58,359 nt of DNA, taken from positions 1-58,359 of the forward strand of contig JAUNMP010000004.1 in the NCBI GenBank assembly GCA_030537465.1, read 5' to 3'. Numbering within the stretch: the stretch's first letter is position 1; every line of letters begins with the position of its first letter. Below are positions 1-58,359 of this stretch, one piece after another. The position numbers and the translations under genes were made by a program. The notes beneath the pieces were generated by a model that did not search any database, was not told the origin of the DNA, and worked only from the letters and a program-made list of their open reading frames with translations. Source of the stretch: a bacterium (GTDB taxonomy: Bacteria; Verrucomicrobiota; Kiritimatiellia; RFP12; UBA1067).

Positions 1-6
1 GATCAA

Positions 7-40
7 CTAGACATTCTAGATAATCTAGACGATTCTAGGA
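7..40. repeat. degenerate 9-10 bp tandem repeat with CTAG core (4 units)
   Basis: ctagacatt ctagataat ctagacgatt ctagga read directly, downstream of crcB. Confidence 0.7.
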
Positions 41-73
41 TCACCACGGGGTGCGATGGCACCTTGACGCCCG

Positions 74-436
74 TCAGCGCGAAATCGCGTAGCCGAGGGC
101 CACCGCCGCGAGGCCAGCGAACACCGAAACCAGCACATACCCCGTGAGCTGCGCCCACTGTGCCCCCTCCAGCATCCGAAAAGCCTCGTTCGAGAATGTG
201 GAGAAGGTCGTGAACCCACCGCAGAACCCGACCACCGCGAAGGCACGGATCGCCGCCACGCCGTCCCCCGACCGGGACGACAGCCAGCCGGAGAGGAGTC
301 CGATCGCCAACGCCCCCACCACGTTCACGCCCAACGTCCCCCACGGGAACCCCTTCGGCGTGTTGAGCAGCAGAGAGACAAGGTAGCGGCAGACGCCACC
401 CAGCGCGCTCCCGAGCGCCACGTAGAGAACCGTCAC
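74..436 (-). CDS. crcB: fluoride efflux channel CrcB/Fluc
   Basis: 120 aa with 4 hydrophobic segments; GSALGGVCRY, FPWGTLGVN and GFCGGFTTFSTF signature. Confidence 0.95.
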   Translation of the reverse strand: MTVLYVALGSALGGVCRYLVSLLLNTPKGFPWGTLGVNVVGALAIGLLSGWLSSRSGDGVAAIRAFAVVGFCGGFTTFSTFSNEAFRMLEGAQWAQLTGYVLVSVFAGLAAVALGYAISR

Positions 437-1494
437 AGCGACACCCCCTCCAGTTCGCGGAAGGACGCGATCACCTTGTTCGCCCGCGCCGCCTCGAGCA
501 CTTCGCGCGGACTCGTGGACGTGATCGCCACCACGCGCATGCCCGCGTCGCGTGCAGCCCGGGTTCCGGCGACAGCATCCTCGAAGACCACGCAGTCCGC
601 CGGCGACACACCAATCCGCCGTGCCGTCTCGAGGAAGCAGTCCGGCGCCGGTTTTCCGCGCGCATACTGCGAGGAGTCGACAATCGCGGCAAACTCCCCG
701 CGGATGCCAAGTCCATCCAGCACGAAGTCGATGTTCTGTGGCGGCGCCCCGCTCGCGATCGCGCAGACGATGCCCTTTCGATGTGCCGCGTCGAGCAGTT
801 CGCGGACCCCCTCCGCCAGCCGCAGGTGCGGTGCATAGAGTTCACGGTAGAGGGCCTCCTTCTCGTTCTCGAGCCGCGTCAGCTCCTCATCGCCGACCGT
901 GCGCCCCAGCATATGCTCCATGTAGACCTTGTTCGGTGCCCCCGACCAGCCGACGATCACCTCGTCCGTCAGCTCGTTGCCGTATTTCCGCGAGAACTCG
1001 TGCCACGCCTGGATATGGTAGCCGATGTTGTCGATCATCGTCCCGTCGAGGTCGAAGATGTAGGCCTTCGCCTCCTTCCGCTCGCCCACGGCGTAGGTTC
1101 CCTCGAAGGCGAGACGTTCGTCAACCGTCACCTTGACCTTCGCCCAGTTGCGCGCGCCCGGCACGAGAGTCGGCTCCTCCGCGAACTCGGCCTTCGCGAA
1201 CACCTCCTCCCGAATCGGCTTTGCGTAGTGGACGCGTGCGTCGACGACGGCCACCCAGGGACGCTGGAATCCGCTCGCCCACGCCTTCTCCATCGCCAGC
1301 GTCCAGCCCGCGAGCACCATCCCAGAATAGGAGGCCCCCGCGAAAAGCGTTCCCTTGTCATTCCGGTTCGGCCCGATCGGAATCCGCACCGTCACGGTCC
1401 GCGCATCCGCGGAGACGACCTGAAGCCCCATCCCGCCCATGATCGGGATGCTCGTCGACAGGGACTCGTTCAGCTCTTCAAGGGACTCGCTCAT
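433..1494 (-). CDS. fusion of YiiD-type hotdog thioesterase and HAD-family (beta-PGM/CbbY-like) phosphatase
   Basis: N-terminal IPIMGGMG...NRNDKGTLFAG thioesterase motif; C-terminal IFDLDGT, GKPAPD and VFEDA HAD motifs. Confidence 0.85.
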   Translation of the reverse strand: MSESLEELNESLSTSIPIMGGMGLQVVSADARTVTVRIPIGPNRNDKGTLFAGASYSGMVLAGWTLAMEKAWASGFQRPWVAVVDARVHYAKPIREEVFAKAEFAEEPTLVPGARNWAKVKVTVDERLAFEGTYAVGERKEAKAYIFDLDGTMIDNIGYHIQAWHEFSRKYGNELTDEVIVGWSGAPNKVYMEHMLGRTVGDEELTRLENEKEALYRELYAPHLRLAEGVRELLDAAHRKGIVCAIASGAPPQNIDFVLDGLGIRGEFAAIVDSSQYARGKPAPDCFLETARRIGVSPADCVVFEDAVAGTRAARDAGMRVVAITSTSPREVLEAARANKVIASFRELEGVSL

Positions 1495-2336
1495 TTCAGA
1501 AACTCCTTCACGGACGCCGCGGACCGTTCTCCTGCGGCTTTTCCAAGATCGTAGACCCGCTGCATCGCCTCCGGATCGTGGCAGACGCGCGCAATCGGCA
1601 GCGGCGCCTCCGGGCAGACGAGCAGCGCCGCACCATCCGCCACACGGCGGTCGATGTATTCAAGCGTGCGATTGTACCATTCGTGCCGCGTCGCCAGCGC
1701 CCGATAGACCGCTGGATAACGACGAAGGAAGACCTTCGTCAACGCCACCTTCCAGGAGGCGAATTTGCGGTAGCCGTGCGGACGCGTCGTGACGACGACG
1801 TTGCGGTCGAACCCCATCCGCTCGAAGTACGCGAGCGGGATACCGTCCGAGAGCCCCCCGTCAAGATACTCATGCCCGCCAATCACCACGGGACGAGACA
1901 CCAGCGGCATCGAGGCGGACGCCTGGATCCAGCGGAACGCCGCCGCATCCGCCCTGTCCAGACGACGGTAGACAGGTTTCCCCGTCTCGCAGTCCGTGAC
2001 CGAGAGATGGAACTCCATCGGATTCGCCTCGTACGCGGCGACGTCGAAGGGGTCCAGCACGAACGGAATCTCGCGATAGCAGAAGTCGACGTTGAAAAGG
2101 TCGCCCGTCTTCCACAGGGAACGCCAGCTGCAGTAGCGCGGATCTTTCGCGAGACGCTTGTTGTAGCGAATCACGCGTCCTGGCTGGCGGCTCTTGTAGT
2201 TGCAGCCGAAACAGGCGCCGGCGGAGACGCCGACGACGCCATCGAATACGACGTCCGCCGCCATCCACGCGTCCATCACGCCGGCCGTGAACAGTCCGCG
2301 CATCGCACCACCCTCGAGAACCAGCCCCCGTTTCAC
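1491..2336 (-). CDS. patatin-like phospholipase
   Basis: EGGAMRG, GVSAG and DGG motifs; start moved to GTG 2336 because the longer ORF overlaps the MFS gene. Confidence 0.9.
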   Translation of the reverse strand: MKRGLVLEGGAMRGLFTAGVMDAWMAADVVFDGVVGVSAGACFGCNYKSRQPGRVIRYNKRLAKDPRYCSWRSLWKTGDLFNVDFCYREIPFVLDPFDVAAYEANPMEFHLSVTDCETGKPVYRRLDRADAAAFRWIQASASMPLVSRPVVIGGHEYLDGGLSDGIPLAYFERMGFDRNVVVTTRPHGYRKFASWKVALTKVFLRRYPAVYRALATRHEWYNRTLEYIDRRVADGAALLVCPEAPLPIARVCHDPEAMQRVYDLGKAAGERSAASVKEFLK

Positions 2337-2338
2337 CG

Positions 2339-3565
2339 TCAGGCGCCCTTCCCCGATGGTTTCGGGACCGTCAGCGCGAATGCGCTGTTCAGAAGCGCCA
2401 TCACACCCGCAGTCGCGAAGAGCGCCCCAGCGCCGTAGCGATCGAAGACCCAGCCACCGAACAGCGCGTAGAAGACGGTGATGACGTGGTTGACGGAGAT
2501 GCCCGACGAGAGCGTCGCCGTGAGCTCCTCCTGCGAATCGGAGAGTGTCCGCGCGTAGAGATTCGTCGCAATGGACGCGTTGGAGAGAATCGCGTCGAGG
2601 ATGTAGTTGACGCACACGACGGCCAGCGCGACCTTCGGCGGAAAGACATCCTTCGCGAATCCATAGAGCAGACAGACGAAGAAGAGGATGACTGTATCCC
2701 AGATCATGACGTTCCGGTAGCCCCAGCGGTCGGTGAGGCGCCCGATGAGGCGGCCGCCCCAGAGCGCCGTGAGGAACGCGCTCACGCCGAAGAGCAGCGC
2801 CACCTCCTTCGTCTCCATTCCGTAGCACTTGATCAGCACGAACGGCCCGAAGGTGAAAAACACCTGCTTGCGCGCGCCGTAGAAGAGCTCGAGCGCGTAG
2901 AACTTCGCGTATTTCCGCCGGAAGTAGAACGACGGGCGCGGCTTCCCCTGCAACCCCGGCTCCTTCACGCGTCCACCGAGGAAGACGCTCGCGCCCAGAA
3001 GCGCGATCACCAGGCAGAAGACGACGTCGTAGAGGACATGCTGGTGTTCGGCCGAAAGCGCACGCGTGCCAAGGAAGAACACCGCCGCGACGATCAGGCT
3101 GCCCGCGACGGTGCCCGCGTTGATCGCGCTCGTCACGATGCCGAGCGACTCCCCGCTCTTCCCCTCCCGCGCGATCGACAGCGCGAGGGACTGGCGCACA
3201 GGCATCACAAGGTGCTCACCCAGCGCCCAGATCGTGATGAAGACCACCGCCCCCATCCACGGCACGGGTACAAGCAGCAGTCCCGCCGCCAGCAGCGAGA
3301 TCAGCGTGCCGATGCGGAGGATCTGCCAGTCCGAGAACCGATGCAGCAGCGCGAGGATCGCGATCAGGCAGACCCCAGGCGTCTCGCGCAGGAACTCGAG
3401 CACCCCACGGTCCACGCCGCCGATTCGGTACGTCTCGACGATGAAGTTGTTGAACACCGCCTGGAAACAGCCCATGCCAACGCCCCACACGAGAATGCTC
3501 GTGAAGAACGCGGCCCACCCCGAGTCGGGACGGCACACGGACGCGAAAGACTTCAGATTGAACAT
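2339..3565 (-). CDS. MFS transporter
   Basis: 408 aa, about 12 hydrophobic segments, GRLTDRWGYR motif A. Confidence 0.9.
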   Translation of the reverse strand: MFNLKSFASVCRPDSGWAAFFTSILVWGVGMGCFQAVFNNFIVETYRIGGVDRGVLEFLRETPGVCLIAILALLHRFSDWQILRIGTLISLLAAGLLLVPVPWMGAVVFITIWALGEHLVMPVRQSLALSIAREGKSGESLGIVTSAINAGTVAGSLIVAAVFFLGTRALSAEHQHVLYDVVFCLVIALLGASVFLGGRVKEPGLQGKPRPSFYFRRKYAKFYALELFYGARKQVFFTFGPFVLIKCYGMETKEVALLFGVSAFLTALWGGRLIGRLTDRWGYRNVMIWDTVILFFVCLLYGFAKDVFPPKVALAVVCVNYILDAILSNASIATNLYARTLSDSQEELTATLSSGISVNHVITVFYALFGGWVFDRYGAGALFATAGVMALLNSAFALTVPKPSGKGA

Positions 3566-3571
3566 CTTCGA

Positions 3572-5563
3572 CTACTTCACCTTCAGTTCAAACGGCTCGG
3601 CGGGGAAGCCATCCGCATTGTAGAGATTCACCCACGGGTTCTTCGCCCAGCCATAGCGGACCGCAACTGGCGCCGGAACGCTCTTCGACGAGACCACAAC
3701 CGTCTGTCCGACGATTGTCGCCGCGTCCGCCCAGAACCACTTGCCGTCCGTCCCGCACACGGAGAATCCCTCCACCTGGGCGGACGGCGAATTGCGTTTC
3801 ACGTCACCCATCTCGTTGCGCTTCGAGCAGCGCACGTACTTCGTTCCGAGATCCTTCGCCTGGAGACCGGAACCGCAGTCGGCGAACGAAACAGCGAGCG
3901 TTCCACCCTTCGCCGCAACACCCGTCGCGTGTGGTCCGCGGAATGGAACCCTCTGTCCATAGACCTGATTCAGCGCCCAGGCAGCAAGGCGCTTCCCGGG
4001 CGTGCGCTTGTCGCGCGGATGGATGTCGCCGTCTTCGCCCGCGTCGATGAGAATCGCCTGTCCCGTCTTCGGGAGGCGCAACGTGCGCTGCTGCGCAGCA
4101 CGAAGCTCCACCCACGAGAGATCGTCGCTGTTCGGATCTGTCGCCTTTGCGCCAAGCGAGGCGAGCTGGCACCACACGAATGGCAGGTCCGGCTTCTGGA
4201 AGAGCTTCCGCCAGGACTCGATGAATCCCGTGAAGAGCGCCTCGTACGCCTGCGGACCCGACCCAGCCTCCACCACGGTCGTGTTGGACTCGCCCTGATA
4301 CCAGATCACCCCGGAGAGCCCCATCGGGACAAGCCCGGCGATCATGCCGTTGTAGAGTCCCGTGGGATAGTGCTGACGCAGACAGAACCGCTGATGCTTC
4401 GGCAGGTCCGCCCGCGCCTCCTTCGACGCCCACGGCAGCTTGTACTCTTCGGAAATCTGCCATCCCGCGTGGTCAAGGCGTTTGCCTCCGGCGAAGAAAG
4501 TCCAGAGCACGTCGAGCATGTGGTTTGCATTGAAGACGCGCACAGCCAGCTCTCCGTCCCCGCCGGGGAGCGTGTAGAGCTCCGTATTCTTGTCGATTGG
4601 ATCCTCTGGATAGTGGCACGCCACCTTCGTGCCGTTCCAGTAGACCTCAACGGACGACATGTCGAAATGCCACTGGCGCTCGATGAAGCGACGACGTGCG
4701 AACAACGGCGTCTTCGTCAACTTGCGCTTGAACCAAACGGCACCGGGGCCATGGACAAAGGAGGTGGCCTCCTTCGCGGTCAGGTTCCGCCAACCTGCCA
4801 CCGGGATGTCGCCGTGCGGGCGGTCCTCACGCTTCCACTTCCGCTCCCACGCGCGAAGGGCCGCATTGCAGCGATCCTCATAGCCGCGGTAGTCGTTCAT
4901 GAACGCGATCTGGCGCTTCAATTCGCGGTTCGCGGCGGGATTCTCCGCCATCGTCTGCGGGTCGCACCAGGCCTCGATGGTCGACGCGCCCACGGCGGAC
5001 TCGACCAGCCCCACGGGGACCTTCAACGCTGGCTGGAGATTCTTCGCGAACTGATAGCCCACCGCCGTCATGCCGAGCGTCTGGCCGGGTTCGTTCACCA
5101 GCCAGCGTCCGACGATGCGTTCCTGGAGGCCGGTCACCGCGCCGCCGCCCACCACAAAGCAGCGGATCGAAGGATTGCGCGACTTGGCCGCCTCTTCCGC
5201 GTCGTCCGCGCTGCCCTCCTTGAAGGACATGTTGGACTGTCCCGAACAGAGCCACACCTCGCCGACGAGTACGTCCTCCGCGACATAGTCGTTGATCTTC
5301 AGGTCCTGCGGCTCAGTCCCCGCATTCCGCAGATCAAGACGCACCAGCCACCTGCCCTGCGCATCCGCCACGCCGCCTGCCTGGGCTGTCCCCAGCGAAA
5401 CGGAGACCTTCTCACCCACATCGGCGAAACCGAAGACCGGCGTCTCGGCGGACCGATGCAGCACCGCATGGTCCGAGAACAGGGCCGAAGGCTCGACCTT
5501 CGCAAGCAGGGCTCCACAAAGGCCCACAGCCAGGGCCAGACACGCTTTTCCGCTTTTCATCAT
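3572..5563 (-). CDS. sialate O-acetylesterase family protein (secreted)
   Basis: signal peptide; GEVWLCSGQSNM, IWYQGESN, DIHPRDK and NLYNADGFPAEPF motifs. Confidence 0.92.
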   Translation of the reverse strand: MMKSGKACLALAVGLCGALLAKVEPSALFSDHAVLHRSAETPVFGFADVGEKVSVSLGTAQAGGVADAQGRWLVRLDLRNAGTEPQDLKINDYVAEDVLVGEVWLCSGQSNMSFKEGSADDAEEAAKSRNPSIRCFVVGGGAVTGLQERIVGRWLVNEPGQTLGMTAVGYQFAKNLQPALKVPVGLVESAVGASTIEAWCDPQTMAENPAANRELKRQIAFMNDYRGYEDRCNAALRAWERKWKREDRPHGDIPVAGWRNLTAKEATSFVHGPGAVWFKRKLTKTPLFARRRFIERQWHFDMSSVEVYWNGTKVACHYPEDPIDKNTELYTLPGGDGELAVRVFNANHMLDVLWTFFAGGKRLDHAGWQISEEYKLPWASKEARADLPKHQRFCLRQHYPTGLYNGMIAGLVPMGLSGVIWYQGESNTTVVEAGSGPQAYEALFTGFIESWRKLFQKPDLPFVWCQLASLGAKATDPNSDDLSWVELRAAQQRTLRLPKTGQAILIDAGEDGDIHPRDKRTPGKRLAAWALNQVYGQRVPFRGPHATGVAAKGGTLAVSFADCGSGLQAKDLGTKYVRCSKRNEMGDVKRNSPSAQVEGFSVCGTDGKWFWADAATIVGQTVVVSSKSVPAPVAVRYGWAKNPWVNLYNADGFPAEPFELKVK

Positions 5564-5578
5564 TCGCTCCTTGTAATC

Positions 5579-6799
5579 TTATTTCACGACCCGCCATTTC
5601 GTCGCCATCAGCACGGTCTTCGGACCCGACTTCTGGTAATACACGGTGAAGATGTCCCCATTGGGCAACAGGCAGGACGCCGGATATCCCAGATCTCCGT
5701 TCTCGGCGGGCATGAGCAGGATTTCGTTCGCGACATCCCATGTGCGTCCGCCATCGTCCGAAAGGCAGGCGAACTCGCCGAACCCCGGCTTCGCCAGACG
5801 CCGACCGTACACGCACAGCAGCTTGCCGTCGGGAAGCGGCAGGAGATGCGGCGGGAGGCCGAGCAGCGGCGTTGCCGTCATCGGCGTCCAAGTGCGGCCA
5901 TGATCCTTCGAGAACGTGATGCGCATGTAACCATTGCCAGGACGGGCGTTCTCGCCTTCGGAACCGTGGTAGCGGACCATGCCGATGAGCGTGCCGTCCG
6001 CAAGTTCCGCGACATGCGGCTCGTGGAACATGCCAGGGCGGTCTCCCTCGCCCTTCTCAGTCGCGATCTCAGGGCAGAGATAGCTCCAGGTGTGTCCGCC
6101 GTCCGTCGAACGCGAGACGGAGATGACCGTCTTGTCGAACGTGTTCCGCCCCGCGGCATTGGCATCCTTCTTCGTCCGGCGACCGATCTGCAGCAACGAT
6201 CCGTCCCTCAGCACGATGGGGCCATGCGGCGTCTGATCGCAGTCCACCAACTTCACCGGCTTCGACCAATTCACGCCGTTGTCCGTCGAGCGGATGAGAT
6301 AGTAGCCCAGGCACTCCTGGACCATCTCTGGCGGAATCTTCCCGTGGTGGCGTCCGTATTCAGGATGGCGTTTCAGAATCCCAGGTGAAGCGTAGGCTAT
6401 GGAGGTGAACCAAGTCACGATCACATCGCCGTTCGGTAATTGAACGACGCCGGCGTCGCGGTCGTCGAGGATTCCATTCGCGATCGTCACCGGCCTGCTC
6501 CAGGTTTCGCCGTCGTCCTTCGAGCGGATGATCTGGACCTTTCCGTAGGGGCACACGTGCTCGTCGCGATCGCCGGAGAACACGGCCAGCAACTCGCCGT
6601 TCTGCAGACGGCACACCGTCGGCCAGCCGAGGTAGCGTCCCTCCTCGCTGCAGATCGTCTTCGCCCACTTCACCTCCGCGCGGGACTGGTTCCGCAGCCG
6701 TGAATCCAAACCCGACGCAGGTTCTGGGACCACCTTGGTCTCGGAACCGAGATTCGCCAAAGCAGCACCAACAAGAAGTGCGAGAATTTGTATTTTCAT
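5579..6799 (-). CDS. BNR/Asp-box exo-alpha-sialidase-like protein (GH33-like fold)
   Basis: signal peptide MKIQILALL; YLGWPTV; five Asp boxes (SKDDGETW, STDNGVNW, STDGGHTW, SKDHGRTW, SDDGGRTW); DLGYP. Confidence 0.85.
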   Translation of the reverse strand: MKIQILALLVGAALANLGSETKVVPEPASGLDSRLRNQSRAEVKWAKTICSEEGRYLGWPTVCRLQNGELLAVFSGDRDEHVCPYGKVQIIRSKDDGETWSRPVTIANGILDDRDAGVVQLPNGDVIVTWFTSIAYASPGILKRHPEYGRHHGKIPPEMVQECLGYYLIRSTDNGVNWSKPVKLVDCDQTPHGPIVLRDGSLLQIGRRTKKDANAAGRNTFDKTVISVSRSTDGGHTWSYLCPEIATEKGEGDRPGMFHEPHVAELADGTLIGMVRYHGSEGENARPGNGYMRITFSKDHGRTWTPMTATPLLGLPPHLLPLPDGKLLCVYGRRLAKPGFGEFACLSDDGGRTWDVANEILLMPAENGDLGYPASCLLPNGDIFTVYYQKSGPKTVLMATKWRVVK

Positions 6800-6867
6800 G
6801 GGCAGTGTCCTTCCATCTTCCAGAATCGCCAAAGTTTAGCCATTCCCCTCCATCCCGTCAAGTTGTG

Positions 6868-6883
6868 TGCTAAACTAAATGCC
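6868..6883 (+). promoter_or_regulatory. putative extended -10 promoter (TGcTAAACT), 7 nt before ATG, leaderless-type
   Basis: tgctaaact aaatgcc atg; no SD sequence. Confidence 0.55.
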
Positions 6884-8338
6884 ATGAAAATCAGTTTCCT
6901 GAGTGCTCTCCTTCTTACGGCCACCGTCTGCGGCGTCGAACGCCGCATCGTCTTCACCGAAGACACATCCGTCTTTCGCAATCCCGGGCAGGGATGGTCC
7001 ACGATGGGCGGCGAACCTTCCCTGAAGAGATTGGAAAAGATCGTCAACATCGGCGCCGTCTATTCGCGCCTCATCTGGTCGGATCTCGAGCCAGAGGAAG
7101 ACGTCTACAATTGGAAGCCCCTCGACGATCTCTTCGCCTGTGGAGAACGGTATGGCCTTCCCGTCTCCTTCCGCATCATGTGCGTGAACCGCAGCGGGGG
7201 CCCCGAATACGACACCCCCAAGTGGGTCTTCGACAAGGGTGCCGCCCAGGATCCCTTCGAAATCGCCATCCGTCCCTGGCGGAAAACCGGCACCGCGCCT
7301 CTGACCGCGTTGCAAAAACACGCCCCCCACTTCGACGACCCCGTCTTTCTTGCCGCACATGAGAAATTCATCAAGGCGCTTGGTGCACGTTACGACGGCC
7401 ACCCTCTGCTGGCGGGCCTCGATCTCGGCAGCTACGGGGACTGGGGCGAATGGCACTGCGGTGGACTTCCGCCCAATGTCCCCGAAAAACTCGACCGTGA
7501 TGCCGAGGGGTGCATCCTCGACCCGCAGCCGAAGCGGAAACACGTCGCCGCCCGCGTCTACCCTCTTGAAACCCGAAAGCGTTATGCGAACGCCTATCTC
7601 AACGCCTTCAGGAAGACGCCGATTGTCTTCATGTCAGACGACTGGGAGGTGATGAAATACGCCATGGGTGACGGAGATCTCCCCCGTGTCGGTTTTCGCC
7701 GTGACGGCGTGGGCTCGCCTTGGCACTTCACGCGCTGGATCGGCACGGTGCCCTACACCGCCCTTCCCAACATGGGCGACGTCTGGCGGACCAGGCCCGT
7801 CTGGTTCGAGTTCTATGCCGGCGCGACCGACATGCGCAGCAGGGGTTGGAACATTCCCTATTCCATCGACTGGATGCTCACCAACCACGTGACGGTGGTC
7901 AACTCGTGCCCCTTCCGACCCGAGGGACTCAAGGCGGATGATCCGCTTCTCCCCCTCCTGCGTCGAATCGATCTCTACGCGGGTGCACGACTTGTCCCGA
8001 CGTCCGCTTCGACCAGACTGGAGAATGGCGTGCTCACCATCTCGTTGACCGGAGAGAACAAGGGCGTCGCCCCCATTCACCTTCCCTACGAGGCCGTCTA
8101 TGCATTCCAATCGACCGATGGCAGGATTGTGGCGGAGCATGTCGCCGCCTCGGACCCAACGACCTGGCTCCCGGGGTCCTTCATTCTCTCCGACAAGCTA
8201 GCGCCGCCGCCCGGCTTCGCCGAAGGGCGATTTTCGCTCACGCTGCGGCTTCGCCACAAAGGCGGGAAGCTGCGCAACTTCCGCTTCGCCGCGCTTGAGT
8301 GCGATGATACGGGAATCCTCGTACTCCAGCGAAACTGA
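6884..8338 (+). CDS. DUF4832-domain secreted putative glycoside hydrolase (GH42-like N-terminal barrel)
   Basis: signal peptide; RNPGQGW, WSDLEPEEDVYNW, ALGARYDG and GSYGDWGEWH motifs; C-terminal NKGVAP...WLPG. Confidence 0.75.
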   Translation: MKISFLSALLLTATVCGVERRIVFTEDTSVFRNPGQGWSTMGGEPSLKRLEKIVNIGAVYSRLIWSDLEPEEDVYNWKPLDDLFACGERYGLPVSFRIMCVNRSGGPEYDTPKWVFDKGAAQDPFEIAIRPWRKTGTAPLTALQKHAPHFDDPVFLAAHEKFIKALGARYDGHPLLAGLDLGSYGDWGEWHCGGLPPNVPEKLDRDAEGCILDPQPKRKHVAARVYPLETRKRYANAYLNAFRKTPIVFMSDDWEVMKYAMGDGDLPRVGFRRDGVGSPWHFTRWIGTVPYTALPNMGDVWRTRPVWFEFYAGATDMRSRGWNIPYSIDWMLTNHVTVVNSCPFRPEGLKADDPLLPLLRRIDLYAGARLVPTSASTRLENGVLTISLTGENKGVAPIHLPYEAVYAFQSTDGRIVAEHVAASDPTTWLPGSFILSDKLAPPPGFAEGRFSLTLRLRHKGGKLRNFRFAALECDDTGILVLQRN

Positions 8339-8350
8339 AACGGCGGAGGG

Positions 8351-9457
8351 CTATGCCAATCTGAAGGTCCGCGCAGGAGCGAGAGCCGCGCCGGGGAAGA
8401 ACTCCAGCGACACACCATTTGCCGCGACGTCGAGGCGGAAGTGTCCCGCGCCGCGGTTGAAGAAGTAATCCTTGACCCCCGGACGGAACAGCGCCGCGTC
8501 TTTCTCGTAGTCCACCCGTTTCTTCGCATCCATATCCGCCAAATAGAGCGTGGCGTACTTCATGGCGTCCGCGCAGATTGGCTCGGCAGTCGCGATCTCG
8601 GGAGCCTTCCAGACGGAGTTGCCCGTGAACTCGGAGAAGCCGCCGAATGAATTCTCATGCCGATAGTAGGCGATCGTGTGGGTGTGACCGGAGAGGACGA
8701 CCGCATGGCGGCGAGACAGTAGCTCGTAGAGGCGACGACGCCCCGCCTCGCAGTCCGGATGCCCCGCAAGCCGCCAGCGGAAGGAACCGCTGCTGTCGGG
8801 GCACGTGAACGGGCCATGCGTCACGAGAAAGGTGTAGCGCACGTCGGAATCCGCCTCGATGCAGGCGCAGATGGCCCCGATGTCCTTCGTCTCGAAATCG
8901 CAGAAGACCCAGAGGTCCGGACCGCGACGGAACGAGAACACGGGATACTTCGCGACACAGCCGGCCTCGCTGGAGATGAATGGCTCCGCGAACTGGAGAT
9001 ACGCCTCCCGCGCGCCCTTGCCGCGGAAATCGTGGTTGCCCATCACGGTGAGGAACGGGACGCCCTGCGGATAGGGGGTACGCAGCATCTTGATGCAGTC
9101 GTCGAGCATCTTCTTGTGCGTGGGCACGTCGTCACAGTCGCCTTGGATGATGTCCCCCAGCTGGAGCACGAAGTCGGCCCCCTTCTCGTGGGCCAGCCTC
9201 GCGCTCGCCGCCAGAAGATCCCGGCAGCGCTTCCGCCACATCTCGCCGTTGCGGCGGAATTCCTCGTGCTGGATCTTCGCCCAGCGGTTGGACTCGTCGT
9301 AGTGCGAATGGTAGACGCTCTCCGGCTCCGCGTCGAAATGCGTGTCGCCGAGGATGGAAACCGCATAACGATCGCCGCTCCGCGTACCAAGAGGCTGACA
9401 TCCGGCGAATCCGGCCAGAGCCGTCGCACCACCAATGAAATTCCGTCTCGTCAGCAT
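8351..9457 (-). CDS. Tat-exported calcineurin-like metallophosphoesterase (probable lipoprotein)
   Basis: TRRNFI twin-arginine motif and FAGC lipobox; GDTH, GDII, GNHD and GHTH motifs. Confidence 0.88.
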   Translation of the reverse strand: MLTRRNFIGGATALAGFAGCQPLGTRSGDRYAVSILGDTHFDAEPESVYHSHYDESNRWAKIQHEEFRRNGEMWRKRCRDLLAASARLAHEKGADFVLQLGDIIQGDCDDVPTHKKMLDDCIKMLRTPYPQGVPFLTVMGNHDFRGKGAREAYLQFAEPFISSEAGCVAKYPVFSFRRGPDLWVFCDFETKDIGAICACIEADSDVRYTFLVTHGPFTCPDSSGSFRWRLAGHPDCEAGRRRLYELLSRRHAVVLSGHTHTIAYYRHENSFGGFSEFTGNSVWKAPEIATAEPICADAMKYATLYLADMDAKKRVDYEKDAALFRPGVKDYFFNRGAGHFRLDVAANGVSLEFFPGAALAPARTFRLA

Positions 9458-9464
9458 GGCGACC

Positions 9465-10811
9465 CTACAGATCGAAGGAGGCCTTCGCGAAATCCATCAT
9501 CTGGCCGGTGCGGTAGAGGAAGTCGAGGGAGTTGTAGCGGTCGCGCATGTGCGCCGCCACGTTGACGCTCGCGAGCGAACCCTCGCGCGTCGCGCCGATC
9601 TCCTCGGGATGCACCGGGGCGCCCACGACGCGCAGACGGCGCTCGATCTCCCGAGCGGAGAGAAGCTGCTTCTCGAGACGGACCTTGATTTCGGGCCAGC
9701 GCGTCTTCGCGATCATGAGCTGCCGGCGGAGGCCGTCCTTGTCGAGGTACTTCGCCTTCGTCGTCGTCACGCCGACCTCCGGGAACGGGGTTCCTTCGAA
9801 GAGCTTGCGCGCGACGGCCTCCTCGGCCGGCCAGTCCGGCCACGCCGCCACGCACGCCTCGACATCAAGCTGCGTATAGTCGTAGGCGAGGATCTTCTCG
9901 TAGAGGCGGCACATGAAATACGTGTACACACCCACCTGGATGCCATGCGGCACGATGTCGCCCTTGTAGGTGTGGTTGTTCATCTCGAGAATGTGGCTGA
10001 ACATGTGCTCCGCGCCCGAGGCTGGACGCGAGCTCTGCATGTCCTGCATCGCGAAGCCACCGAGCATGAGCCCCTCGACGAACTTCGTGAGCGGCTCCGT
10101 CTCCATCGCGGCGACGCCCTCGGGATTCGAGAGCGCCTCGGGAAGGCCGTCCTGCACCGTATGCCACGCGCGGTCATGCCATTCGCACGCGCCCAGCTCG
10201 TAGGCGAGGATCCAGTCCGCACCCGCCGGCACCTTCGCGAGGAGATCGGCGAAACCGCTCGCCGCCATCCACTTCGGCGCCGTGCGCATCACGTCGAGGT
10301 CCGCCACGATCACACGCGGAGCAGGGCACGCATATGTCTTCTTCGCACCCTCGGGGGAGCGGATCGCCGCGCCAAAGCTCGAGTAGCCATCCACGCTCGC
10401 GGCCGTCGCGCACACCATGTAGGGGATGCCGATCTCGCCGCTTGCGAGCTTCGTCAGGTCGTTGACCACGCCCGAGCCCACCGCGACCGGAACGAGCGCG
10501 CCGCCCTTGGCGATCTCGGCCTTCAGGAATTCACGCACCTCGGCGGCGTAGTGGTAGTCCGCATGGAAGGTCCTGCCGTCCGGCTCAAGAATGTAGGTGA
10601 CCACTTCGATGCCCTTGGTCTTCAGCATCTCCGCGACCTTCTCGCCAGCCGCCGCCCACGTGCGCGGATCCGCAACCACCGCCGCGCGCGTCTCGCCCGG
10701 GAACCACTGGGCGAACAGCGGCGCCGTCTGGTCCAGCACGCCATCGCCGATCACGCACGCCTTCGTGTCCGTCGCATGCTTCAGAGCCTCTTCGATCATT
10801 TCCTTTGACAT
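9465..10811 (-). CDS. sn-glycerol-1-phosphate dehydrogenase (AraM/EgsA family)
   Basis: AVGSGVVNDLTK, TAASVDGYSS, SRPASGAEHMFSH and HGIQVG motifs. Confidence 0.88.
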   Translation of the reverse strand: MSKEMIEEALKHATDTKACVIGDGVLDQTAPLFAQWFPGETRAAVVADPRTWAAAGEKVAEMLKTKGIEVVTYILEPDGRTFHADYHYAAEVREFLKAEIAKGGALVPVAVGSGVVNDLTKLASGEIGIPYMVCATAASVDGYSSFGAAIRSPEGAKKTYACPAPRVIVADLDVMRTAPKWMAASGFADLLAKVPAGADWILAYELGACEWHDRAWHTVQDGLPEALSNPEGVAAMETEPLTKFVEGLMLGGFAMQDMQSSRPASGAEHMFSHILEMNNHTYKGDIVPHGIQVGVYTYFMCRLYEKILAYDYTQLDVEACVAAWPDWPAEEAVARKLFEGTPFPEVGVTTTKAKYLDKDGLRRQLMIAKTRWPEIKVRLEKQLLSAREIERRLRVVGAPVHPEEIGATREGSLASVNVAAHMRDRYNSLDFLYRTGQMMDFAKASFDL

Positions 10812-10842
10812 GTCAAACTTCCTTCCGTTAAGATCATCTCAA

Positions 10843-11973
10843 TTATACCACATTCGCCTCGCGAACAGACCTCGGAGCCAGAACCGCCGCGCCGACGAAG
10901 GCCGTGAACGGCGCGACAAGGACGAGCGCGAAACTTCCCACGAGCGTCTTGACAACCTCCGCCGAGACGAGGGTCGAATTGAGGAATTCGAGCGGAGGCG
11001 TGCCCTGGGCGGCGAAGACCATCAGCAGCGTGATGTAGCCGCCCGAGTAGGCGAGGAGCAGCGTCGTCGTCATCGTGCCCACCACGCTGCGGCCGATGCG
11101 CAGACCGGAGAGGAAGAGCTCCCGCCGCGGCAGACCGGGATTGTGGCGCGCCACCTCCTCGATGCCAGCCGCGATGTCCATCGCGAGATCCATCACGGCG
11201 CCGGACGAGGCCAGCACCATCGCACCCACGAAGACATCCGCGAGGTCCATCGACTCGTAGCCGGAGTTGAGCAGGGCCTGCACGAACGGCATCGTCGCGC
11301 CGTTGATGTTCATGAGCCACGAGAAGAGATGCGCGAGCACGAGGCCGAAGAACACGCCGAGCAGCGCACCCAGCGTCGCTGCGACGCCCTTCCGGGTAGG
11401 TCCTGCCACAAGGTACATGATCACCGCGGTGAGTACGCAGACCGCAGCGAAGGAGATCCAGCTCGCGGACCATCCCGCGAGCGACAGCGGTACAACCAAT
11501 TTCCAGACGACGAGACAGCTGAAGAGGAAGCTGAACAAGGCCTTCGCACCCGTCCAGCCCCCAAACACGCACAGGAGCAGACAGAAGGCCCCGAACATCA
11601 CGCCCATCCAGCCCAGTCGCCAATGGTCGCGCGCGACGAGCGTCTCCCCTGGTTTCGCGCCATTGGGCGGAATCACGACCACCGCCACATCGCCGACCCT
11701 GAACTGCTTGTCGACGTCCAACTGCGCACGGATCTCGTTGTTCGCGCGGAAGGTCTTCCCCTTCTCGGCGCCATCGAGCACCTCGACCTCAAGATGCTGG
11801 GATCCATAGTCGAGCACCCCGAGCTTCTGGACGTCCGAATCGTCAACCGCCGTCACGCGTGCACACGCGGGCGCTCCCTGCTCCACGGCGACGGTCCGTG
11901 CGGCAGGCATAAGCCACAATCCCACGCAGACAAGCGCAAGGACCAGCACGGGGATGGTGTTCCGTCGGCGCAT
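10843..11973 (-). CDS. YibE/F family membrane protein
   Basis: GAVMDLAM, SGLRIGRSVVGTMTTTLLLAYSG motifs; multi-TM. Confidence 0.9.
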   Translation of the reverse strand: MRRRNTIPVLVLALVCVGLWLMPAARTVAVEQGAPACARVTAVDDSDVQKLGVLDYGSQHLEVEVLDGAEKGKTFRANNEIRAQLDVDKQFRVGDVAVVVIPPNGAKPGETLVARDHWRLGWMGVMFGAFCLLLCVFGGWTGAKALFSFLFSCLVVWKLVVPLSLAGWSASWISFAAVCVLTAVIMYLVAGPTRKGVAATLGALLGVFFGLVLAHLFSWLMNINGATMPFVQALLNSGYESMDLADVFVGAMVLASSGAVMDLAMDIAAGIEEVARHNPGLPRRELFLSGLRIGRSVVGTMTTTLLLAYSGGYITLLMVFAAQGTPPLEFLNSTLVSAEVVKTLVGSFALVLVAPFTAFVGAAVLAPRSVREANVV

Positions 11974-11983
11974 GGATCCAGGC

Positions 11984-13396
11984 CTACTTCAGCAGGGCCT
12001 TGAGCCGGACCGCGATGTCCGTGTTCTCGAGGAATCCGGTGAAGTTCTCCGCGCCGCAGCCACCCGCGGTCGTCATCGTCGGCAGCGCGGTGTGGGCGCC
12101 GGAGCTCCAGCCCACGCCCGCATGGTTGGAGAGGATACGTCTGCAGGTCGCGGCGAACTGGCGGCGGCGCTGCACATCGTGTTTCGTCGTCTCCCTCTGC
12201 CGTGCCCTGACGAACTCGACGTCCTGCTTGAACGCCTTCTCCAGCTCCTTGACTTCTGCCGCGTTGAGCCGCAGCTGCTTCATCTCCTCTGTTGTGGCCT
12301 TTGCGGCATCGAACACGAGACCAAAGTTCTCCTCCACGAGCGGTTTCACCTCGTCGAACGTGAGGTTGATGTTCTGCTTCAGCATATTCGCGATGCGTTT
12401 CGAGAAGACCTCGGCGGAGCACTTCTGATTCGCGAGCAGCCCGACCTGGAACTTGTAGCCGAGCCCGGCGAATCCCATCGCCATGCCGCCCGTCTCATGG
12501 TCGCCCGTCACGATGACGAGCGTCTCGGCGGGATGCCGTTCCATGAACTTCACGGCAACCTTCACCGCCGCGTCCATCGAGATGATCTCGCGCAGTACCG
12601 CCGCCGCATCGTTTGCATGAGCGCAGTGGTCCACCTCGCCGCCCTCTGCCATGATGAAGAAACCGTCCGGCCCCTCCAGCAGCTCAACGGCCTTCGACAC
12701 CATCGCCGCGAGGTCGGGATACGTCTCCTCGCCGTCGATCGCAAACGCGAGACCGTAATCGGAGAACACGCCCCACGCCCTTCCACAGCCGGGCTTGAGT
12801 GCGGCAAAGGATGCCTTGTCGCGCGCGATCGTGAACCCATCCCTCTCGGCAAGCTTGAAGATGTTGCCACGATACTCGGCATGGGACTTGTCGTCGTACT
12901 TGTCATAGACGCCGCCTCCCGCAAAGAAGTCAAACTTCGACGCCAGCAGGTCCAGTGCGATGCCATAGCTGTCGCCACGGTTCGGACGATGCGCGTAGAA
13001 GCCGGCGGGGGTTGCATGGACGATTGGCACCGTTGTCATGATGCCAACCTTCATGCCGCGCTTCTTCGCGAACTCGGCCACGGACTCCAGGTGGCGACCG
13101 TCCGGCGCCACGCCGAGCGCACCGTTGTTCGCCTTCTCGCCGCAGGCGATCGCCGTCGCGGCCGCCGCGGAGTCAGTCACGATCGCATTCGCCGAGCGCG
13201 TGCGCGTGGAGCTCTGGTAACGGAGAGCGTTCATCGCGAGCGGGCCATAGCCGGATAGACGCGCAAACTCCTCCGTCGTCATCCGCTGAGGCATGGACAT
13301 GCCGTCGCCGATGAAGACGAACACATACTTCGGAGCCTCCGCACATACGGCGGCGGAGACGGCCAACAGACCGAGCAGCAGGTGGAACCTCATCAC
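11984..13396 (-). CDS. alkaline phosphatase
   Basis: signal peptide; FIGDGM, TDSAAAATA, HATPA, EGGEVD and GDHETGG motifs. Confidence 0.93.
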   Translation of the reverse strand: MMRFHLLLGLLAVSAAVCAEAPKYVFVFIGDGMSMPQRMTTEEFARLSGYGPLAMNALRYQSSTRTRSANAIVTDSAAAATAIACGEKANNGALGVAPDGRHLESVAEFAKKRGMKVGIMTTVPIVHATPAGFYAHRPNRGDSYGIALDLLASKFDFFAGGGVYDKYDDKSHAEYRGNIFKLAERDGFTIARDKASFAALKPGCGRAWGVFSDYGLAFAIDGEETYPDLAAMVSKAVELLEGPDGFFIMAEGGEVDHCAHANDAAAVLREIISMDAAVKVAVKFMERHPAETLVIVTGDHETGGMAMGFAGLGYKFQVGLLANQKCSAEVFSKRIANMLKQNINLTFDEVKPLVEENFGLVFDAAKATTEEMKQLRLNAAEVKELEKAFKQDVEFVRARQRETTKHDVQRRRQFAATCRRILSNHAGVGWSSGAHTALPTMTTAGGCGAENFTGFLENTDIAVRLKALLK

Positions 13397-13418
13397 TTTA
13401 TCGTCCTTCCTAGAAACA

Positions 13419-13446
13419 CGAAACCCGCGCCAAAGGCGCGGGTTCG
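13419..13446 (-). terminator. GC-rich hairpin downstream of tRNA-Cys, probable terminator
   Basis: aacccgcgcc-aaa-ggcgcgggtt inverted repeat, followed on the minus strand by a T-rich stretch. Confidence 0.6.
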
Positions 13447-13454
13447 CTTGTTAA

Positions 13455-13528
13455 TGGAGGTGGGAAGCGGAGTTGAACCGCTGTAAGCGGATTTGCAGTC
13501 CGCGACCTAACCGCTCGGCCATCCCACC
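13455..13528 (-). tRNA. tRNA-Cys(GCA)
   Basis: reverse complement GGTGGGATGGCCGAGCGGTTAGGTCGCGGACTGCAAATCCGCTTACAGCGGTTCAACTCCGCTTCCCACCTCCA folds as a cloverleaf with GCA anticodon and encoded CCA. Confidence 0.97.
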
Positions 13529-13543
13529 TAAAATCGAAAGACC

Positions 13544-13642
13544 TTACTTGGCCTTCTTCGCCGCGAGAAGCCGCGCGTTCAGGCGCTTGGCATAGGCCTT
13601 CCGGCGATTTCTCTTGGCACGCTGTCTAAGTTGCTGTCCCAT
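13544..13642 (-). CDS. small basic protein MGQQLRQRAKRNRRKAYAKRLNARLLAAKKAK (32 aa)
   Basis: translated by hand; fills the intergenic gap, has its own promoter, very K/R-rich. Confidence 0.65.
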   Translation of the reverse strand: MGQQLRQRAKRNRRKAYAKRLNARLLAAKKAK

Positions 13643-13680
13643 GGCGCGTTAGTTTATCAAAAAACCTGGCTCCCGCGCAA
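13643..13680 (-). promoter_or_regulatory. putative sigma70 promoter TTGCGC-N18-TAAACT with extended TG, 8 nt before ATG
   Basis: minus strand ttgcgc gggagccaggttttttga taaact aacgcgcc atg. Confidence 0.55.
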
Positions 13681-13686
13681 GCGGGA
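13671..13686 (-). terminator. short hairpin downstream of the DUF1080 gene
   Basis: tcccgc-gcaa-gcggga, followed on the minus strand by gccaggtttttt. Confidence 0.4.
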
Positions 13687-13698
13687 ATTTCAAGGAAT

Positions 13699-14550
13699 TT
13701 ACAGCTCGCGAATCTTGATGTTGCGGAAGCTCACGGTCGAGTCACCATGATCCTGGATCTTGATGCGGCCCACAGGCGTCTCACCCCAGTGTTCGCCTGG
13801 CTTCTGCTCCTTGACATACTTGGACTCGGCGACCGTCTTGCGGAAGGCCTCGCTGCCACGCTCGTACGTGATGAACTTCACGCCGTTCAGCCAGTGTTCG
13901 ACCACGTTGCCCTTCGCGACGATCTTCGCGGTGTTCCACTCGCCGAGCGGCTTGACTGCGGATTCGGCGTTCGCGGGGATCATATCGTAGAGCGACGCCA
14001 CACGGCGACACTTTCCATCGCGGCCCTTCGTTGAATCGGGATGCGCGGGATCAAGAATCTGATACTCCTCGCAAGTCCCCTTGAAGAGCTTCTGGTTGTA
14101 GAAGTACTTGATGCCGCTGTTAGCCGCCTTCGTGAGCCGGAAGTCCATCTTCAGCTCGAAGTCCTTGTAGTCCTTCACGGTCACCAGATCGCCACCACCG
14201 CCGAGGGCGGACTGTTCCGGCGGGAGCTTCTCCCACTTGCCCTGCTCGTTGATGCGGGAGTGCGGCAGCACCGTGAGGATGCCGTCCTCGATTTTCCAGC
14301 CCTTCTTCGGCGGCTCCGTGCAGCCAGTCTTCTCGCCCACCCAGCCGTCGAATGTCTTGCCGTCCCACAGCAGCTTCCAGCCGGCGGCCTTCTCGCAGTC
14401 CGAGAGCGTATTGGGCAACACGGCGCAGGCACTCGCCGCGCAGGTCTTCTTGTTCGAGCAGCGGCATTTCGCGTTGCAGCCGACGTCGTTCGTCATGCAG
14501 CCGGCGAGCGCAACGGCCGCCACCATTGGAATCAGGGTCTTCTTCATCAT
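13699..14550 (-). CDS. DUF1080 (3-keto-disaccharide hydrolase family) lipoprotein
   Basis: LAGC lipobox; GWKLLWDGK, ANSGIKY, EYQILD, GEWN, VEHWLNG, IQDHG and FRNIKIREL motifs. Confidence 0.9.
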   Translation of the reverse strand: MMKKTLIPMVAAVALAGCMTNDVGCNAKCRCSNKKTCAASACAVLPNTLSDCEKAAGWKLLWDGKTFDGWVGEKTGCTEPPKKGWKIEDGILTVLPHSRINEQGKWEKLPPEQSALGGGGDLVTVKDYKDFELKMDFRLTKAANSGIKYFYNQKLFKGTCEEYQILDPAHPDSTKGRDGKCRRVASLYDMIPANAESAVKPLGEWNTAKIVAKGNVVEHWLNGVKFITYERGSEAFRKTVAESKYVKEQKPGEHWGETPVGRIKIQDHGDSTVSFRNIKIREL

Positions 14551-14559
14551 GTTCTTTCC

Positions 14560-16011
14560 TTATTTGTTAAGTACCTCTCTCGTGGTCTTCACGAGATCTC
14601 TGAGATCGCCGGGCTTCTTACCCAGCGCGGCCTTGAGGTCGTACTTTGCGGCAAGCGCCTGGAGCTCATCCACGCGAACGCCCTTGGACTTGAGGATGTT
14701 GAACTTCTCGGCCTGCTGGATGCCGTTCAGCAGTTCCAGGAAGCGGGCGGACGGCGATCCATCCGGATAGACGAGGAACGTGTCCCCCGCGCGCCAGTTG
14801 CCATAGGAGGCATCGGCGCACGCGTCGAGCGGCCAGCTGTTCCACGCCCAGCGCAGGAGACCGTCGAGACCACACATCGCCGGATACGCACCGCACCAGA
14901 ACGCCTCGTCAAGCTCGCTGTCCATGAAGGTGTTCGGTTTCGCCGGTCCACAGCAGATGTAGTACGTCGTGACCTTGCCCTCCTTCTGGCGCTGCGGAAC
15001 TTCCGCGAGGAAACCCGGGGTCACGTGGCCGAGCGACTGCGAATAGCTGTCGATCACAATGCCCTTGAACTCGCTCGGCCTGCGGTTACCCGCCATCGCG
15101 ATCTTCATGCCGGGTGCAACCACCTGCATGAACTCGACCGTGTTGCGGAGGTCCTCCGGGCTGCGCTCGTCAAGCGAGATCAGCGTATCCTGGAACCAGC
15201 CCTTCTCCTTCAGGTGCGCCGCGAAGGCCTTGAGGAACGGGCCCCAGTACTCCTTGAAGAACGGCGTACCGGGCTTCGCCTCGGCCTTCTGCATCTTGCC
15301 ATCCTCGCCATACCAGCTCACCTTGTAGCCCCACGGGCACATCGTGTAGCAGGAAATGTGCGGACCCAGTCCGCACGTCCTGCCGAACTCGACGTACGCG
15401 TCGAACTGCGAGAAGTCGACCATGGTGGTGCCGTCTGCGCGGCGCGTGTACTTCACCATCGCCTCATAGCCATCCTGGCACTGGTGGTTCCAGGGGAGAT
15501 CGACGAGGGACACCGTCAGCGTCTTCTGCCCTGCCGAGGCGAGCAGCTTCCAGATCGGCTCCATCGCCGCGTAGTGCTCCTTCGAAAACGGCTTCACGCC
15601 CGCCGTGCGCGACACGGCCCACGGATGCTGCCAAAGATCGAGGTAGTACTTCCAATCCCTGGCCGGCGGCAGCACCTGGTCCACCACACGCACCTTCACG
15701 TCGCCGATCGCATAACAACCCGGCTTGGCATCCGCGGGGACCTGAACCTGGACGACCTTCGGCCCCTCCGCCTTCGAGTTCCATTCCACGCGATCCTTGG
15801 CAATCAGACGTTCCGTCGCCTTCGGCTTCGGGGCATATTTCACGTCGCGCGCCACGCCCGTCTTCACGACGAATCCCGCGGGCGCCGCCCCCACGGACTC
15901 ACCTGCCGGCAGCCACGCGCTCACCGTCTCGCCGCGCCACGCGGCCAGTTCAATCGCCCCTGCGGCGAACACGCCGCCCACAGCAGCGAACGTCATCAGC
16001 AGTCTATTCAT
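14560..16011 (-). CDS. GH123-like (DUF4091) beta-N-acetylgalactosaminidase
   Basis: signal peptide; LDLWQHPWAV, ISLDER catalytic DE pair, GLLRWAWNSW, AGDTFLVYP and SARF motifs. Confidence 0.82.
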   Translation of the reverse strand: MNRLLMTFAAVGGVFAAGAIELAAWRGETVSAWLPAGESVGAAPAGFVVKTGVARDVKYAPKPKATERLIAKDRVEWNSKAEGPKVVQVQVPADAKPGCYAIGDVKVRVVDQVLPPARDWKYYLDLWQHPWAVSRTAGVKPFSKEHYAAMEPIWKLLASAGQKTLTVSLVDLPWNHQCQDGYEAMVKYTRRADGTTMVDFSQFDAYVEFGRTCGLGPHISCYTMCPWGYKVSWYGEDGKMQKAEAKPGTPFFKEYWGPFLKAFAAHLKEKGWFQDTLISLDERSPEDLRNTVEFMQVVAPGMKIAMAGNRRPSEFKGIVIDSYSQSLGHVTPGFLAEVPQRQKEGKVTTYYICCGPAKPNTFMDSELDEAFWCGAYPAMCGLDGLLRWAWNSWPLDACADASYGNWRAGDTFLVYPDGSPSARFLELLNGIQQAEKFNILKSKGVRVDELQALAAKYDLKAALGKKPGDLRDLVKTTREVLNK

Positions 16012-16058
16012 ATCAGTGTGCCTCTCGTCGTCAGTATACCATAAATGCCACGCACGCC

Positions 16059-17171
16059 TCACAGCTTCGCGAGAATCTCGCGGATGGACCGCTCGCGGGC
16101 CTCGATCGCCTCGCAGAGGCGGAACTGCACGCGGGCGCGGTTGAGGTTCTGCCCAGGCTGGCGAACCTTGAAGTACTTGTCGCCCGCGAGGTAGTCCTGG
16201 AAGAAACGCAACCCCAGCTCAAACGGCAACAATCGGATCGCATCGTAGAGATAGGCACGTTCTGCATCAGTCATGAACGAGCCGGCCTCCTTCAGATAGC
16301 CTTTCATGAATGCCAGGAACAGGTTCTCGTCGAAGGTGACTTTCCCGAGATTGAGTTCCTCCTCGCCCGCGGGATTACAGATGGAGCGGACTGCGTCGCC
16401 GACATCGACGTGCATGAGACCCGGCGAGACGGTGTCAAGGTCGATCATCGCCGTGCCCTTGCCGGTGAAGTCGTCGATCATGATGTTGTTCACCTTTGGG
16501 TCCCCGTGGAACATGCGCTTGCACAGTTCGCCAGAGGCTTCGGCCTTCTCGAGGGAGACGGCGAATTCGCGACGCTCCTCGATGTACTTGGCGAGCCGCT
16601 TCGCCTCCATCGATGCGCCAAGGATCTCCCGGGCGGTCGCGCACATGAGCGTCTCGTCATACTGGGCGAGATAGCCACTCGTGACATGGAAACCAGGCAG
16701 CGGATCCTGGATGCTGTCAGGGTCCATGTCTGAGACAAGGTAGTGGAAATGCCCGAGCGCCGCACCGCACTCGAGGGCGTGCTCGGGGCTCTGGGCCGTG
16801 TCAAACGCGTGCGCGGAGAGGATGCGCGTGATGACGCGCCACACGTCGCCATTCTCGTCCGTCACGAAGTCGGCCCCATCCTTTGTCCGGATGATGCGCG
16901 GCATCTGCCAGACGCGGTCGTCGCGGTCGGTCTTCGCGTCCGCCTCGAGCTTCTCGTGGCAGTGGAGGGTGATGTTGTGCATGTTCCGCATAATCGCCTC
17001 GGGCTGCGTGAACACGGAGCGATTCACGCGCTGGAGGATCACCTGCGTCTCGGTGAACGTGTTGCGGAAGACGGCGAGGAAGGTGTCGTTGATGTTGCCG
17101 TTTCCAAACGGCACGAGCGTGACGAGACGTCCCTTGATGTTGAACTGGTTGATGAGCAATGCGAGTTCCAT
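16059..17171 (-). CDS. APH/choline-kinase superfamily phosphotransferase, N-acetylhexosamine 1-kinase (NahK)-like
   Basis: GNGNINDTF, ILQRVN, HGDPKVNN, IDLDT and ELGLRFFQDYL motifs. Confidence 0.82.
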   Translation of the reverse strand: MELALLINQFNIKGRLVTLVPFGNGNINDTFLAVFRNTFTETQVILQRVNRSVFTQPEAIMRNMHNITLHCHEKLEADAKTDRDDRVWQMPRIIRTKDGADFVTDENGDVWRVITRILSAHAFDTAQSPEHALECGAALGHFHYLVSDMDPDSIQDPLPGFHVTSGYLAQYDETLMCATAREILGASMEAKRLAKYIEERREFAVSLEKAEASGELCKRMFHGDPKVNNIMIDDFTGKGTAMIDLDTVSPGLMHVDVGDAVRSICNPAGEEELNLGKVTFDENLFLAFMKGYLKEAGSFMTDAERAYLYDAIRLLPFELGLRFFQDYLAGDKYFKVRQPGQNLNRARVQFRLCEAIEARERSIREILAKL

Positions 17172-17182
17172 CTGTTTTCTCC

Positions 17183-18616
17183 CTAGCGAAGTGGTTTCAT
17201 GTACATGAGGCAGTGGGAAATCGTCCACGCCCATTCCGCGGGCATCCGCTTAAGCTCGTGGCCCGCGCCCCAGCTATCCGTGTAGATCACTTCCTTCTTC
17301 TTGTCGTTGTAGCCGATGATGAGGCGCATGTGGCCACCCCTCGCCTGGGGAATGTCTGGCTCGGGGTACGTCCCGAGCGTCACTCCCCAGAAGAGCGGAA
17401 TTCCCTTGTTCACCTGATCATGCACATCCTTCAGGAAGCGGGTGAACTTCGACCGCTGGGCCCCGTTCACCTTCATGTCGCGAAGGACCTCGGCATCCAT
17501 AGCCTCGTCGACCGCGGCGGGACTGAAGATGGTCATATTGCCCTGATGACGCACGTAGACGCTCTCGGCGATTTCCTTCTTCTTCAGTTTCTTCGCCGCC
17601 TTGTTGTAGTTCGCGACCTCCTTCACGAGGCCCTCGATGCGTTCGTTGGTGGGTTTCTCGAAGTCACCATAGGTGACGACCGTTCCGAGCTTGTACTTCT
17701 TGCCAATCGCCTGCACAGAGTCCTTCATGCCCCGCGTGGAGGTCCCCGTCTCCGCGGACGAGCCTGCGGCCTGCGCGATTTCGTGTTCGTCGACGTCGAC
17801 GCCATAGTAGCGCAGCACGCGCTCGGACGTCGCAACGGCACAATAGCCCTTCTGGCCCTGATCAACCATCGGGACATTGTCGATGAACACATCCCCACGC
17901 GGGTCATGGATAACGTTGTCGACAATCTTCTTCGCACCCTTCGCAGCGTTCGCGAGCCCGATCCCCGCCCGCTTCCCACCGGCGGCAAGCCGATCTGGCC
18001 CGTCCACGGCCAGACGTACGAACCCCGGCTCGAACGTGTCCTTACGATTGCCCTTCTGAGTGTAGTTCCACGTCAGCTTTGCAACGGTCGGGATCGCCGT
18101 CTTCGGCCACGTCTGGGACTTCTGGACAACATTGGGCTTTGCGACGCGATCTGTCTCCATCTCGGGGCTCTTTGCGCCACTCGGGGTCAGCTTGTCACGC
18201 ACGTCCTTCATCATCTGGACAAATTCATCCCGGGAGATCGTCTTATCCGTCCGGACACGACGCCGCAGCTTGTGTCCGTCCCCTGTGCTGATGATCTCCT
18301 CGCGTTCCGTGCCCGCGGTCGCGAAGAGCATCAGCTCCACGCGCGAAATCCCGCCCGCCTCGCCAAAAGAGACCTTCGTCTCATAAACGGGCGTGCCATG
18401 GAAGACCACCGCGCCGTCCAGGCGCGTGTCGGCCCCCTCGCGGCTGCCGGACGTGAACTGGAATCCCTGCTTCTCATGCCGCTTCACGAACAGCACGGGG
18501 TCTGACTTCCAGAAGGACTCCTCCCCAAGATCCTTCCCGATGTCATAGGCATTCTCGTCAGCGGCGAGAGCCGCGACCATGGCCGCGAGCGCGACCAACA
18601 GCATTCTTCTTCTCAT
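17183..18616 (-). CDS. secreted C39-like (papain-fold) peptidase
   Basis: signal peptide; DQGQKGYC, GHMRLIIGY and YTDSWG give a Q/C/H/D catalytic set. Confidence 0.8.
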   Translation of the reverse strand: MRRRMLLVALAAMVAALAADENAYDIGKDLGEESFWKSDPVLFVKRHEKQGFQFTSGSREGADTRLDGAVVFHGTPVYETKVSFGEAGGISRVELMLFATAGTEREEIISTGDGHKLRRRVRTDKTISRDEFVQMMKDVRDKLTPSGAKSPEMETDRVAKPNVVQKSQTWPKTAIPTVAKLTWNYTQKGNRKDTFEPGFVRLAVDGPDRLAAGGKRAGIGLANAAKGAKKIVDNVIHDPRGDVFIDNVPMVDQGQKGYCAVATSERVLRYYGVDVDEHEIAQAAGSSAETGTSTRGMKDSVQAIGKKYKLGTVVTYGDFEKPTNERIEGLVKEVANYNKAAKKLKKKEIAESVYVRHQGNMTIFSPAAVDEAMDAEVLRDMKVNGAQRSKFTRFLKDVHDQVNKGIPLFWGVTLGTYPEPDIPQARGGHMRLIIGYNDKKKEVIYTDSWGAGHELKRMPAEWAWTISHCLMYMKPLR

Positions 18617-20691
18617 TGCGTCCCTCCTGTTTTACGGTCCTGAATCCACCACGCTTCAACAAAGCCCCCCCGCGCGACGACGCCGGCACGAAGTCCACAA
18701 GTCGTCGGTCGAAGTCGACCTTCTCCACGCAGACTCTCAGGCGCTGTCCGACGCTCCATGTCTTGCCGCCGCCTTCAAGCGTCTCATCGAAATCATTCCA
18801 GCGTAGATAGGCGTCCGACAAATTCGACACATGGACCATGCCACCAACCGCAAGGTCGGGAAGATCCACGAATACTCCGTACCGCGTGCACTTGGAGATG
18901 ACGGCTTCGAAGCTCGTGCCCTTCCGCTCCTCGAGGATCTGCTGGAGATAGCGGTATTTCTTGATTTCGTCGAGCGATCTCTCCGCGTCGTCTGCAACCT
19001 GCTCGCGTTCGGAGCAGTGAAGCGCCGCCGCATTGAGCCATCCGAGATCGAGTCGTCCACCCTTGCCGGCGATCCACGACGCGAGCTGACGATGCAGCAC
19101 GAGATCTGGATAGCGGCGAATCGGACTTGTGAAGTGCGCATAGAACTTCTTCGCGAGACCAAAGTGGCCAATCTCCTTCGCCGAGTAGAGGGCCCGCTTC
19201 ATGGAGCGCAGCACCATCACCGAAAGCACGCCCTCGAGCGGCGAGCCCTTGATCTTCTTCAGGAACTTCGCAAGGTTCTTTTGATAGGAGAGATCTCCGC
19301 AGGAGATTCCAAGCTTCGCGAGGTTGCCGCGCAGTTCCTCGAGCTTGTCGGGGTCGGGGGATTCATGCAGACGCGCGAGGATCTTCACGCCGCGCGTCCA
19401 GAGCTCCTTCGCGACCGCCTCATTCGCCGCGACCATGCATTCCTCGATCATCTGGTGCGACTCGTCGTACGGACGCACCTCGATGCCAGTCATCATACCC
19501 TTCTCGTCGATCTTGATCTCGGCCTCGGGCACCTCCATGTCGAGGGCTCCATCCGCAAAACGATTCTTTCGCAGCTGCTGCGCAAGTTCATGGATGGCGA
19601 GAATCGTCCTGCGCTCCACGGGCTTGAGTCCCCGGATCTTCTCGCCCTTCAGCTCCGTCATCACCTGCTCGTAGGTGAAGCGCGCCTTGGAGCGGATGAC
19701 GCTCTTGGCGAAGGACCGGGCGATGCAATTTCCCTTTGCATCGAAGGTCAGGAAAGCGGAGAACGCGTAGCGGTCCTCGTTCGGAACGAGCGAACAAACA
19801 CCGTTCGACAGCTGCTCCGGCAGCATCGGCACGACCTTGTCCACGAGATAGACCGAGGTCGAGCGTTTGTACGCCTCGCGGTCGAGCGCGCTGCCGGGCG
19901 TCACGAAGTGCGAGACGTCCGCGATGTGGACGCCCAGTACGCGGTTGCCCGACTTGTCCATCTCCAGCGAGAGCGCGTCGTCGTAGTCGCGCGCCGTCTC
20001 GGGATCGCAGGTGAAGATGAATTTCCGGCGCAGATCCAGGCGTCCGTCCAATGGACTCTTCGCACCGCGAGCGGTCTTTGCCGGAGTCTCGGGTATCACA
20101 CCCACACGTTCGGCCTCGGCAATCACCTTTGGTGGGAATTCCTCGGGGAGCTCGTACTGCTTCATCACCGAAAGCGTGTCGAGGGACGGATCGTCAGCCG
20201 GACCGATCACGTCCGTGACCTCGCCCTCCGGGGCGAGACGCGGGTTCTCCCAACGAACGAATTTCATCACCACGCGGTCATTGAGCTTCGCGCCATGCGC
20301 GTCGGGCACGAGAAACTCCTGGCGATAGGTCGGCGAGAGCGGCTGCACACGCGTAAAGCGTCCCAGAGAAACGATGGTCCCGACAATCGACCGCGGCGCG
20401 CGCGCGTCAATGCGGATGACACGCCCCTCGGATCCGCTCTTTCCACCATCTCGTCCCCTTGAACCTGAAACCTGGAACTTGGAACCTGGAACCCTGAACC
20501 TTCAGCTTGATCGTCACCGTATCACCGACCAGAGCCGTGCCGAGGTCCTCGCGCTCGACCCACGTCGCCTCGTCCGTCTCCGGATCCACGAGGAAGCCAG
20601 CACCATTGCGAGCCATGTGCAACTCGCCCGTCATCGTCCCAGTCTCCCGGGGCGACTGTCTCATTCTATGTTTTTCTTTTCTTTTGTTCAT
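18558..20691 (-). pseudogene. rnr: ribonuclease R, frameshifted within a 7-bp repeat tract (ORFs 20407-20691 and 18558-20501)
   Basis: N-terminal cold-shock domain (GAGFL...GTALVGDTV) in one frame; EGRVIRI..., RNB (DPETARDYDDA, HFTSPIRRYPDL) and S1 domain in another frame bounded by TGA at 20502-20504. Confidence 0.85.
20461..20502. repeat. degenerate heptamer tandem repeat, 6 units (GAACCTG-like)
   Basis: gaacctg aaacctg gaacttg gaacctg gaaccct gaacctt. Confidence 0.9.
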
Positions 20692-20743
20692 ATGTTGTAA
20701 GTCCTTTTATATTTTAGAGAACTATAATTCTCAACCTGCATTT

Positions 20744-21790
20744 TCAGAAGAACCACTTCGCGCACGCGAGCAGACCCTGCTTCCACGGAACACGGTGGGA
20801 GACACCCGTCTTGCCCGCGAATTCGGAGAGATGCGCGACATACCAGTCGTAGTTCCGCACGAGCGCATCCTTGTTGGAGTACTTCGGCGCGAATCCCAGT
20901 GTCTTCTCGGCGCGCTCAATCGAAACAAAACTGTCCGTGGAAGCGGTCTCGTACACCCAGGGATAGAGAGGCGAGAGGTGGAGCTTCTCAAGGATGCGCA
21001 GAATGAAGACAATCGGCGCAACGGGCATGCCATGGATCTTTTTGCCGTGGCCGGCACGGTCCAGCACCGCCTGATAGTCCTCCTTCATCGTCGTGAACTC
21101 CTTCGCACCGATATTGAATTCGGTGTTGACCACCTTTTCGTCGAGGGTCATAGAAAGCCAGATGGCCTCGCAGAGGTCCGCGACGTCCATCAGCTGGTAG
21201 CGGTTGTTGCCGCTTCCGATCATCGGGAAGCCATGCCCGGTGTAGGCCCAGTCATAGAACAGGGCGAAGACGCCGAGTCGCTCGGGACCGATGAAGCTCT
21301 TCGGACGGATCACCGGCACGCAGAAACCGCTTTCCCGCGCGTCTCGGCAGATCTTCTCGGCCTCGATCTTCGCGTGGCCATAGGGGCCGACGCCGATGAG
21401 CTCGTCGGTCTCGTAGATCGGATGACGTTTCGGCACGCCGTAGACGGCGGTGGAGGAGATCTGGATCATCCGCGACACACCACTGCGGCGGCACGCCGTG
21501 ATCACGTTGCGCGCACCGTCGACCTCCGTCGTACGGATGTCCTCCGGAGAATAGAGCGGCAGGGCCGCGGCGGTGTTCACCACGGCGTCGCATCCCTCGA
21601 CGCAGGCGTTCACCGCCGCGGGGTCGCGCACATCGCCCTTGGTGAACTTGAGCCAGGGCTCCTTCGCCTCGGGATAGTCGAAGTCCGCGATGTCGAGCAC
21701 GCGGATCTCCTCCACGCCCTTCGTGCGCAGATGCCGAATAAGATTGATGCCGAGAAATCCGCTGCCACCGGTAACGAGCACAGTCTTCAT
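20744..21790 (-). CDS. NAD-dependent epimerase/dehydratase (extended SDR, 3-beta-HSD-like)
   Basis: TGGSGFLG, SSTAVYG and YGHAK motifs. Confidence 0.9.
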   Translation of the reverse strand: MKTVLVTGGSGFLGINLIRHLRTKGVEEIRVLDIADFDYPEAKEPWLKFTKGDVRDPAAVNACVEGCDAVVNTAAALPLYSPEDIRTTEVDGARNVITACRRSGVSRMIQISSTAVYGVPKRHPIYETDELIGVGPYGHAKIEAEKICRDARESGFCVPVIRPKSFIGPERLGVFALFYDWAYTGHGFPMIGSGNNRYQLMDVADLCEAIWLSMTLDEKVVNTEFNIGAKEFTTMKEDYQAVLDRAGHGKKIHGMPVAPIVFILRILEKLHLSPLYPWVYETASTDSFVSIERAEKTLGFAPKYSNKDALVRNYDWYVAHLSEFAGKTGVSHRVPWKQGLLACAKWFF

Positions 21791-21797
21791 ATTTTCA

Positions 21798-23537
21798 TCA
21801 CTCCGTAATTGAAACCATCAGGGCCGAAATCGTCGAACGGTCGAGCACGAACACCGCGTCCGCGCCGCCCACCGTCGCGTACCGTCCGCCACCGGACGCA
21901 ACGCTCCCCAACATAAGATTGCGCCGGACCGCGTCCTGCCCTTCGAAATCAACGGCAATGACCAGCGTCGGCGCGTCAAGTCCGCAGCGTCGCAGATCCT
22001 CCGGCGTGGCCGCCATCGTCTCCACGCTCTTTGCCTCCACGCGGGTGAGGGCGGCGAGCAAGGTCTTGACGGCGTCGACGCGGACCGTTGCCGGCGCGGA
22101 CCCCTCGGCGAGGTTCCACTGGTTTCGCTCGGGATTGAGCACGACCGAAACCCCAGTCCCTTCCAGAGGCTTGAGCGACAACCGGCGAATGGACTGAACA
22201 TCCAGTTCCAGAAGGGTCTTTGAACGAAGATCCGCGAACGAGCCGCACTCCTTGAACACGGCCTTCGCAACCGAGACATCGGGATGCCCCCCCGACGACG
22301 TCGCCACGGAGACACGGACCGCATCCTCTCCGTCCAGCGGAGCACCCTGCAGCACATCGTTCCGCCGAATACGCAGAACCGCGTCCACCAGGGCCGCGGC
22401 GGCCGCGGGGTCCGCCGGCGCCGCCACGGGTGCCGCCAACCTCCAATCCCCATTCGCGCCCCGTGCAAGCACGTAGACCAGCTGCCCTGCGGTGATCGAA
22501 ACCGACTTCACCTGCTCGTCCGCGCCAAAGGGGAAGACGCGAGAATCACGCAAGGCCGCCTCTCTCGTCCGGAACAGATCCGCAACGGCCGCCGGCATCG
22601 TGACAACCGCCGTACCGTTCTGCACCAATGCGTAGACGAGGTTTGTCCCCGCCGAGGAGCCGAAGACAATCTGTTCGGACGTGCCAGAATCCGACTTCAC
22701 GCTTATGGAAAGCCCCGCCTCCGCGGCCAGGCCATAGGGTGCAAGCGCGGACTGCGACAGAACTGTTCGTTCCCCCACACGCGTGGCATGGGCGGCAGAC
22801 GGCATGACAAAACCGACGATGCGCGCGCCGACAAGGCCATCCACCAGTGCCGACACGACCGTTTCGTCTGCGGGCGCCTCCACAGGAGACGACAACCGCC
22901 ATCCAGATGCACTGCGCACGAGACGGATAAACGGGGCCTCGGGTTTGTGAAGATCAAGACTGGAGATCTGCTCGCTGGCGGAGGAGATCAATGTGCGTAC
23001 GCGGAAGCCGTCCGCATCCACGGGAATTGCCTCCAGAGCCTCCACGCCGACCGTGAATACGTTGACCAAACCATCCGCTCGCGCGTAGACATCCTTGCCC
23101 GATGCCGACAACGCGCCGAAGAACACCTGCGACTCGCCGCCCTTCGCGATGAGCTTCACAGAGGCACGCACCGTACCTGCCAGTCCAAAGTCAGCGAAAT
23201 CTTCGCCCAGGCTGGCCAACTCGGACTCTGTGCGCATATCCCCCAGAGGCAACAACGTCAGAGCGTCCACGAGACGAGCCACGGGAGCCGCATCGGCAGG
23301 AGCGAAATAGGGATTGACAATGCCCCAGGCTCCAATGTCATTTCTTGTCAACTTGACGATGTTCGTGCCATTACGGGAAATCTCAATACCCTCAACGGCC
23401 TCCGGCGCCAGCGTGCAGAGTGTGTTGCGCGTCGCCTCGCTTGCAACTGCCCGCGTCCGCCAGGAGAGAAAGGTAAGGACGGCCGATGTCAACAGTATTC
23501 CAGAGAGGAAGAAGACTATGAAGCGATTGTTGCTCAC
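21798..23537 (-). CDS. DUF4340 domain-containing membrane-anchored protein
   Basis: N-terminal TM; repeated W..P..APAD..V..L and F/YGL motifs; follows the GldG-like gene. Confidence 0.75.
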   Translation of the reverse strand: MSNNRFIVFFLSGILLTSAVLTFLSWRTRAVASEATRNTLCTLAPEAVEGIEISRNGTNIVKLTRNDIGAWGIVNPYFAPADAAPVARLVDALTLLPLGDMRTESELASLGEDFADFGLAGTVRASVKLIAKGGESQVFFGALSASGKDVYARADGLVNVFTVGVEALEAIPVDADGFRVRTLISSASEQISSLDLHKPEAPFIRLVRSASGWRLSSPVEAPADETVVSALVDGLVGARIVGFVMPSAAHATRVGERTVLSQSALAPYGLAAEAGLSISVKSDSGTSEQIVFGSSAGTNLVYALVQNGTAVVTMPAAVADLFRTREAALRDSRVFPFGADEQVKSVSITAGQLVYVLARGANGDWRLAAPVAAPADPAAAAALVDAVLRIRRNDVLQGAPLDGEDAVRVSVATSSGGHPDVSVAKAVFKECGSFADLRSKTLLELDVQSIRRLSLKPLEGTGVSVVLNPERNQWNLAEGSAPATVRVDAVKTLLAALTRVEAKSVETMAATPEDLRRCGLDAPTLVIAVDFEGQDAVRRNLMLGSVASGGGRYATVGGADAVFVLDRSTISALMVSITE

Positions 23538-25714
23538 GATCTCCACCTCCTGTAGACAAAGACGAGACATCCAACGAGCAGAGCCAGGAAGGACGGGCCT
23601 GATGCCGCGAGCAGTCCGAAGCGGAGCCACCCCGAGCTGTCCATACCGGTCGTAACGACGTTGCCCGGCGCACGGGATGCCGTCAGGGCGTCAAGACCCG
23701 AAAGCCAAGCCAGAGAATTGAGGAACACGTCCCTATTCGCGTTTCCGCGCAGAGCAAGCGCGCCATTCGACACGAACGAGGCATCTCCCACGACCACAAG
23801 CCTCATCGGACGCAGTGCGATCTCCTTGGCATCGCCGCCGCGCTCGACCGCCACGGCCAAGGCCAACGGTCCACCCGGTTCCGAGGTCGCGTCTCGCGTC
23901 CAGGGACGCACAGACGGTTCGGATTCCCCCCACGCCGCAGAATCGGTCCGCGCAAGCTCGGTGTAGACCGCCCCCTCCACCTGGGCCGCTGGCGTGGCCG
24001 CGAGCGGCACCGCCCCTCCGAAGACCGCCGTGCCGCCAATGAGAGGACGCGTCACCGCATGCTCCGCGAAGTCGCGTACCACCACGTCCGCCCCCGAGAG
24101 CGTCCGCGGCGAGACAACCTGATAAGGAAGGACCTTCACTCCCAAATCGGCAAGAAGCGCTCCAACTCCCGCATTGGGTCCCGACGCAGCCAGCACAAGC
24201 AAACGGCCACCTGCCCTCAACCAGCCCTCAAGGCGCGCAACCTCGACCTTCGAGAACGGTTCGCGCGCTCCCGCCACCACCAGCGCCGCGCAATCATCGG
24301 GGACTGCGGGCGAGGCCGTGAGGTCAAGCAGCCCCAGCCGATAGCCATCACGCCGCAGTTCACGCGCAATGTCGCTCATACCGTTGACGGGGTCGTAGGA
24401 CGTGTAGGACATCTCGCCATGGCCCGTCGTCCAGTAGACCGTCTCCCTGAGCGCTGGCAAGGACAGCTGCTGCAGAGCCGATGCGCACGCGGCCTCCCCC
24501 GTGAAGATGCTGGATTCCCCCACGGCGACAACGTTGTTCGTCATCCCGAAGAAGAGATCCGACACCGGCACCATGACTCGACGATTGCCGCGGCGAAAGA
24601 CAAGCGTCCCCTCCTCCGCGCCCTCCCGGACAAGTGCCACCGCCCGGCCGAGCTCCCATCGGGGATCAACGTACTCAATCGCGAGGTCCGCGCCGGCAAC
24701 CGAACGCGCGGTCATCTCCAGTCCCCGCAGAAGCCGATCGACCATCCGGAACTCCGGTGCACGACGTGGCAGGAAACAGGTCACATGCACGCTACCATGC
24801 GTTTCGGCGAGGATCTGGCGTGTCCTGGCCGACGTTGTCTCGACATCCGACCGAAACGGCAACTCAAAGACAAAGTCGACACGCAGCGCTAGCATGGCAA
24901 CGAGGCCGACGAAGACAAAACCGAGCAGTGTCACGAGGATCGTGGAGAAACGCAGGCCGCGTGCGGCACGTCCCCTGAGCCTCGCCGCGGAGACGGCCTT
25001 CGACGCGGAGAAGAGCGCAAAGCACGTCAGCGCGAGATAGAACACCAACGTCGAGAACCGGACAAGTCCCGTGGACAGATCGACGATATGGGCCTCGAAC
25101 GGCATGGACGCGAACTTCATTCGCAGAATCGGCGACCAGGCGGTGGCCATCTCAAAGGCCGCATGCGGCAGCGCCAACATCAGAATCAAGGATGCGAAAG
25201 CCGCAATCGCGGCATGGCGGAAACAGGAGCTCGCCAGTAGCCCCACCGCACACCACAGCGCACATTGCAGAAGCAGCGCCAGAAAGGCCGGAATGAAGGA
25301 CAGCGTCGACAACGCCCCCCAGAAGGCCTGCGCACAGATTGGCAGAAGGATGATGGGGATCGCCAGGTACAGGCAGAGCGTCACACAGCACATCAACAAG
25401 GCACCCAGGTACTTTCCCAGCACAACCTCCCGCTCAAGCACCGGCGCCGTGAGGAGAAGTTCCAATCGTCCACTCGCACGCTCATCTGCGATGAGTCGCA
25501 TCGTCAACAGCGCCGCCAGCACCGGCAGGAATGGAACCGCGGCCGCGGCCCAAAGCGCCTCGACCGGCGTCGTTCCACCATCTCCGTGCGCGAGCGCGCG
25601 CGTGAAAAAAGCCCCAGCCAACGCCAAGAAGCCAGCCACGCTGAACGCAGTCATAGGCGACGACCAAAGTCGCCCAAACGTACGGGCGAAGATTACCCTG
25701 ATCGTCCGCGTCAT
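23534..25714 (-). CDS. ABC permease (GldF-like) fused to GldG-like auxiliary domain
   Basis: TMRLIADERASGRLELLLTAP, VLGKY; YWTTGHGE, RLVVVGDASF and NRDVFLNSLAWL motifs. Confidence 0.82.
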   Translation of the reverse strand: MTRTIRVIFARTFGRLWSSPMTAFSVAGFLALAGAFFTRALAHGDGGTTPVEALWAAAAVPFLPVLAALLTMRLIADERASGRLELLLTAPVLEREVVLGKYLGALLMCCVTLCLYLAIPIILLPICAQAFWGALSTLSFIPAFLALLLQCALWCAVGLLASSCFRHAAIAAFASLILMLALPHAAFEMATAWSPILRMKFASMPFEAHIVDLSTGLVRFSTLVFYLALTCFALFSASKAVSAARLRGRAARGLRFSTILVTLLGFVFVGLVAMLALRVDFVFELPFRSDVETTSARTRQILAETHGSVHVTCFLPRRAPEFRMVDRLLRGLEMTARSVAGADLAIEYVDPRWELGRAVALVREGAEEGTLVFRRGNRRVMVPVSDLFFGMTNNVVAVGESSIFTGEAACASALQQLSLPALRETVYWTTGHGEMSYTSYDPVNGMSDIARELRRDGYRLGLLDLTASPAVPDDCAALVVAGAREPFSKVEVARLEGWLRAGGRLLVLAASGPNAGVGALLADLGVKVLPYQVVSPRTLSGADVVVRDFAEHAVTRPLIGGTAVFGGAVPLAATPAAQVEGAVYTELARTDSAAWGESEPSVRPWTRDATSEPGGPLALAVAVERGGDAKEIALRPMRLVVVGDASFVSNGALALRGNANRDVFLNSLAWLSGLDALTASRAPGNVVTTGMDSSGWLRFGLLAASGPSFLALLVGCLVFVYRRWRS

Positions 25715-26418
25715 GCCGCACCTCCCTGGTCAGACGGGGGAACCACCAGGCCGAGAACCATCCGCACGCCGGCAGGCGTCTTTGCCCCCAGGATACGGCC
25801 ATCTCGCAGCACATAGAACTTGTTTGCCCACTGCGCGAGCTCGTCAAGTTCATGTCCGCTCACGACCACCGCGGCGAACGTGGAGACCGCCCCGACAATG
25901 CGCCCAAACGACATACGCGTCGCGGGGTCCAGCCCCGCCAGCAGATCATCCAGTATCAACAGGCGAGGACGCAGCAGGATGGCATCCGCGAGCGCAACCC
26001 GCTTGCGCAACCCGAACGACAACGTACCAATGCATTTTTCGGCATAGGGTTCAAGTCCGCAGAGTTCCATGGCCTCGGACACGCGGTGCCGAATCTTCTT
26101 TGACATTTCACCTCGAAGATTGGCCCGATAGCGCAAATACTTCTTCACGCACATATCCGGGTCCGCGGAAGCGGACTCAGGCAGATACCCTAGCATCCGA
26201 CGAAAGCGGAGAGACTGCCCGAATGCGTCCACACCATCCATGCGCACAGTTCCCGTAGACGGCGAACACAACCCCGCAAGAACCTTCATCAGAGTCGTCT
26301 TCCCCGCGCCATTCGCGCCTGCCAGGACCGCAGTCTCCCCGGGGGCGACGGAGAACGAGATATCCTCAAGAAGCGGCGCCTGACCCCAAGAAAATGATAT
26401 GTGTTGAACTTCTAACAT
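25711..26418 (-). CDS. ABC transporter ATP-binding protein (GldA-like)
   Basis: GANGAGKTT Walker A, GYLPE, LSFGLRKRV, LILDD and SGH motifs. Confidence 0.9.
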   Translation of the reverse strand: MLEVQHISFSWGQAPLLEDISFSVAPGETAVLAGANGAGKTTLMKVLAGLCSPSTGTVRMDGVDAFGQSLRFRRMLGYLPESASADPDMCVKKYLRYRANLRGEMSKKIRHRVSEAMELCGLEPYAEKCIGTLSFGLRKRVALADAILLRPRLLILDDLLAGLDPATRMSFGRIVGAVSTFAAVVVSGHELDELAQWANKFYVLRDGRILGAKTPAGVRMVLGLVVPPSDQGGAA

Positions 26419-26473
26419 TAAACGCGGATATTCTACCAAATATCCGCGGCAGATTGTAGCGGAATCGGCGCCG

Positions 26474-29400
26474 TCATTCGCTCCAGTACTTCTGACGGCG
26501 CGGCATCTCCACGCCTGGCTTGAAGCCCGTCAACGGGACGGGTTCCATCCCGTATTCCTTGCGAATGTCGTTCAACTCCAGCCAATGGAACGCACTCCGC
26601 TTGTTGTTGGTGTAGAGGAAGCGCTGCTGGTGCCAGTCGCACCACTTGTTCGCCTCGACATAGGAGCTGGAGAACGGAATCGCCAGATCGATCCACAGCG
26701 CAAACGTCCGGATTTCGTTGTCCGTCAGCGCCACGCGCCTCTTCCCGTCCTTGCCCGGATGGCCGTCCTTCAGCATCTGGTACCACTTCGACCGCAGCGC
26801 GCCGAACGAATACGGCGGTTTGAACGGCGCAAAGCTGAGTCCGTGCGCGAAGTTCACGTTCTCCGTGCACTTGCCCTTCTCGCTGAGCGCGAGGTACGCT
26901 GCCGTGTACGCGCGGTGGCTCTGGTCGTCGCTTGGCGGGATTTTGCCCGGCACGTCGCGCAGATCGAGACGGTGCGACTCGCCATGGCAGCGGACACAGC
27001 TGCGGTTGAGAATCGGCTGGACGTCCTTTTCAAAGCCGAAGCCGTCGCCGAAGAACGACGCATCGACCTTCTTGGGACGGTTCAAGCCCATCCACGCATC
27101 GAGCGAAGCGAGCGGACCTTCCTTCTCGAGCGTCTCGACGAACGGATGACGCGGACCATTCGGCAACCACGGCTTCAGGCTCTGCGGCGGACGGCGCAAC
27201 GCCAGCGCCGCCGTATTGTCCACCGCCGCCTGATGCGGGTGCTCATGGCAGCCAATGCAGCCATTCACCTCACCTGGCATCAGCGTCGACCAGCTGCGCA
27301 TCGTCTGGATCGCACAGCCGTCCTTGTCGACGAGCTGGAAGTAGACGGGCGTGCGCGCCGGCACCTTCACGCTGCAGCTGCCATCCGCCTCGACGTCCGC
27401 CTCACCCAGCACATGCTTCACGTCATAGGCGCCATTGCCCACGGAGATCGGCGTGCCGATCTTGCCCTGCGTCGAATGCCAGCCATACTGCCAGTTCCAG
27501 CCAATATGCACGGGACGGTACTCGAGACCGATCACGCGCAGCTTCTTCACCGCGCCCTTCGGAATGCCCTTGGACGCCGCACCCTCGTAGACGTTCTGCA
27601 CGTAGTACGTGCCAAACCCCTCGCGATAGTCGATCTTCGCCATCGGACGCGCCGGCGCCCGACGCGGCTTGAGCGCGATCGGCTGCAGGCAGTGGTTGCC
27701 CCAGTCGAACGCCAGCAGTTCGCGCTCCCCCTGCTCGGTCATCGCGTAGACGCCGAAGCGCGAGGAATAGGGACCCCGATAGAAGCTGCACCCCTCCGGC
27801 ATGAAGGAGACGAGCAGATCGCCGTCGCCCAGCGGATAGGGATAGGCCCATTGCGGACCAAACTGCGTGTGCATGTCAAAGGCGTTGTACTGGTAGTCAT
27901 GCGGCATGCGCGTAGGCTGCACGCCCGGCGCCGCGTTCATCGCCGCACCCGCGAGATAGTACATGCCCGGCATGTTCGTGACGGCGGGACCGCACGGATT
28001 GTCCCAGTTGCTCCAGGGAATCGTCATTACGCGATTGCCGGGAAAGGTCATCTTCACGGCATTCGTGTTCATCCCCCACACGGAGGCGGCAGGGTCGTAG
28101 GTCGAGTTCGTGTAGTCGTCGCCGTCCGCGAGACGCGACCGGGCGAGACGCCCCTTCTGTGCGACATGGTGTCCGCAGGAGATCATCATGATATCACGTG
28201 TCCCGGGAATGCCGCGTGTGTGCATCAGCGAAAACGGGAACTCCGAGTTGTTCGCGAAGAGCCCCGTCATCTTCGTACCGTCCGAATTCATCGCATAGAG
28301 CTGCTGAAGCCCGGAGGCGGAGCGGTCGTTGTACTCCCACTTCGTGAAGGAGACGCGACCGTCGTCCATCAGCTGCGGATAGAACGTCTGAACCTGGTCG
28401 AAGCCGATCCGCCGCACGTGCGAACCATCCGCCTCGCAGCGATAGAGGTTGGACACCGGCAGCGGCCAGCAGTCGACGGAATGGCAGCAGCGCGTCGACT
28501 GGAAGAGAATCGTGCCGTCCGGGAGCCAGCAGGGTTCGATGTCGCTGCAGATGAGCGTGAAGTCCTTCTCCTGCGTTCCGCCGATGTCCTCGCGACGAAC
28601 GAGGCCATTGAACGTGAGCTGGGTGATCTTCTTCGTCTCCAGATCCATCTTCCAGATGTGGTAGTCGTCCCCCTCCAGAGAGGTGCGCTTCGAAAAGAGG
28701 AGCGTCCTGGCGTCGAAGGAGAGCGCGGGGTCGCGGATGATGCCCTGCGGCTCGTCGAGGAGCACCTCCTGCGAGACCGTGCCGTCAGCGTTGATCGTCG
28801 CGCGGATCAGCTGCGAGCCGCCGCGGTAGTCGGGCACGCTCTTCCACTCCTGAAACGAGGCATCGGTCATGTCGTCGGTCGCGTGCATGATGGAATTGCC
28901 CATCACGAGATGCTTCACGTAGATGAACGCATCGCACTTCGCGCGGAACTTCGCGAGAAACGCCCTGCGCTTCTCCGCTCGCTCCTTTCTCCATTTTCCA
29001 TCTTCCATTTTCCATTGAACACTCGAGATGTCCTCGCCCAGGGGATCGGGCTTCGTCGTATCCGGCTCAACATTGGCGCAATGCGAGATATTGCTCACCG
29101 CACAGCTCTGGTAGAGCCAATCGCGCACAAGGCGCGTCTCGGGGTAGGCGATCGAGCCATCCGCATTCGGCAGCGGCAGATCCTGCGGCAGCTCACGGCC
29201 GAAGAACGACATTTCGGCAATCTGTACCGTGCAGGGTCCCTCCGCGCGAACCCGATAGGGCGGCGTCTCGAAAAGCTTCTGAATGTGCTTCTGCGCCTCC
29301 CAGGTGTAGAAACAGTAGTAGTGTCCAGCCTGGTCGTAGGAATCTTCGATGACCATCTTCACCGTGCGACCCCGGCGAGGATTCCATGTCGCATAGTTCT

Positions 29401-31534
29401 CCTTGTAGGTGTGGGACGGACGGAAATCGACATGCTCCGCCAACGGCACCCATCCCCCCTTCTCACCCTTCTCTACCCTCTCAACCTTCTCACCCTTCTC
29501 CCCCTTCACATAGAAACTCGCCTTCTTCACGCCGCGGTTCGTGTAGCTGCGCCCCGCCATCAAACGCACGCCGCCGATTTCGCGCGGCTCCGCGAAGTCG
29601 AAGACGACCTCGATCGGTTTCTTCGTCCACTTGAAGGCGCAGGCCGGGTTGATCTGGCCGTCAATCAGCAATTCAACACCCTGGTTCGGCAACGTCGCGG
29701 CCGCAGACGAGGCCTTCACCGCCGGACGCTTCAATGCCGCCTTCGGCACGAGATCCACCCAGTCGTAGTCCTCCAAGGCGCCCCACACGCCAATCGCATA
29801 GGAGTCGTTCCGCGGATCGGGATTCGTCACCATCTCCGTCCAGCTCGGCGGAGGGTCGACCAGTTCAATTCCGCTGAAGAGCTGCGGCTCCGCCGCATAG
29901 GCATGGGCCGCGGCGATGCAGTCCCAGCCAGCCGCTTTCAGCGGCGTTGAGAACGTTGAGAGGGTTGAGAGGTTGAGAGAGGCTCCAGCCTTTTGGACTT
30001 TCTGACGGATCTCAGAAAGAGCCTTCAAAATGAGGTTTTCGGCATCACGGCCCACGACACTGCACCCCAGGGTTGCCAGGAGGGCCGCCTCGTTTTCACG
30101 CGCGCAGCCGTAGGCGCCTTTCAGGTACCACCAGTTGAAACGGGGGTGGTCAAAATGTTTGAATGTTTGAATGTTTGAATGTTTGATCAAGGCCTCAAGG
30201 GGACGGATGCCGGCACGACGACGCACGATCTCCTGAAGTTTCTGGGGAGCAATCTTCTGACGAGCCTTCGCCAACGCCTCCGCCCGTTCGGCGAGGAGCG
30301 TGTACACGCTTTTGAATCCAGGAAGATCGCGCACCTGGTGCGACGGCGTCACGTATGTCGCCTCGGCGCGGAACGGCAGCGGGGCCTTGTTGACGGGATC
30401 GTCGTTCCCCACGCCGCCCAGCGCCTGATAGTCGGCGAGCGCATGGGGCTGGGGTCCACCCTGAATGCAATAGCTCATCCAATCCGTCTGCGCCGCCCGG
30501 GTCGGGGGCGGAAGGCCGTGGGGGCCGTCGCAGTGGAAGTGCCAGTAGCGAGAGGGTTGAGAATGTTGAGAGGGAGAAAGAGAGGAACCGAAGCCGAGGT
30601 GGGAACAGAGCGAGGAGAAGACCGCGAAGGTTTCCTCGGCGCCCTTCTGCGGGAAGTAGTCCTTCCATCGGCTGCCGGTCGCGAGCGCCACGCGTGGCTG
30701 TCCGAGCGCGAGCATCGCCGCATGGTTCACGCCGACGTTCAACTGGTTGAAGAAGAACTGTTCGGCATCGTGGCAGCCGCGTTCGCGGAAGACTTCGCGC
30801 AGCGACGAGATGTAGCAGTTGGGGAATGCGACCTTGATGCGCGGATCAAGCGCCTGCAGATAGGCGCTCATCGTACCGCCGCCGGACGTTCCCATCACAC
30901 CCAGCTTCGAGCAGTCGACATCGGTACGAGTCTCAAGGTAGTCAATGGCACGGATGCCATCCCAGATGCGGAAACGGGCAAAGTTCCAGCCCACGAGCCA
31001 ACCGCGTGCGCCGAGACGCGTATGCTCGGTCGAGCAGTTGTCCGTGTAGTCGTATTGCGCCGCCGACTGTCGACGCTCCCCCTGGGAGATCGGATCCCAG
31101 GCAAACGCCGCGAAGCCCGCCTTCGCCGTCATCACGAGATGCGCCGCGTAACGCGGATTCAAAATGCCGGTATCGCTGTGTCCCAGAGGCATCAGGACAC
31201 CTGGATAGGGCGCCTTGAACTTCGGGTCAGAGGGAAGCGCCAGATGGGCCGTGACGAAGACGCCGGGCTGCGACTCGAAGAGGATGTTCTCAAGGCGGAA
31301 GCCGTCACCTTGGACCTGCCCCACCACGCGGGCGTTGAGCGGCGTGCGCTCGGGGAGACCACCCAGTCCCTCGATCCAGGCCGTTCGCCAGGCCGCCTGC
31401 TTCGCCGTCAATTCGGCCGGCGTGGCGATTGCGGAAACGACGGCGTCGGCAGCCTGATCGGCGGTTGAAAGTTCATCCAGAAGATCCGCCTGTGCGCAGG
31501 CAGACAGAAAGCACACAACAAAAAGCCTTTTCAT
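26474..31534 (-). CDS. secreted fusion: alpha/beta-hydrolase (acetylxylan-esterase-like) + discoidin-like module + hydrazine synthase alpha (HzsA)-like dihaem module
   Basis: signal peptide; DPISQGER and GTSGG; TolB-like repeats (DPALSFD, EPCWLPDG); VEADGS..VPARTPVYFQLVDKDGCAIQTMRSW; CIGCH and CVRCH. Confidence 0.82.
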   Translation of the reverse strand: MKRLFVVCFLSACAQADLLDELSTADQAADAVVSAIATPAELTAKQAAWRTAWIEGLGGLPERTPLNARVVGQVQGDGFRLENILFESQPGVFVTAHLALPSDPKFKAPYPGVLMPLGHSDTGILNPRYAAHLVMTAKAGFAAFAWDPISQGERRQSAAQYDYTDNCSTEHTRLGARGWLVGWNFARFRIWDGIRAIDYLETRTDVDCSKLGVMGTSGGGTMSAYLQALDPRIKVAFPNCYISSLREVFRERGCHDAEQFFFNQLNVGVNHAAMLALGQPRVALATGSRWKDYFPQKGAEETFAVFSSLCSHLGFGSSLSPSQHSQPSRYWHFHCDGPHGLPPPTRAAQTDWMSYCIQGGPQPHALADYQALGGVGNDDPVNKAPLPFRAEATYVTPSHQVRDLPGFKSVYTLLAERAEALAKARQKIAPQKLQEIVRRRAGIRPLEALIKHSNIQTFKHFDHPRFNWWYLKGAYGCARENEAALLATLGCSVVGRDAENLILKALSEIRQKVQKAGASLNLSTLSTFSTPLKAAGWDCIAAAHAYAAEPQLFSGIELVDPPPSWTEMVTNPDPRNDSYAIGVWGALEDYDWVDLVPKAALKRPAVKASSAAATLPNQGVELLIDGQINPACAFKWTKKPIEVVFDFAEPREIGGVRLMAGRSYTNRGVKKASFYVKGEKGEKVERVEKGEKGGWVPLAEHVDFRPSHTYKENYATWNPRRGRTVKMVIEDSYDQAGHYYCFYTWEAQKHIQKLFETPPYRVRAEGPCTVQIAEMSFFGRELPQDLPLPNADGSIAYPETRLVRDWLYQSCAVSNISHCANVEPDTTKPDPLGEDISSVQWKMEDGKWRKERAEKRRAFLAKFRAKCDAFIYVKHLVMGNSIMHATDDMTDASFQEWKSVPDYRGGSQLIRATINADGTVSQEVLLDEPQGIIRDPALSFDARTLLFSKRTSLEGDDYHIWKMDLETKKITQLTFNGLVRREDIGGTQEKDFTLICSDIEPCWLPDGTILFQSTRCCHSVDCWPLPVSNLYRCEADGSHVRRIGFDQVQTFYPQLMDDGRVSFTKWEYNDRSASGLQQLYAMNSDGTKMTGLFANNSEFPFSLMHTRGIPGTRDIMMISCGHHVAQKGRLARSRLADGDDYTNSTYDPAASVWGMNTNAVKMTFPGNRVMTIPWSNWDNPCGPAVTNMPGMYYLAGAAMNAAPGVQPTRMPHDYQYNAFDMHTQFGPQWAYPYPLGDGDLLVSFMPEGCSFYRGPYSSRFGVYAMTEQGERELLAFDWGNHCLQPIALKPRRAPARPMAKIDYREGFGTYYVQNVYEGAASKGIPKGAVKKLRVIGLEYRPVHIGWNWQYGWHSTQGKIGTPISVGNGAYDVKHVLGEADVEADGSCSVKVPARTPVYFQLVDKDGCAIQTMRSWSTLMPGEVNGCIGCHEHPHQAAVDNTAALALRRPPQSLKPWLPNGPRHPFVETLEKEGPLASLDAWMGLNRPKKVDASFFGDGFGFEKDVQPILNRSCVRCHGESHRLDLRDVPGKIPPSDDQSHRAYTAAYLALSEKGKCTENVNFAHGLSFAPFKPPYSFGALRSKWYQMLKDGHPGKDGKRRVALTDNEIRTFALWIDLAIPFSSSYVEANKWCDWHQQRFLYTNNKRSAFHWLELNDIRKEYGMEPVPLTGFKPGVEMPRRQKYWSE
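28991..29018. repeat. degenerate heptamer repeat (CCATTTT x4) inside CDS
   Basis: ccatttt ccatctt ccatttt ccattga; encodes QWKMEDGKW. Confidence 0.8.
29457..29510. repeat. degenerate 9-mer repeat (CCCTTCTCA-like x6) inside CDS
   Basis: encodes VKGEKGEKVERVEKGEKG. Confidence 0.85.
29946..29980. repeat. degenerate GTTGAGAGG-like repeat x4 inside CDS
   Basis: gttgagaac gttgagagg gttgagag gttgagaga; encodes SLNLSTLSTFST. Confidence 0.8.
30154..30185. repeat. perfect octamer repeat (AATGTTTG)4 inside CDS
   Basis: four identical units read directly. Confidence 0.95.
30551..30585. repeat. short GTTGAGA-type repeat inside CDS
   Basis: agagggttgagaatgttgagagggagaaagagagg; encodes SSLSPSQHSQPS. Confidence 0.6.
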
Positions 31535-31548
31535 ATCTCCAATCCTAA

Positions 31549-31576
31549 AAGCTCGAAGCTCCAAGCTAAAAGCTAC
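31549..31576. repeat. heptamer repeat (AAGCTNN x4) at gene junction
   Basis: aagctcg aagctcc aagctaa aagctac. Confidence 0.8.
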
Positions 31577-33915
31577 TTCAACCGATGACGGGCGATGACT
31601 TCATCCTGCCAACGCTTCGAAAGCGACGTGAAACGCGCCGAGAAACCGCAGACCCGCACGATGAGATTACGATGCAGCTCGGGGTGCTTCTGCGCCTCCA
31701 GCAGCAACTCCGCGGAGTTGCAGTTCGGCTGGATCATGTGCGACCCCTTCTCGCAGAAGACGCGGAGAATCGCCGCAAGGAGCTGTGCGTTCATCGCAGA
31801 GGCGTCGAAGGTCAGATTCACGTTCGAGGCGTAGAGCTTGTCGTGTGGCAGCTTGCCGATGGAATTCATGACGGTCGTCACGCCCTCTTCGCAACGGGAT
31901 TCGCTCGGACTGAATCCCTGCGCAAGCTGATCTCCGTCACGCCGCCCATCGGGCGTCGCCCGTGTGTTCTTTCCCCAATACATGAACTCGCGATAGGTGT
32001 AGACGGCATAACGGTAGGTGTCGCCGAATCCGTTGTCCTTGCCCTCCGTCGCCTTGTTCGCCTGCTTCATGAACCAGCCCATGAGTTCGATCGGCTCGGG
32101 CGTGCCGTCCCCCCAGTAGGGCGAGGCGAGCGCGGCCCGGCGCAGCTCCTCGCCGCGCGGCCCCTTCCAGTTCGCGCGGACGACGTCGAGGAATTCCTTC
32201 ACGGTCGCAAGCTTGCGGTCGAAGCACACGCTCTTGATCGCCATCAGCGAATCCGTCACGTTGCCGATGAAGCCGAGCGTCATGATGCGCGGATGGGACA
32301 GCGAACCACCCTCGTTCGTGTCGCGCCGAGATTCAATGCAGCCGCGCAGACACATCGAATAGACCGGATGCGGGAAGACCTGCGCACTGGAGACGCCGTA
32401 CTTCGAATAGTCGTCCGTAACGCCCTTCAGATACCGCTCGAAGTTGTGCCAGTAGATCGCGCGCAACTCCTCGAAGGACTGCGCGTTGTCGAGTGGATCG
32501 AGCTCAAGTTCACAGGCCTTCAGCTTCTTGGGGTCTGGATTAAGCGTGAGTTCGAGCAGCTTGATCATCGAGAGATAATTCGCGCCGTCGACGTCCTGGA
32601 CGGAATCGACGTACCCGTTCCAGCAACCCGTACCGATGTAGCTCGTCGCATCCTCGAACGAGAAACCGTCGCGCGTGTACTGCTTCAGATAGCGGTCGTC
32701 GTTCAGAAGCGTGAAGACGGCGTGTCCCTTCATCAGCATCGTGCCGAGCTTCTCGAGATAGGCCTGCGGCGCATTCGACGAAATGCGGCAGTGGAGTTTC
32801 GGGTAGACGCAGTCCGCCTCGAGATGCGCGTCGAGGAACATCGCCGTCAGCTCGTTGTAGAGCGGCACGCCCTTCGTGTCGCATCCGCCGAGGGACATCG
32901 GGATCTCCATCTCGTGGTCGTTGTACGAATCCACCTTCGTCGAGCTGTCGTAATGGCACTCGGCCGTCAGGAGGAACTTCGTGACGAGTTCCCGCGCCGC
33001 GTCCTTCGTGAGCGTACCCGCGGCGATCTCCTTGTTGTAGAAGTCGATCAGATAGGCGTCGGGACGACCGAGCGAGAAGCAGTTCACGCCATCGACGTAA
33101 CCGAGAATCTCGCGCACGAACCAGAGCGTGTTCAGGCCCTCGTAGAAGGTCTTCGGCGGTTCCCACGGACAGCGCCGCGCCGCCTCTGCGATACGGCGCA
33201 GATTGTTGGATTGCTCGATTGTCAGATTGTCGGATTGAGAGAGAAGCCGCTGGGCCTCCGTGGCGAACTTGAGCTGGAGATCATGGATGGTGTCGAGACC
33301 GACGAGCGCCGTTTCAAGTTCCTTGCGGCCCTTCGGATCGTCGGCCGGGCACGTCTTCAACGCGGCGGCGACCTCGTCGCGCACGCCCTTGAAGCCGACG
33401 GAGAGAATCTTGCGGAACGGCGGCACGTGGTGCATGTCGTCGCAGAAAGGTCCGCAGCAGAGCGCCAGACACTCGCGCTGACGCGCCCGCTGACGCTCGA
33501 AGGCGGACTTCGGGACCAGCCCCTTCTCGTCATAGAACTTGCCGCAGAGCCTGTTGACGATACGCGCCGGACGCTTTCCGCCCCAGCCGCCGTTCACGCC
33601 CGCCTCGAAGTAGAACGGACTCTCCTTGAAAAGGAATGGCACGAAGTGGCGGCGCATCGCGAGATAGCTCTCGCGCCGCACATCGAGCGCGTCGTAGCCG
33701 GGATGTTCCCTGCAAAAGGCCGTGAGCTCTTTTTCGATGGCCTGGTAGCTTGCCGCCGAACGCGGATCCTTCACAGGATCGCTCTGGAAGCGATCGGGAT
33801 AGAACGCGCGCAGCTCCGCGCGGAAGGCCGCGTGGTCGATGGCGGACGCCGACGACAGGGCTCCCGCGAGCAGACACGTGGCAACAAGCGTACGACAAAA
33901 AGAAGGATGCTTCAT
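31573..33915 (-). CDS. glycyl radical enzyme (PFL-like family) with predicted N-terminal signal peptide
   Basis: PPKTFYEGL, SLGRPD, TGCWN Cys loop, ATPDGRR and C-terminal LIVRVCGFS Gly loop; start MKHPSFCRTLVATCLLAGALSSASA at 33915. Confidence 0.9.
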   Translation of the reverse strand: MKHPSFCRTLVATCLLAGALSSASAIDHAAFRAELRAFYPDRFQSDPVKDPRSAASYQAIEKELTAFCREHPGYDALDVRRESYLAMRRHFVPFLFKESPFYFEAGVNGGWGGKRPARIVNRLCGKFYDEKGLVPKSAFERQRARQRECLALCCGPFCDDMHHVPPFRKILSVGFKGVRDEVAAALKTCPADDPKGRKELETALVGLDTIHDLQLKFATEAQRLLSQSDNLTIEQSNNLRRIAEAARRCPWEPPKTFYEGLNTLWFVREILGYVDGVNCFSLGRPDAYLIDFYNKEIAAGTLTKDAARELVTKFLLTAECHYDSSTKVDSYNDHEMEIPMSLGGCDTKGVPLYNELTAMFLDAHLEADCVYPKLHCRISSNAPQAYLEKLGTMLMKGHAVFTLLNDDRYLKQYTRDGFSFEDATSYIGTGCWNGYVDSVQDVDGANYLSMIKLLELTLNPDPKKLKACELELDPLDNAQSFEELRAIYWHNFERYLKGVTDDYSKYGVSSAQVFPHPVYSMCLRGCIESRRDTNEGGSLSHPRIMTLGFIGNVTDSLMAIKSVCFDRKLATVKEFLDVVRANWKGPRGEELRRAALASPYWGDGTPEPIELMGWFMKQANKATEGKDNGFGDTYRYAVYTYREFMYWGKNTRATPDGRRDGDQLAQGFSPSESRCEEGVTTVMNSIGKLPHDKLYASNVNLTFDASAMNAQLLAAILRVFCEKGSHMIQPNCNSAELLLEAQKHPELHRNLIVRVCGFSARFTSLSKRWQDEVIARHRLK
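33201..33240. repeat. degenerate octamer repeat (GATTGNNN x5) inside CDS
   Basis: gattgttg gattgctc gattgtca gattgtcg gattgaga; encodes SQSDNLTIEQSNNL. Confidence 0.85.
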
Positions 33916-33920
33916 GGTCT

Positions 33921-35285
33921 TCAGTCCAGGGTTAGGCAGAGGCGCACGCCGCAGAGGGACTCCTCGGCGGGCTTGTCGGCCTTCAGCGGATACTTGTAGC
34001 CAGTGCGGTAGACGCGCAGGCGGATGTCGTAGTCCTTGCCGTCCCGGCCCTTGGTCGAGCCGCCGGCGCGGTAGTGCGAACCGCGCGTGATGCGGTAGCC
34101 GTGGTCGTAGGTCGCGGCGGGTCCGGTCGGATCGACCGCGCCTTCCTCCGGCAGCCAGAAATTGTGGTTGCCGGCCGCGTTGAGGCCCGAGTTGTCCGAC
34201 GTGCGGCCGAGCGTCGTCGTCCACTGGTGGCAGCAGCCGACCATCGCGTAGAGGCCCCACGCGTTCGGGGGCCTCATGTGCGGCTGGAATTCCTGGAAGT
34301 TCCCCCAGTTGCCGGGCGCGACGTCCGTCTGCGTGAAGAGGTAGGCGTTCGTGCTGCCCGCGCGCGCCGCGTACTCCCACTGCACGTCGGTCGGAAGGTC
34401 GAAGGATAGGCCCGAGCGGGCGCGCAGGATGCCGACGATTGACTCCGGATCGACGGCCGTCGACTTCGGGAAGTTGTATCCGTTCACGGTGTCGGTGCCG
34501 CGAGCCCGTTCGTATGAGATACCCGTGGCCACGGCCGAGAAGTTCTGGCCCAGCGTCTCGCCCCAGGCAACGCTGGACCGCGGCCGCCCCATCTGCTCGA
34601 GCTGGCCCCACGTCATCGGGTAGACGGCAAGGTAGAAGCCCTTCGTCAGCTTCACGTTGCGCGCGGACTCCTTCAGGATGTCCGAATCGAGCATGTAGTT
34701 CCAGCCCGCGTCGTGCGGGTCGGACACGTTCGTCGTGCCCGGGGTGCCGAGGCGGACGTATTCGCTGCCGCCGGAGAGCGCCTTCCATTCGTCGGATGTC
34801 GTCGGCGGCACGTAGCGGAACGCCATGTAGTCCCGGAAGAACATGGTCTTCTTCAGAGCGTTCGTGACCGAATGGTCCGCGTACGTCACCGCGCCGTCCT
34901 TCATCCGCAGCAGCATGTACGGCGGCGTACCCGAGACCTCCTCCGTGACGGAGACGCGGAACTTGAGCTGACCGTAGACGGCGCCCGCATGGTCGGTGGA
35001 CGCGCGCCACGAAATGGTCTGCCGTCCGCTCGGACGCGCCAGCCGCGTCGAGACCGATGCGTCGGAAATATAGACGTCGTCCTGGCCGTTCGACGCCGCG
35101 ATGTCGAGCCGCACGGCCTTCGCCGTCGCGCCCGGGGGCGGCGTCACCGTGAACGAGATGTCGACCGAATCGTCCCAGGGCTGGCGCGAGACCGCGACGA
35201 CGTCGCTCACCACGTAGCCCGCCGCGTCCGCGAGCGCCGTCGCCGCGAAGGCCAGGGCGCAGCCGAATCCAAGAAACTTCCTCAT
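33921..35285 (-). CDS. secreted FGE-sulfatase/SUMF1-fold protein
   Basis: signal peptide; LPTDVQWEYAARAG, PNAWGLYAMVG, RITRGS and GVRL motifs. Confidence 0.85.
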   Translation of the reverse strand: MRKFLGFGCALAFAATALADAAGYVVSDVVAVSRQPWDDSVDISFTVTPPPGATAKAVRLDIAASNGQDDVYISDASVSTRLARPSGRQTISWRASTDHAGAVYGQLKFRVSVTEEVSGTPPYMLLRMKDGAVTYADHSVTNALKKTMFFRDYMAFRYVPPTTSDEWKALSGGSEYVRLGTPGTTNVSDPHDAGWNYMLDSDILKESARNVKLTKGFYLAVYPMTWGQLEQMGRPRSSVAWGETLGQNFSAVATGISYERARGTDTVNGYNFPKSTAVDPESIVGILRARSGLSFDLPTDVQWEYAARAGSTNAYLFTQTDVAPGNWGNFQEFQPHMRPPNAWGLYAMVGCCHQWTTTLGRTSDNSGLNAAGNHNFWLPEEGAVDPTGPAATYDHGYRITRGSHYRAGGSTKGRDGKDYDIRLRVYRTGYKYPLKADKPAEESLCGVRLCLTLD

Positions 35286-35298
35286 CTCCGCGTCCTCC

Positions 35299-36609
35299 TT
35301 ATTTCACATCCAGGGTCAGCGCCAGGCGGCAGCCCGTGTTGGACGGCTCCGCGTTGTAGGTCGCCCCGTTCAGCGTTCCGTTCTCGCAGTTCGAGCGCTG
35401 GAGCATGCGGTAGGCGAGGCGACCGACGCGCGCCTTCGCGCCGCCCGGGCCGCTGTGGGAACCCCTGCAGACGCGGAACGGACCCGCGCCCATCTGCGGC
35501 ACCGGTCCGAGCGGGTCCACGCCGTCCGCGTGCTTCGCGGGGCCGCCGTTCGCGCCCAGCACCGGGCTGGTCGTCGTCCACTGGTGGCAACAGCCCACCA
35601 GGTCGTAGAGCCCCCAGGCGTTGGGCTTCTTCGTGCCGACGGCCGCGCCTGCGTTGTACGCGCCGTACTCGTTCAGCAGCGCCACGGCCGCGTCGGACGT
35701 GGCGGCCGCCGCGAAGTACTCCTCCTCGCTGCCCGCGCGTGCGGCGTACTCCCACTGCGCCTCGGTCGGGAAGTCGAAGTTCCGCCCCGTGCGCAGGCGC
35801 AGACGGCCGATCGGCGTGTCCAGGCCGATGTTGGGCGTGGCGGGGAAGCAGCAGAGGCCGAGGTCGTTCGTGCCGTCCCTGCCGCGCAGCGCGTCGTAGG
35901 ACACGTTGCGCACGGGCACCGCGTCCTGCGTGCCGACGGACCCACCCAGCAGCGCGTACTGCCTGCGCGTCATCGGGAAGACGCCCAGGAAGAACGCCTT
36001 CGTGAGCGCGATGTTCGCCACGCCCTCGCGACCGCGGTCGCCATCGGTGATGCCGAGGTCCGTCCGCTTGCCGTCGGACCCGATCCGGAACGTCGTCTTC
36101 CCCTTCTGCACGCGCCATTCGCCGGACTGCGTCGACGGGATGTAGCGGAACGCCATGTGCGTCGTCTTGTAGGTCGCGACGTTGACCTCGTTCGAGAACG
36201 CGAGCGGCTTGTAGTCGATCGCGCCGGACGCGAGGTCGACCGTCATATAGCCGACATCGGGCACGTCGTCCACGAGGGACACCATGAACGTGGCGTTCTT
36301 GATCTCCGTCGGGAACGAACCATCCTCCGGCGGCGTCCAGACGACGCGGTGGCGGCCTTCACCGAGGATGGACGCGCCCTGGAGCTGGTCGGCGGCGAGC
36401 GTGCGGTCCCCGAGCTTCACCGCCACGCGCGCGGCACGTCGGCGCGAGGCCTGTCCGTCCGTCTGCCGTGCGCGGAAGTCGATATCCACCTTGCGGCTCC
36501 ACGGCCAGCGTTGCACGACCGTGACTTCAGTGAATTCCCAGCCGCCCGCCTCTGCCAGGACGGCGGACGTCAGCGCGGCGACGGCGATCAGAAACAGGTT
36601 CTTCTTCAT
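35299..36609 (-). CDS. secreted FGE-sulfatase/SUMF1-fold protein (paralogue)
   Basis: signal peptide; QRWPW; FPTEAQWEYAARAG, KPNAWGLYDLVG, RVCRGS and GCRL motifs. Confidence 0.85.
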   Translation of the reverse strand: MKKNLFLIAVAALTSAVLAEAGGWEFTEVTVVQRWPWSRKVDIDFRARQTDGQASRRRAARVAVKLGDRTLAADQLQGASILGEGRHRVVWTPPEDGSFPTEIKNATFMVSLVDDVPDVGYMTVDLASGAIDYKPLAFSNEVNVATYKTTHMAFRYIPSTQSGEWRVQKGKTTFRIGSDGKRTDLGITDGDRGREGVANIALTKAFFLGVFPMTRRQYALLGGSVGTQDAVPVRNVSYDALRGRDGTNDLGLCCFPATPNIGLDTPIGRLRLRTGRNFDFPTEAQWEYAARAGSEEEYFAAAATSDAAVALLNEYGAYNAGAAVGTKKPNAWGLYDLVGCCHQWTTTSPVLGANGGPAKHADGVDPLGPVPQMGAGPFRVCRGSHSGPGGAKARVGRLAYRMLQRSNCENGTLNGATYNAEPSNTGCRLALTLDVK

Positions 36610-36625
36610 GAGATGCGGTCCTTCC

Positions 36626-37351
36626 CTAGCGCACGATGAGCAGCAGGCCCAGGACGCCGTCGAGCCAGGCGTCGGAAATCAGGCTGCTGCCCGAGTAGAT
36701 CTTGAAGTAGTACTTGCCGGAGGGGACGCTGGACGCCTCTAGCGGCACTGCGCCGCGCGGCCCGCCCTCGCCGTTCAGCGGCGCGAGGCCGGTCTTCTGC
36801 GTGTTCGCGCCCGTGACAAGGTTCGAGCTCGACATCCAGGTGAGGTTCGCGCCCTGCAGGCCGGGCCACCACGTCGTGTCGAACGGGACGTCCGCGGGCG
36901 CCCGGTAGATGCGCCACGGGGTCGCGTTCGTCGGGCACGTGAGCACGCGGCCGCGCGCGAACGTGCCGGGGCGCAGCTCGTAGGTCGTCGAATAGGACGT
37001 CGTCAGCTTGCCGTCGGGCGAGGCGAACGTCAGCGTCGCCGTCAACGTGTCCATGCGGAACGGTTCGGGCGGCGCGTCGAAGAGCGTGCAGGAAATCGTC
37101 GTCGCCGGCTTCGTCGCCGTCGCCGTGACGTCGTAGTGCCGGCCCTTCACGCGCAGCGCCGCCGCGGTCGCGCCCGCCGGCGCGAGACCGTCCGCCCAGT
37201 CGAGCGGAAAGGTCAGCGTACCGGAATCCAGATACCGCGGCACGCCGGCCTGCAGATCCAGCGAGACGGCGTTCGACTCCGCCGCCCCGGCTGCCCAGGG
37301 AACCAGAAGTCCCACGAGCACGCAGGCCCTGATCCGTGTCTTCCACTTCAT
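36626..37351 (-). CDS. hypothetical secreted protein ending GLLLIVR
   Basis: GGAGG SD before ATG 37351; signal peptide AGA-AE; beta-rich composition. Confidence 0.7.
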   Translation of the reverse strand: MKWKTRIRACVLVGLLVPWAAGAAESNAVSLDLQAGVPRYLDSGTLTFPLDWADGLAPAGATAAALRVKGRHYDVTATATKPATTISCTLFDAPPEPFRMDTLTATLTFASPDGKLTTSYSTTYELRPGTFARGRVLTCPTNATPWRIYRAPADVPFDTTWWPGLQGANLTWMSSSNLVTGANTQKTGLAPLNGEGGPRGAVPLEASSVPSGKYYFKIYSGSSLISDAWLDGVLGLLLIVR

Positions 37352-37504
37352 CCGTCTACCTCCATTCAAAATCCACAAAAATTTAAATCAAGGTAATTAT
37401 CGCAAATATCCACTGGTTCATCATTGCACCAGAACGCCTAAAAAGTGTACAATCTGACCACACGAGTAAATATGATACAATAAGTGGCAGATGACAAGAA
37501 GACC
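37352..37504. promoter_or_regulatory. AT-rich divergent promoter region
   Basis: AT-rich gap between divergent genes; TGaTACAAT at 37473-37481 on the plus strand. Confidence 0.55.
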
Positions 37505-38260
37505 ATGACGCTAAAGGAAAAGAGAACGTTCCAGTCAAACTTCCTGCAGAGAGCAGGACAAAACGCGGAGATCATCCGCCAGATGGCGGATGCGGTGCCG
37601 GGCGTGCTCTTCAACATCGTGGACGCCGACGAGCGCATTGTCGCGTTCAATCGTGCGAACTGCGAGGTCTGCAATTTCAAGGACGAGATGGAGGTTGTCG
37701 GCGAGAAGGTCGCGGACCTCTTTCCCGCCGTCCTCGCCGAAGCCTATCTGTCGCTCTACCGCGAAGCGCGCGAATTGGGAACACCCATCCTCAACCGTGT
37801 CACCGCGCATGGAGCGGACCGCTCAACCGATTTCCGCGTTGCGAACGTGTTTCCCCTTCGAGATGCCGCCGGCGCGGTGATCGGCACGGCGGTGTTCTAC
37901 CGCGTCGTCGACCAGCAGCACGCCAAGCCGGACTGGTATGGCGCCATCCAGAAGGCCGTCTCCCACATCGACGCGCACTTCCGCGAACGGCTCTCGCTTG
38001 CGGATCTCGCCCGCATCTCGGGCATGAGCACCACCACGTTCCGCCGCGTCTTCGCCCAGGTCATGGAGATGACGCCCGGCGACTACATCGCCACCATCCG
38101 CATCAACCGCGCACGGAAACTGCTCACGACGACGGACATGAAGATCTTCGACATCGCCTTCGAATGCGGCTTCTATGACCAGAGCCACTTCATCCGCACG
38201 TTCAAGCGTCTTCGGAAGCAGACCCCGGCCCAATACCGCCGCGCCCACTTCAGAAAATGA
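37484..38260 (+). CDS. AraC family regulator with N-terminal PAS domain
   Basis: PAS-like DADERIVAFN...VVGEKVADLFP; C-terminal double HTH with IAFECGFYDQSHF; start may be ATG 37505. Confidence 0.92.
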   Translation: MADDKKTMTLKEKRTFQSNFLQRAGQNAEIIRQMADAVPGVLFNIVDADERIVAFNRANCEVCNFKDEMEVVGEKVADLFPAVLAEAYLSLYREARELGTPILNRVTAHGADRSTDFRVANVFPLRDAAGAVIGTAVFYRVVDQQHAKPDWYGAIQKAVSHIDAHFRERLSLADLARISGMSTTTFRRVFAQVMEMTPGDYIATIRINRARKLLTTTDMKIFDIAFECGFYDQSHFIRTFKRLRKQTPAQYRRAHFRK

Positions 38261-38261
38261 A

Positions 38262-38283
38262 ATGCGGGGCTTGCGCCCCGCAT
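38262..38283. terminator. hairpin between convergent genes
   Basis: atgcggggc-ttgc-gccccgcat. Confidence 0.6.
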
Positions 38284-38293
38284 CCGTCCAACG

Positions 38294-38314
38294 CTCAAAC
38301 CTCAAGACTCAACG
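38294..38314. repeat. heptamer repeat (CTCAANN x3)
   Basis: ctcaaac ctcaaga ctcaacg. Confidence 0.5.
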
Positions 38315-40162
38315 CGAGGAATAGGTCGTCGTGAACGTTGCCTCCGTCACGGGATCCGCGAAGGTGAACGCAAGGCGCTGCACGTCGGGGCGGGATGGAT
38401 TCTCGATCTTCTGCTCCGCAAATTTCACCGGTGCCGAAGACTTCACCTCCATTTTCATCTTCCGATAGGTCTTGGCGCTCTTGTCGAAGGTGAAGACCGT
38501 CGCATCGGCGTTTTTCTTCCATGTGCGGTAGGTGATGACGGGAACTTCGAAGGTCGTCGGTTCGGAGCAGGCAATCTTGTCCGTGACGGTGATCTCGTCC
38601 TTCTCGCGGTCGAAGGTCAGCGTCCGGCGCAGCGACTTGAGCGCGGGAACCGGATACGCCGCCGCATACTCGATCTCGAGCGTGTCCTTCGCGTCGGAGA
38701 ACTCGGAGCGAATCACCTGCGCAGCAGCCTTGCGTCCAACGCTTTGGAGCTTCCCACCCACGACAGGCACGGGATGCCCGTAGGAGTTCAGAACCTTCGA
38801 CACGTAGCGGTCCTTCGAGAACGTGCGGCGCGTGTAGACCTCGCCACCCGGATCGCCGCCCATCTCGGTGCCGTCGAGCATGATGTAGTAGGTGCCCACG
38901 TCGTTGTGGTTGTGGAGCTCGGCGTTGTGTCCGCCCTTGAAGGCGACGCCGAACGTCATCGTGCGCTCGGGGTGGTGGACGCGGGAGATCATCACCTGGG
39001 CGTCGGGGAACCAGGACCGCGCGGGAAGGACATCGAGCGTCGGCTCGACCGGCGCGGGCTCCTGACCGAACGCGCGCAGAGAGAAGGTTGCGGGATCGCC
39101 GCGGAACGGTGCGGCCTTCAACGCCTCCGTGTTCACGAGGTCCGGCCAGATCTGCCGGCCGAGTGCCAGATACGTGGGCACCGCGTTGCCACCGCCATCC
39201 GCAAAGTGCGGAGACCGTCCCGCCTGCACCTGGAAACCGTAGGCATACTTCATCACGTCCTTGCACTTCGGATCGGCGAAGAAGTCCACCTTACCGCCTG
39301 TCGCGGCACGCACGGAGAGCCCCATTTCGAGATGGTTGCCGTAGCCGTAGTTCCAGTAGCCCATGCCCTCGGAGCAGTAACCGTCGTTGTTGTAGCCCTT
39401 CAGCGCGTACGGCACGGTCTCCTCGGCGAACGCGACGAACTCGGCGCGCAGACGACGGTCCTCAATCACGGCGAGCGCCGTGCGGACCACGCAGGAATTG
39501 CAGACGCTGTTCCAGTTGTTGCCACCGTGGAACCACCAGTGCCCGCGGATCTTCCGAATGCCCCGCGCATGATCAAGATGCGGCTTGAACGTGCGGCGCT
39601 CGAGTTCGGACCTGATCTTCGCGCGTGCTGCGGCTGGCAGACGGTCCTCCAGCCAATCGTAGCAGAATGCAAGCATCAGCGAAATATGTCCAGCCATGAG
39701 ATCGATGTGTGGCTGCCCATTGAAGCAAGTGAGGGCGTCGTCATGGGCAGGCAGGGTCCAACTCTTCATCGCGCAGAAGGCGTCCACATACTCGACGATC
39801 TTCGGGATGAAACGTCCCTTGTTCTCAAGGCACTCGGCCACATAAAGATGCCGAAAGGCCCCCATGCGCTGTCCAAGGCTTTTCTGATAATGGGTGCGGT
39901 TGCCGTTCTGCGTAAACTCCAGATATTCGGCGTCCGGCGCGTCCGGGATGGGGGCGCCGAGCAGAGCCTCGGCGGCCTTGATCTCGCCCTTCCCATTCGC
40001 AGACGCCGCCAACCTATCCCAGCTTGCACGGTCTGTGATCCGCGCGCCATCTGCCTTTGGCTTTTCCGGAAGCCAGCCTGCGATCTCGTTCACACGCTCG
40101 GCCGTGATGGCGAATGATCCCAATGTGGCCGCCAGCGTCGCCAAAATCAAAAGATTCTTCAT
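38309..40162 (-). CDS. heparinase II/III-like polysaccharide lyase
   Basis: signal peptide; WTLPAH, NNWN, DGYCSEGMGYWNY, KGGHNAELHNHNDVG and SYGHPVP motifs. Confidence 0.87.
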   Translation of the reverse strand: MKNLLILATLAATLGSFAITAERVNEIAGWLPEKPKADGARITDRASWDRLAASANGKGEIKAAEALLGAPIPDAPDAEYLEFTQNGNRTHYQKSLGQRMGAFRHLYVAECLENKGRFIPKIVEYVDAFCAMKSWTLPAHDDALTCFNGQPHIDLMAGHISLMLAFCYDWLEDRLPAAARAKIRSELERRTFKPHLDHARGIRKIRGHWWFHGGNNWNSVCNSCVVRTALAVIEDRRLRAEFVAFAEETVPYALKGYNNDGYCSEGMGYWNYGYGNHLEMGLSVRAATGGKVDFFADPKCKDVMKYAYGFQVQAGRSPHFADGGGNAVPTYLALGRQIWPDLVNTEALKAAPFRGDPATFSLRAFGQEPAPVEPTLDVLPARSWFPDAQVMISRVHHPERTMTFGVAFKGGHNAELHNHNDVGTYYIMLDGTEMGGDPGGEVYTRRTFSKDRYVSKVLNSYGHPVPVVGGKLQSVGRKAAAQVIRSEFSDAKDTLEIEYAAAYPVPALKSLRRTLTFDREKDEITVTDKIACSEPTTFEVPVITYRTWKKNADATVFTFDKSAKTYRKMKMEVKSSAPVKFAEQKIENPSRPDVQRLAFTFADPVTEATFTTTYSSR

Positions 40163-40202
40163 CTCGCACCAACCTTTCAACACTGAATCTTCAAAATCCA
40201 AC

Positions 40203-41462
40203 TTACTTGATCAACCGCTCAAAGCGACCCAACGCCTCGAGAAAGTAATAATCGGCGTAGTTGAGCGGCACGTCGACCTCACCGGACTTTGGATTGCCAT
40301 ACCAGCCTGGCTTGTTGCCTACGCAGTGCATCAGGAGGAAGTTACCATTCTCACCCGTCTTCGCGAGGTACGCGTCGGAGGCGAGGGACGAAAGGATCTT
40401 CACGCCGAAGGCACGATAGGCCGCGGCCTTGTCGGTGGGGGCGAACTGGCAGAGCTCGAGCAGAGCGCTCGCGGTGACCGCGGCCGCGGAGGCGTCACGT
40501 TCCTCGTTCGGGATCCGGGGCGCCTTGAAGTCCCAGTAGGCGACACCATCTGCCGGAAGATTCGGTTCGTTCATCCAGTAGTCGGCGCACTTCATTGCGC
40601 GTACGAGATACTTTAGGTTCTTCGTCTCGCGGTACATCATCGTGAATCCGTAGACGGCCCAGCTGTGTCCACGGCTCCAGGTTCCTTCCGTGCAGGCACC
40701 CTGCCCGGCGAAGATTCCGTGCACCTTCTTCGTCACGCGGTTGTAGTCGAGCACATGGTAGGCGCTGCCGTCGGGACGAAAATGATGCAGATCCGTGAGA
40801 TCCGCCTGGCTGCGGCTGATGAGATCGCTCTTCGGATCGCCACCGTTCTTGGCGTCCCACTCGAGGAGCTCGAGGTTCATCATGTTGTCGATGATCACGA
40901 TGTACTGCGGCACGAAGAAGCCATTCCCCTTCAGGTTCTTGGGATTGTTCCAGCTGCAGATGAGCCCCATCTCGTCGTCGTAGCGCGTGCGGAGCGCGGC
41001 GGCCGTGTCGTGCAGGAACGCGGCGTACTTCGGGTCCTTTGTGAGGCGCAGCGCATTGCCGGCGGAGCAGTAGGTGCGGAAACCGACGTCGTGGTTGCTC
41101 GCATCGTGGCGGAGCGGCTCGAGGAGACGGTCCGTGTACTGCGTGGCGGCGTCCTTCCAGAATGCCTCGCCGGTCTTCTCGTAGAGATACCACAGCGAGC
41201 CCGGGAAGAATCCGCTGCACCAGTCCCGCGGCGGGATGACGACAAGCTTGCCGTCCTGCCAGCGCTTGGGCTGCATCTCGGGCTTCTGCGCCTCCATCTG
41301 CTTGAGAAGTCCGCGATACTGCTCGAAGCAGCGCGCATAGACAGACGGAAGCTTCGCTGCCAGGTCTGTTTCGGCGGACGTCGCGGGCGCAGCGAACAGG
41401 GGAAAGGCAAAACCTGTCAGCAGAGTGGTGACCGTCGTGCGGAAAGAGGGGAATGTCGTCAT
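40203..41462 (-). CDS. GH88 unsaturated glucuronyl hydrolase
   Basis: WCSGFFPGSLW, HDVGF, IIDNMMNL, WSRG, YWDF, DASAAA and NYADYYFLEAL motifs. Confidence 0.93.
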   Translation of the reverse strand: MTTFPSFRTTVTTLLTGFAFPLFAAPATSAETDLAAKLPSVYARCFEQYRGLLKQMEAQKPEMQPKRWQDGKLVVIPPRDWCSGFFPGSLWYLYEKTGEAFWKDAATQYTDRLLEPLRHDASNHDVGFRTYCSAGNALRLTKDPKYAAFLHDTAAALRTRYDDEMGLICSWNNPKNLKGNGFFVPQYIVIIDNMMNLELLEWDAKNGGDPKSDLISRSQADLTDLHHFRPDGSAYHVLDYNRVTKKVHGIFAGQGACTEGTWSRGHSWAVYGFTMMYRETKNLKYLVRAMKCADYWMNEPNLPADGVAYWDFKAPRIPNEERDASAAAVTASALLELCQFAPTDKAAAYRAFGVKILSSLASDAYLAKTGENGNFLLMHCVGNKPGWYGNPKSGEVDVPLNYADYYFLEALGRFERLIK

Positions 41463-41505
41463 CGATGGTATCCTTTCTGAATCACCGTAGTAAAGATGGG
41501 GGTCG

Positions 41506-42477
41506 TTATTCGCTGGATGTCGTTTGGGGAGACCGTCTGCTCCAGAAGCTCGCGAGAATCGACCCCGAAAAATTCATCCAGATGGAAAACACGTTCGCGG
41601 GAAGTGCCGCCGTTGCCGAATGGAGCACGTCGTTCGCCAGGGCCCCCGCCATGCCGCCGTTCTGCATACCAACCTCGATTGCCACCGTCCGGGCATCGCG
41701 CTCGTCGAACTTGAAGAAGCGCCCCAGCAGCCGCGTGATCCAATAGCCCGAAAGATAGCCGATGGAGTTGTGCATCACAGCCACGGCGAAGATCACCAAC
41801 CCCGCCTCACGGAACTTCGTCTGGCTCTGTGCGGTGAGAACGAGCAGTGTAAAGCAGATTCCTGCGGACGAGATGAAGCTCAGGACGCCGTCGCAGACGG
41901 CCTTGTGACGTTCGAACGACTTGTGGAACAGCCAATGTACAAGCGTCCCCGCCAGAACCGGAATCAACACAATCTGGAGGATGCCGATCATCATCGCCGT
42001 CGCATCCACCTCGACCATCTTGCCCGCGAGCAGCTTCATCATCACCGGCGTGAGAAACGGAGAGAGCAGCGTGGAGATGCAGGTCATCGTCACCGAAAGC
42101 GCGACATTCGCCTTCGCGAGATACGAAACCACGTTGGAGGCCGTCCCGCCTGCCACGGACCCCACCAGCACAATACCAGCGCCGATCTCGCCATCAAAGC
42201 CAAACGCCGTGGCCAACCCCCATCCAACGAAGGGCATCACCAGGAACTGCAGAACCACGCCCGTCAGCACGGCGACCGGCATCTTCGCCACGCGAAGGAA
42301 ATCGTCCAGCGCCAGCGTCGTACCCATGCCAAACATGATCAGTCCGATTGCGGGCGAGATGAGCTTCAGCAGCTTCACGCCACACCAGGTGTCGAACGCC
42401 TGCGGCCAGAGACAGGCCGCCACCACGCTCGTGACGATCGCAAAGCTGAATTTCTGCCTTTTCAGGAAGTTCTTCAT
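41506..42477 (-). CDS. bile acid:sodium symporter (BASS) family transporter
   Basis: IMFGMG, QFLVMP, GGTASNV, ALSVTMT and IEVGMQN motifs. Confidence 0.92.
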   Translation of the reverse strand: MKNFLKRQKFSFAIVTSVVAACLWPQAFDTWCGVKLLKLISPAIGLIMFGMGTTLALDDFLRVAKMPVAVLTGVVLQFLVMPFVGWGLATAFGFDGEIGAGIVLVGSVAGGTASNVVSYLAKANVALSVTMTCISTLLSPFLTPVMMKLLAGKMVEVDATAMMIGILQIVLIPVLAGTLVHWLFHKSFERHKAVCDGVLSFISSAGICFTLLVLTAQSQTKFREAGLVIFAVAVMHNSIGYLSGYWITRLLGRFFKFDERDARTVAIEVGMQNGGMAGALANDVLHSATAALPANVFSIWMNFSGSILASFWSRRSPQTTSSE

Positions 42478-43781
42478 GACTGCCAGGCAATAAAATTCCA
42501 CAGAAGCGAATAACGGGTCCGACCATCTGGGCGCTCGTCCTTCTCCCACAGAGACCAGAATGGCGCCCAGTTCCGCTCGATTCCCTCCGAGTGTCGAATC
42601 GGAATCAGCTCCAACGTGCGGCTCCGCGCACGGCCACCTTCCGTCTCGCTGCTCCAGAACGGCCAGACCCGTAGGTAAGAGGACTGCAATTCACCCCTCT
42701 CATCACCCCCCGGGACCTGCGACTTTGAACGTTGAACTTTGAACTTTGAACCAGGGGCCCTCCAGCGGCGTTCCCAGGTGAAGAACGGGAAGAAGTTGAA
42801 TCGTTTCTCAAACGTGCGAGCCGTCGTGAGTTCGGTGTTCTCCATCAGCTTCCAGCCGATTCGCCAGGTTCGTTCCTCGGGGCGTTCCTTCGGGCGATCT
42901 GCAAACGAATAGCCACGGATCTGCTCCCAGATCGGCCAAATCGAGATGCGATCACGCGTGGGCGTCGACTCAAAATCGATGAACGGCCACGGTAGACGCC
43001 AACGTCTGGCCGCATCCGTCTCCGTGTAGGAGAAGAATGGCGGGATGACCATTGTCTGCGATTCACGCGCGCGACGCACTTCGCCGTAAAACGGCAGGAA
43101 CCACCACGAATGGCCAGCACCAGACGTATCGCGATCCTCGTCGTAGGATGCCCACGTCACCAGAGGCCAAAGCGCATAGTGGTGTTCACTTTCCCGCTGC
43201 CGGGCGTAACCATAGAACGGCCAGACGCCCACTCCGGGGCGAGGATCGTCCCGCCAGGTCACAAACGGCCAGAAAACCGCATGGCTCCGCACGCCCTTCA
43301 CCTCGTAGGTGTGCCAGATTGGCCAGAGGACGCAGGAGAAGTCGTCCATCAGGAGAAAATGCGGATGATTGCCATAGAACGGGAAGAAGGCCCAGTAGTC
43401 CTCGCCCTTTCGCGTGGTGCCACTGAACCAGAACGGGAAGATGTCGAAGGTCCAGGAGGGATCCGTCGCGCGGGCGTCCCCATAGAAAAGCAGAAACGCA
43501 CTCCACCACGAGGCGTCCGCATGACTGCGATAGGAGACGAGCGGCCAGACAATGTCGTTGGCGGCGGTCCGCGCCGCAGTCGACTCAACCTGAGAATAAA
43601 ATGGGCGTACGGCCCAGAACGTTGCGTCCCCTGGCTCCGTACGACGGTATTCGAAGAAGGGGCCGACGTGCCAGTTCGAGACAAGGCTCTCACCGCCGCG
43701 TCGGACGGTCTCCGCCTCGTCACCCCACGCGCCGAGCGCCAGCGTCGCCAGCGCAAGGAGACCTGCCGCCCGCACGTGCAT
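42474..43781 (-). CDS. hypothetical exported protein with aromatic-rich (F/W)PF(Y/W) repeats
   Basis: signal peptide; many WPF/FPF/LWP units. Confidence 0.75.
   Translation of the reverse strand: MHVRAAGLLALATLALGAWGDEAETVRRGGESLVSNWHVGPFFEYRRTEPGDATFWAVRPFYSQVESTAARTAANDIVWPLVSYRSHADASWWSAFLLFYGDARATDPSWTFDIFPFWFSGTTRKGEDYWAFFPFYGNHPHFLLMDDFSCVLWPIWHTYEVKGVRSHAVFWPFVTWRDDPRPGVGVWPFYGYARQRESEHHYALWPLVTWASYDEDRDTSGAGHSWWFLPFYGEVRRARESQTMVIPPFFSYTETDAARRWRLPWPFIDFESTPTRDRISIWPIWEQIRGYSFADRPKERPEERTWRIGWKLMENTELTTARTFEKRFNFFPFFTWERRWRAPGSKFKVQRSKSQVPGGDERGELQSSYLRVWPFWSSETEGGRARSRTLELIPIRHSEGIERNWAPFWSLWEKDERPDGRTRYSLLWNFIAWQS
42715..42752. repeat. degenerate heptamer repeat (ACTTTGA-like) inside CDS
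   Basis: acctgcg actttga acgttga actttga actttga; encodes GSKFKVQRSKSQV. Confidence 0.85.
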
Positions 43782-43784
43782 GGG

Positions 43785-46700
43785 TTACTTTCCCTTCGTC
43801 GTCGCCTTCTGCAGCTTCTCGACTTCGCCGAGGTCGTATTTGGAGAGCTCGCTCTGGTGACTGCGGATCGTGCGCAGCGTGCCGCGGGCGCGGCCGAGGT
43901 CCCCCTTGGCGATCTGCACGCGGGCAAGCGTGATCTGCATGCGGATGTCCTCGATCTTGTTCTTCTCCTTGGAGAGCTGAATGGCCTTCTTCACGTATTC
44001 CTCGGCGGAATCGAGTTCCTTGCCCTGGTCGAGCAGCGCGGAACCGAGCGTCTCCCAGGCGACATAGAGTTCCGGCGCGGTCTTGACGGCGTCGCGCGCG
44101 AACTTCTCGGCCTCGTCGGAACGCTGGAGACGACGAAGCACCTCCGCGAGGTCATTCTGGGCGGCGGCCAACGGACGTTCCTGGTTGACTGAGAGTCGCA
44201 GGAAGGTCTCGGCCGTCATGTAGTCGCCCTCCTTCAGGCGGAGCGAGCCCATCACGTAGTTCGCGAGCTTGTTGCTGCGGTCCTGGCGCAAAACCTGGCG
44301 AGCATGCTTCTCGGCGCTCTCGCCGTCGTCCATCGAGATGTCGAGGTTGAGGATCATGTCCCCCACGACCGTGACGTCCGGACGCGTGGCGCTGGCCGCG
44401 ACAAGGGCATCACGCGCCTGCTTCTGGAAAGGCTTACCCTTGCGCATGAGCACAAGCGCGCGCGTCATCTGCACAAAGTAGTCGCGCGGCGAATCGGCGA
44501 TGGACTCCATCTTCGGCAGGATGACGCCGTCGAGTTCCTCCAGGATCTTCTTGCGCTGCGCTTCGTCCTTGGCCGAGTCGAACTGCTGGAGCAGAACGCC
44601 CGCGAGAAGCGACCAGGCCTGCAGCGATTTGGGTTGGAGGTCCGTCACCTTCTGGAGTGAGAGTCGTGCCGCGCTGAGATCGTTGTTCATCAAGTGAAGT
44701 AGCGCCCAGTCGAAACCGGAGCTCTCCTGGCTCTTCGCAGCCTTCACCGCCTTGGTAAGATGCTCTTTGGCCTCATCCAGCGCGCCCTTCTGCAGTGCAA
44801 GACGTGTCAGGCCCATCAGCGCGTCATGATTGGAGGCGTCGGACTCGAGCACCTTGTTGTAGACCTCGCGCGACTTCTGCGACTGGTTTCCGCTCGCATA
44901 GATGGCGGCCATCATGTTCAGGAGACCGGCCTGACGATCGGCGGGAACGAAGTCGATCGCACGCTGAACCTGTGCGATGGCATTTCCCGTCTGGCCGGAA
45001 CGCGCCCACGCGTAGCCCATGCGGGCGAAGATCTCCGGCGAGCGGATGTAGCCGTAGTAGCAAGAAAGCGACCAGAGCAGGTAGCGGCGCTTCGAGTCGT
45101 CGACTATGGCCTTCAGCTGGCGCTCGATCTCGGTCTTGTGCGCAACCGCCGCGGGAATCCCAGCACGTGCCATCTCGAATTCGTTGAAAAGCGCGCAGAT
45201 GTTGTCGCAGTCAATGGTCTTGAGGACGAGTTCGTAGAGCTCCCACGCCTCCTTGTCCTTACCGAGGTCCTGCATCACCACGCCGAGGTTGTTCGCGATG
45301 AAGCCAACATGGCGGCGCAGCTGCAGACGCAGCGCGTCGACGGGATCCTTCGCGTTGGCGATCTCGCGCGAGCCCTTCCGCTTCTCGGCGTGAAGTACAG
45401 GCTCCATCTTCGCCCAGAACGCCTTGAAGTCAGCCATGGCCTTGTCGCCATCCACGTCCTTCTTCACGTTCTGCGCGCCACCGAAGAACAGGCACTCAGG
45501 CACGGGCTGGCGCTCGGCCATGTACCAGAAGTCCGGCACGCCGAAGATCGCGGCCTCCTGGGTGATCTTCTGGTCGCCCATAAACCAGTCCTGCAGGAAC
45601 GGCAGCACGCCCAGCTCGATGGAGAGCGCGAGGTTTGCATGTCCCGCGGAAAGCTTCTTCTCCTTCACGAGCGCGGAGAGCTCCTTCAGGTAAGCATCAT
45701 CCATGTCGCGCTGGAGGCAGACGAGGTTCAGCTCCTTGCCACGCGTTGCCGCGACAATGCGGAGATGGTCATCGAGCATGCCGTCCGTCACCATCCAGGT
45801 ACGGGCACCCATGCGGTCGATGACCTCATTGGCACAGGTATCCGCATAGGCGCCACGGTCGCGCGAGCAGCTGAACGCGTTCACCAACGCCGCCAGGGCG
45901 ATGATGCCGAGGAAAACGCCCAGCACGGCCGGCGCCATCCGGCGGCCGATCACGAATACAGGCTGAAGCTTGTCGTACTCAACGGCCGGCAATGGCGTCC
46001 GGGCCAGCACATACCAATACGCCGCGAGATAGCCACTCGTCACCGCGACCAGCACGGACGTCGCCACGGGGGAGACTCCAAGGGAACGCATCAGGCTCTC
46101 GGGCGCGAGCGGCGTCGCGAACGCCAGAATCGCGCAGACCGTCATCGCGATGTGGAAGAGGTACTGACTCCAGACGCGCTCGTTGTTGAGTCCGCGCGGA
46201 GCCGCGAACATGCACGCAACAAACGGCACGACAGAGAGGATGACGACGAAGAGCCACCCTGGGCGGCCAACCCACTGGCGCATCTCGTGCGCATACTCCT
46301 GAATCACCTTCACGAGGACCGAGCCGATATCCGTGAACTTTCCAGCCGCCGCTTCGGGCAGCTGCAGATACGAGTTCGCCACGCTGCAGGCGAAAATCAT
46401 ATAGAAGACAGCCCCAAGGAACAGGAAGAGTCCCACCGGCAGATAGAACCGCCAACCGGTCTTCACCGAGGCGACGACGACGCACAGCAGGAACACAGGC
46501 ACCAGCGGGATGAAAATCACGCTCTCGACGAGTCCCGCGGCCACGCCAATGCCCAGCAACGCCGCAAAAAGCGGCAGCAGACGAGACCAGCGCAGCATCG
46601 GCACGAACAGGAAGAAGAGCAACAACGCGCAGCAAACATCGAACATGCGGAATTCAAGATGCGTCGACGACTGCCAGACCGCCGTCGAGAAGACGAAGGC

Positions 46701-47102
46701 GACTCCGGCCGTCAGGCCCGCGATGAGCGAGGCCCCGCCCATAAACTTGACGGTGTCCTCCTGGGAGACCGTATTCCGGACGAAAAACCCGACAAGGCCG
46801 CAGACAAGCCCCGCGGAGAGCACACCACACGCGAGCGACACGAGGTTGATCCGCATGGCCACGGAGGCGGGGAATGTCATCCCCCCCACCGCCTTGACCA
46901 CGGCACCCCAGATCGGACTCTGCGGCGAGGTCAGCGCGTCCATACCCATCCATTGCGTGAACAGATGCGCAGATTCACCCGGGAAGACGTAATTTGCCAA
47001 CGTCAGTGAATAGACCACCAACGCCAAAAACGCAACACCAAGTGAACACAACCAGAGGGGAAGACACGAGGTCTTCTCAATGACTTTGCGACTGTCTGCC
47101 AT
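43785..47102 (-). CDS. DUF2723/TMEM260-like GT-C membrane protein with C-terminal TPR repeats
   Basis: VYSLTL..VFPGESA, RINLVS, FSTAVWQSS..E; about 10 TM segments, then TPR helices (NNLG, AWETLG). Confidence 0.7.
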   Translation of the reverse strand: MADSRKVIEKTSCLPLWLCSLGVAFLALVVYSLTLANYVFPGESAHLFTQWMGMDALTSPQSPIWGAVVKAVGGMTFPASVAMRINLVSLACGVLSAGLVCGLVGFFVRNTVSQEDTVKFMGGASLIAGLTAGVAFVFSTAVWQSSTHLEFRMFDVCCALLLFFLFVPMLRWSRLLPLFAALLGIGVAAGLVESVIFIPLVPVFLLCVVVASVKTGWRFYLPVGLFLFLGAVFYMIFACSVANSYLQLPEAAAGKFTDIGSVLVKVIQEYAHEMRQWVGRPGWLFVVILSVVPFVACMFAAPRGLNNERVWSQYLFHIAMTVCAILAFATPLAPESLMRSLGVSPVATSVLVAVTSGYLAAYWYVLARTPLPAVEYDKLQPVFVIGRRMAPAVLGVFLGIIALAALVNAFSCSRDRGAYADTCANEVIDRMGARTWMVTDGMLDDHLRIVAATRGKELNLVCLQRDMDDAYLKELSALVKEKKLSAGHANLALSIELGVLPFLQDWFMGDQKITQEAAIFGVPDFWYMAERQPVPECLFFGGAQNVKKDVDGDKAMADFKAFWAKMEPVLHAEKRKGSREIANAKDPVDALRLQLRRHVGFIANNLGVVMQDLGKDKEAWELYELVLKTIDCDNICALFNEFEMARAGIPAAVAHKTEIERQLKAIVDDSKRRYLLWSLSCYYGYIRSPEIFARMGYAWARSGQTGNAIAQVQRAIDFVPADRQAGLLNMMAAIYASGNQSQKSREVYNKVLESDASNHDALMGLTRLALQKGALDEAKEHLTKAVKAAKSQESSGFDWALLHLMNNDLSAARLSLQKVTDLQPKSLQAWSLLAGVLLQQFDSAKDEAQRKKILEELDGVILPKMESIADSPRDYFVQMTRALVLMRKGKPFQKQARDALVAASATRPDVTVVGDMILNLDISMDDGESAEKHARQVLRQDRSNKLANYVMGSLRLKEGDYMTAETFLRLSVNQERPLAAAQNDLAEVLRRLQRSDEAEKFARDAVKTAPELYVAWETLGSALLDQGKELDSAEEYVKKAIQLSKEKNKIEDIRMQITLARVQIAKGDLGRARGTLRTIRSHQSELSKYDLGEVEKLQKATTKGK

Positions 47103-47142
47103 ATCTGAAATCCTTTCTCTCCCAAAACCACGTTATTATACA

Positions 47143-50127
47143 TTAAAAAGCGCGAATGCGGTAGAAGGAATTCGACGTTGCCGCCGGCAGGGCGAATGCC
47201 CCCTCCCGCGCCGTGGGCGGCAGGTTCGTGAAAATCCCCGTCCAGGCCGCGCTTGCCCCAATGGATTCCGTCCGCTCGACCACCTGCGTCCGCTCGCAGC
47301 CGCCCCGCCAGACGATGTTCGTGGGACTGACCGACACGATCCGGAACACGGATTCCGGATCGACGGGATCAGTATCCGCCGCAAATTCATCCGCATTGGA
47401 GACACCGTCTCCGTCCGCATCCGCCCCTGCTTTCGCAAATTCCGTCCCCTCCGTCGCCCCCGCCAGGTATCGTCTGTACCACCACTCCGGAAGTCCAGCC
47501 ACGGAATTCGTCTCGAAGACGCCATAATAGCGGAACAAGACGTCCACTGGAGCATCCATTTCCACTTCAAAGGACCTCGGCATCCGTCCCGAGGCATCAA
47601 GCACCAGCTCTCCCTCGGACGCGCCACGTGCCGCACAGACGACCTCCGCCAGTCGCTGTTCGTCCAACAACGTCTTCTGCCCCGTCGACTCGTCCTCCCA
47701 TTCCATACTCTCCAGGTGTTCCGCCCCATCCGGGAGATCTTCGGGGACAGACACCCGAACCACCTGTCCCGAGAGGATCATCGTCGTCTCCGTCGTTCCC
47801 CAGTCCTTCAGGCTCGGGAACCGCGAACGATAGCGCAGGGGAAAGACCTCCGCCTCGGGACCTTCCGCGAAGACCATCTCGGGCATTCCCTCGAAGGCCC
47901 CGCGGACATAAAGGGCGGCCGCACCACCCTCCGTCGAGTCATAGGGAACCGTCACTCCCTTGATCCAGACCGAATAGGTCGCAGGCGCGGCGGCGCCGAT
48001 CCGCACGCCCTCAACCGTGTTCACCCGATCTCCTCCATTCACGCCATTTCCCCACCAGACAGCCCCCGTCGTCTCGTTGGAGACCACAAGGTCCAGATCG
48101 TTGACCAGCGCCTGTCGCGCCAACGGATCCGACGGATAGTCCAGCCAGACCAACTGGACGTCCAGAGGGGCCCCGTTCGTCACCGTCACGCGGAACACGA
48201 CTTCCGATCCCTGACTGAAAGGCACCCGATCAAACAGTCTCACAGTCAGATTCGACGGATATAGCGTCTCTCCAAGGTCGATACGCCCCCACCCCTGACG
48301 ATTGTTCGGAGCCGCACCACCACAATCGGCACCCATATCGGCCGACATGTCATGGGCTCCTCCCATCAGAATCGCCTTCATCAGCGCCGCCGTCGGGAGC
48401 TCGTTCGTGAATCCCCGCCGCTCCACCAGCCACTCCCGCACCAGGGCCGCGGCGCCGGCGACCAATGGCGCGGCCATCGAGGTACCACCGTTGTAGGTAT
48501 AGTTCGTGTTGGCGGCATACGACTCCCAACCAACCGTCAGATTGGATGGGATCTCACGCGTCCGTGTCGAGAGAATCATCGTACCTGGCGCACAGATGTC
48601 GGGCTTGATGCGCCCGTCTCGCATGGGACCACGTGCCGAGAAATCGGCGATCTGCGACACGTTGTCGGCATGGTACCCGTAGGAGGTGCCGGGGCGAAGG
48701 CTCTCCGTCGCCCCCACCGACAGCACGTTCTTGGCCCCAGACGGGTCGCTGATCGTCCCCGCGGCTCCCTTGTTGCCAGCAGAGAACACCACGAGATGTC
48801 CGGGATGCTCCCACAACCACGCATCAACCGACTGACACTGCACTGTGTAGAAGGAACTATCTTCGTAGCCCCAGCTTTCCGAATGGACGAAAGCCGGGCA
48901 GACATTCGTGTCGGGCTGGAACAGCTCCGTCCAATCGGGGAAGATCAAGTCTCTACTCGTCGTGGCACTCCCCCACACCCAGAGACGAGCCCCATGGGCG
49001 ACTCCTCTGATTTCACCGTTGGACCGCTCACCAGTTCCAACCAGGGAGCCTGCGACATGAGTTCCATGTCCGAACACATCTTTCTTCAAGGTGGTCGAAG
49101 ACGTCTGCCGAATCGACACGATCCGTCCCCGGAAATCATCCATCACAGTCATGGGATCGCCTGAATCAAGACCACTGTCCGCGCAGGTGAGAAACTGCCC
49201 TCGTCCCGTCAGACCATGCGTCTTCCAGACGGGCTGGACATTCATCAACCCAGGCTTCACCGCGACGTTGTTCTGCAGCGAGGCCGGTACGTAGTGTTCA
49301 ATCCATCGAACGTCGCCGCGCTTCGCCAGCTCGTCCACGACCGATGCGGAAATCCGAGCCCGCAGGACGCCGCGTCCGCCGCTCTCGGGGATGACCGTTC
49401 CGCCCTTCTCCCCCACAAAATCCTTGAGCGGCCCCACATCCGTCGCCATGAGCGGCAGCACCGTCACATCGACCCTCTCGGGATTCGCCGCGGCGAGATC
49501 GCGCACATGTTCCTGCACCTTGTCCTTCGGATCGAGTTCGTAGGCCGCCGCGAAGAAGGCGTCGTCTTCCAGTCTCTTCAGAGTCTTCGCGCTCGCCTCG
49601 ACGATCAGCGAGTTGACGGGCATGAACCCAAGCACCCGCGCGCCGCAGGCAGAGGCACGATCGCGCACGATCTTGGAAACGGGCAACTCCGAGACGACGA
49701 CGAACGTCACCGTGCCACGGGCGGACGGCATCTGAAGTTCCGCGAATTTCGCCGGGAACTTCCGCCGCCCCTTCTCCAGCGAAATCGTCCGGTTCGCCAA
49801 TCTCACCTGTCGTTCCGCCGGCGTATTCGTGCTCACCGAAGAAACCGTCGTCCGTTTGGGAACGGCGACAACCGGCTTCGGGAGAACCATCCGTGACTGA
49901 ACCCCATCAGGCGCATTCGTGATTCCGGCAACGACCGGGCTTCTGACCTCCGACACCGTATTCGTAGCCACCAGTGCTTCATCTGTTGAGGAAGTCATTT
50001 CCCGCGGGGATGGATCAATGGCGTCATTCCCCGCCCGTCGGGCAACATGCATGACCAACACCCCCAGCAGCACCACGCTGCCGAGAATCCCCAGACCGCA
50101 GACAATTCTGTTTCCCCGTTCCGTCAC
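47143..50127 (-). CDS. S8 subtilase (Kp43-like) with C-terminal extension
   Basis: DSG, HGTHVAG, GTSMAAP catalytic triad; GRIKPD; LVNDLDL; C-terminal DADGDG..E...TDP and FYRI. Confidence 0.92.
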   Translation of the reverse strand: MTERGNRIVCGLGILGSVVLLGVLVMHVARRAGNDAIDPSPREMTSSTDEALVATNTVSEVRSPVVAGITNAPDGVQSRMVLPKPVVAVPKRTTVSSVSTNTPAERQVRLANRTISLEKGRRKFPAKFAELQMPSARGTVTFVVVSELPVSKIVRDRASACGARVLGFMPVNSLIVEASAKTLKRLEDDAFFAAAYELDPKDKVQEHVRDLAAANPERVDVTVLPLMATDVGPLKDFVGEKGGTVIPESGGRGVLRARISASVVDELAKRGDVRWIEHYVPASLQNNVAVKPGLMNVQPVWKTHGLTGRGQFLTCADSGLDSGDPMTVMDDFRGRIVSIRQTSSTTLKKDVFGHGTHVAGSLVGTGERSNGEIRGVAHGARLWVWGSATTSRDLIFPDWTELFQPDTNVCPAFVHSESWGYEDSSFYTVQCQSVDAWLWEHPGHLVVFSAGNKGAAGTISDPSGAKNVLSVGATESLRPGTSYGYHADNVSQIADFSARGPMRDGRIKPDICAPGTMILSTRTREIPSNLTVGWESYAANTNYTYNGGTSMAAPLVAGAAALVREWLVERRGFTNELPTAALMKAILMGGAHDMSADMGADCGGAAPNNRQGWGRIDLGETLYPSNLTVRLFDRVPFSQGSEVVFRVTVTNGAPLDVQLVWLDYPSDPLARQALVNDLDLVVSNETTGAVWWGNGVNGGDRVNTVEGVRIGAAAPATYSVWIKGVTVPYDSTEGGAAALYVRGAFEGMPEMVFAEGPEAEVFPLRYRSRFPSLKDWGTTETTMILSGQVVRVSVPEDLPDGAEHLESMEWEDESTGQKTLLDEQRLAEVVCAARGASEGELVLDASGRMPRSFEVEMDAPVDVLFRYYGVFETNSVAGLPEWWYRRYLAGATEGTEFAKAGADADGDGVSNADEFAADTDPVDPESVFRIVSVSPTNIVWRGGCERTQVVERTESIGASAAWTGIFTNLPPTAREGAFALPAATSNSFYRIRAF

Positions 50128-50169
50128 CCGTCACCCGTCATTCTTCACTCTTCATTCAACATTCTTCAC
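50121..50169. repeat. seven heptamers spanning a gene junction
   Basis: ccgtcac ccgtcac ccgtcat tcttcac tcttcat tcaacat tcttcac. Confidence 0.85.
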
Positions 50170-53165
50170 TTGACCACGACGGGTCCCAGCAATCCCGACA
50201 TCTCCAACGGCGCATCCTTCTTCGGCCCTGCAATGGTCCAGGTCTTCCGCTGGGCCTCGGGAAGCCCGGCATCATACACCAGCCGGTTAAACCAGGTGCT
50301 CGTCACCTCGACTCGGATGTCGTTGGCTCCGTCCTTCAGTTCGATTTCGCACCGATAGGGCGGCGCCCAGAGCGTGCGGACCTTCTTCCCGTTCACAGAC
50401 ACGTCCGCCACCGTTTCGACCTCTCCCAGATCCAACGTCGCGAAACCGGCCTTCCCCTGAATCGTGGTCGTGTATACGGCCGTGCCCGAGAAATGCCGCC
50501 CCTCCTCCCCCAGCGGCAGCTCCGTCCAGCTCTTCAGCTCGGTCAATTCGATTTTCTCCGGCGCGCCCCATCCCTTCGGGAAAGCCAACGTCCACCCCTC
50601 AACCTTCCTATCCTTCTCAACTCTCTCAACCTTCCCACCCTTCTCAACCGCTCCCCCGAACACCACGAAGGCCGACTCGCCACTGGCGAAGTCAAAGGCC
50701 AGCGTGGTTCTGCCACCAGAAGTCTCCACAACCGATGCGGCCTTCACGGACCCCGTCACAGGATCCCACAGCTGGGCGTTCCCCGTCGCGCGGAAGCTCA
50801 CCTCGCCCTTGTAGCCCTCCGGCCCATTCGCGCTCACAAAGTACCAGTCCTTCCCGACCTCCGTCCGATGGATCCATTCAAAGGGCGGCTCAAGCGGCGC
50901 CACTGCGCCCGCACGAGCATTTTCGCCGATGACGACGTCGGGCACCAGTCCCACCACGGCGGCGGACGGCGTGCCCCGTACGACACGCGCCCCCGCCGCG
51001 GCGAGTGCCTGCATTTTCTCCTCGCTCTTCGGCGCCACATACGTCCCCTCCGGCACCCACAGCACGGCATACGAAACGCCATCGGGCAACACAAGACGCC
51101 CATCCTTCACGGAAACGCGGTTCAGCAGCACATCGGGATTGCAGTAGTCGAACTTGAAACCGTCCGGCAATGGGGATATCTCGCTCGGCTTGTGCCCCAC
51201 CTCGTCGCCAAGGAACCAGAGCACGTCGCTGCAGGGGCGCCCCGCCTCAAGCAGCGTCTCGCAGCGCGCGAAGTAGTCCGTGAACTCCTTCATCGCCCCC
51301 CACCATGTCTGGCAACGGATGAACGGCGTACCGATGTGATGTCCGAAACTCGTCCCCGGCGGCAGTCCGTCGATCCGAGGATTGTGCGTGTAGGTGTGGA
51401 AGACGAGATGCGTCACACCGCGCGCAAGCGCGTGGTTTCCGGTGCGCTTGAGGGATTTCGGATCCTCGTTCCACTTGAGGTTCATCGTGGTGAAGGCCTC
51501 AGCCGCGCACCGTCCCTTTCCGTAGACATGCGTCGCGCTCGCACAGGGATAGACGGGCTTGAAGTCGTCCTGTCCCACGAACTCGGAGTCCCGCGGATGC
51601 CAGAACTCGCACATCGGCACGTCGCACCACTTCCAGAAGCTCATCAGATCGCCCGGCAGCACGTCGCCGAACGCGGTCTCGTACTGGGCCGTCATCCCCA
51701 TCGAACGCGCAAGCTCGTTCATCCGCGCGTAGTAGTTCTTCTCGACGAGTTCGCCCAGCGTCCGCCGCCAGTCGAGAAGGAAGCGCTCCGTCGTTGCGGG
51801 ATCGTCGAGCACCCAGCCGAACACGGCAGGGAGCTTCTTCCGGAAATCGTAGCCATTCGCGGCGCGGAAGTCGGCCTCGAGGGTCGCCGTCCAGGTCTGG
51901 CGGCGGCACTCCCAGCTGTCCACCACAAAGCCCTTCAGCCTGCCGCCCGCGCAGGGGCCCTTCGCCAGGCGGCCGATGTACGAGGCGAAATGCAGGTCGA
52001 TTGCCCGACGGTCCATCTTGTTGCACTCCCAACCCGTCGCCTCCTTCGGGGCGGGACCGTTCCGGGCGCCGTTGTTGACATGCCCGATGCGGAGAACCGT
52101 CCAGTCCCCGGCGGGCGCGTTCCAGACGAGCCGACCGTCTCTGAACTTGTCCGTGAGGTCGAGCACCTGGTCCGCCTTCACGTAGGCGGCTGCGTCCTGC
52201 TTCGGCGCGGGACGCTTCACGAGCCCGCGCAGCACCCATCCGGCGAGGCCCTCCCAGTTGTTCAGGCGCGCCCCCGTGCTGAAGCGCACGTCGCGCACGT
52301 TCATCGGATGACGGTGCTCAAGCGTGAACTCCCAGAGGCGGGCCGTCCGCGCGTCGCACGCGAAGGTGATGGGCACCTTGTCCTGCCAGACGCCCTGCGG
52401 AACCTCCTGGTCCAGAACCGTCGTGCGCCCCCCGTCCTCCTCAACCGCGACCAGCTTCACGCGCGCGTCCGGCGTATAGGAGTTCGGATGGTTCATGGCG
52501 CTCGGGCTCGGCAGCTCGATGGTCCGCACGGTCATGGGCCGTTCGAACGAGAACGTCCGCGTCATGACGCCATTCCGATCGCTCTGCGCCACCGGCTTTG
52601 GCGCGACGACGCCGCCATCATCCCCCATCGGCGTCGGGAAGGCCAGGACGAACAGATCATGGTAGTCGAGATCTGCCCTTGCTAGCCGGCTCTCCATCTG
52701 CCAATCCGGTTCCGGCAACGCCGCATCCACAAGGGTCCCGCCTTCGACATCCAGTCGCGAATACGTGAGATTGCGCATCGCCAGGTCGGGCGTGATCCAG
52801 GGGCCGCCGCTCATGGACCATCCCGGACAATTCTGCATCTTGAAGACGAGCCCCCGCTTCTCGCACCCCTTCGCCGCGTACTTGATGAGGTCATCCCAGT
52901 CCGCGCTCAAACAGGGAATCTGCGGCGACACGCCCGGCCAGGGTCCGCCGAACTGTCCGTGGAAAAGCTGGATGCCGCTGATGCCCGCCGCCTTGATGGC
53001 GTCGAGGTCCGCGTCAAGTCCCGCCTTCGCGACGTTGCCGCCAATCAGATGGAACCAGGTCTCCGGATGACGCTCCACCGCGGGATGGGCAAACGACTCC
53101 ACGTCGAAAGCGAGCCCCTGCACAGCCATCAAACCGACGGCACCGAGAAAAAGTTTTTCAAGCAT
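50166..53165 (-). CDS. GH106 alpha-L-rhamnosidase-like glycoside hydrolase
   Basis: PGWSMSGGPW, VDSWE, PMCEFW, AAEAFT and SGLLGPV motifs; signal peptide. Confidence 0.9.
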   Translation of the reverse strand: MLEKLFLGAVGLMAVQGLAFDVESFAHPAVERHPETWFHLIGGNVAKAGLDADLDAIKAAGISGIQLFHGQFGGPWPGVSPQIPCLSADWDDLIKYAAKGCEKRGLVFKMQNCPGWSMSGGPWITPDLAMRNLTYSRLDVEGGTLVDAALPEPDWQMESRLARADLDYHDLFVLAFPTPMGDDGGVVAPKPVAQSDRNGVMTRTFSFERPMTVRTIELPSPSAMNHPNSYTPDARVKLVAVEEDGGRTTVLDQEVPQGVWQDKVPITFACDARTARLWEFTLEHRHPMNVRDVRFSTGARLNNWEGLAGWVLRGLVKRPAPKQDAAAYVKADQVLDLTDKFRDGRLVWNAPAGDWTVLRIGHVNNGARNGPAPKEATGWECNKMDRRAIDLHFASYIGRLAKGPCAGGRLKGFVVDSWECRRQTWTATLEADFRAANGYDFRKKLPAVFGWVLDDPATTERFLLDWRRTLGELVEKNYYARMNELARSMGMTAQYETAFGDVLPGDLMSFWKWCDVPMCEFWHPRDSEFVGQDDFKPVYPCASATHVYGKGRCAAEAFTTMNLKWNEDPKSLKRTGNHALARGVTHLVFHTYTHNPRIDGLPPGTSFGHHIGTPFIRCQTWWGAMKEFTDYFARCETLLEAGRPCSDVLWFLGDEVGHKPSEISPLPDGFKFDYCNPDVLLNRVSVKDGRLVLPDGVSYAVLWVPEGTYVAPKSEEKMQALAAAGARVVRGTPSAAVVGLVPDVVIGENARAGAVAPLEPPFEWIHRTEVGKDWYFVSANGPEGYKGEVSFRATGNAQLWDPVTGSVKAASVVETSGGRTTLAFDFASGESAFVVFGGAVEKGGKVERVEKDRKVEGWTLAFPKGWGAPEKIELTELKSWTELPLGEEGRHFSGTAVYTTTIQGKAGFATLDLGEVETVADVSVNGKKVRTLWAPPYRCEIELKDGANDIRVEVTSTWFNRLVYDAGLPEAQRKTWTIAGPKKDAPLEMSGLLGPVVVK
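50598..50651. repeat. degenerate 9-mer repeat (CTCAACCTT-like x6) inside CDS
   Basis: encodes AVEKGGKVERVEKDRKVE. Confidence 0.85.
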
Positions 53166-53180
53166 GCCGTCAGTATATCA
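53166..53180 (-). promoter_or_regulatory. putative extended -10 (TGaTATACT), 6 nt before ATG, leaderless-type
   Basis: minus strand tgatatact gacggc atg. Confidence 0.55.
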
Positions 53181-53193
53181 AAAGTGACGACGT

Positions 53194-56100
53194 CTAGCGA
53201 ATGACCAGAAGCGTGCTGCCGGACATCGGCGTGGCGAGGAGCATTCCCGACTGCATCTTCAATGCGAAGCGCTTGACCTTGCCCGCGCGGACGGCCTTGA
53301 TCGTATTCGGAACCGTCGCCGTGCCCGCCACGCAGGCCAGCGGGAGAACGGTTGCGGACGAGGGTCCCTCCGCCGTCTCGGCGAGACACAGGTCGATCAT
53401 CGCCGTGCTCGCCACCGTCAGATTACCGTCGATGAACGGACAGAGCGCTTCGTCCTCCCAGTCGCCCGCGACTTCAAAGCCGCGTGCCAGCGCCAGCGTG
53501 CCGTTGCAGACGACACCCGGCGCACGCACGAGCACGGGAACGGCGCGTTCCGCCCCGCCCAGATCGAGCATGCCATCATACGCCACCGACACCGCCGCGG
53601 GGATGGCGCCGTCTGCCGCCAGCTTCAACACGCCGTCCTCGACATGCGTCGGCCCCGTGAACGTGTTCGGCGCGGCCAGCACGAGCGTCCCTGCACCAGC
53701 CTTGACGAGACCGCCGTCCAGTTCGTCCCCGAGACGTGCATCGTGATTCAGCGTCTGGGCGATCGTGAAGATTCCGCCCGCCACCTTCGACGTGTCGATT
53801 ACGGCACCATTCGTCGACACATTGACGGCCGTCAAATCCTTCAGTTCGGTGCCGTCTGCCGCCCCGAGCGGAACGAACATGCCGCCATTGAAGTTGAAGG
53901 TCCCGCCCGCCTTTGTCTGCATGACGCGTCCCGCCTCGAACACGGCGCCCGCGTTCAGATCCAGCACTGTTGGAGACGCCGCATTCTTCGTGAAGTCAAA
54001 CCTGTTGGCTACGGTCAAGCGACCGCCATTGAGCGTCACGAAAGTCGGCGCAGCCTTCGTCGCCGCCGTATTGCCCTCGAAATACGTCCCCACGTTCACC
54101 ACGCCGCCATTCACCGTAAAGACATTGGTGACCACGTTGGCCGCCGAGGGGTCGGAATAGTTCAACGACACGTAGGCCCCCAGATCGAGTACGCCCCCAT
54201 TCACCTCGATTTCATAGCGCGCCTTCTTCTTCCCCTGGTTGTAGCCGGTTCGAAGGTAATTCCAGATCGTGGCCTCACCGCCATTCTGCTCGTAGCGAAG
54301 CGTAATCGGGCCGCTGACAGGCGACACGTTGAGATAGAAGCTCATCGTGATGTTGTCGCCCGACAGCGCACCGTTGTTCAGCTGCAAGCAGGCTCGACCG
54401 GCTTTGGCCGGCATCTGCGGCGTACCGAGCGCGATGGCGCGGGAACTCGTAGGGGCCACCGTCGGCGCCTGCGACGGATCACCCGCCACGCCAATCGCGA
54501 GCGTTCCCTCGTTGACGGTGATTCCGTAGTAGTTTCCGGCCGGCGTGTCGCCATTCGCATGCATCTGCCGATCGTTGTCGTTGTTGCCGGAACCTGCCGT
54601 CGGCGCAAACGAACCCGTACCGCCCAGCGTCAGCGTGCCGGTACCGACCTTGATCAATGCGCTCCTGGTCGCAACCGGCGCCCGCGCCAGCAGATTCGCA
54701 TCCGTCTCGAAATAGGTTGCGCGCCCGCCGTTCAGCTGGAATCCACCGAACTCCGTATCGGCGCCCGTGTAGCGGAAGGTCGACGCCCCGGTCTTCAGGC
54801 GATCCGCCGACGTGGCGAAGGAGAGATCGTTCACTTCCGTGCTGCCGCTCCCGGTCGTCAGCGTGCCCGTGAATCCGGTCGTATTCAGCTTGACCGCGCC
54901 GGCCCCCAGCGAGACAGACGTATTTGCAGACACGTCGCCCGCGCCCGTCAAAGACGCCACGTCGACCGACGAGACTGAGGTGTCCGTGTTCTCTGCCGTC
55001 CGAATCTCAAGCTTGTCGGCGACCTGGAGCACGGCCACGCGATGTACGCCGGACGTCGCCGTCAGCACGGGCGTCGCCGTCCGATAGGTCGCGAGAGCCA
55101 GTGACCCGCCCGTCAGCGCGTATCCCGTCCCGGCCGCGCCATCCAGCGTCAGCGCCCGCAGCGTGACGCCATCCGTCGGAATCGTCACGGAGACGTCGGC
55201 CGCCGTAGCCGGATTGAAGACGGCCCGCGCGGACTCCGCATTAGGCGGCAGATCCGTCCCCGTCCAGTTCGGCAGCGAATTCCAGTCGCCGCCACCCGTT
55301 GTAGCCGTCCAGGTTGGATCGGGTGTCGCCTTCCGCGCACAAGTCATCACGAGCGCCGTGTCGCACGCGGGCTGGTCGGGGTCGTCATAGTCTTCAAGCG
55401 TGAAGGTTGCCGTGTACTCGGGATGGTCGGCGGGGTTGATCGCGAAGCGCGCGGGATCGACCGTGCTGTTCGCAGAAGAGAAGACCAGCACCGTGCACGA
55501 TTCGGACGGATTCGTCCGTGTGAGGGCCGGGAAGTCGTACTTTCGAACGGACACATGGATCGGAGACAGGACCTGAAGCGCATTCGTCACCGCGAAGCTG
55601 GGCCCCGTCGAATCAGTGTGCACGACCAGATAGGTCGGCGAAGACGCCCCAGACGCGCCGAGCGTCAGATCGGAAGTCCGCACAACATAACCGTTGTAGT
55701 TCTCGAACGCGGCCCCGGGAGCGACCTCGACGCGGCAATTGGAGGCGACGCAAGTCCCCTCTCCGTCACGTACGGCCGTGAGGCGTCCGCCGTCCGCCAC
55801 GCGGACCGGTCCCGTGAACGCGCAGACGAAGTCGCCGCCCAGCATGACGGGGCCATGCGTCGCCAGCAAGCCGCCGTCAGGCCGTTCGCCCAAATCCGGA
55901 TCGTGGCGGAAGACGCCCTTCAGGTTCAGATAGAGCGTCGCATTCGCCGGATCGTCGCAACTGGCCGAAAGGTCGAACACGGCGCCGCCCGCGCCCACGA
56001 TCCACTCGGAGACAGAGCGCAGATAGCTGTTCTCACCCGCAAACACGGGCTGGAACGCGCCGCCGTCGAAGAAGACGCGGACCGACGCATCGTTGACTTT

Positions 56101-58173
56101 CGAGGCCTGGAGGTGGTGTGCGCGCAGAACTGCGCCCGTGGAGAGATTGAGCGCAAGCCCCATCCCCTCGGCACGGCAGAGATTGAAGTCATACGGCGCC
56201 ACGTCGTAGACATCGCCATCGCCCAGATCGACGACGCGTGCGTCCTCGGAACCATAGACCTGGACCTTCAGCGTGGCCGTCGTCGCCGATGTCTCGATCC
56301 AGCGACGATAGGAGATGCCGGATGCCAGACTAAACGTCTTCGCCAGGCGGCGCAGCGCGTCGGCATCCGACACCGGGACCGTCAACAGCGTATAGATACC
56401 AGTCGTGGACAAATCGTCGGACCAGGAATCGCCCGTCTTAAGATAGATCGTGCCAGCCTCGGCAGCGAACGAATCCGTCACCGTGAGCGGAGCCTCGGGT
56501 GTCACGTAGATCTGGCACGACGCGCCGACGTCCAGCGTCCGGAACGTCCGCGCGTGGTTGGAGAGATACAGGCGGGAACCGGCCTCGCAGATCACCTCGC
56601 TCGCCGCGGGCAGATCGCCGGTGGAGAGCCTCAATCCGGCATTCGCCTGAACTCGCGTCGGTCCCGCATAGAAGGTATTGGTCAGGATATTGAAGGCGAC
56701 GGAACCCGTCATGCCCGGCCCCGGCCGCAAGGTCAGACCTGCAGGCGCAAGACCGTCGACGGTGTTCGTCGCCACGAGCGGCACGGAAATCGTCAACGTG
56801 ACGCCTGGATTCGCCTGGAGCGTGAGGCCCTTCGCGCCGACCCACACGCAGTCCTTCGAAATACCGCTCCCTCCGGAGCCATCGCCGAAGATGTGCTGCG
56901 TCGAGGTGCCGTGGATCACACCGCCATCGACAAGCATGGTACACTGGGGCTTGGGATAGTCTGTCCAGCCGCCCCCGTGGAAGAATCGCTTCGTACGGAC
57001 CGTTCCGCCGTCACGGACCGTGAAGTTCCAGTCCATCGGCGCATTCACGTTGTAGGTCTCCAATCCCTCCAAGACATCCAGGACGCCATCGTCCGAAACG
57101 ACGAAATCGCCCGTCAACGTTGCAGACGAATTGGCCGAGGCCGCATACCCCAGGATCACATAGCGATTAACGGTGATCGTTCCGCCCGAAAGAAGAACCT
57201 GACTCTTGCAGCCGGCCGCTGCTGAAACGGTGAAATTCAAACCCGAGTCGCGAACCGTCAGCGCTCCCCCCGTCATCTCAAGGCATCCCAGCGAGCCGCT
57301 GGCGGCACCAAAACGCAGAACCTTGCGGTCAGACACATAGTCGGCGTCCAGAATATTCTCTCCACCTGTGATCCGGAGAACGGACCGTCCTCCCGACGCC
57401 GTCGACCCGGTATAGAAAGCCCCGTAGAAAATGTTCGTGCCACCGGCAAGCTCCAGCGTCGGCGTTGCCGCGCCGTAGTCGAACTTCGCACCGACCCGCG
57501 TCCCCCAGCGCTGCCCGAAAACGTTGACACCCCCGTCGATGCGGAGCGTGCCCTCCGCCACAGTGAGGCCCGCATAGCCCACCAACGGAGAATCGCCATT
57601 TGCGGGGAACTCCAGATTGGAAGACGAGGAGAGAGTCGATATGCAGGTGCGGGAACTGACGCCGAAGAAGTTCGTGGCGCCGTTGGGCGCGCCGTGGATC
57701 GTGAACGTGCCCGGCCCCTTCTTGATGAATGCGCCCGTGGGCTGCACCCAGTGTCCGTTGAAACCAAAGTCGGAGACGGCATCGACGATGACGGCGCGAT
57801 TGGTGTCACCACCCGTGAAGGCATTCGTCACGCAGTGTCCCAGCGTGGCGCCAGGCGCGCCCGTGTAGCGGAACGTGCCCGCGCCTAGAATCAGAGGACC
57901 GGAGGCGCCGAGCGAAGAGCGTACGCCCTCCGACGCCAGCGCCGTCGCCACGAGCGTCCCGCAACCGTTCGACGTCGTGCCCGTGTAGTCGTTGAAGCGT
58001 CCCAGCGTGACGATGCCGCCGCCGGACGCCCCCGGGTTCGTCTCGACGTCGAGCGTACCCGTAATGCGGTCGGAGACGTTCGTTGCCATGCCATTCCCCG
58101 GCGCGATCGTCATCGTCGCCGCCGAAAGTGCGAAACAGCCCACAGTCCAAATCGTGCAAATTCCCGTTTTCAT
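53194..58173 (-). CDS. large secreted beta-helical protein with autotransporter-associated beta-strand repeats, no beta-barrel
   Basis: signal peptide; FIKKGPGTF, LIKVGTGTLTL and GGLVKAGAGTLVLAAPNTFTGPT repeats; ends GSTLLVIR. Confidence 0.85.
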   Translation of the reverse strand: MKTGICTIWTVGCFALSAATMTIAPGNGMATNVSDRITGTLDVETNPGASGGGIVTLGRFNDYTGTTSNGCGTLVATALASEGVRSSLGASGPLILGAGTFRYTGAPGATLGHCVTNAFTGGDTNRAVIVDAVSDFGFNGHWVQPTGAFIKKGPGTFTIHGAPNGATNFFGVSSRTCISTLSSSSNLEFPANGDSPLVGYAGLTVAEGTLRIDGGVNVFGQRWGTRVGAKFDYGAATPTLELAGGTNIFYGAFYTGSTASGGRSVLRITGGENILDADYVSDRKVLRFGAASGSLGCLEMTGGALTVRDSGLNFTVSAAAGCKSQVLLSGGTITVNRYVILGYAASANSSATLTGDFVVSDDGVLDVLEGLETYNVNAPMDWNFTVRDGGTVRTKRFFHGGGWTDYPKPQCTMLVDGGVIHGTSTQHIFGDGSGGSGISKDCVWVGAKGLTLQANPGVTLTISVPLVATNTVDGLAPAGLTLRPGPGMTGSVAFNILTNTFYAGPTRVQANAGLRLSTGDLPAASEVICEAGSRLYLSNHARTFRTLDVGASCQIYVTPEAPLTVTDSFAAEAGTIYLKTGDSWSDDLSTTGIYTLLTVPVSDADALRRLAKTFSLASGISYRRWIETSATTATLKVQVYGSEDARVVDLGDGDVYDVAPYDFNLCRAEGMGLALNLSTGAVLRAHHLQASKVNDASVRVFFDGGAFQPVFAGENSYLRSVSEWIVGAGGAVFDLSASCDDPANATLYLNLKGVFRHDPDLGERPDGGLLATHGPVMLGGDFVCAFTGPVRVADGGRLTAVRDGEGTCVASNCRVEVAPGAAFENYNGYVVRTSDLTLGASGASSPTYLVVHTDSTGPSFAVTNALQVLSPIHVSVRKYDFPALTRTNPSESCTVLVFSSANSTVDPARFAINPADHPEYTATFTLEDYDDPDQPACDTALVMTCARKATPDPTWTATTGGGDWNSLPNWTGTDLPPNAESARAVFNPATAADVSVTIPTDGVTLRALTLDGAAGTGYALTGGSLALATYRTATPVLTATSGVHRVAVLQVADKLEIRTAENTDTSVSSVDVASLTGAGDVSANTSVSLGAGAVKLNTTGFTGTLTTGSGSTEVNDLSFATSADRLKTGASTFRYTGADTEFGGFQLNGGRATYFETDANLLARAPVATRSALIKVGTGTLTLGGTGSFAPTAGSGNNDNDRQMHANGDTPAGNYYGITVNEGTLAIGVAGDPSQAPTVAPTSSRAIALGTPQMPAKAGRACLQLNNGALSGDNITMSFYLNVSPVSGPITLRYEQNGGEATIWNYLRTGYNQGKKKARYEIEVNGGVLDLGAYVSLNYSDPSAANVVTNVFTVNGGVVNVGTYFEGNTAATKAAPTFVTLNGGRLTVANRFDFTKNAASPTVLDLNAGAVFEAGRVMQTKAGGTFNFNGGMFVPLGAADGTELKDLTAVNVSTNGAVIDTSKVAGGIFTIAQTLNHDARLGDELDGGLVKAGAGTLVLAAPNTFTGPTHVEDGVLKLAADGAIPAAVSVAYDGMLDLGGAERAVPVLVRAPGVVCNGTLALARGFEVAGDWEDEALCPFIDGNLTVASTAMIDLCLAETAEGPSSATVLPLACVAGTATVPNTIKAVRAGKVKRFALKMQSGMLLATPMSGSTLLVIR

Positions 58174-58209
58174 GCGGTGATTATACATAAAATGTGGATA
58201 ATCTGACAA
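58174..58209 (-). promoter_or_regulatory. putative sigma70 promoter TTGTCA-N18-TATAAT, 6 nt before ATG
   Basis: minus strand ttgtca gattatccacattttatg tataat caccgc atg. Confidence 0.65.
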
Positions 58210-58359
58210 GACCTTCTTGGCGATCCCTATACGTTCGGCATCATTCTCTGATTTCCTTCGGCGGGAAGTCTAGGAAATCTGGGTCAGGAAAGCATTCCAG
58301 TTCCGTTAGAGGTAATTGCAAAACCCCTCGGACACCCTGTCGCCGGCCCTGCCACCCGA

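Follow-up and report, generated by a model that had tools for sequence, protein, structure and literature searches.

The window analysed here, a stretch of 58,359 nucleotides of DNA from a member of the Kiritimatiellia, carries a gene for a glycyl radical enzyme (GRE) of 780 amino acids whose N-terminus resembles an export signal. Sequence reading confirmed the open reading frame and start codon given in an earlier note on this DNA, and the ATG lies 5 nt past the TGA of the upstream gene at 33921-35285. The gene belongs to a co-directional run next to a divergent PAS/AraC-type gene, whose position makes it a candidate regulator of the run. Long spurious open frames arise in the high-GC DNA of this region. 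The features discussed below are as follows.

37484-38260, (+): PAS/AraC-type regulator gene, divergent (HTH_18 3.2e-25, PAS_4 1.2e-11)
36606-37346, (-): first gene of the co-directional run, 246 aa, no Pfam match
35299-36609, (-): second gene with an FGE-sulfatase domain, 436 aa (PF03781 5.6e-12)
33921-35285, (-): FGE-sulfatase (SUMF1-like) gene, 454 aa, signal-like N-terminus MRKFLGFGCALAFAATALADA (PF03781 2.7e-08)
31573-33915, (-): signal-bearing GRE gene, 780 aa, stop codon at 31573-31575
33841-33915, (-): predicted Sec-type signal peptide, residues 1-25, MKHPSFCRTLVATCLLAGALSSASA (by-eye reading, AlphaFold, homologue comparison)
31576-33840, (-): mature GRE, residues 26-780 (Pfam, AlphaFold, Foldseek)
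32617-32628, (-): Cys loop GCWN, G430-N433, with C431 the predicted thiyl-radical Cys
31639-31656, (-): glycyl radical loop RVCGFS, R754-S759, with G757 the predicted radical site
26474-31534, (-): exported two-CXXCH protein, ~1686-1696 aa, downstream of the GRE gene (Pfam and motifs)
Contig C226, 10562-11425: GRE activase gene (TIGR02494 and radical-SAM motif)

Read by eye, the N-terminus MKHPSFCRTLVATCLLAGALSSASA/ID has the three parts of a Sec-type signal, namely a basic n-region (K2 and R8), an 11-residue hydrophobic core (TLVATCLLAGA) and A-S-A at positions -3 to -1, after which cleavage is predicted; a weak lipobox-like VATC with its cysteine at C14 offers a less likely alternative. Inspection found no twin-arginine motif of the form [ST]RRxF[LI] before the core, where there is a single Arg only. 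In the AlphaFold model, pLDDT falls below 50 at residues 1-4 and 14-25 and averages 92 over the full length. No further in-frame start triplet (ATG, GTG or TTG) occurs in codons 2-27. Signal classes are assigned throughout by our own regular-expression and hydropathy rules together with reading by eye.

Fold and radical motifs of the enzyme

The protein is a genuine GRE with the PFL-like ten-stranded barrel fold. Pfam places both the PFL-like domain (PF02901, 4.2e-75) and the Gly_radical domain (PF01228, 7.4e-20) on it, and the AlphaFold model (pLDDT 92.1, pTM 0.91) gave 96 PDB matches at E <= 0.001 in Foldseek, with a TM score of 0.81 to glycerol dehydratase 1r8w and of ~0.8 to glycerol and propanediol dehydratases, CutC, PflD and HypD alike. 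The likeness to these eliminases and dehydratases (B12-independent 1r8w, propanediol dehydratase 5i2g/9rco, the choline TMA-lyase CutC, the hydroxyproline dehydratase HypD and the PflD/YbiW anhydro-sugar-phosphate dehydratases) covers the full barrel, with TM scores of 0.78-0.82, and extends to the RVxG[FY] glycyl loop, the aligned catalytic Cys and dependence on a TIGR02494-type activase, although sequence identity is only ~20%. The enzyme further differs from them in two clade-specific motifs, D-x-x-H-H (159-163) and K-x-H-C-R (373-377), and in its predicted export signal, the known enzymes being cytoplasmic or microcompartment-bound.

Recomputed coordinates place both radical loops where the earlier note had them, at residues 754-759 (RVCGFS) and 430-433 (GCWN). 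The Gly loop is RVCGFS in 108 of the 121 sequences and KVCGFS in a further 8, and alignment A1 shows no variation at C756, G757, F758 or S759. Among 44 aligned members C431, W432 and G434 are invariant, as is G757. In the alignment with PDB structures C431 pairs with the catalytic Cys of CutC, and N433 with the Glu two residues on. GRE eliminases carry a GCxE Cys loop in which this Glu, at C+2, is the general base; the loop with Glu is not present in our enzyme, which has Asn433 instead, and the 121 sequences have Asn (104), Asp (10), Thr (2) or Ser (1) at this position, with 4 sequences giving no regex match. The invariance of Gly757 and Cys431, together with the coupling of the family to activases described below, disfavours the non-radical function that had been put forward as one option for this protein.

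Pyruvate formate-lyase has an adjacent Cys-Cys pair in its Cys loop. We rejected this identity for our enzyme, which has a single Cys in the loop and scores 51.3 bits against a TIGR01255 cut-off of 994.2; the genome's true PFL sits on contig C18. The PFL2-3 subfamily model TIGR01774 gave 271.9 bits, below its cut-off of 678.2. Microcompartment targeting was likewise rejected, with no PF00936 shell gene in the genome (91% complete).

The signal-bearing family and its neighbours

The earlier note had held that homologues lacking the extension would speak against export. The 120 closest homologues, which share 57-94% identity and come from gut and rumen Kiritimatiellia, mostly carry one: by our own regex rule a signal-like extension precedes the conserved [FL]R.ELRAFYP motif in 110, comprising 68 Sec-like, 22 RR and 18 RK/KR types and 2 Sec-like signals ahead of fused domains. 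The export signal proposed for the 780-aa protein stands as a predicted one of Sec type, with related extensions across its family. TIGR01409 scored over its cut-off in three of six RR-type homologues tested. The next relatives (27-45% identity) have no such extension and only 0-20 residues, mostly 0-10, before the motif, compared to 27 in our enzyme, and a sister clade of ~750-aa GREs begins at the ELRAFY motif, at about residue 27 of our protein. In a FastTree phylogeny of 142 rows the signal-bearing family forms a single clade with support of 100, nested among signal-less GREs, while a second signal-bearing GRE clade, to which the genome's own C98 and C150 members belong, has a separate origin. 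By its distribution, the predicted export signal is a clade-specific addition and more than chance. Sec- and Tat-type signals interleave inside the family on the tree, a pattern that would be compatible with a GRE for which cytoplasmic folding is dispensable.

The gene downstream of the GRE encodes a protein with a signal peptide, an esterase-like region, an F5/8 type C domain, a propeller (by eye) and an HZS_alpha middle domain (Pfam 4e-31), and its two CXXCH motifs are CIGCH at residue 1436 and CVRCH at residue 1523. Homologues of its residues ~580/606-1686 follow the GRE in five related loci (L037, L038, L039, L043 and L049) and lie upstream of it in a sixth (L040); judged from these loci, the CXXCH protein is a conserved partner of the closest orthologues of our GRE. 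The FGE-sulfatase protein encoded directly upstream had no match in 16 related loci. Neighbours otherwise vary from locus to locus, the exceptions being the CXXCH protein in close orthologues and an activase in the clade at 59-63% identity, and clustering of 28 stretches, with a crude ORF caller on high-GC DNA, gave no recurrent neighbours beyond GRE, activase and CXXCH protein. In some family members the GRE is joined to a GH16, WbsX/GH99-like, GH2 or GHL domain behind a Sec-like signal, and fusion to a 3-keto-disaccharide-hydrolase domain also occurs. The suggestion that the GRE is possibly periplasmic is supported, and strengthened by the family-wide signal, the glycoside hydrolase fusions and the exported CXXCH neighbour.

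An activase with a Tat-like signal

A neighbouring activase had been reported as missing. This holds for the window, where no stop-to-stop frame of at least 150 aa contains CxxxCxxC and the TIGR02494 activase model had no match on the window's contig, but not for the genome: the genome-wide search that the earlier note had proposed, including signal-bearing activases, recovered four activase loci. The one on C226 is an ordinary TIGR02494-type activase (236.4 bits, cut-off 174.35) with CX3CX2C (CPLKCLWC), GGE and one ferredoxin-like Cys cluster, and the idea of activation by a route without an activase was not borne out. In this genome GRE and activase are unlinked and lie on different contigs.

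Of the genome's four activases, the C226 protein alone is extended at its N-terminus, by 27 residues that resemble a Tat signal and include an AWA site (MACARRDFCRGSIAALAALGTVPFAWA/K). By regex, Tat-like extensions occur in 114 of its 120 best homologues, 36 with RR and 78 with RK/KR. The profile evidence is weaker, with TIGR01409 over its cut-off in none of four activases tested and one sub-threshold match to Pfam TAT_signal among six activase N-termini. Genes for TatC and TatA are present in the genome, and an unfiltered regex finds Tat-like N-termini on ~270 of its ORFs; by eye, many of these are of Gfo/Idh/MocA type, and RK variants fall in the same apparent families as RR ones. The C226 protein shares CX3CX2C, GGE and the ferredoxin-like cluster with the PFL-AE/TIGR02494 activases (PflA, CutD, HypD activase) and differs from them by its predicted Tat-like signal, and it is this signal on the activase itself that is new.

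Enzyme and activase are linked in relatives. GREs of our family (59-63% identity) lie directly upstream of an activase of the C226 clade in five loci (L021, L022, L024, L026 and L041), and 12 of 15 genomes with a locus of the GRE family have an activase of this clade. In all the adjacent pairs with a Sec-type GRE that could be read, the activase bears a signal; L027, L028 and L032 were read directly, and for L022 the signal is inferred from a similar fusion protein. Signal-less activases of the clade occur in L023, L025, L029, L033, L055 and L056, with no hidden upstream frame found in L023, L025, L033, L055 or L056. In genomes G201 and G203 a Sec-type GRE was found with only a signal-less activase, which counts against a strict rule that Sec-type GREs, as classed here, go with signal-bearing activases.

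In a class-wide sample of 201 genomes, our GRE family was found at E <= 1e-60 in G000 only and the activase clade (>=61% identity) only in G000, G085, G095 and G049. Both families being rare in this sample, species representatives tell little about them. The bulk of the diversity is in metagenome proteins.

Proposed location and activation of the enzyme

The GRE clade is an uncharacterised one of gut and rumen Kiritimatiellia. Since enzyme and activase both bear predicted export signals, the chemistry may work in the periplasm on sugars, and from evidence that is all computational we lean, with modest confidence, towards an extracytoplasmic GRE/activase system for glycan breakdown, most likely periplasmic. 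The GRE preprotein would cross the membrane by Sec and fold outside the cytoplasm, while the activase would fold in the cytoplasm, Fe-S clusters included, before export by Tat. This dedicated C226 activase would then install the glycyl radical on G757, and the thiyl radical at C431 would attack a carbohydrate-derived substrate that exported glycan-degrading enzymes around it produce. On a sugar, this would probably bring about radical elimination or cleavage of a C-O bond, with Asn433 in place of Glu. The GRE fold and motifs, the export-type N-termini across both the enzyme and the activase family, their operon linkage in relatives, the genome's Tat genes and the glycoside hydrolase fusions are shown by the sequence analysis, whereas export itself, extracytoplasmic activation, the substrate class and the delivery of SAM and low-potential electrons to the activase are what we infer here. 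The fuller claim of a complete GRE and radical-SAM activase system outside the cytoplasm, achieving radical cleavage of glycan-derived substrates in gut Kiritimatiellia, we put forward tentatively, as plausible but short of probable.

Such a system would call for SAM and a low-potential electron in the periplasm, or for Tat to carry a pre-reduced, SAM-loaded activase that would fire a single time for each enzyme molecule. A search of the genome for an extracytoplasmic source of SAM or low-potential electrons found none, with one MetK and no flavodoxin over cut-off; the exported two-CXXCH neighbour could be part of an electron path. Tat exports cofactor-loaded enzymes such as the periplasmic glucose-fructose oxidoreductase with its NADP, Fe-S enzymes and molybdoenzymes, and by analogy the C226 activase would likewise be a folded Fe-S protein, maybe with a nucleotide-type ligand. 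GRE activases consume SAM and do not retain it, which would limit a pre-loaded activase to a single reaction, and we know of no case of a Tat-exported, SAM-loaded, single-use activase. Several observations count against the proposed system: most activase signals have RK and not RR, the curated Tat profiles are weak on both the GRE and the activase families, the activase clade has signal-less members, GRE and activase are unlinked in this genome, the search for a supply of SAM and electrons was negative, and neighbours vary between loci as described above.

The likeliest of the alternatives, although unlikely in our view, is that the radical is installed in the cytoplasm and export follows, with only Tat-type GREs leaving the cell interior in active form and Sec-type ones crossing unfolded and unactivated, to serve a non-radical role (binding or scaffold) or to be inactive. 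In its favour, neither SAM nor reductant is known outside the cytoplasm, L023 and L045 each combine a Tat-like GRE with a signal-less activase, and the finding of only a signal-less clade activase alongside a Sec-type GRE in G201 and G203 also fits. However, the Sec-type subclade of our enzyme retains G757, C431 and the entire Gly loop, the Sec-type pairs with a signal-bearing activase (three read directly, L022 inferred) point the other way, and cytoplasmic activation leaves the export-type extension on 114 of 120 activases unexplained.

It seems quite improbable to us that the N-terminal segments are membrane anchors or non-functional leaders that leave the catalytic domains at or in the cytoplasm. 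This could be proposed since the localisation of both proteins is a sequence-based prediction, the Tat profile models mostly fail and RK stands in place of RR in most activases, but A-x-A sites follow the hydrophobic cores (ASA in the GRE, AWA in the activase), Sec- and Tat-type members replace each other inside a single family, and the fusions to GH16, GH2 and 3-keto-disaccharide-hydrolase domains, like the CXXCH neighbour, fit an extracytoplasmic site. Moreover, where a hydrophobic core comes after a basic n-region, the positive-inside rule predicts an N-in, C-out topology, which would place the domains outside. That the start codon is an annotation artefact, with the true start downstream and an ordinary cytoplasmic or microcompartment GRE as the product, is scarcely credible. 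Spurious long frames of the kind noted above would allow it in principle, yet past codon 1 no ATG, GTG or TTG occurs before the conserved motif at residue 31, and the motif region must be translated given its conservation in homologues; extensions of like character but differing sequence are found in 110 of 120 homologues, and the genome has no BMC shell gene.

Because they depend on SAM and a low-potential reductant and must be shielded from oxygen, GREs and radical-SAM enzymes are regarded as confined to the cytoplasm. To our knowledge, characterised GREs are cytoplasmic or microcompartment-bound, GRE activases are cytoplasmic and no extracytoplasmic radical-SAM enzyme has been described; among the matches listed in a full-text search of the literature, none described an exported GRE or radical-SAM enzyme. 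A known parallel is the anaerobic sulfatase-maturating enzyme, a radical-SAM enzyme that makes a stable formylglycine in the cytoplasm before Sec export and likewise serves exported glycan-degrading enzymes in anaerobes. In the system proposed here, in contrast, the product would be a radical, which calls for a folded protein, and a signal is predicted on the activase itself. A family with export signals on enzyme and activase alike, set in glycan-degradation loci and joined to glycoside hydrolases, would bring radical enzymology into the periplasm, raise the testable question of how SAM and electrons are supplied there, and suggest a non-hydrolytic radical route for the breakdown of dietary or host glycans in animal guts.

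Contigs from RNA libraries covered parts of the GRE gene with 93-100% likeness in all four of the runs (4/4); such contigs may derive from relatives and are no proof of transcription. The gene itself is near-identical in bovine and pig gut metagenomes.

The glycyl radical enzyme and its neighbors

P0001, the glycyl radical enzyme (GRE) under study, has Pfam matches to PFL-like (4.2e-75) and Gly_radical (7.4e-20), with the motifs RVCGFS and GCWN at residues 754 to 759 and 430 to 433, exactly where an earlier note had placed them. The top NCBIfam model was TIGR01774, with a score of 272 bits where its cut-off is 678, and scores for all named NCBIfam equivalogs fell far under their cut-offs; judged by its sequence, P0001 is a divergent GRE. 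The ATG starts 5 nt past the upstream gene's stop. Because no ATG, GTG, or TTG is found among codons 2 to 27, the N-terminal segment must be translated.

21798-26439 (-): ABC transporter set downstream of the run (ATPase, ABC-2 permease with fused ABC_transp_aux and DUF4350, DUF4340 protein)
26474-31564 (-): 1696-aa signal-bearing protein; esterase-like region, F5/8 type C domain, HZS_alpha middle domain (4e-31), CXXCH motifs at residues 1436 and 1523
31573-33915 (-): P0001, GRE of 780 aa
33921-35285 and 35299-36609 (-): two signal-bearing FGE-sulfatase (SUMF1-like) proteins, directly upstream of the GRE

The GRE belongs to a co-directional run comprising a 246-aa protein without a family match, the two FGE-sulfatase-domain proteins, the GRE, and the 1696-aa protein; a PAS/AraC regulator gene diverges from this run. 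At each of the five close-orthologue loci (L037, L038, L039, L043, and L049), the GRE is followed by a homolog of residues ∼580/606 to 1686 of the 1696-aa protein. The two FGE-sulfatase proteins had no match in the 16 related loci searched. The ABC set resembles gliding-motility-type ABC systems. Other genes of the window encode GH106, GH123, GH88-like, heparinase-like, and 3-keto-disaccharide hydrolase proteins and a Tat-type metallophosphoesterase. No BMC shell gene was found in G000, the genome that contains the window.

An AlphaFold model of P0001, made from 44 family sequences, has a mean pLDDT of 92.1 and a pTM of 0.91, with pLDDT under 50 only at residues 1 to 4 and 14 to 25. Foldseek grouped it with glycerol dehydratase (1r8w), propanediol dehydratase, CutC, PflD, and HypD (TM of ∼0.8, ∼20% identity). 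CutC was the top PDB sequence match (3.6e-59), and in this alignment Cys431 lies opposite the catalytic Cys and Asn433 opposite the Glu two residues on. Cys431, Trp432, Gly434, and Gly757 are invariant in the 44-sequence alignment. Across P0001 and its 120 best homologs, the residue two after the Cys is Asn in 104, Asp in 10, Thr in 2, and Ser in 1, with 4 giving no regex match; in the wider clade of ∼750-aa GREs it is Glu, Asp, Ser, Gly, or Asn. Both the wider clade and the target family carry D-x-x-H-H and K-x-H-C-R motifs, which are absent from the classical eliminases.

Signals and fusions in two GRE families

The 120 best homologs of P0001 (57 to 94% identity), the named ones being Kiritimatiellae MAGs and "Candidatus Colisoma," were assigned to signal classes with a hydropathy and regex rule devised in this analysis.

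N-terminal classes among the 120 GRE homologs (hydropathy/regex rule)
Sec-like: 68
Tat-like, RR: 22
Tat-like, RK or KR: 18
Sec-like signal ahead of a fused domain: 2
No uncharged stretch of at least 12 (some Tat-like by eye): 5
N-terminal fragment: 3
Fewer than 15 residues ahead of the motif: 2

Searching 1.84 billion cluster representatives gave 4,828 matches, and the next relatives (27 to 45% identity, ∼750 aa) start at a conserved ELRAFY motif, the extension being absent. On a 142-row FastTree (SH-like support values, no bootstrap), in which the signal labels missed three Tat-type rows and flagged one (P0349) wrongly, the signal-bearing target family forms a single clade (support 100) inside a 73-row clade of signal-less GREs (support 100), and Sec and Tat types are intermixed within it. 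A second signal-bearing clade (clade B), which includes the G000 paralogues on contigs C98 and C150 with their GC[YF]E and RVAGWN motifs, is nested among other signal-less GREs.

The clade-B copies of G000 (GC[YF]E, RV[AC]GWN) have Sec- or Tat-like signals on C98, C150, C394, C326, and C15 (loci L073, L015, L016, L071, and L072, respectively), the C394 copy being broken into two ORFs, one of 275 aa that has an RR signal and one of 509 aa. Fusions in the target family involve GH16 (P0071), WbsX/GH99-like (P0015), GH2 (P0393), and GHL (P0394) domains; in clade B, a 3-keto-disaccharide-hydrolase domain (C15) or a ∼950-aa region without a family match (C326) precedes the GRE. Right behind the signal, P0019, P0021, P0085, and many other homologs have a pair of Cys residues (YPDECHxxCKD or YPPGYCRxxCQS), which could form an extracytoplasmic disulfide; P0001 has YPDRFQSDPVKD in its place.

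The activase and its linkage to the GREs

The window indeed holds no radical-SAM gene, CxxxCxxC being absent from every frame of at least 150 aa. The activase itself is not missing: a genome-wide search of G000 (5.19 Mb, 438 contigs, 91% complete) gave four activase loci, one of them signal-bearing, together with eleven PFL-like matches spread over ten contigs. The activases on C132, C433, and C18 have N-termini like those of ordinary cytoplasmic ones.

C226:10562-11425: activase with the N-terminus MACARRDFCRGSIAALAALGTVPFAWA/KVNGRP, then the core and the radical-SAM motif CPLKCLWC

With TIGR02494 (cut-off, 174 bits), the C226 activase reaches 236 bits. By the regex rule, a Tat-like extension is present in 114 of its 120 best homologs (70 to 99% identity; 36 RR and 78 RK/KR). 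G000 encodes TatC and two TatA proteins, and an unfiltered regex found ∼270 ORFs with Tat-like N-termini (209 RR and 61 RK). Judged by eye, RK and RR forms fall in the same apparent families, with "TRKxF" beside "TRRxF." Many of these ORFs (for example, window 8351-9457, minus strand) resemble, by eye, Gfo/Idh/MocA oxidoreductases, metallophosphoesterases, and TIM-barrel isomerase-like proteins. TIGR01409 exceeded its cut-off for 3 of 6 RR-type GRE homologs and none of 4 activases, and Pfam TAT_signal gave one sub-threshold match among six activase N-termini; the curated Tat profiles are poor witnesses here.

In related MAGs, a target-family GRE (59 to 63% identity) lies directly upstream of a C226-clade activase at L021, L022, L024, L026, and L041. 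The same arrangement with a clade-B GRE occurs at L023, L027, L028, L053, L057, L066, and in G095, and at L032 the two are near each other. A C226-clade activase (at least 62% identity) was found in 12 of the 15 genomes with a target-family locus, and at this threshold not in G207, G208, and the small G209.

Adjacent GRE/activase pairs with both N-termini legible
Sec-type GRE, signal-bearing activase: L027, L028, L032; L022 (GH16 fusion, GRE signal inferred from the similar protein P0071)
Tat-like GRE, signal-bearing activase: L024, L026, L041
Tat-like GRE, signal-less activase: L023, L045

Signal-less members of the C226 clade (60 to 76% identity to the C226 protein) were seen at L023, L025, L029, L033, L055, L056, and L077 and are genuine; no hidden upstream frame was present at the five loci checked (L023, L025, L033, L055, and L056). 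In G049, a signal-less activase adjoins one clade-B GRE, and the clade-B GRE with a legible N-terminus in this genome, a second one, is signal-less. In G201 and G203, whose orthologues of P0001 (83% and 81% identity) are of the Sec type, only a signal-less C226-clade activase was seen. These two genomes and the signal-less clade members argue against a strict rule of pairing. Since such members exist, the activase export signal is, on these sequences, one that has been repeatedly gained or lost, as on the GREs.

Proposed activation outside the cytoplasm

All radical motifs in the GRE, family-wide export-type N-termini on GRE and activase, coupling of the two in operons of relatives, Tat genes, and a glycan-degrading context are the observations at hand, every one of them computational. 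The possibly periplasmic GRE suggested earlier is supported, the enzyme being probably periplasmic; the new activation route suggested with it is not supported, the activase being conventional in type and probably itself exported. The GRE would be exported by Sec and the activase, loaded with Fe-S, by Tat, and the glycyl radical would be installed outside the cytoplasm. The GRE may then act on a sugar, by radical elimination or by cleavage of a C-O bond, in analogy to diol dehydratases, the PflD/YbiW sugar dehydratases, and class III ribonucleotide reductase. Among G000 genes and locus neighbors, no source of SAM or low-potential electrons outside the cytoplasm was found. Because PFL activase shows single-turnover behavior, one possibility is that a pre-reduced, SAM-loaded activase fires once after export; an electron path through the CXXCH neighbor is wholly speculative. 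Full-text literature searches gave, among the papers listed, no description of an exported GRE or radical-SAM enzyme.

Fourteen metagenome runs from animal guts (bovine, pig, and others) contain near-identical DNA, each with at least 80% of the sampled words. Contigs from all four RNA-library runs examined span parts of the GRE gene, a weak hint of transcription.
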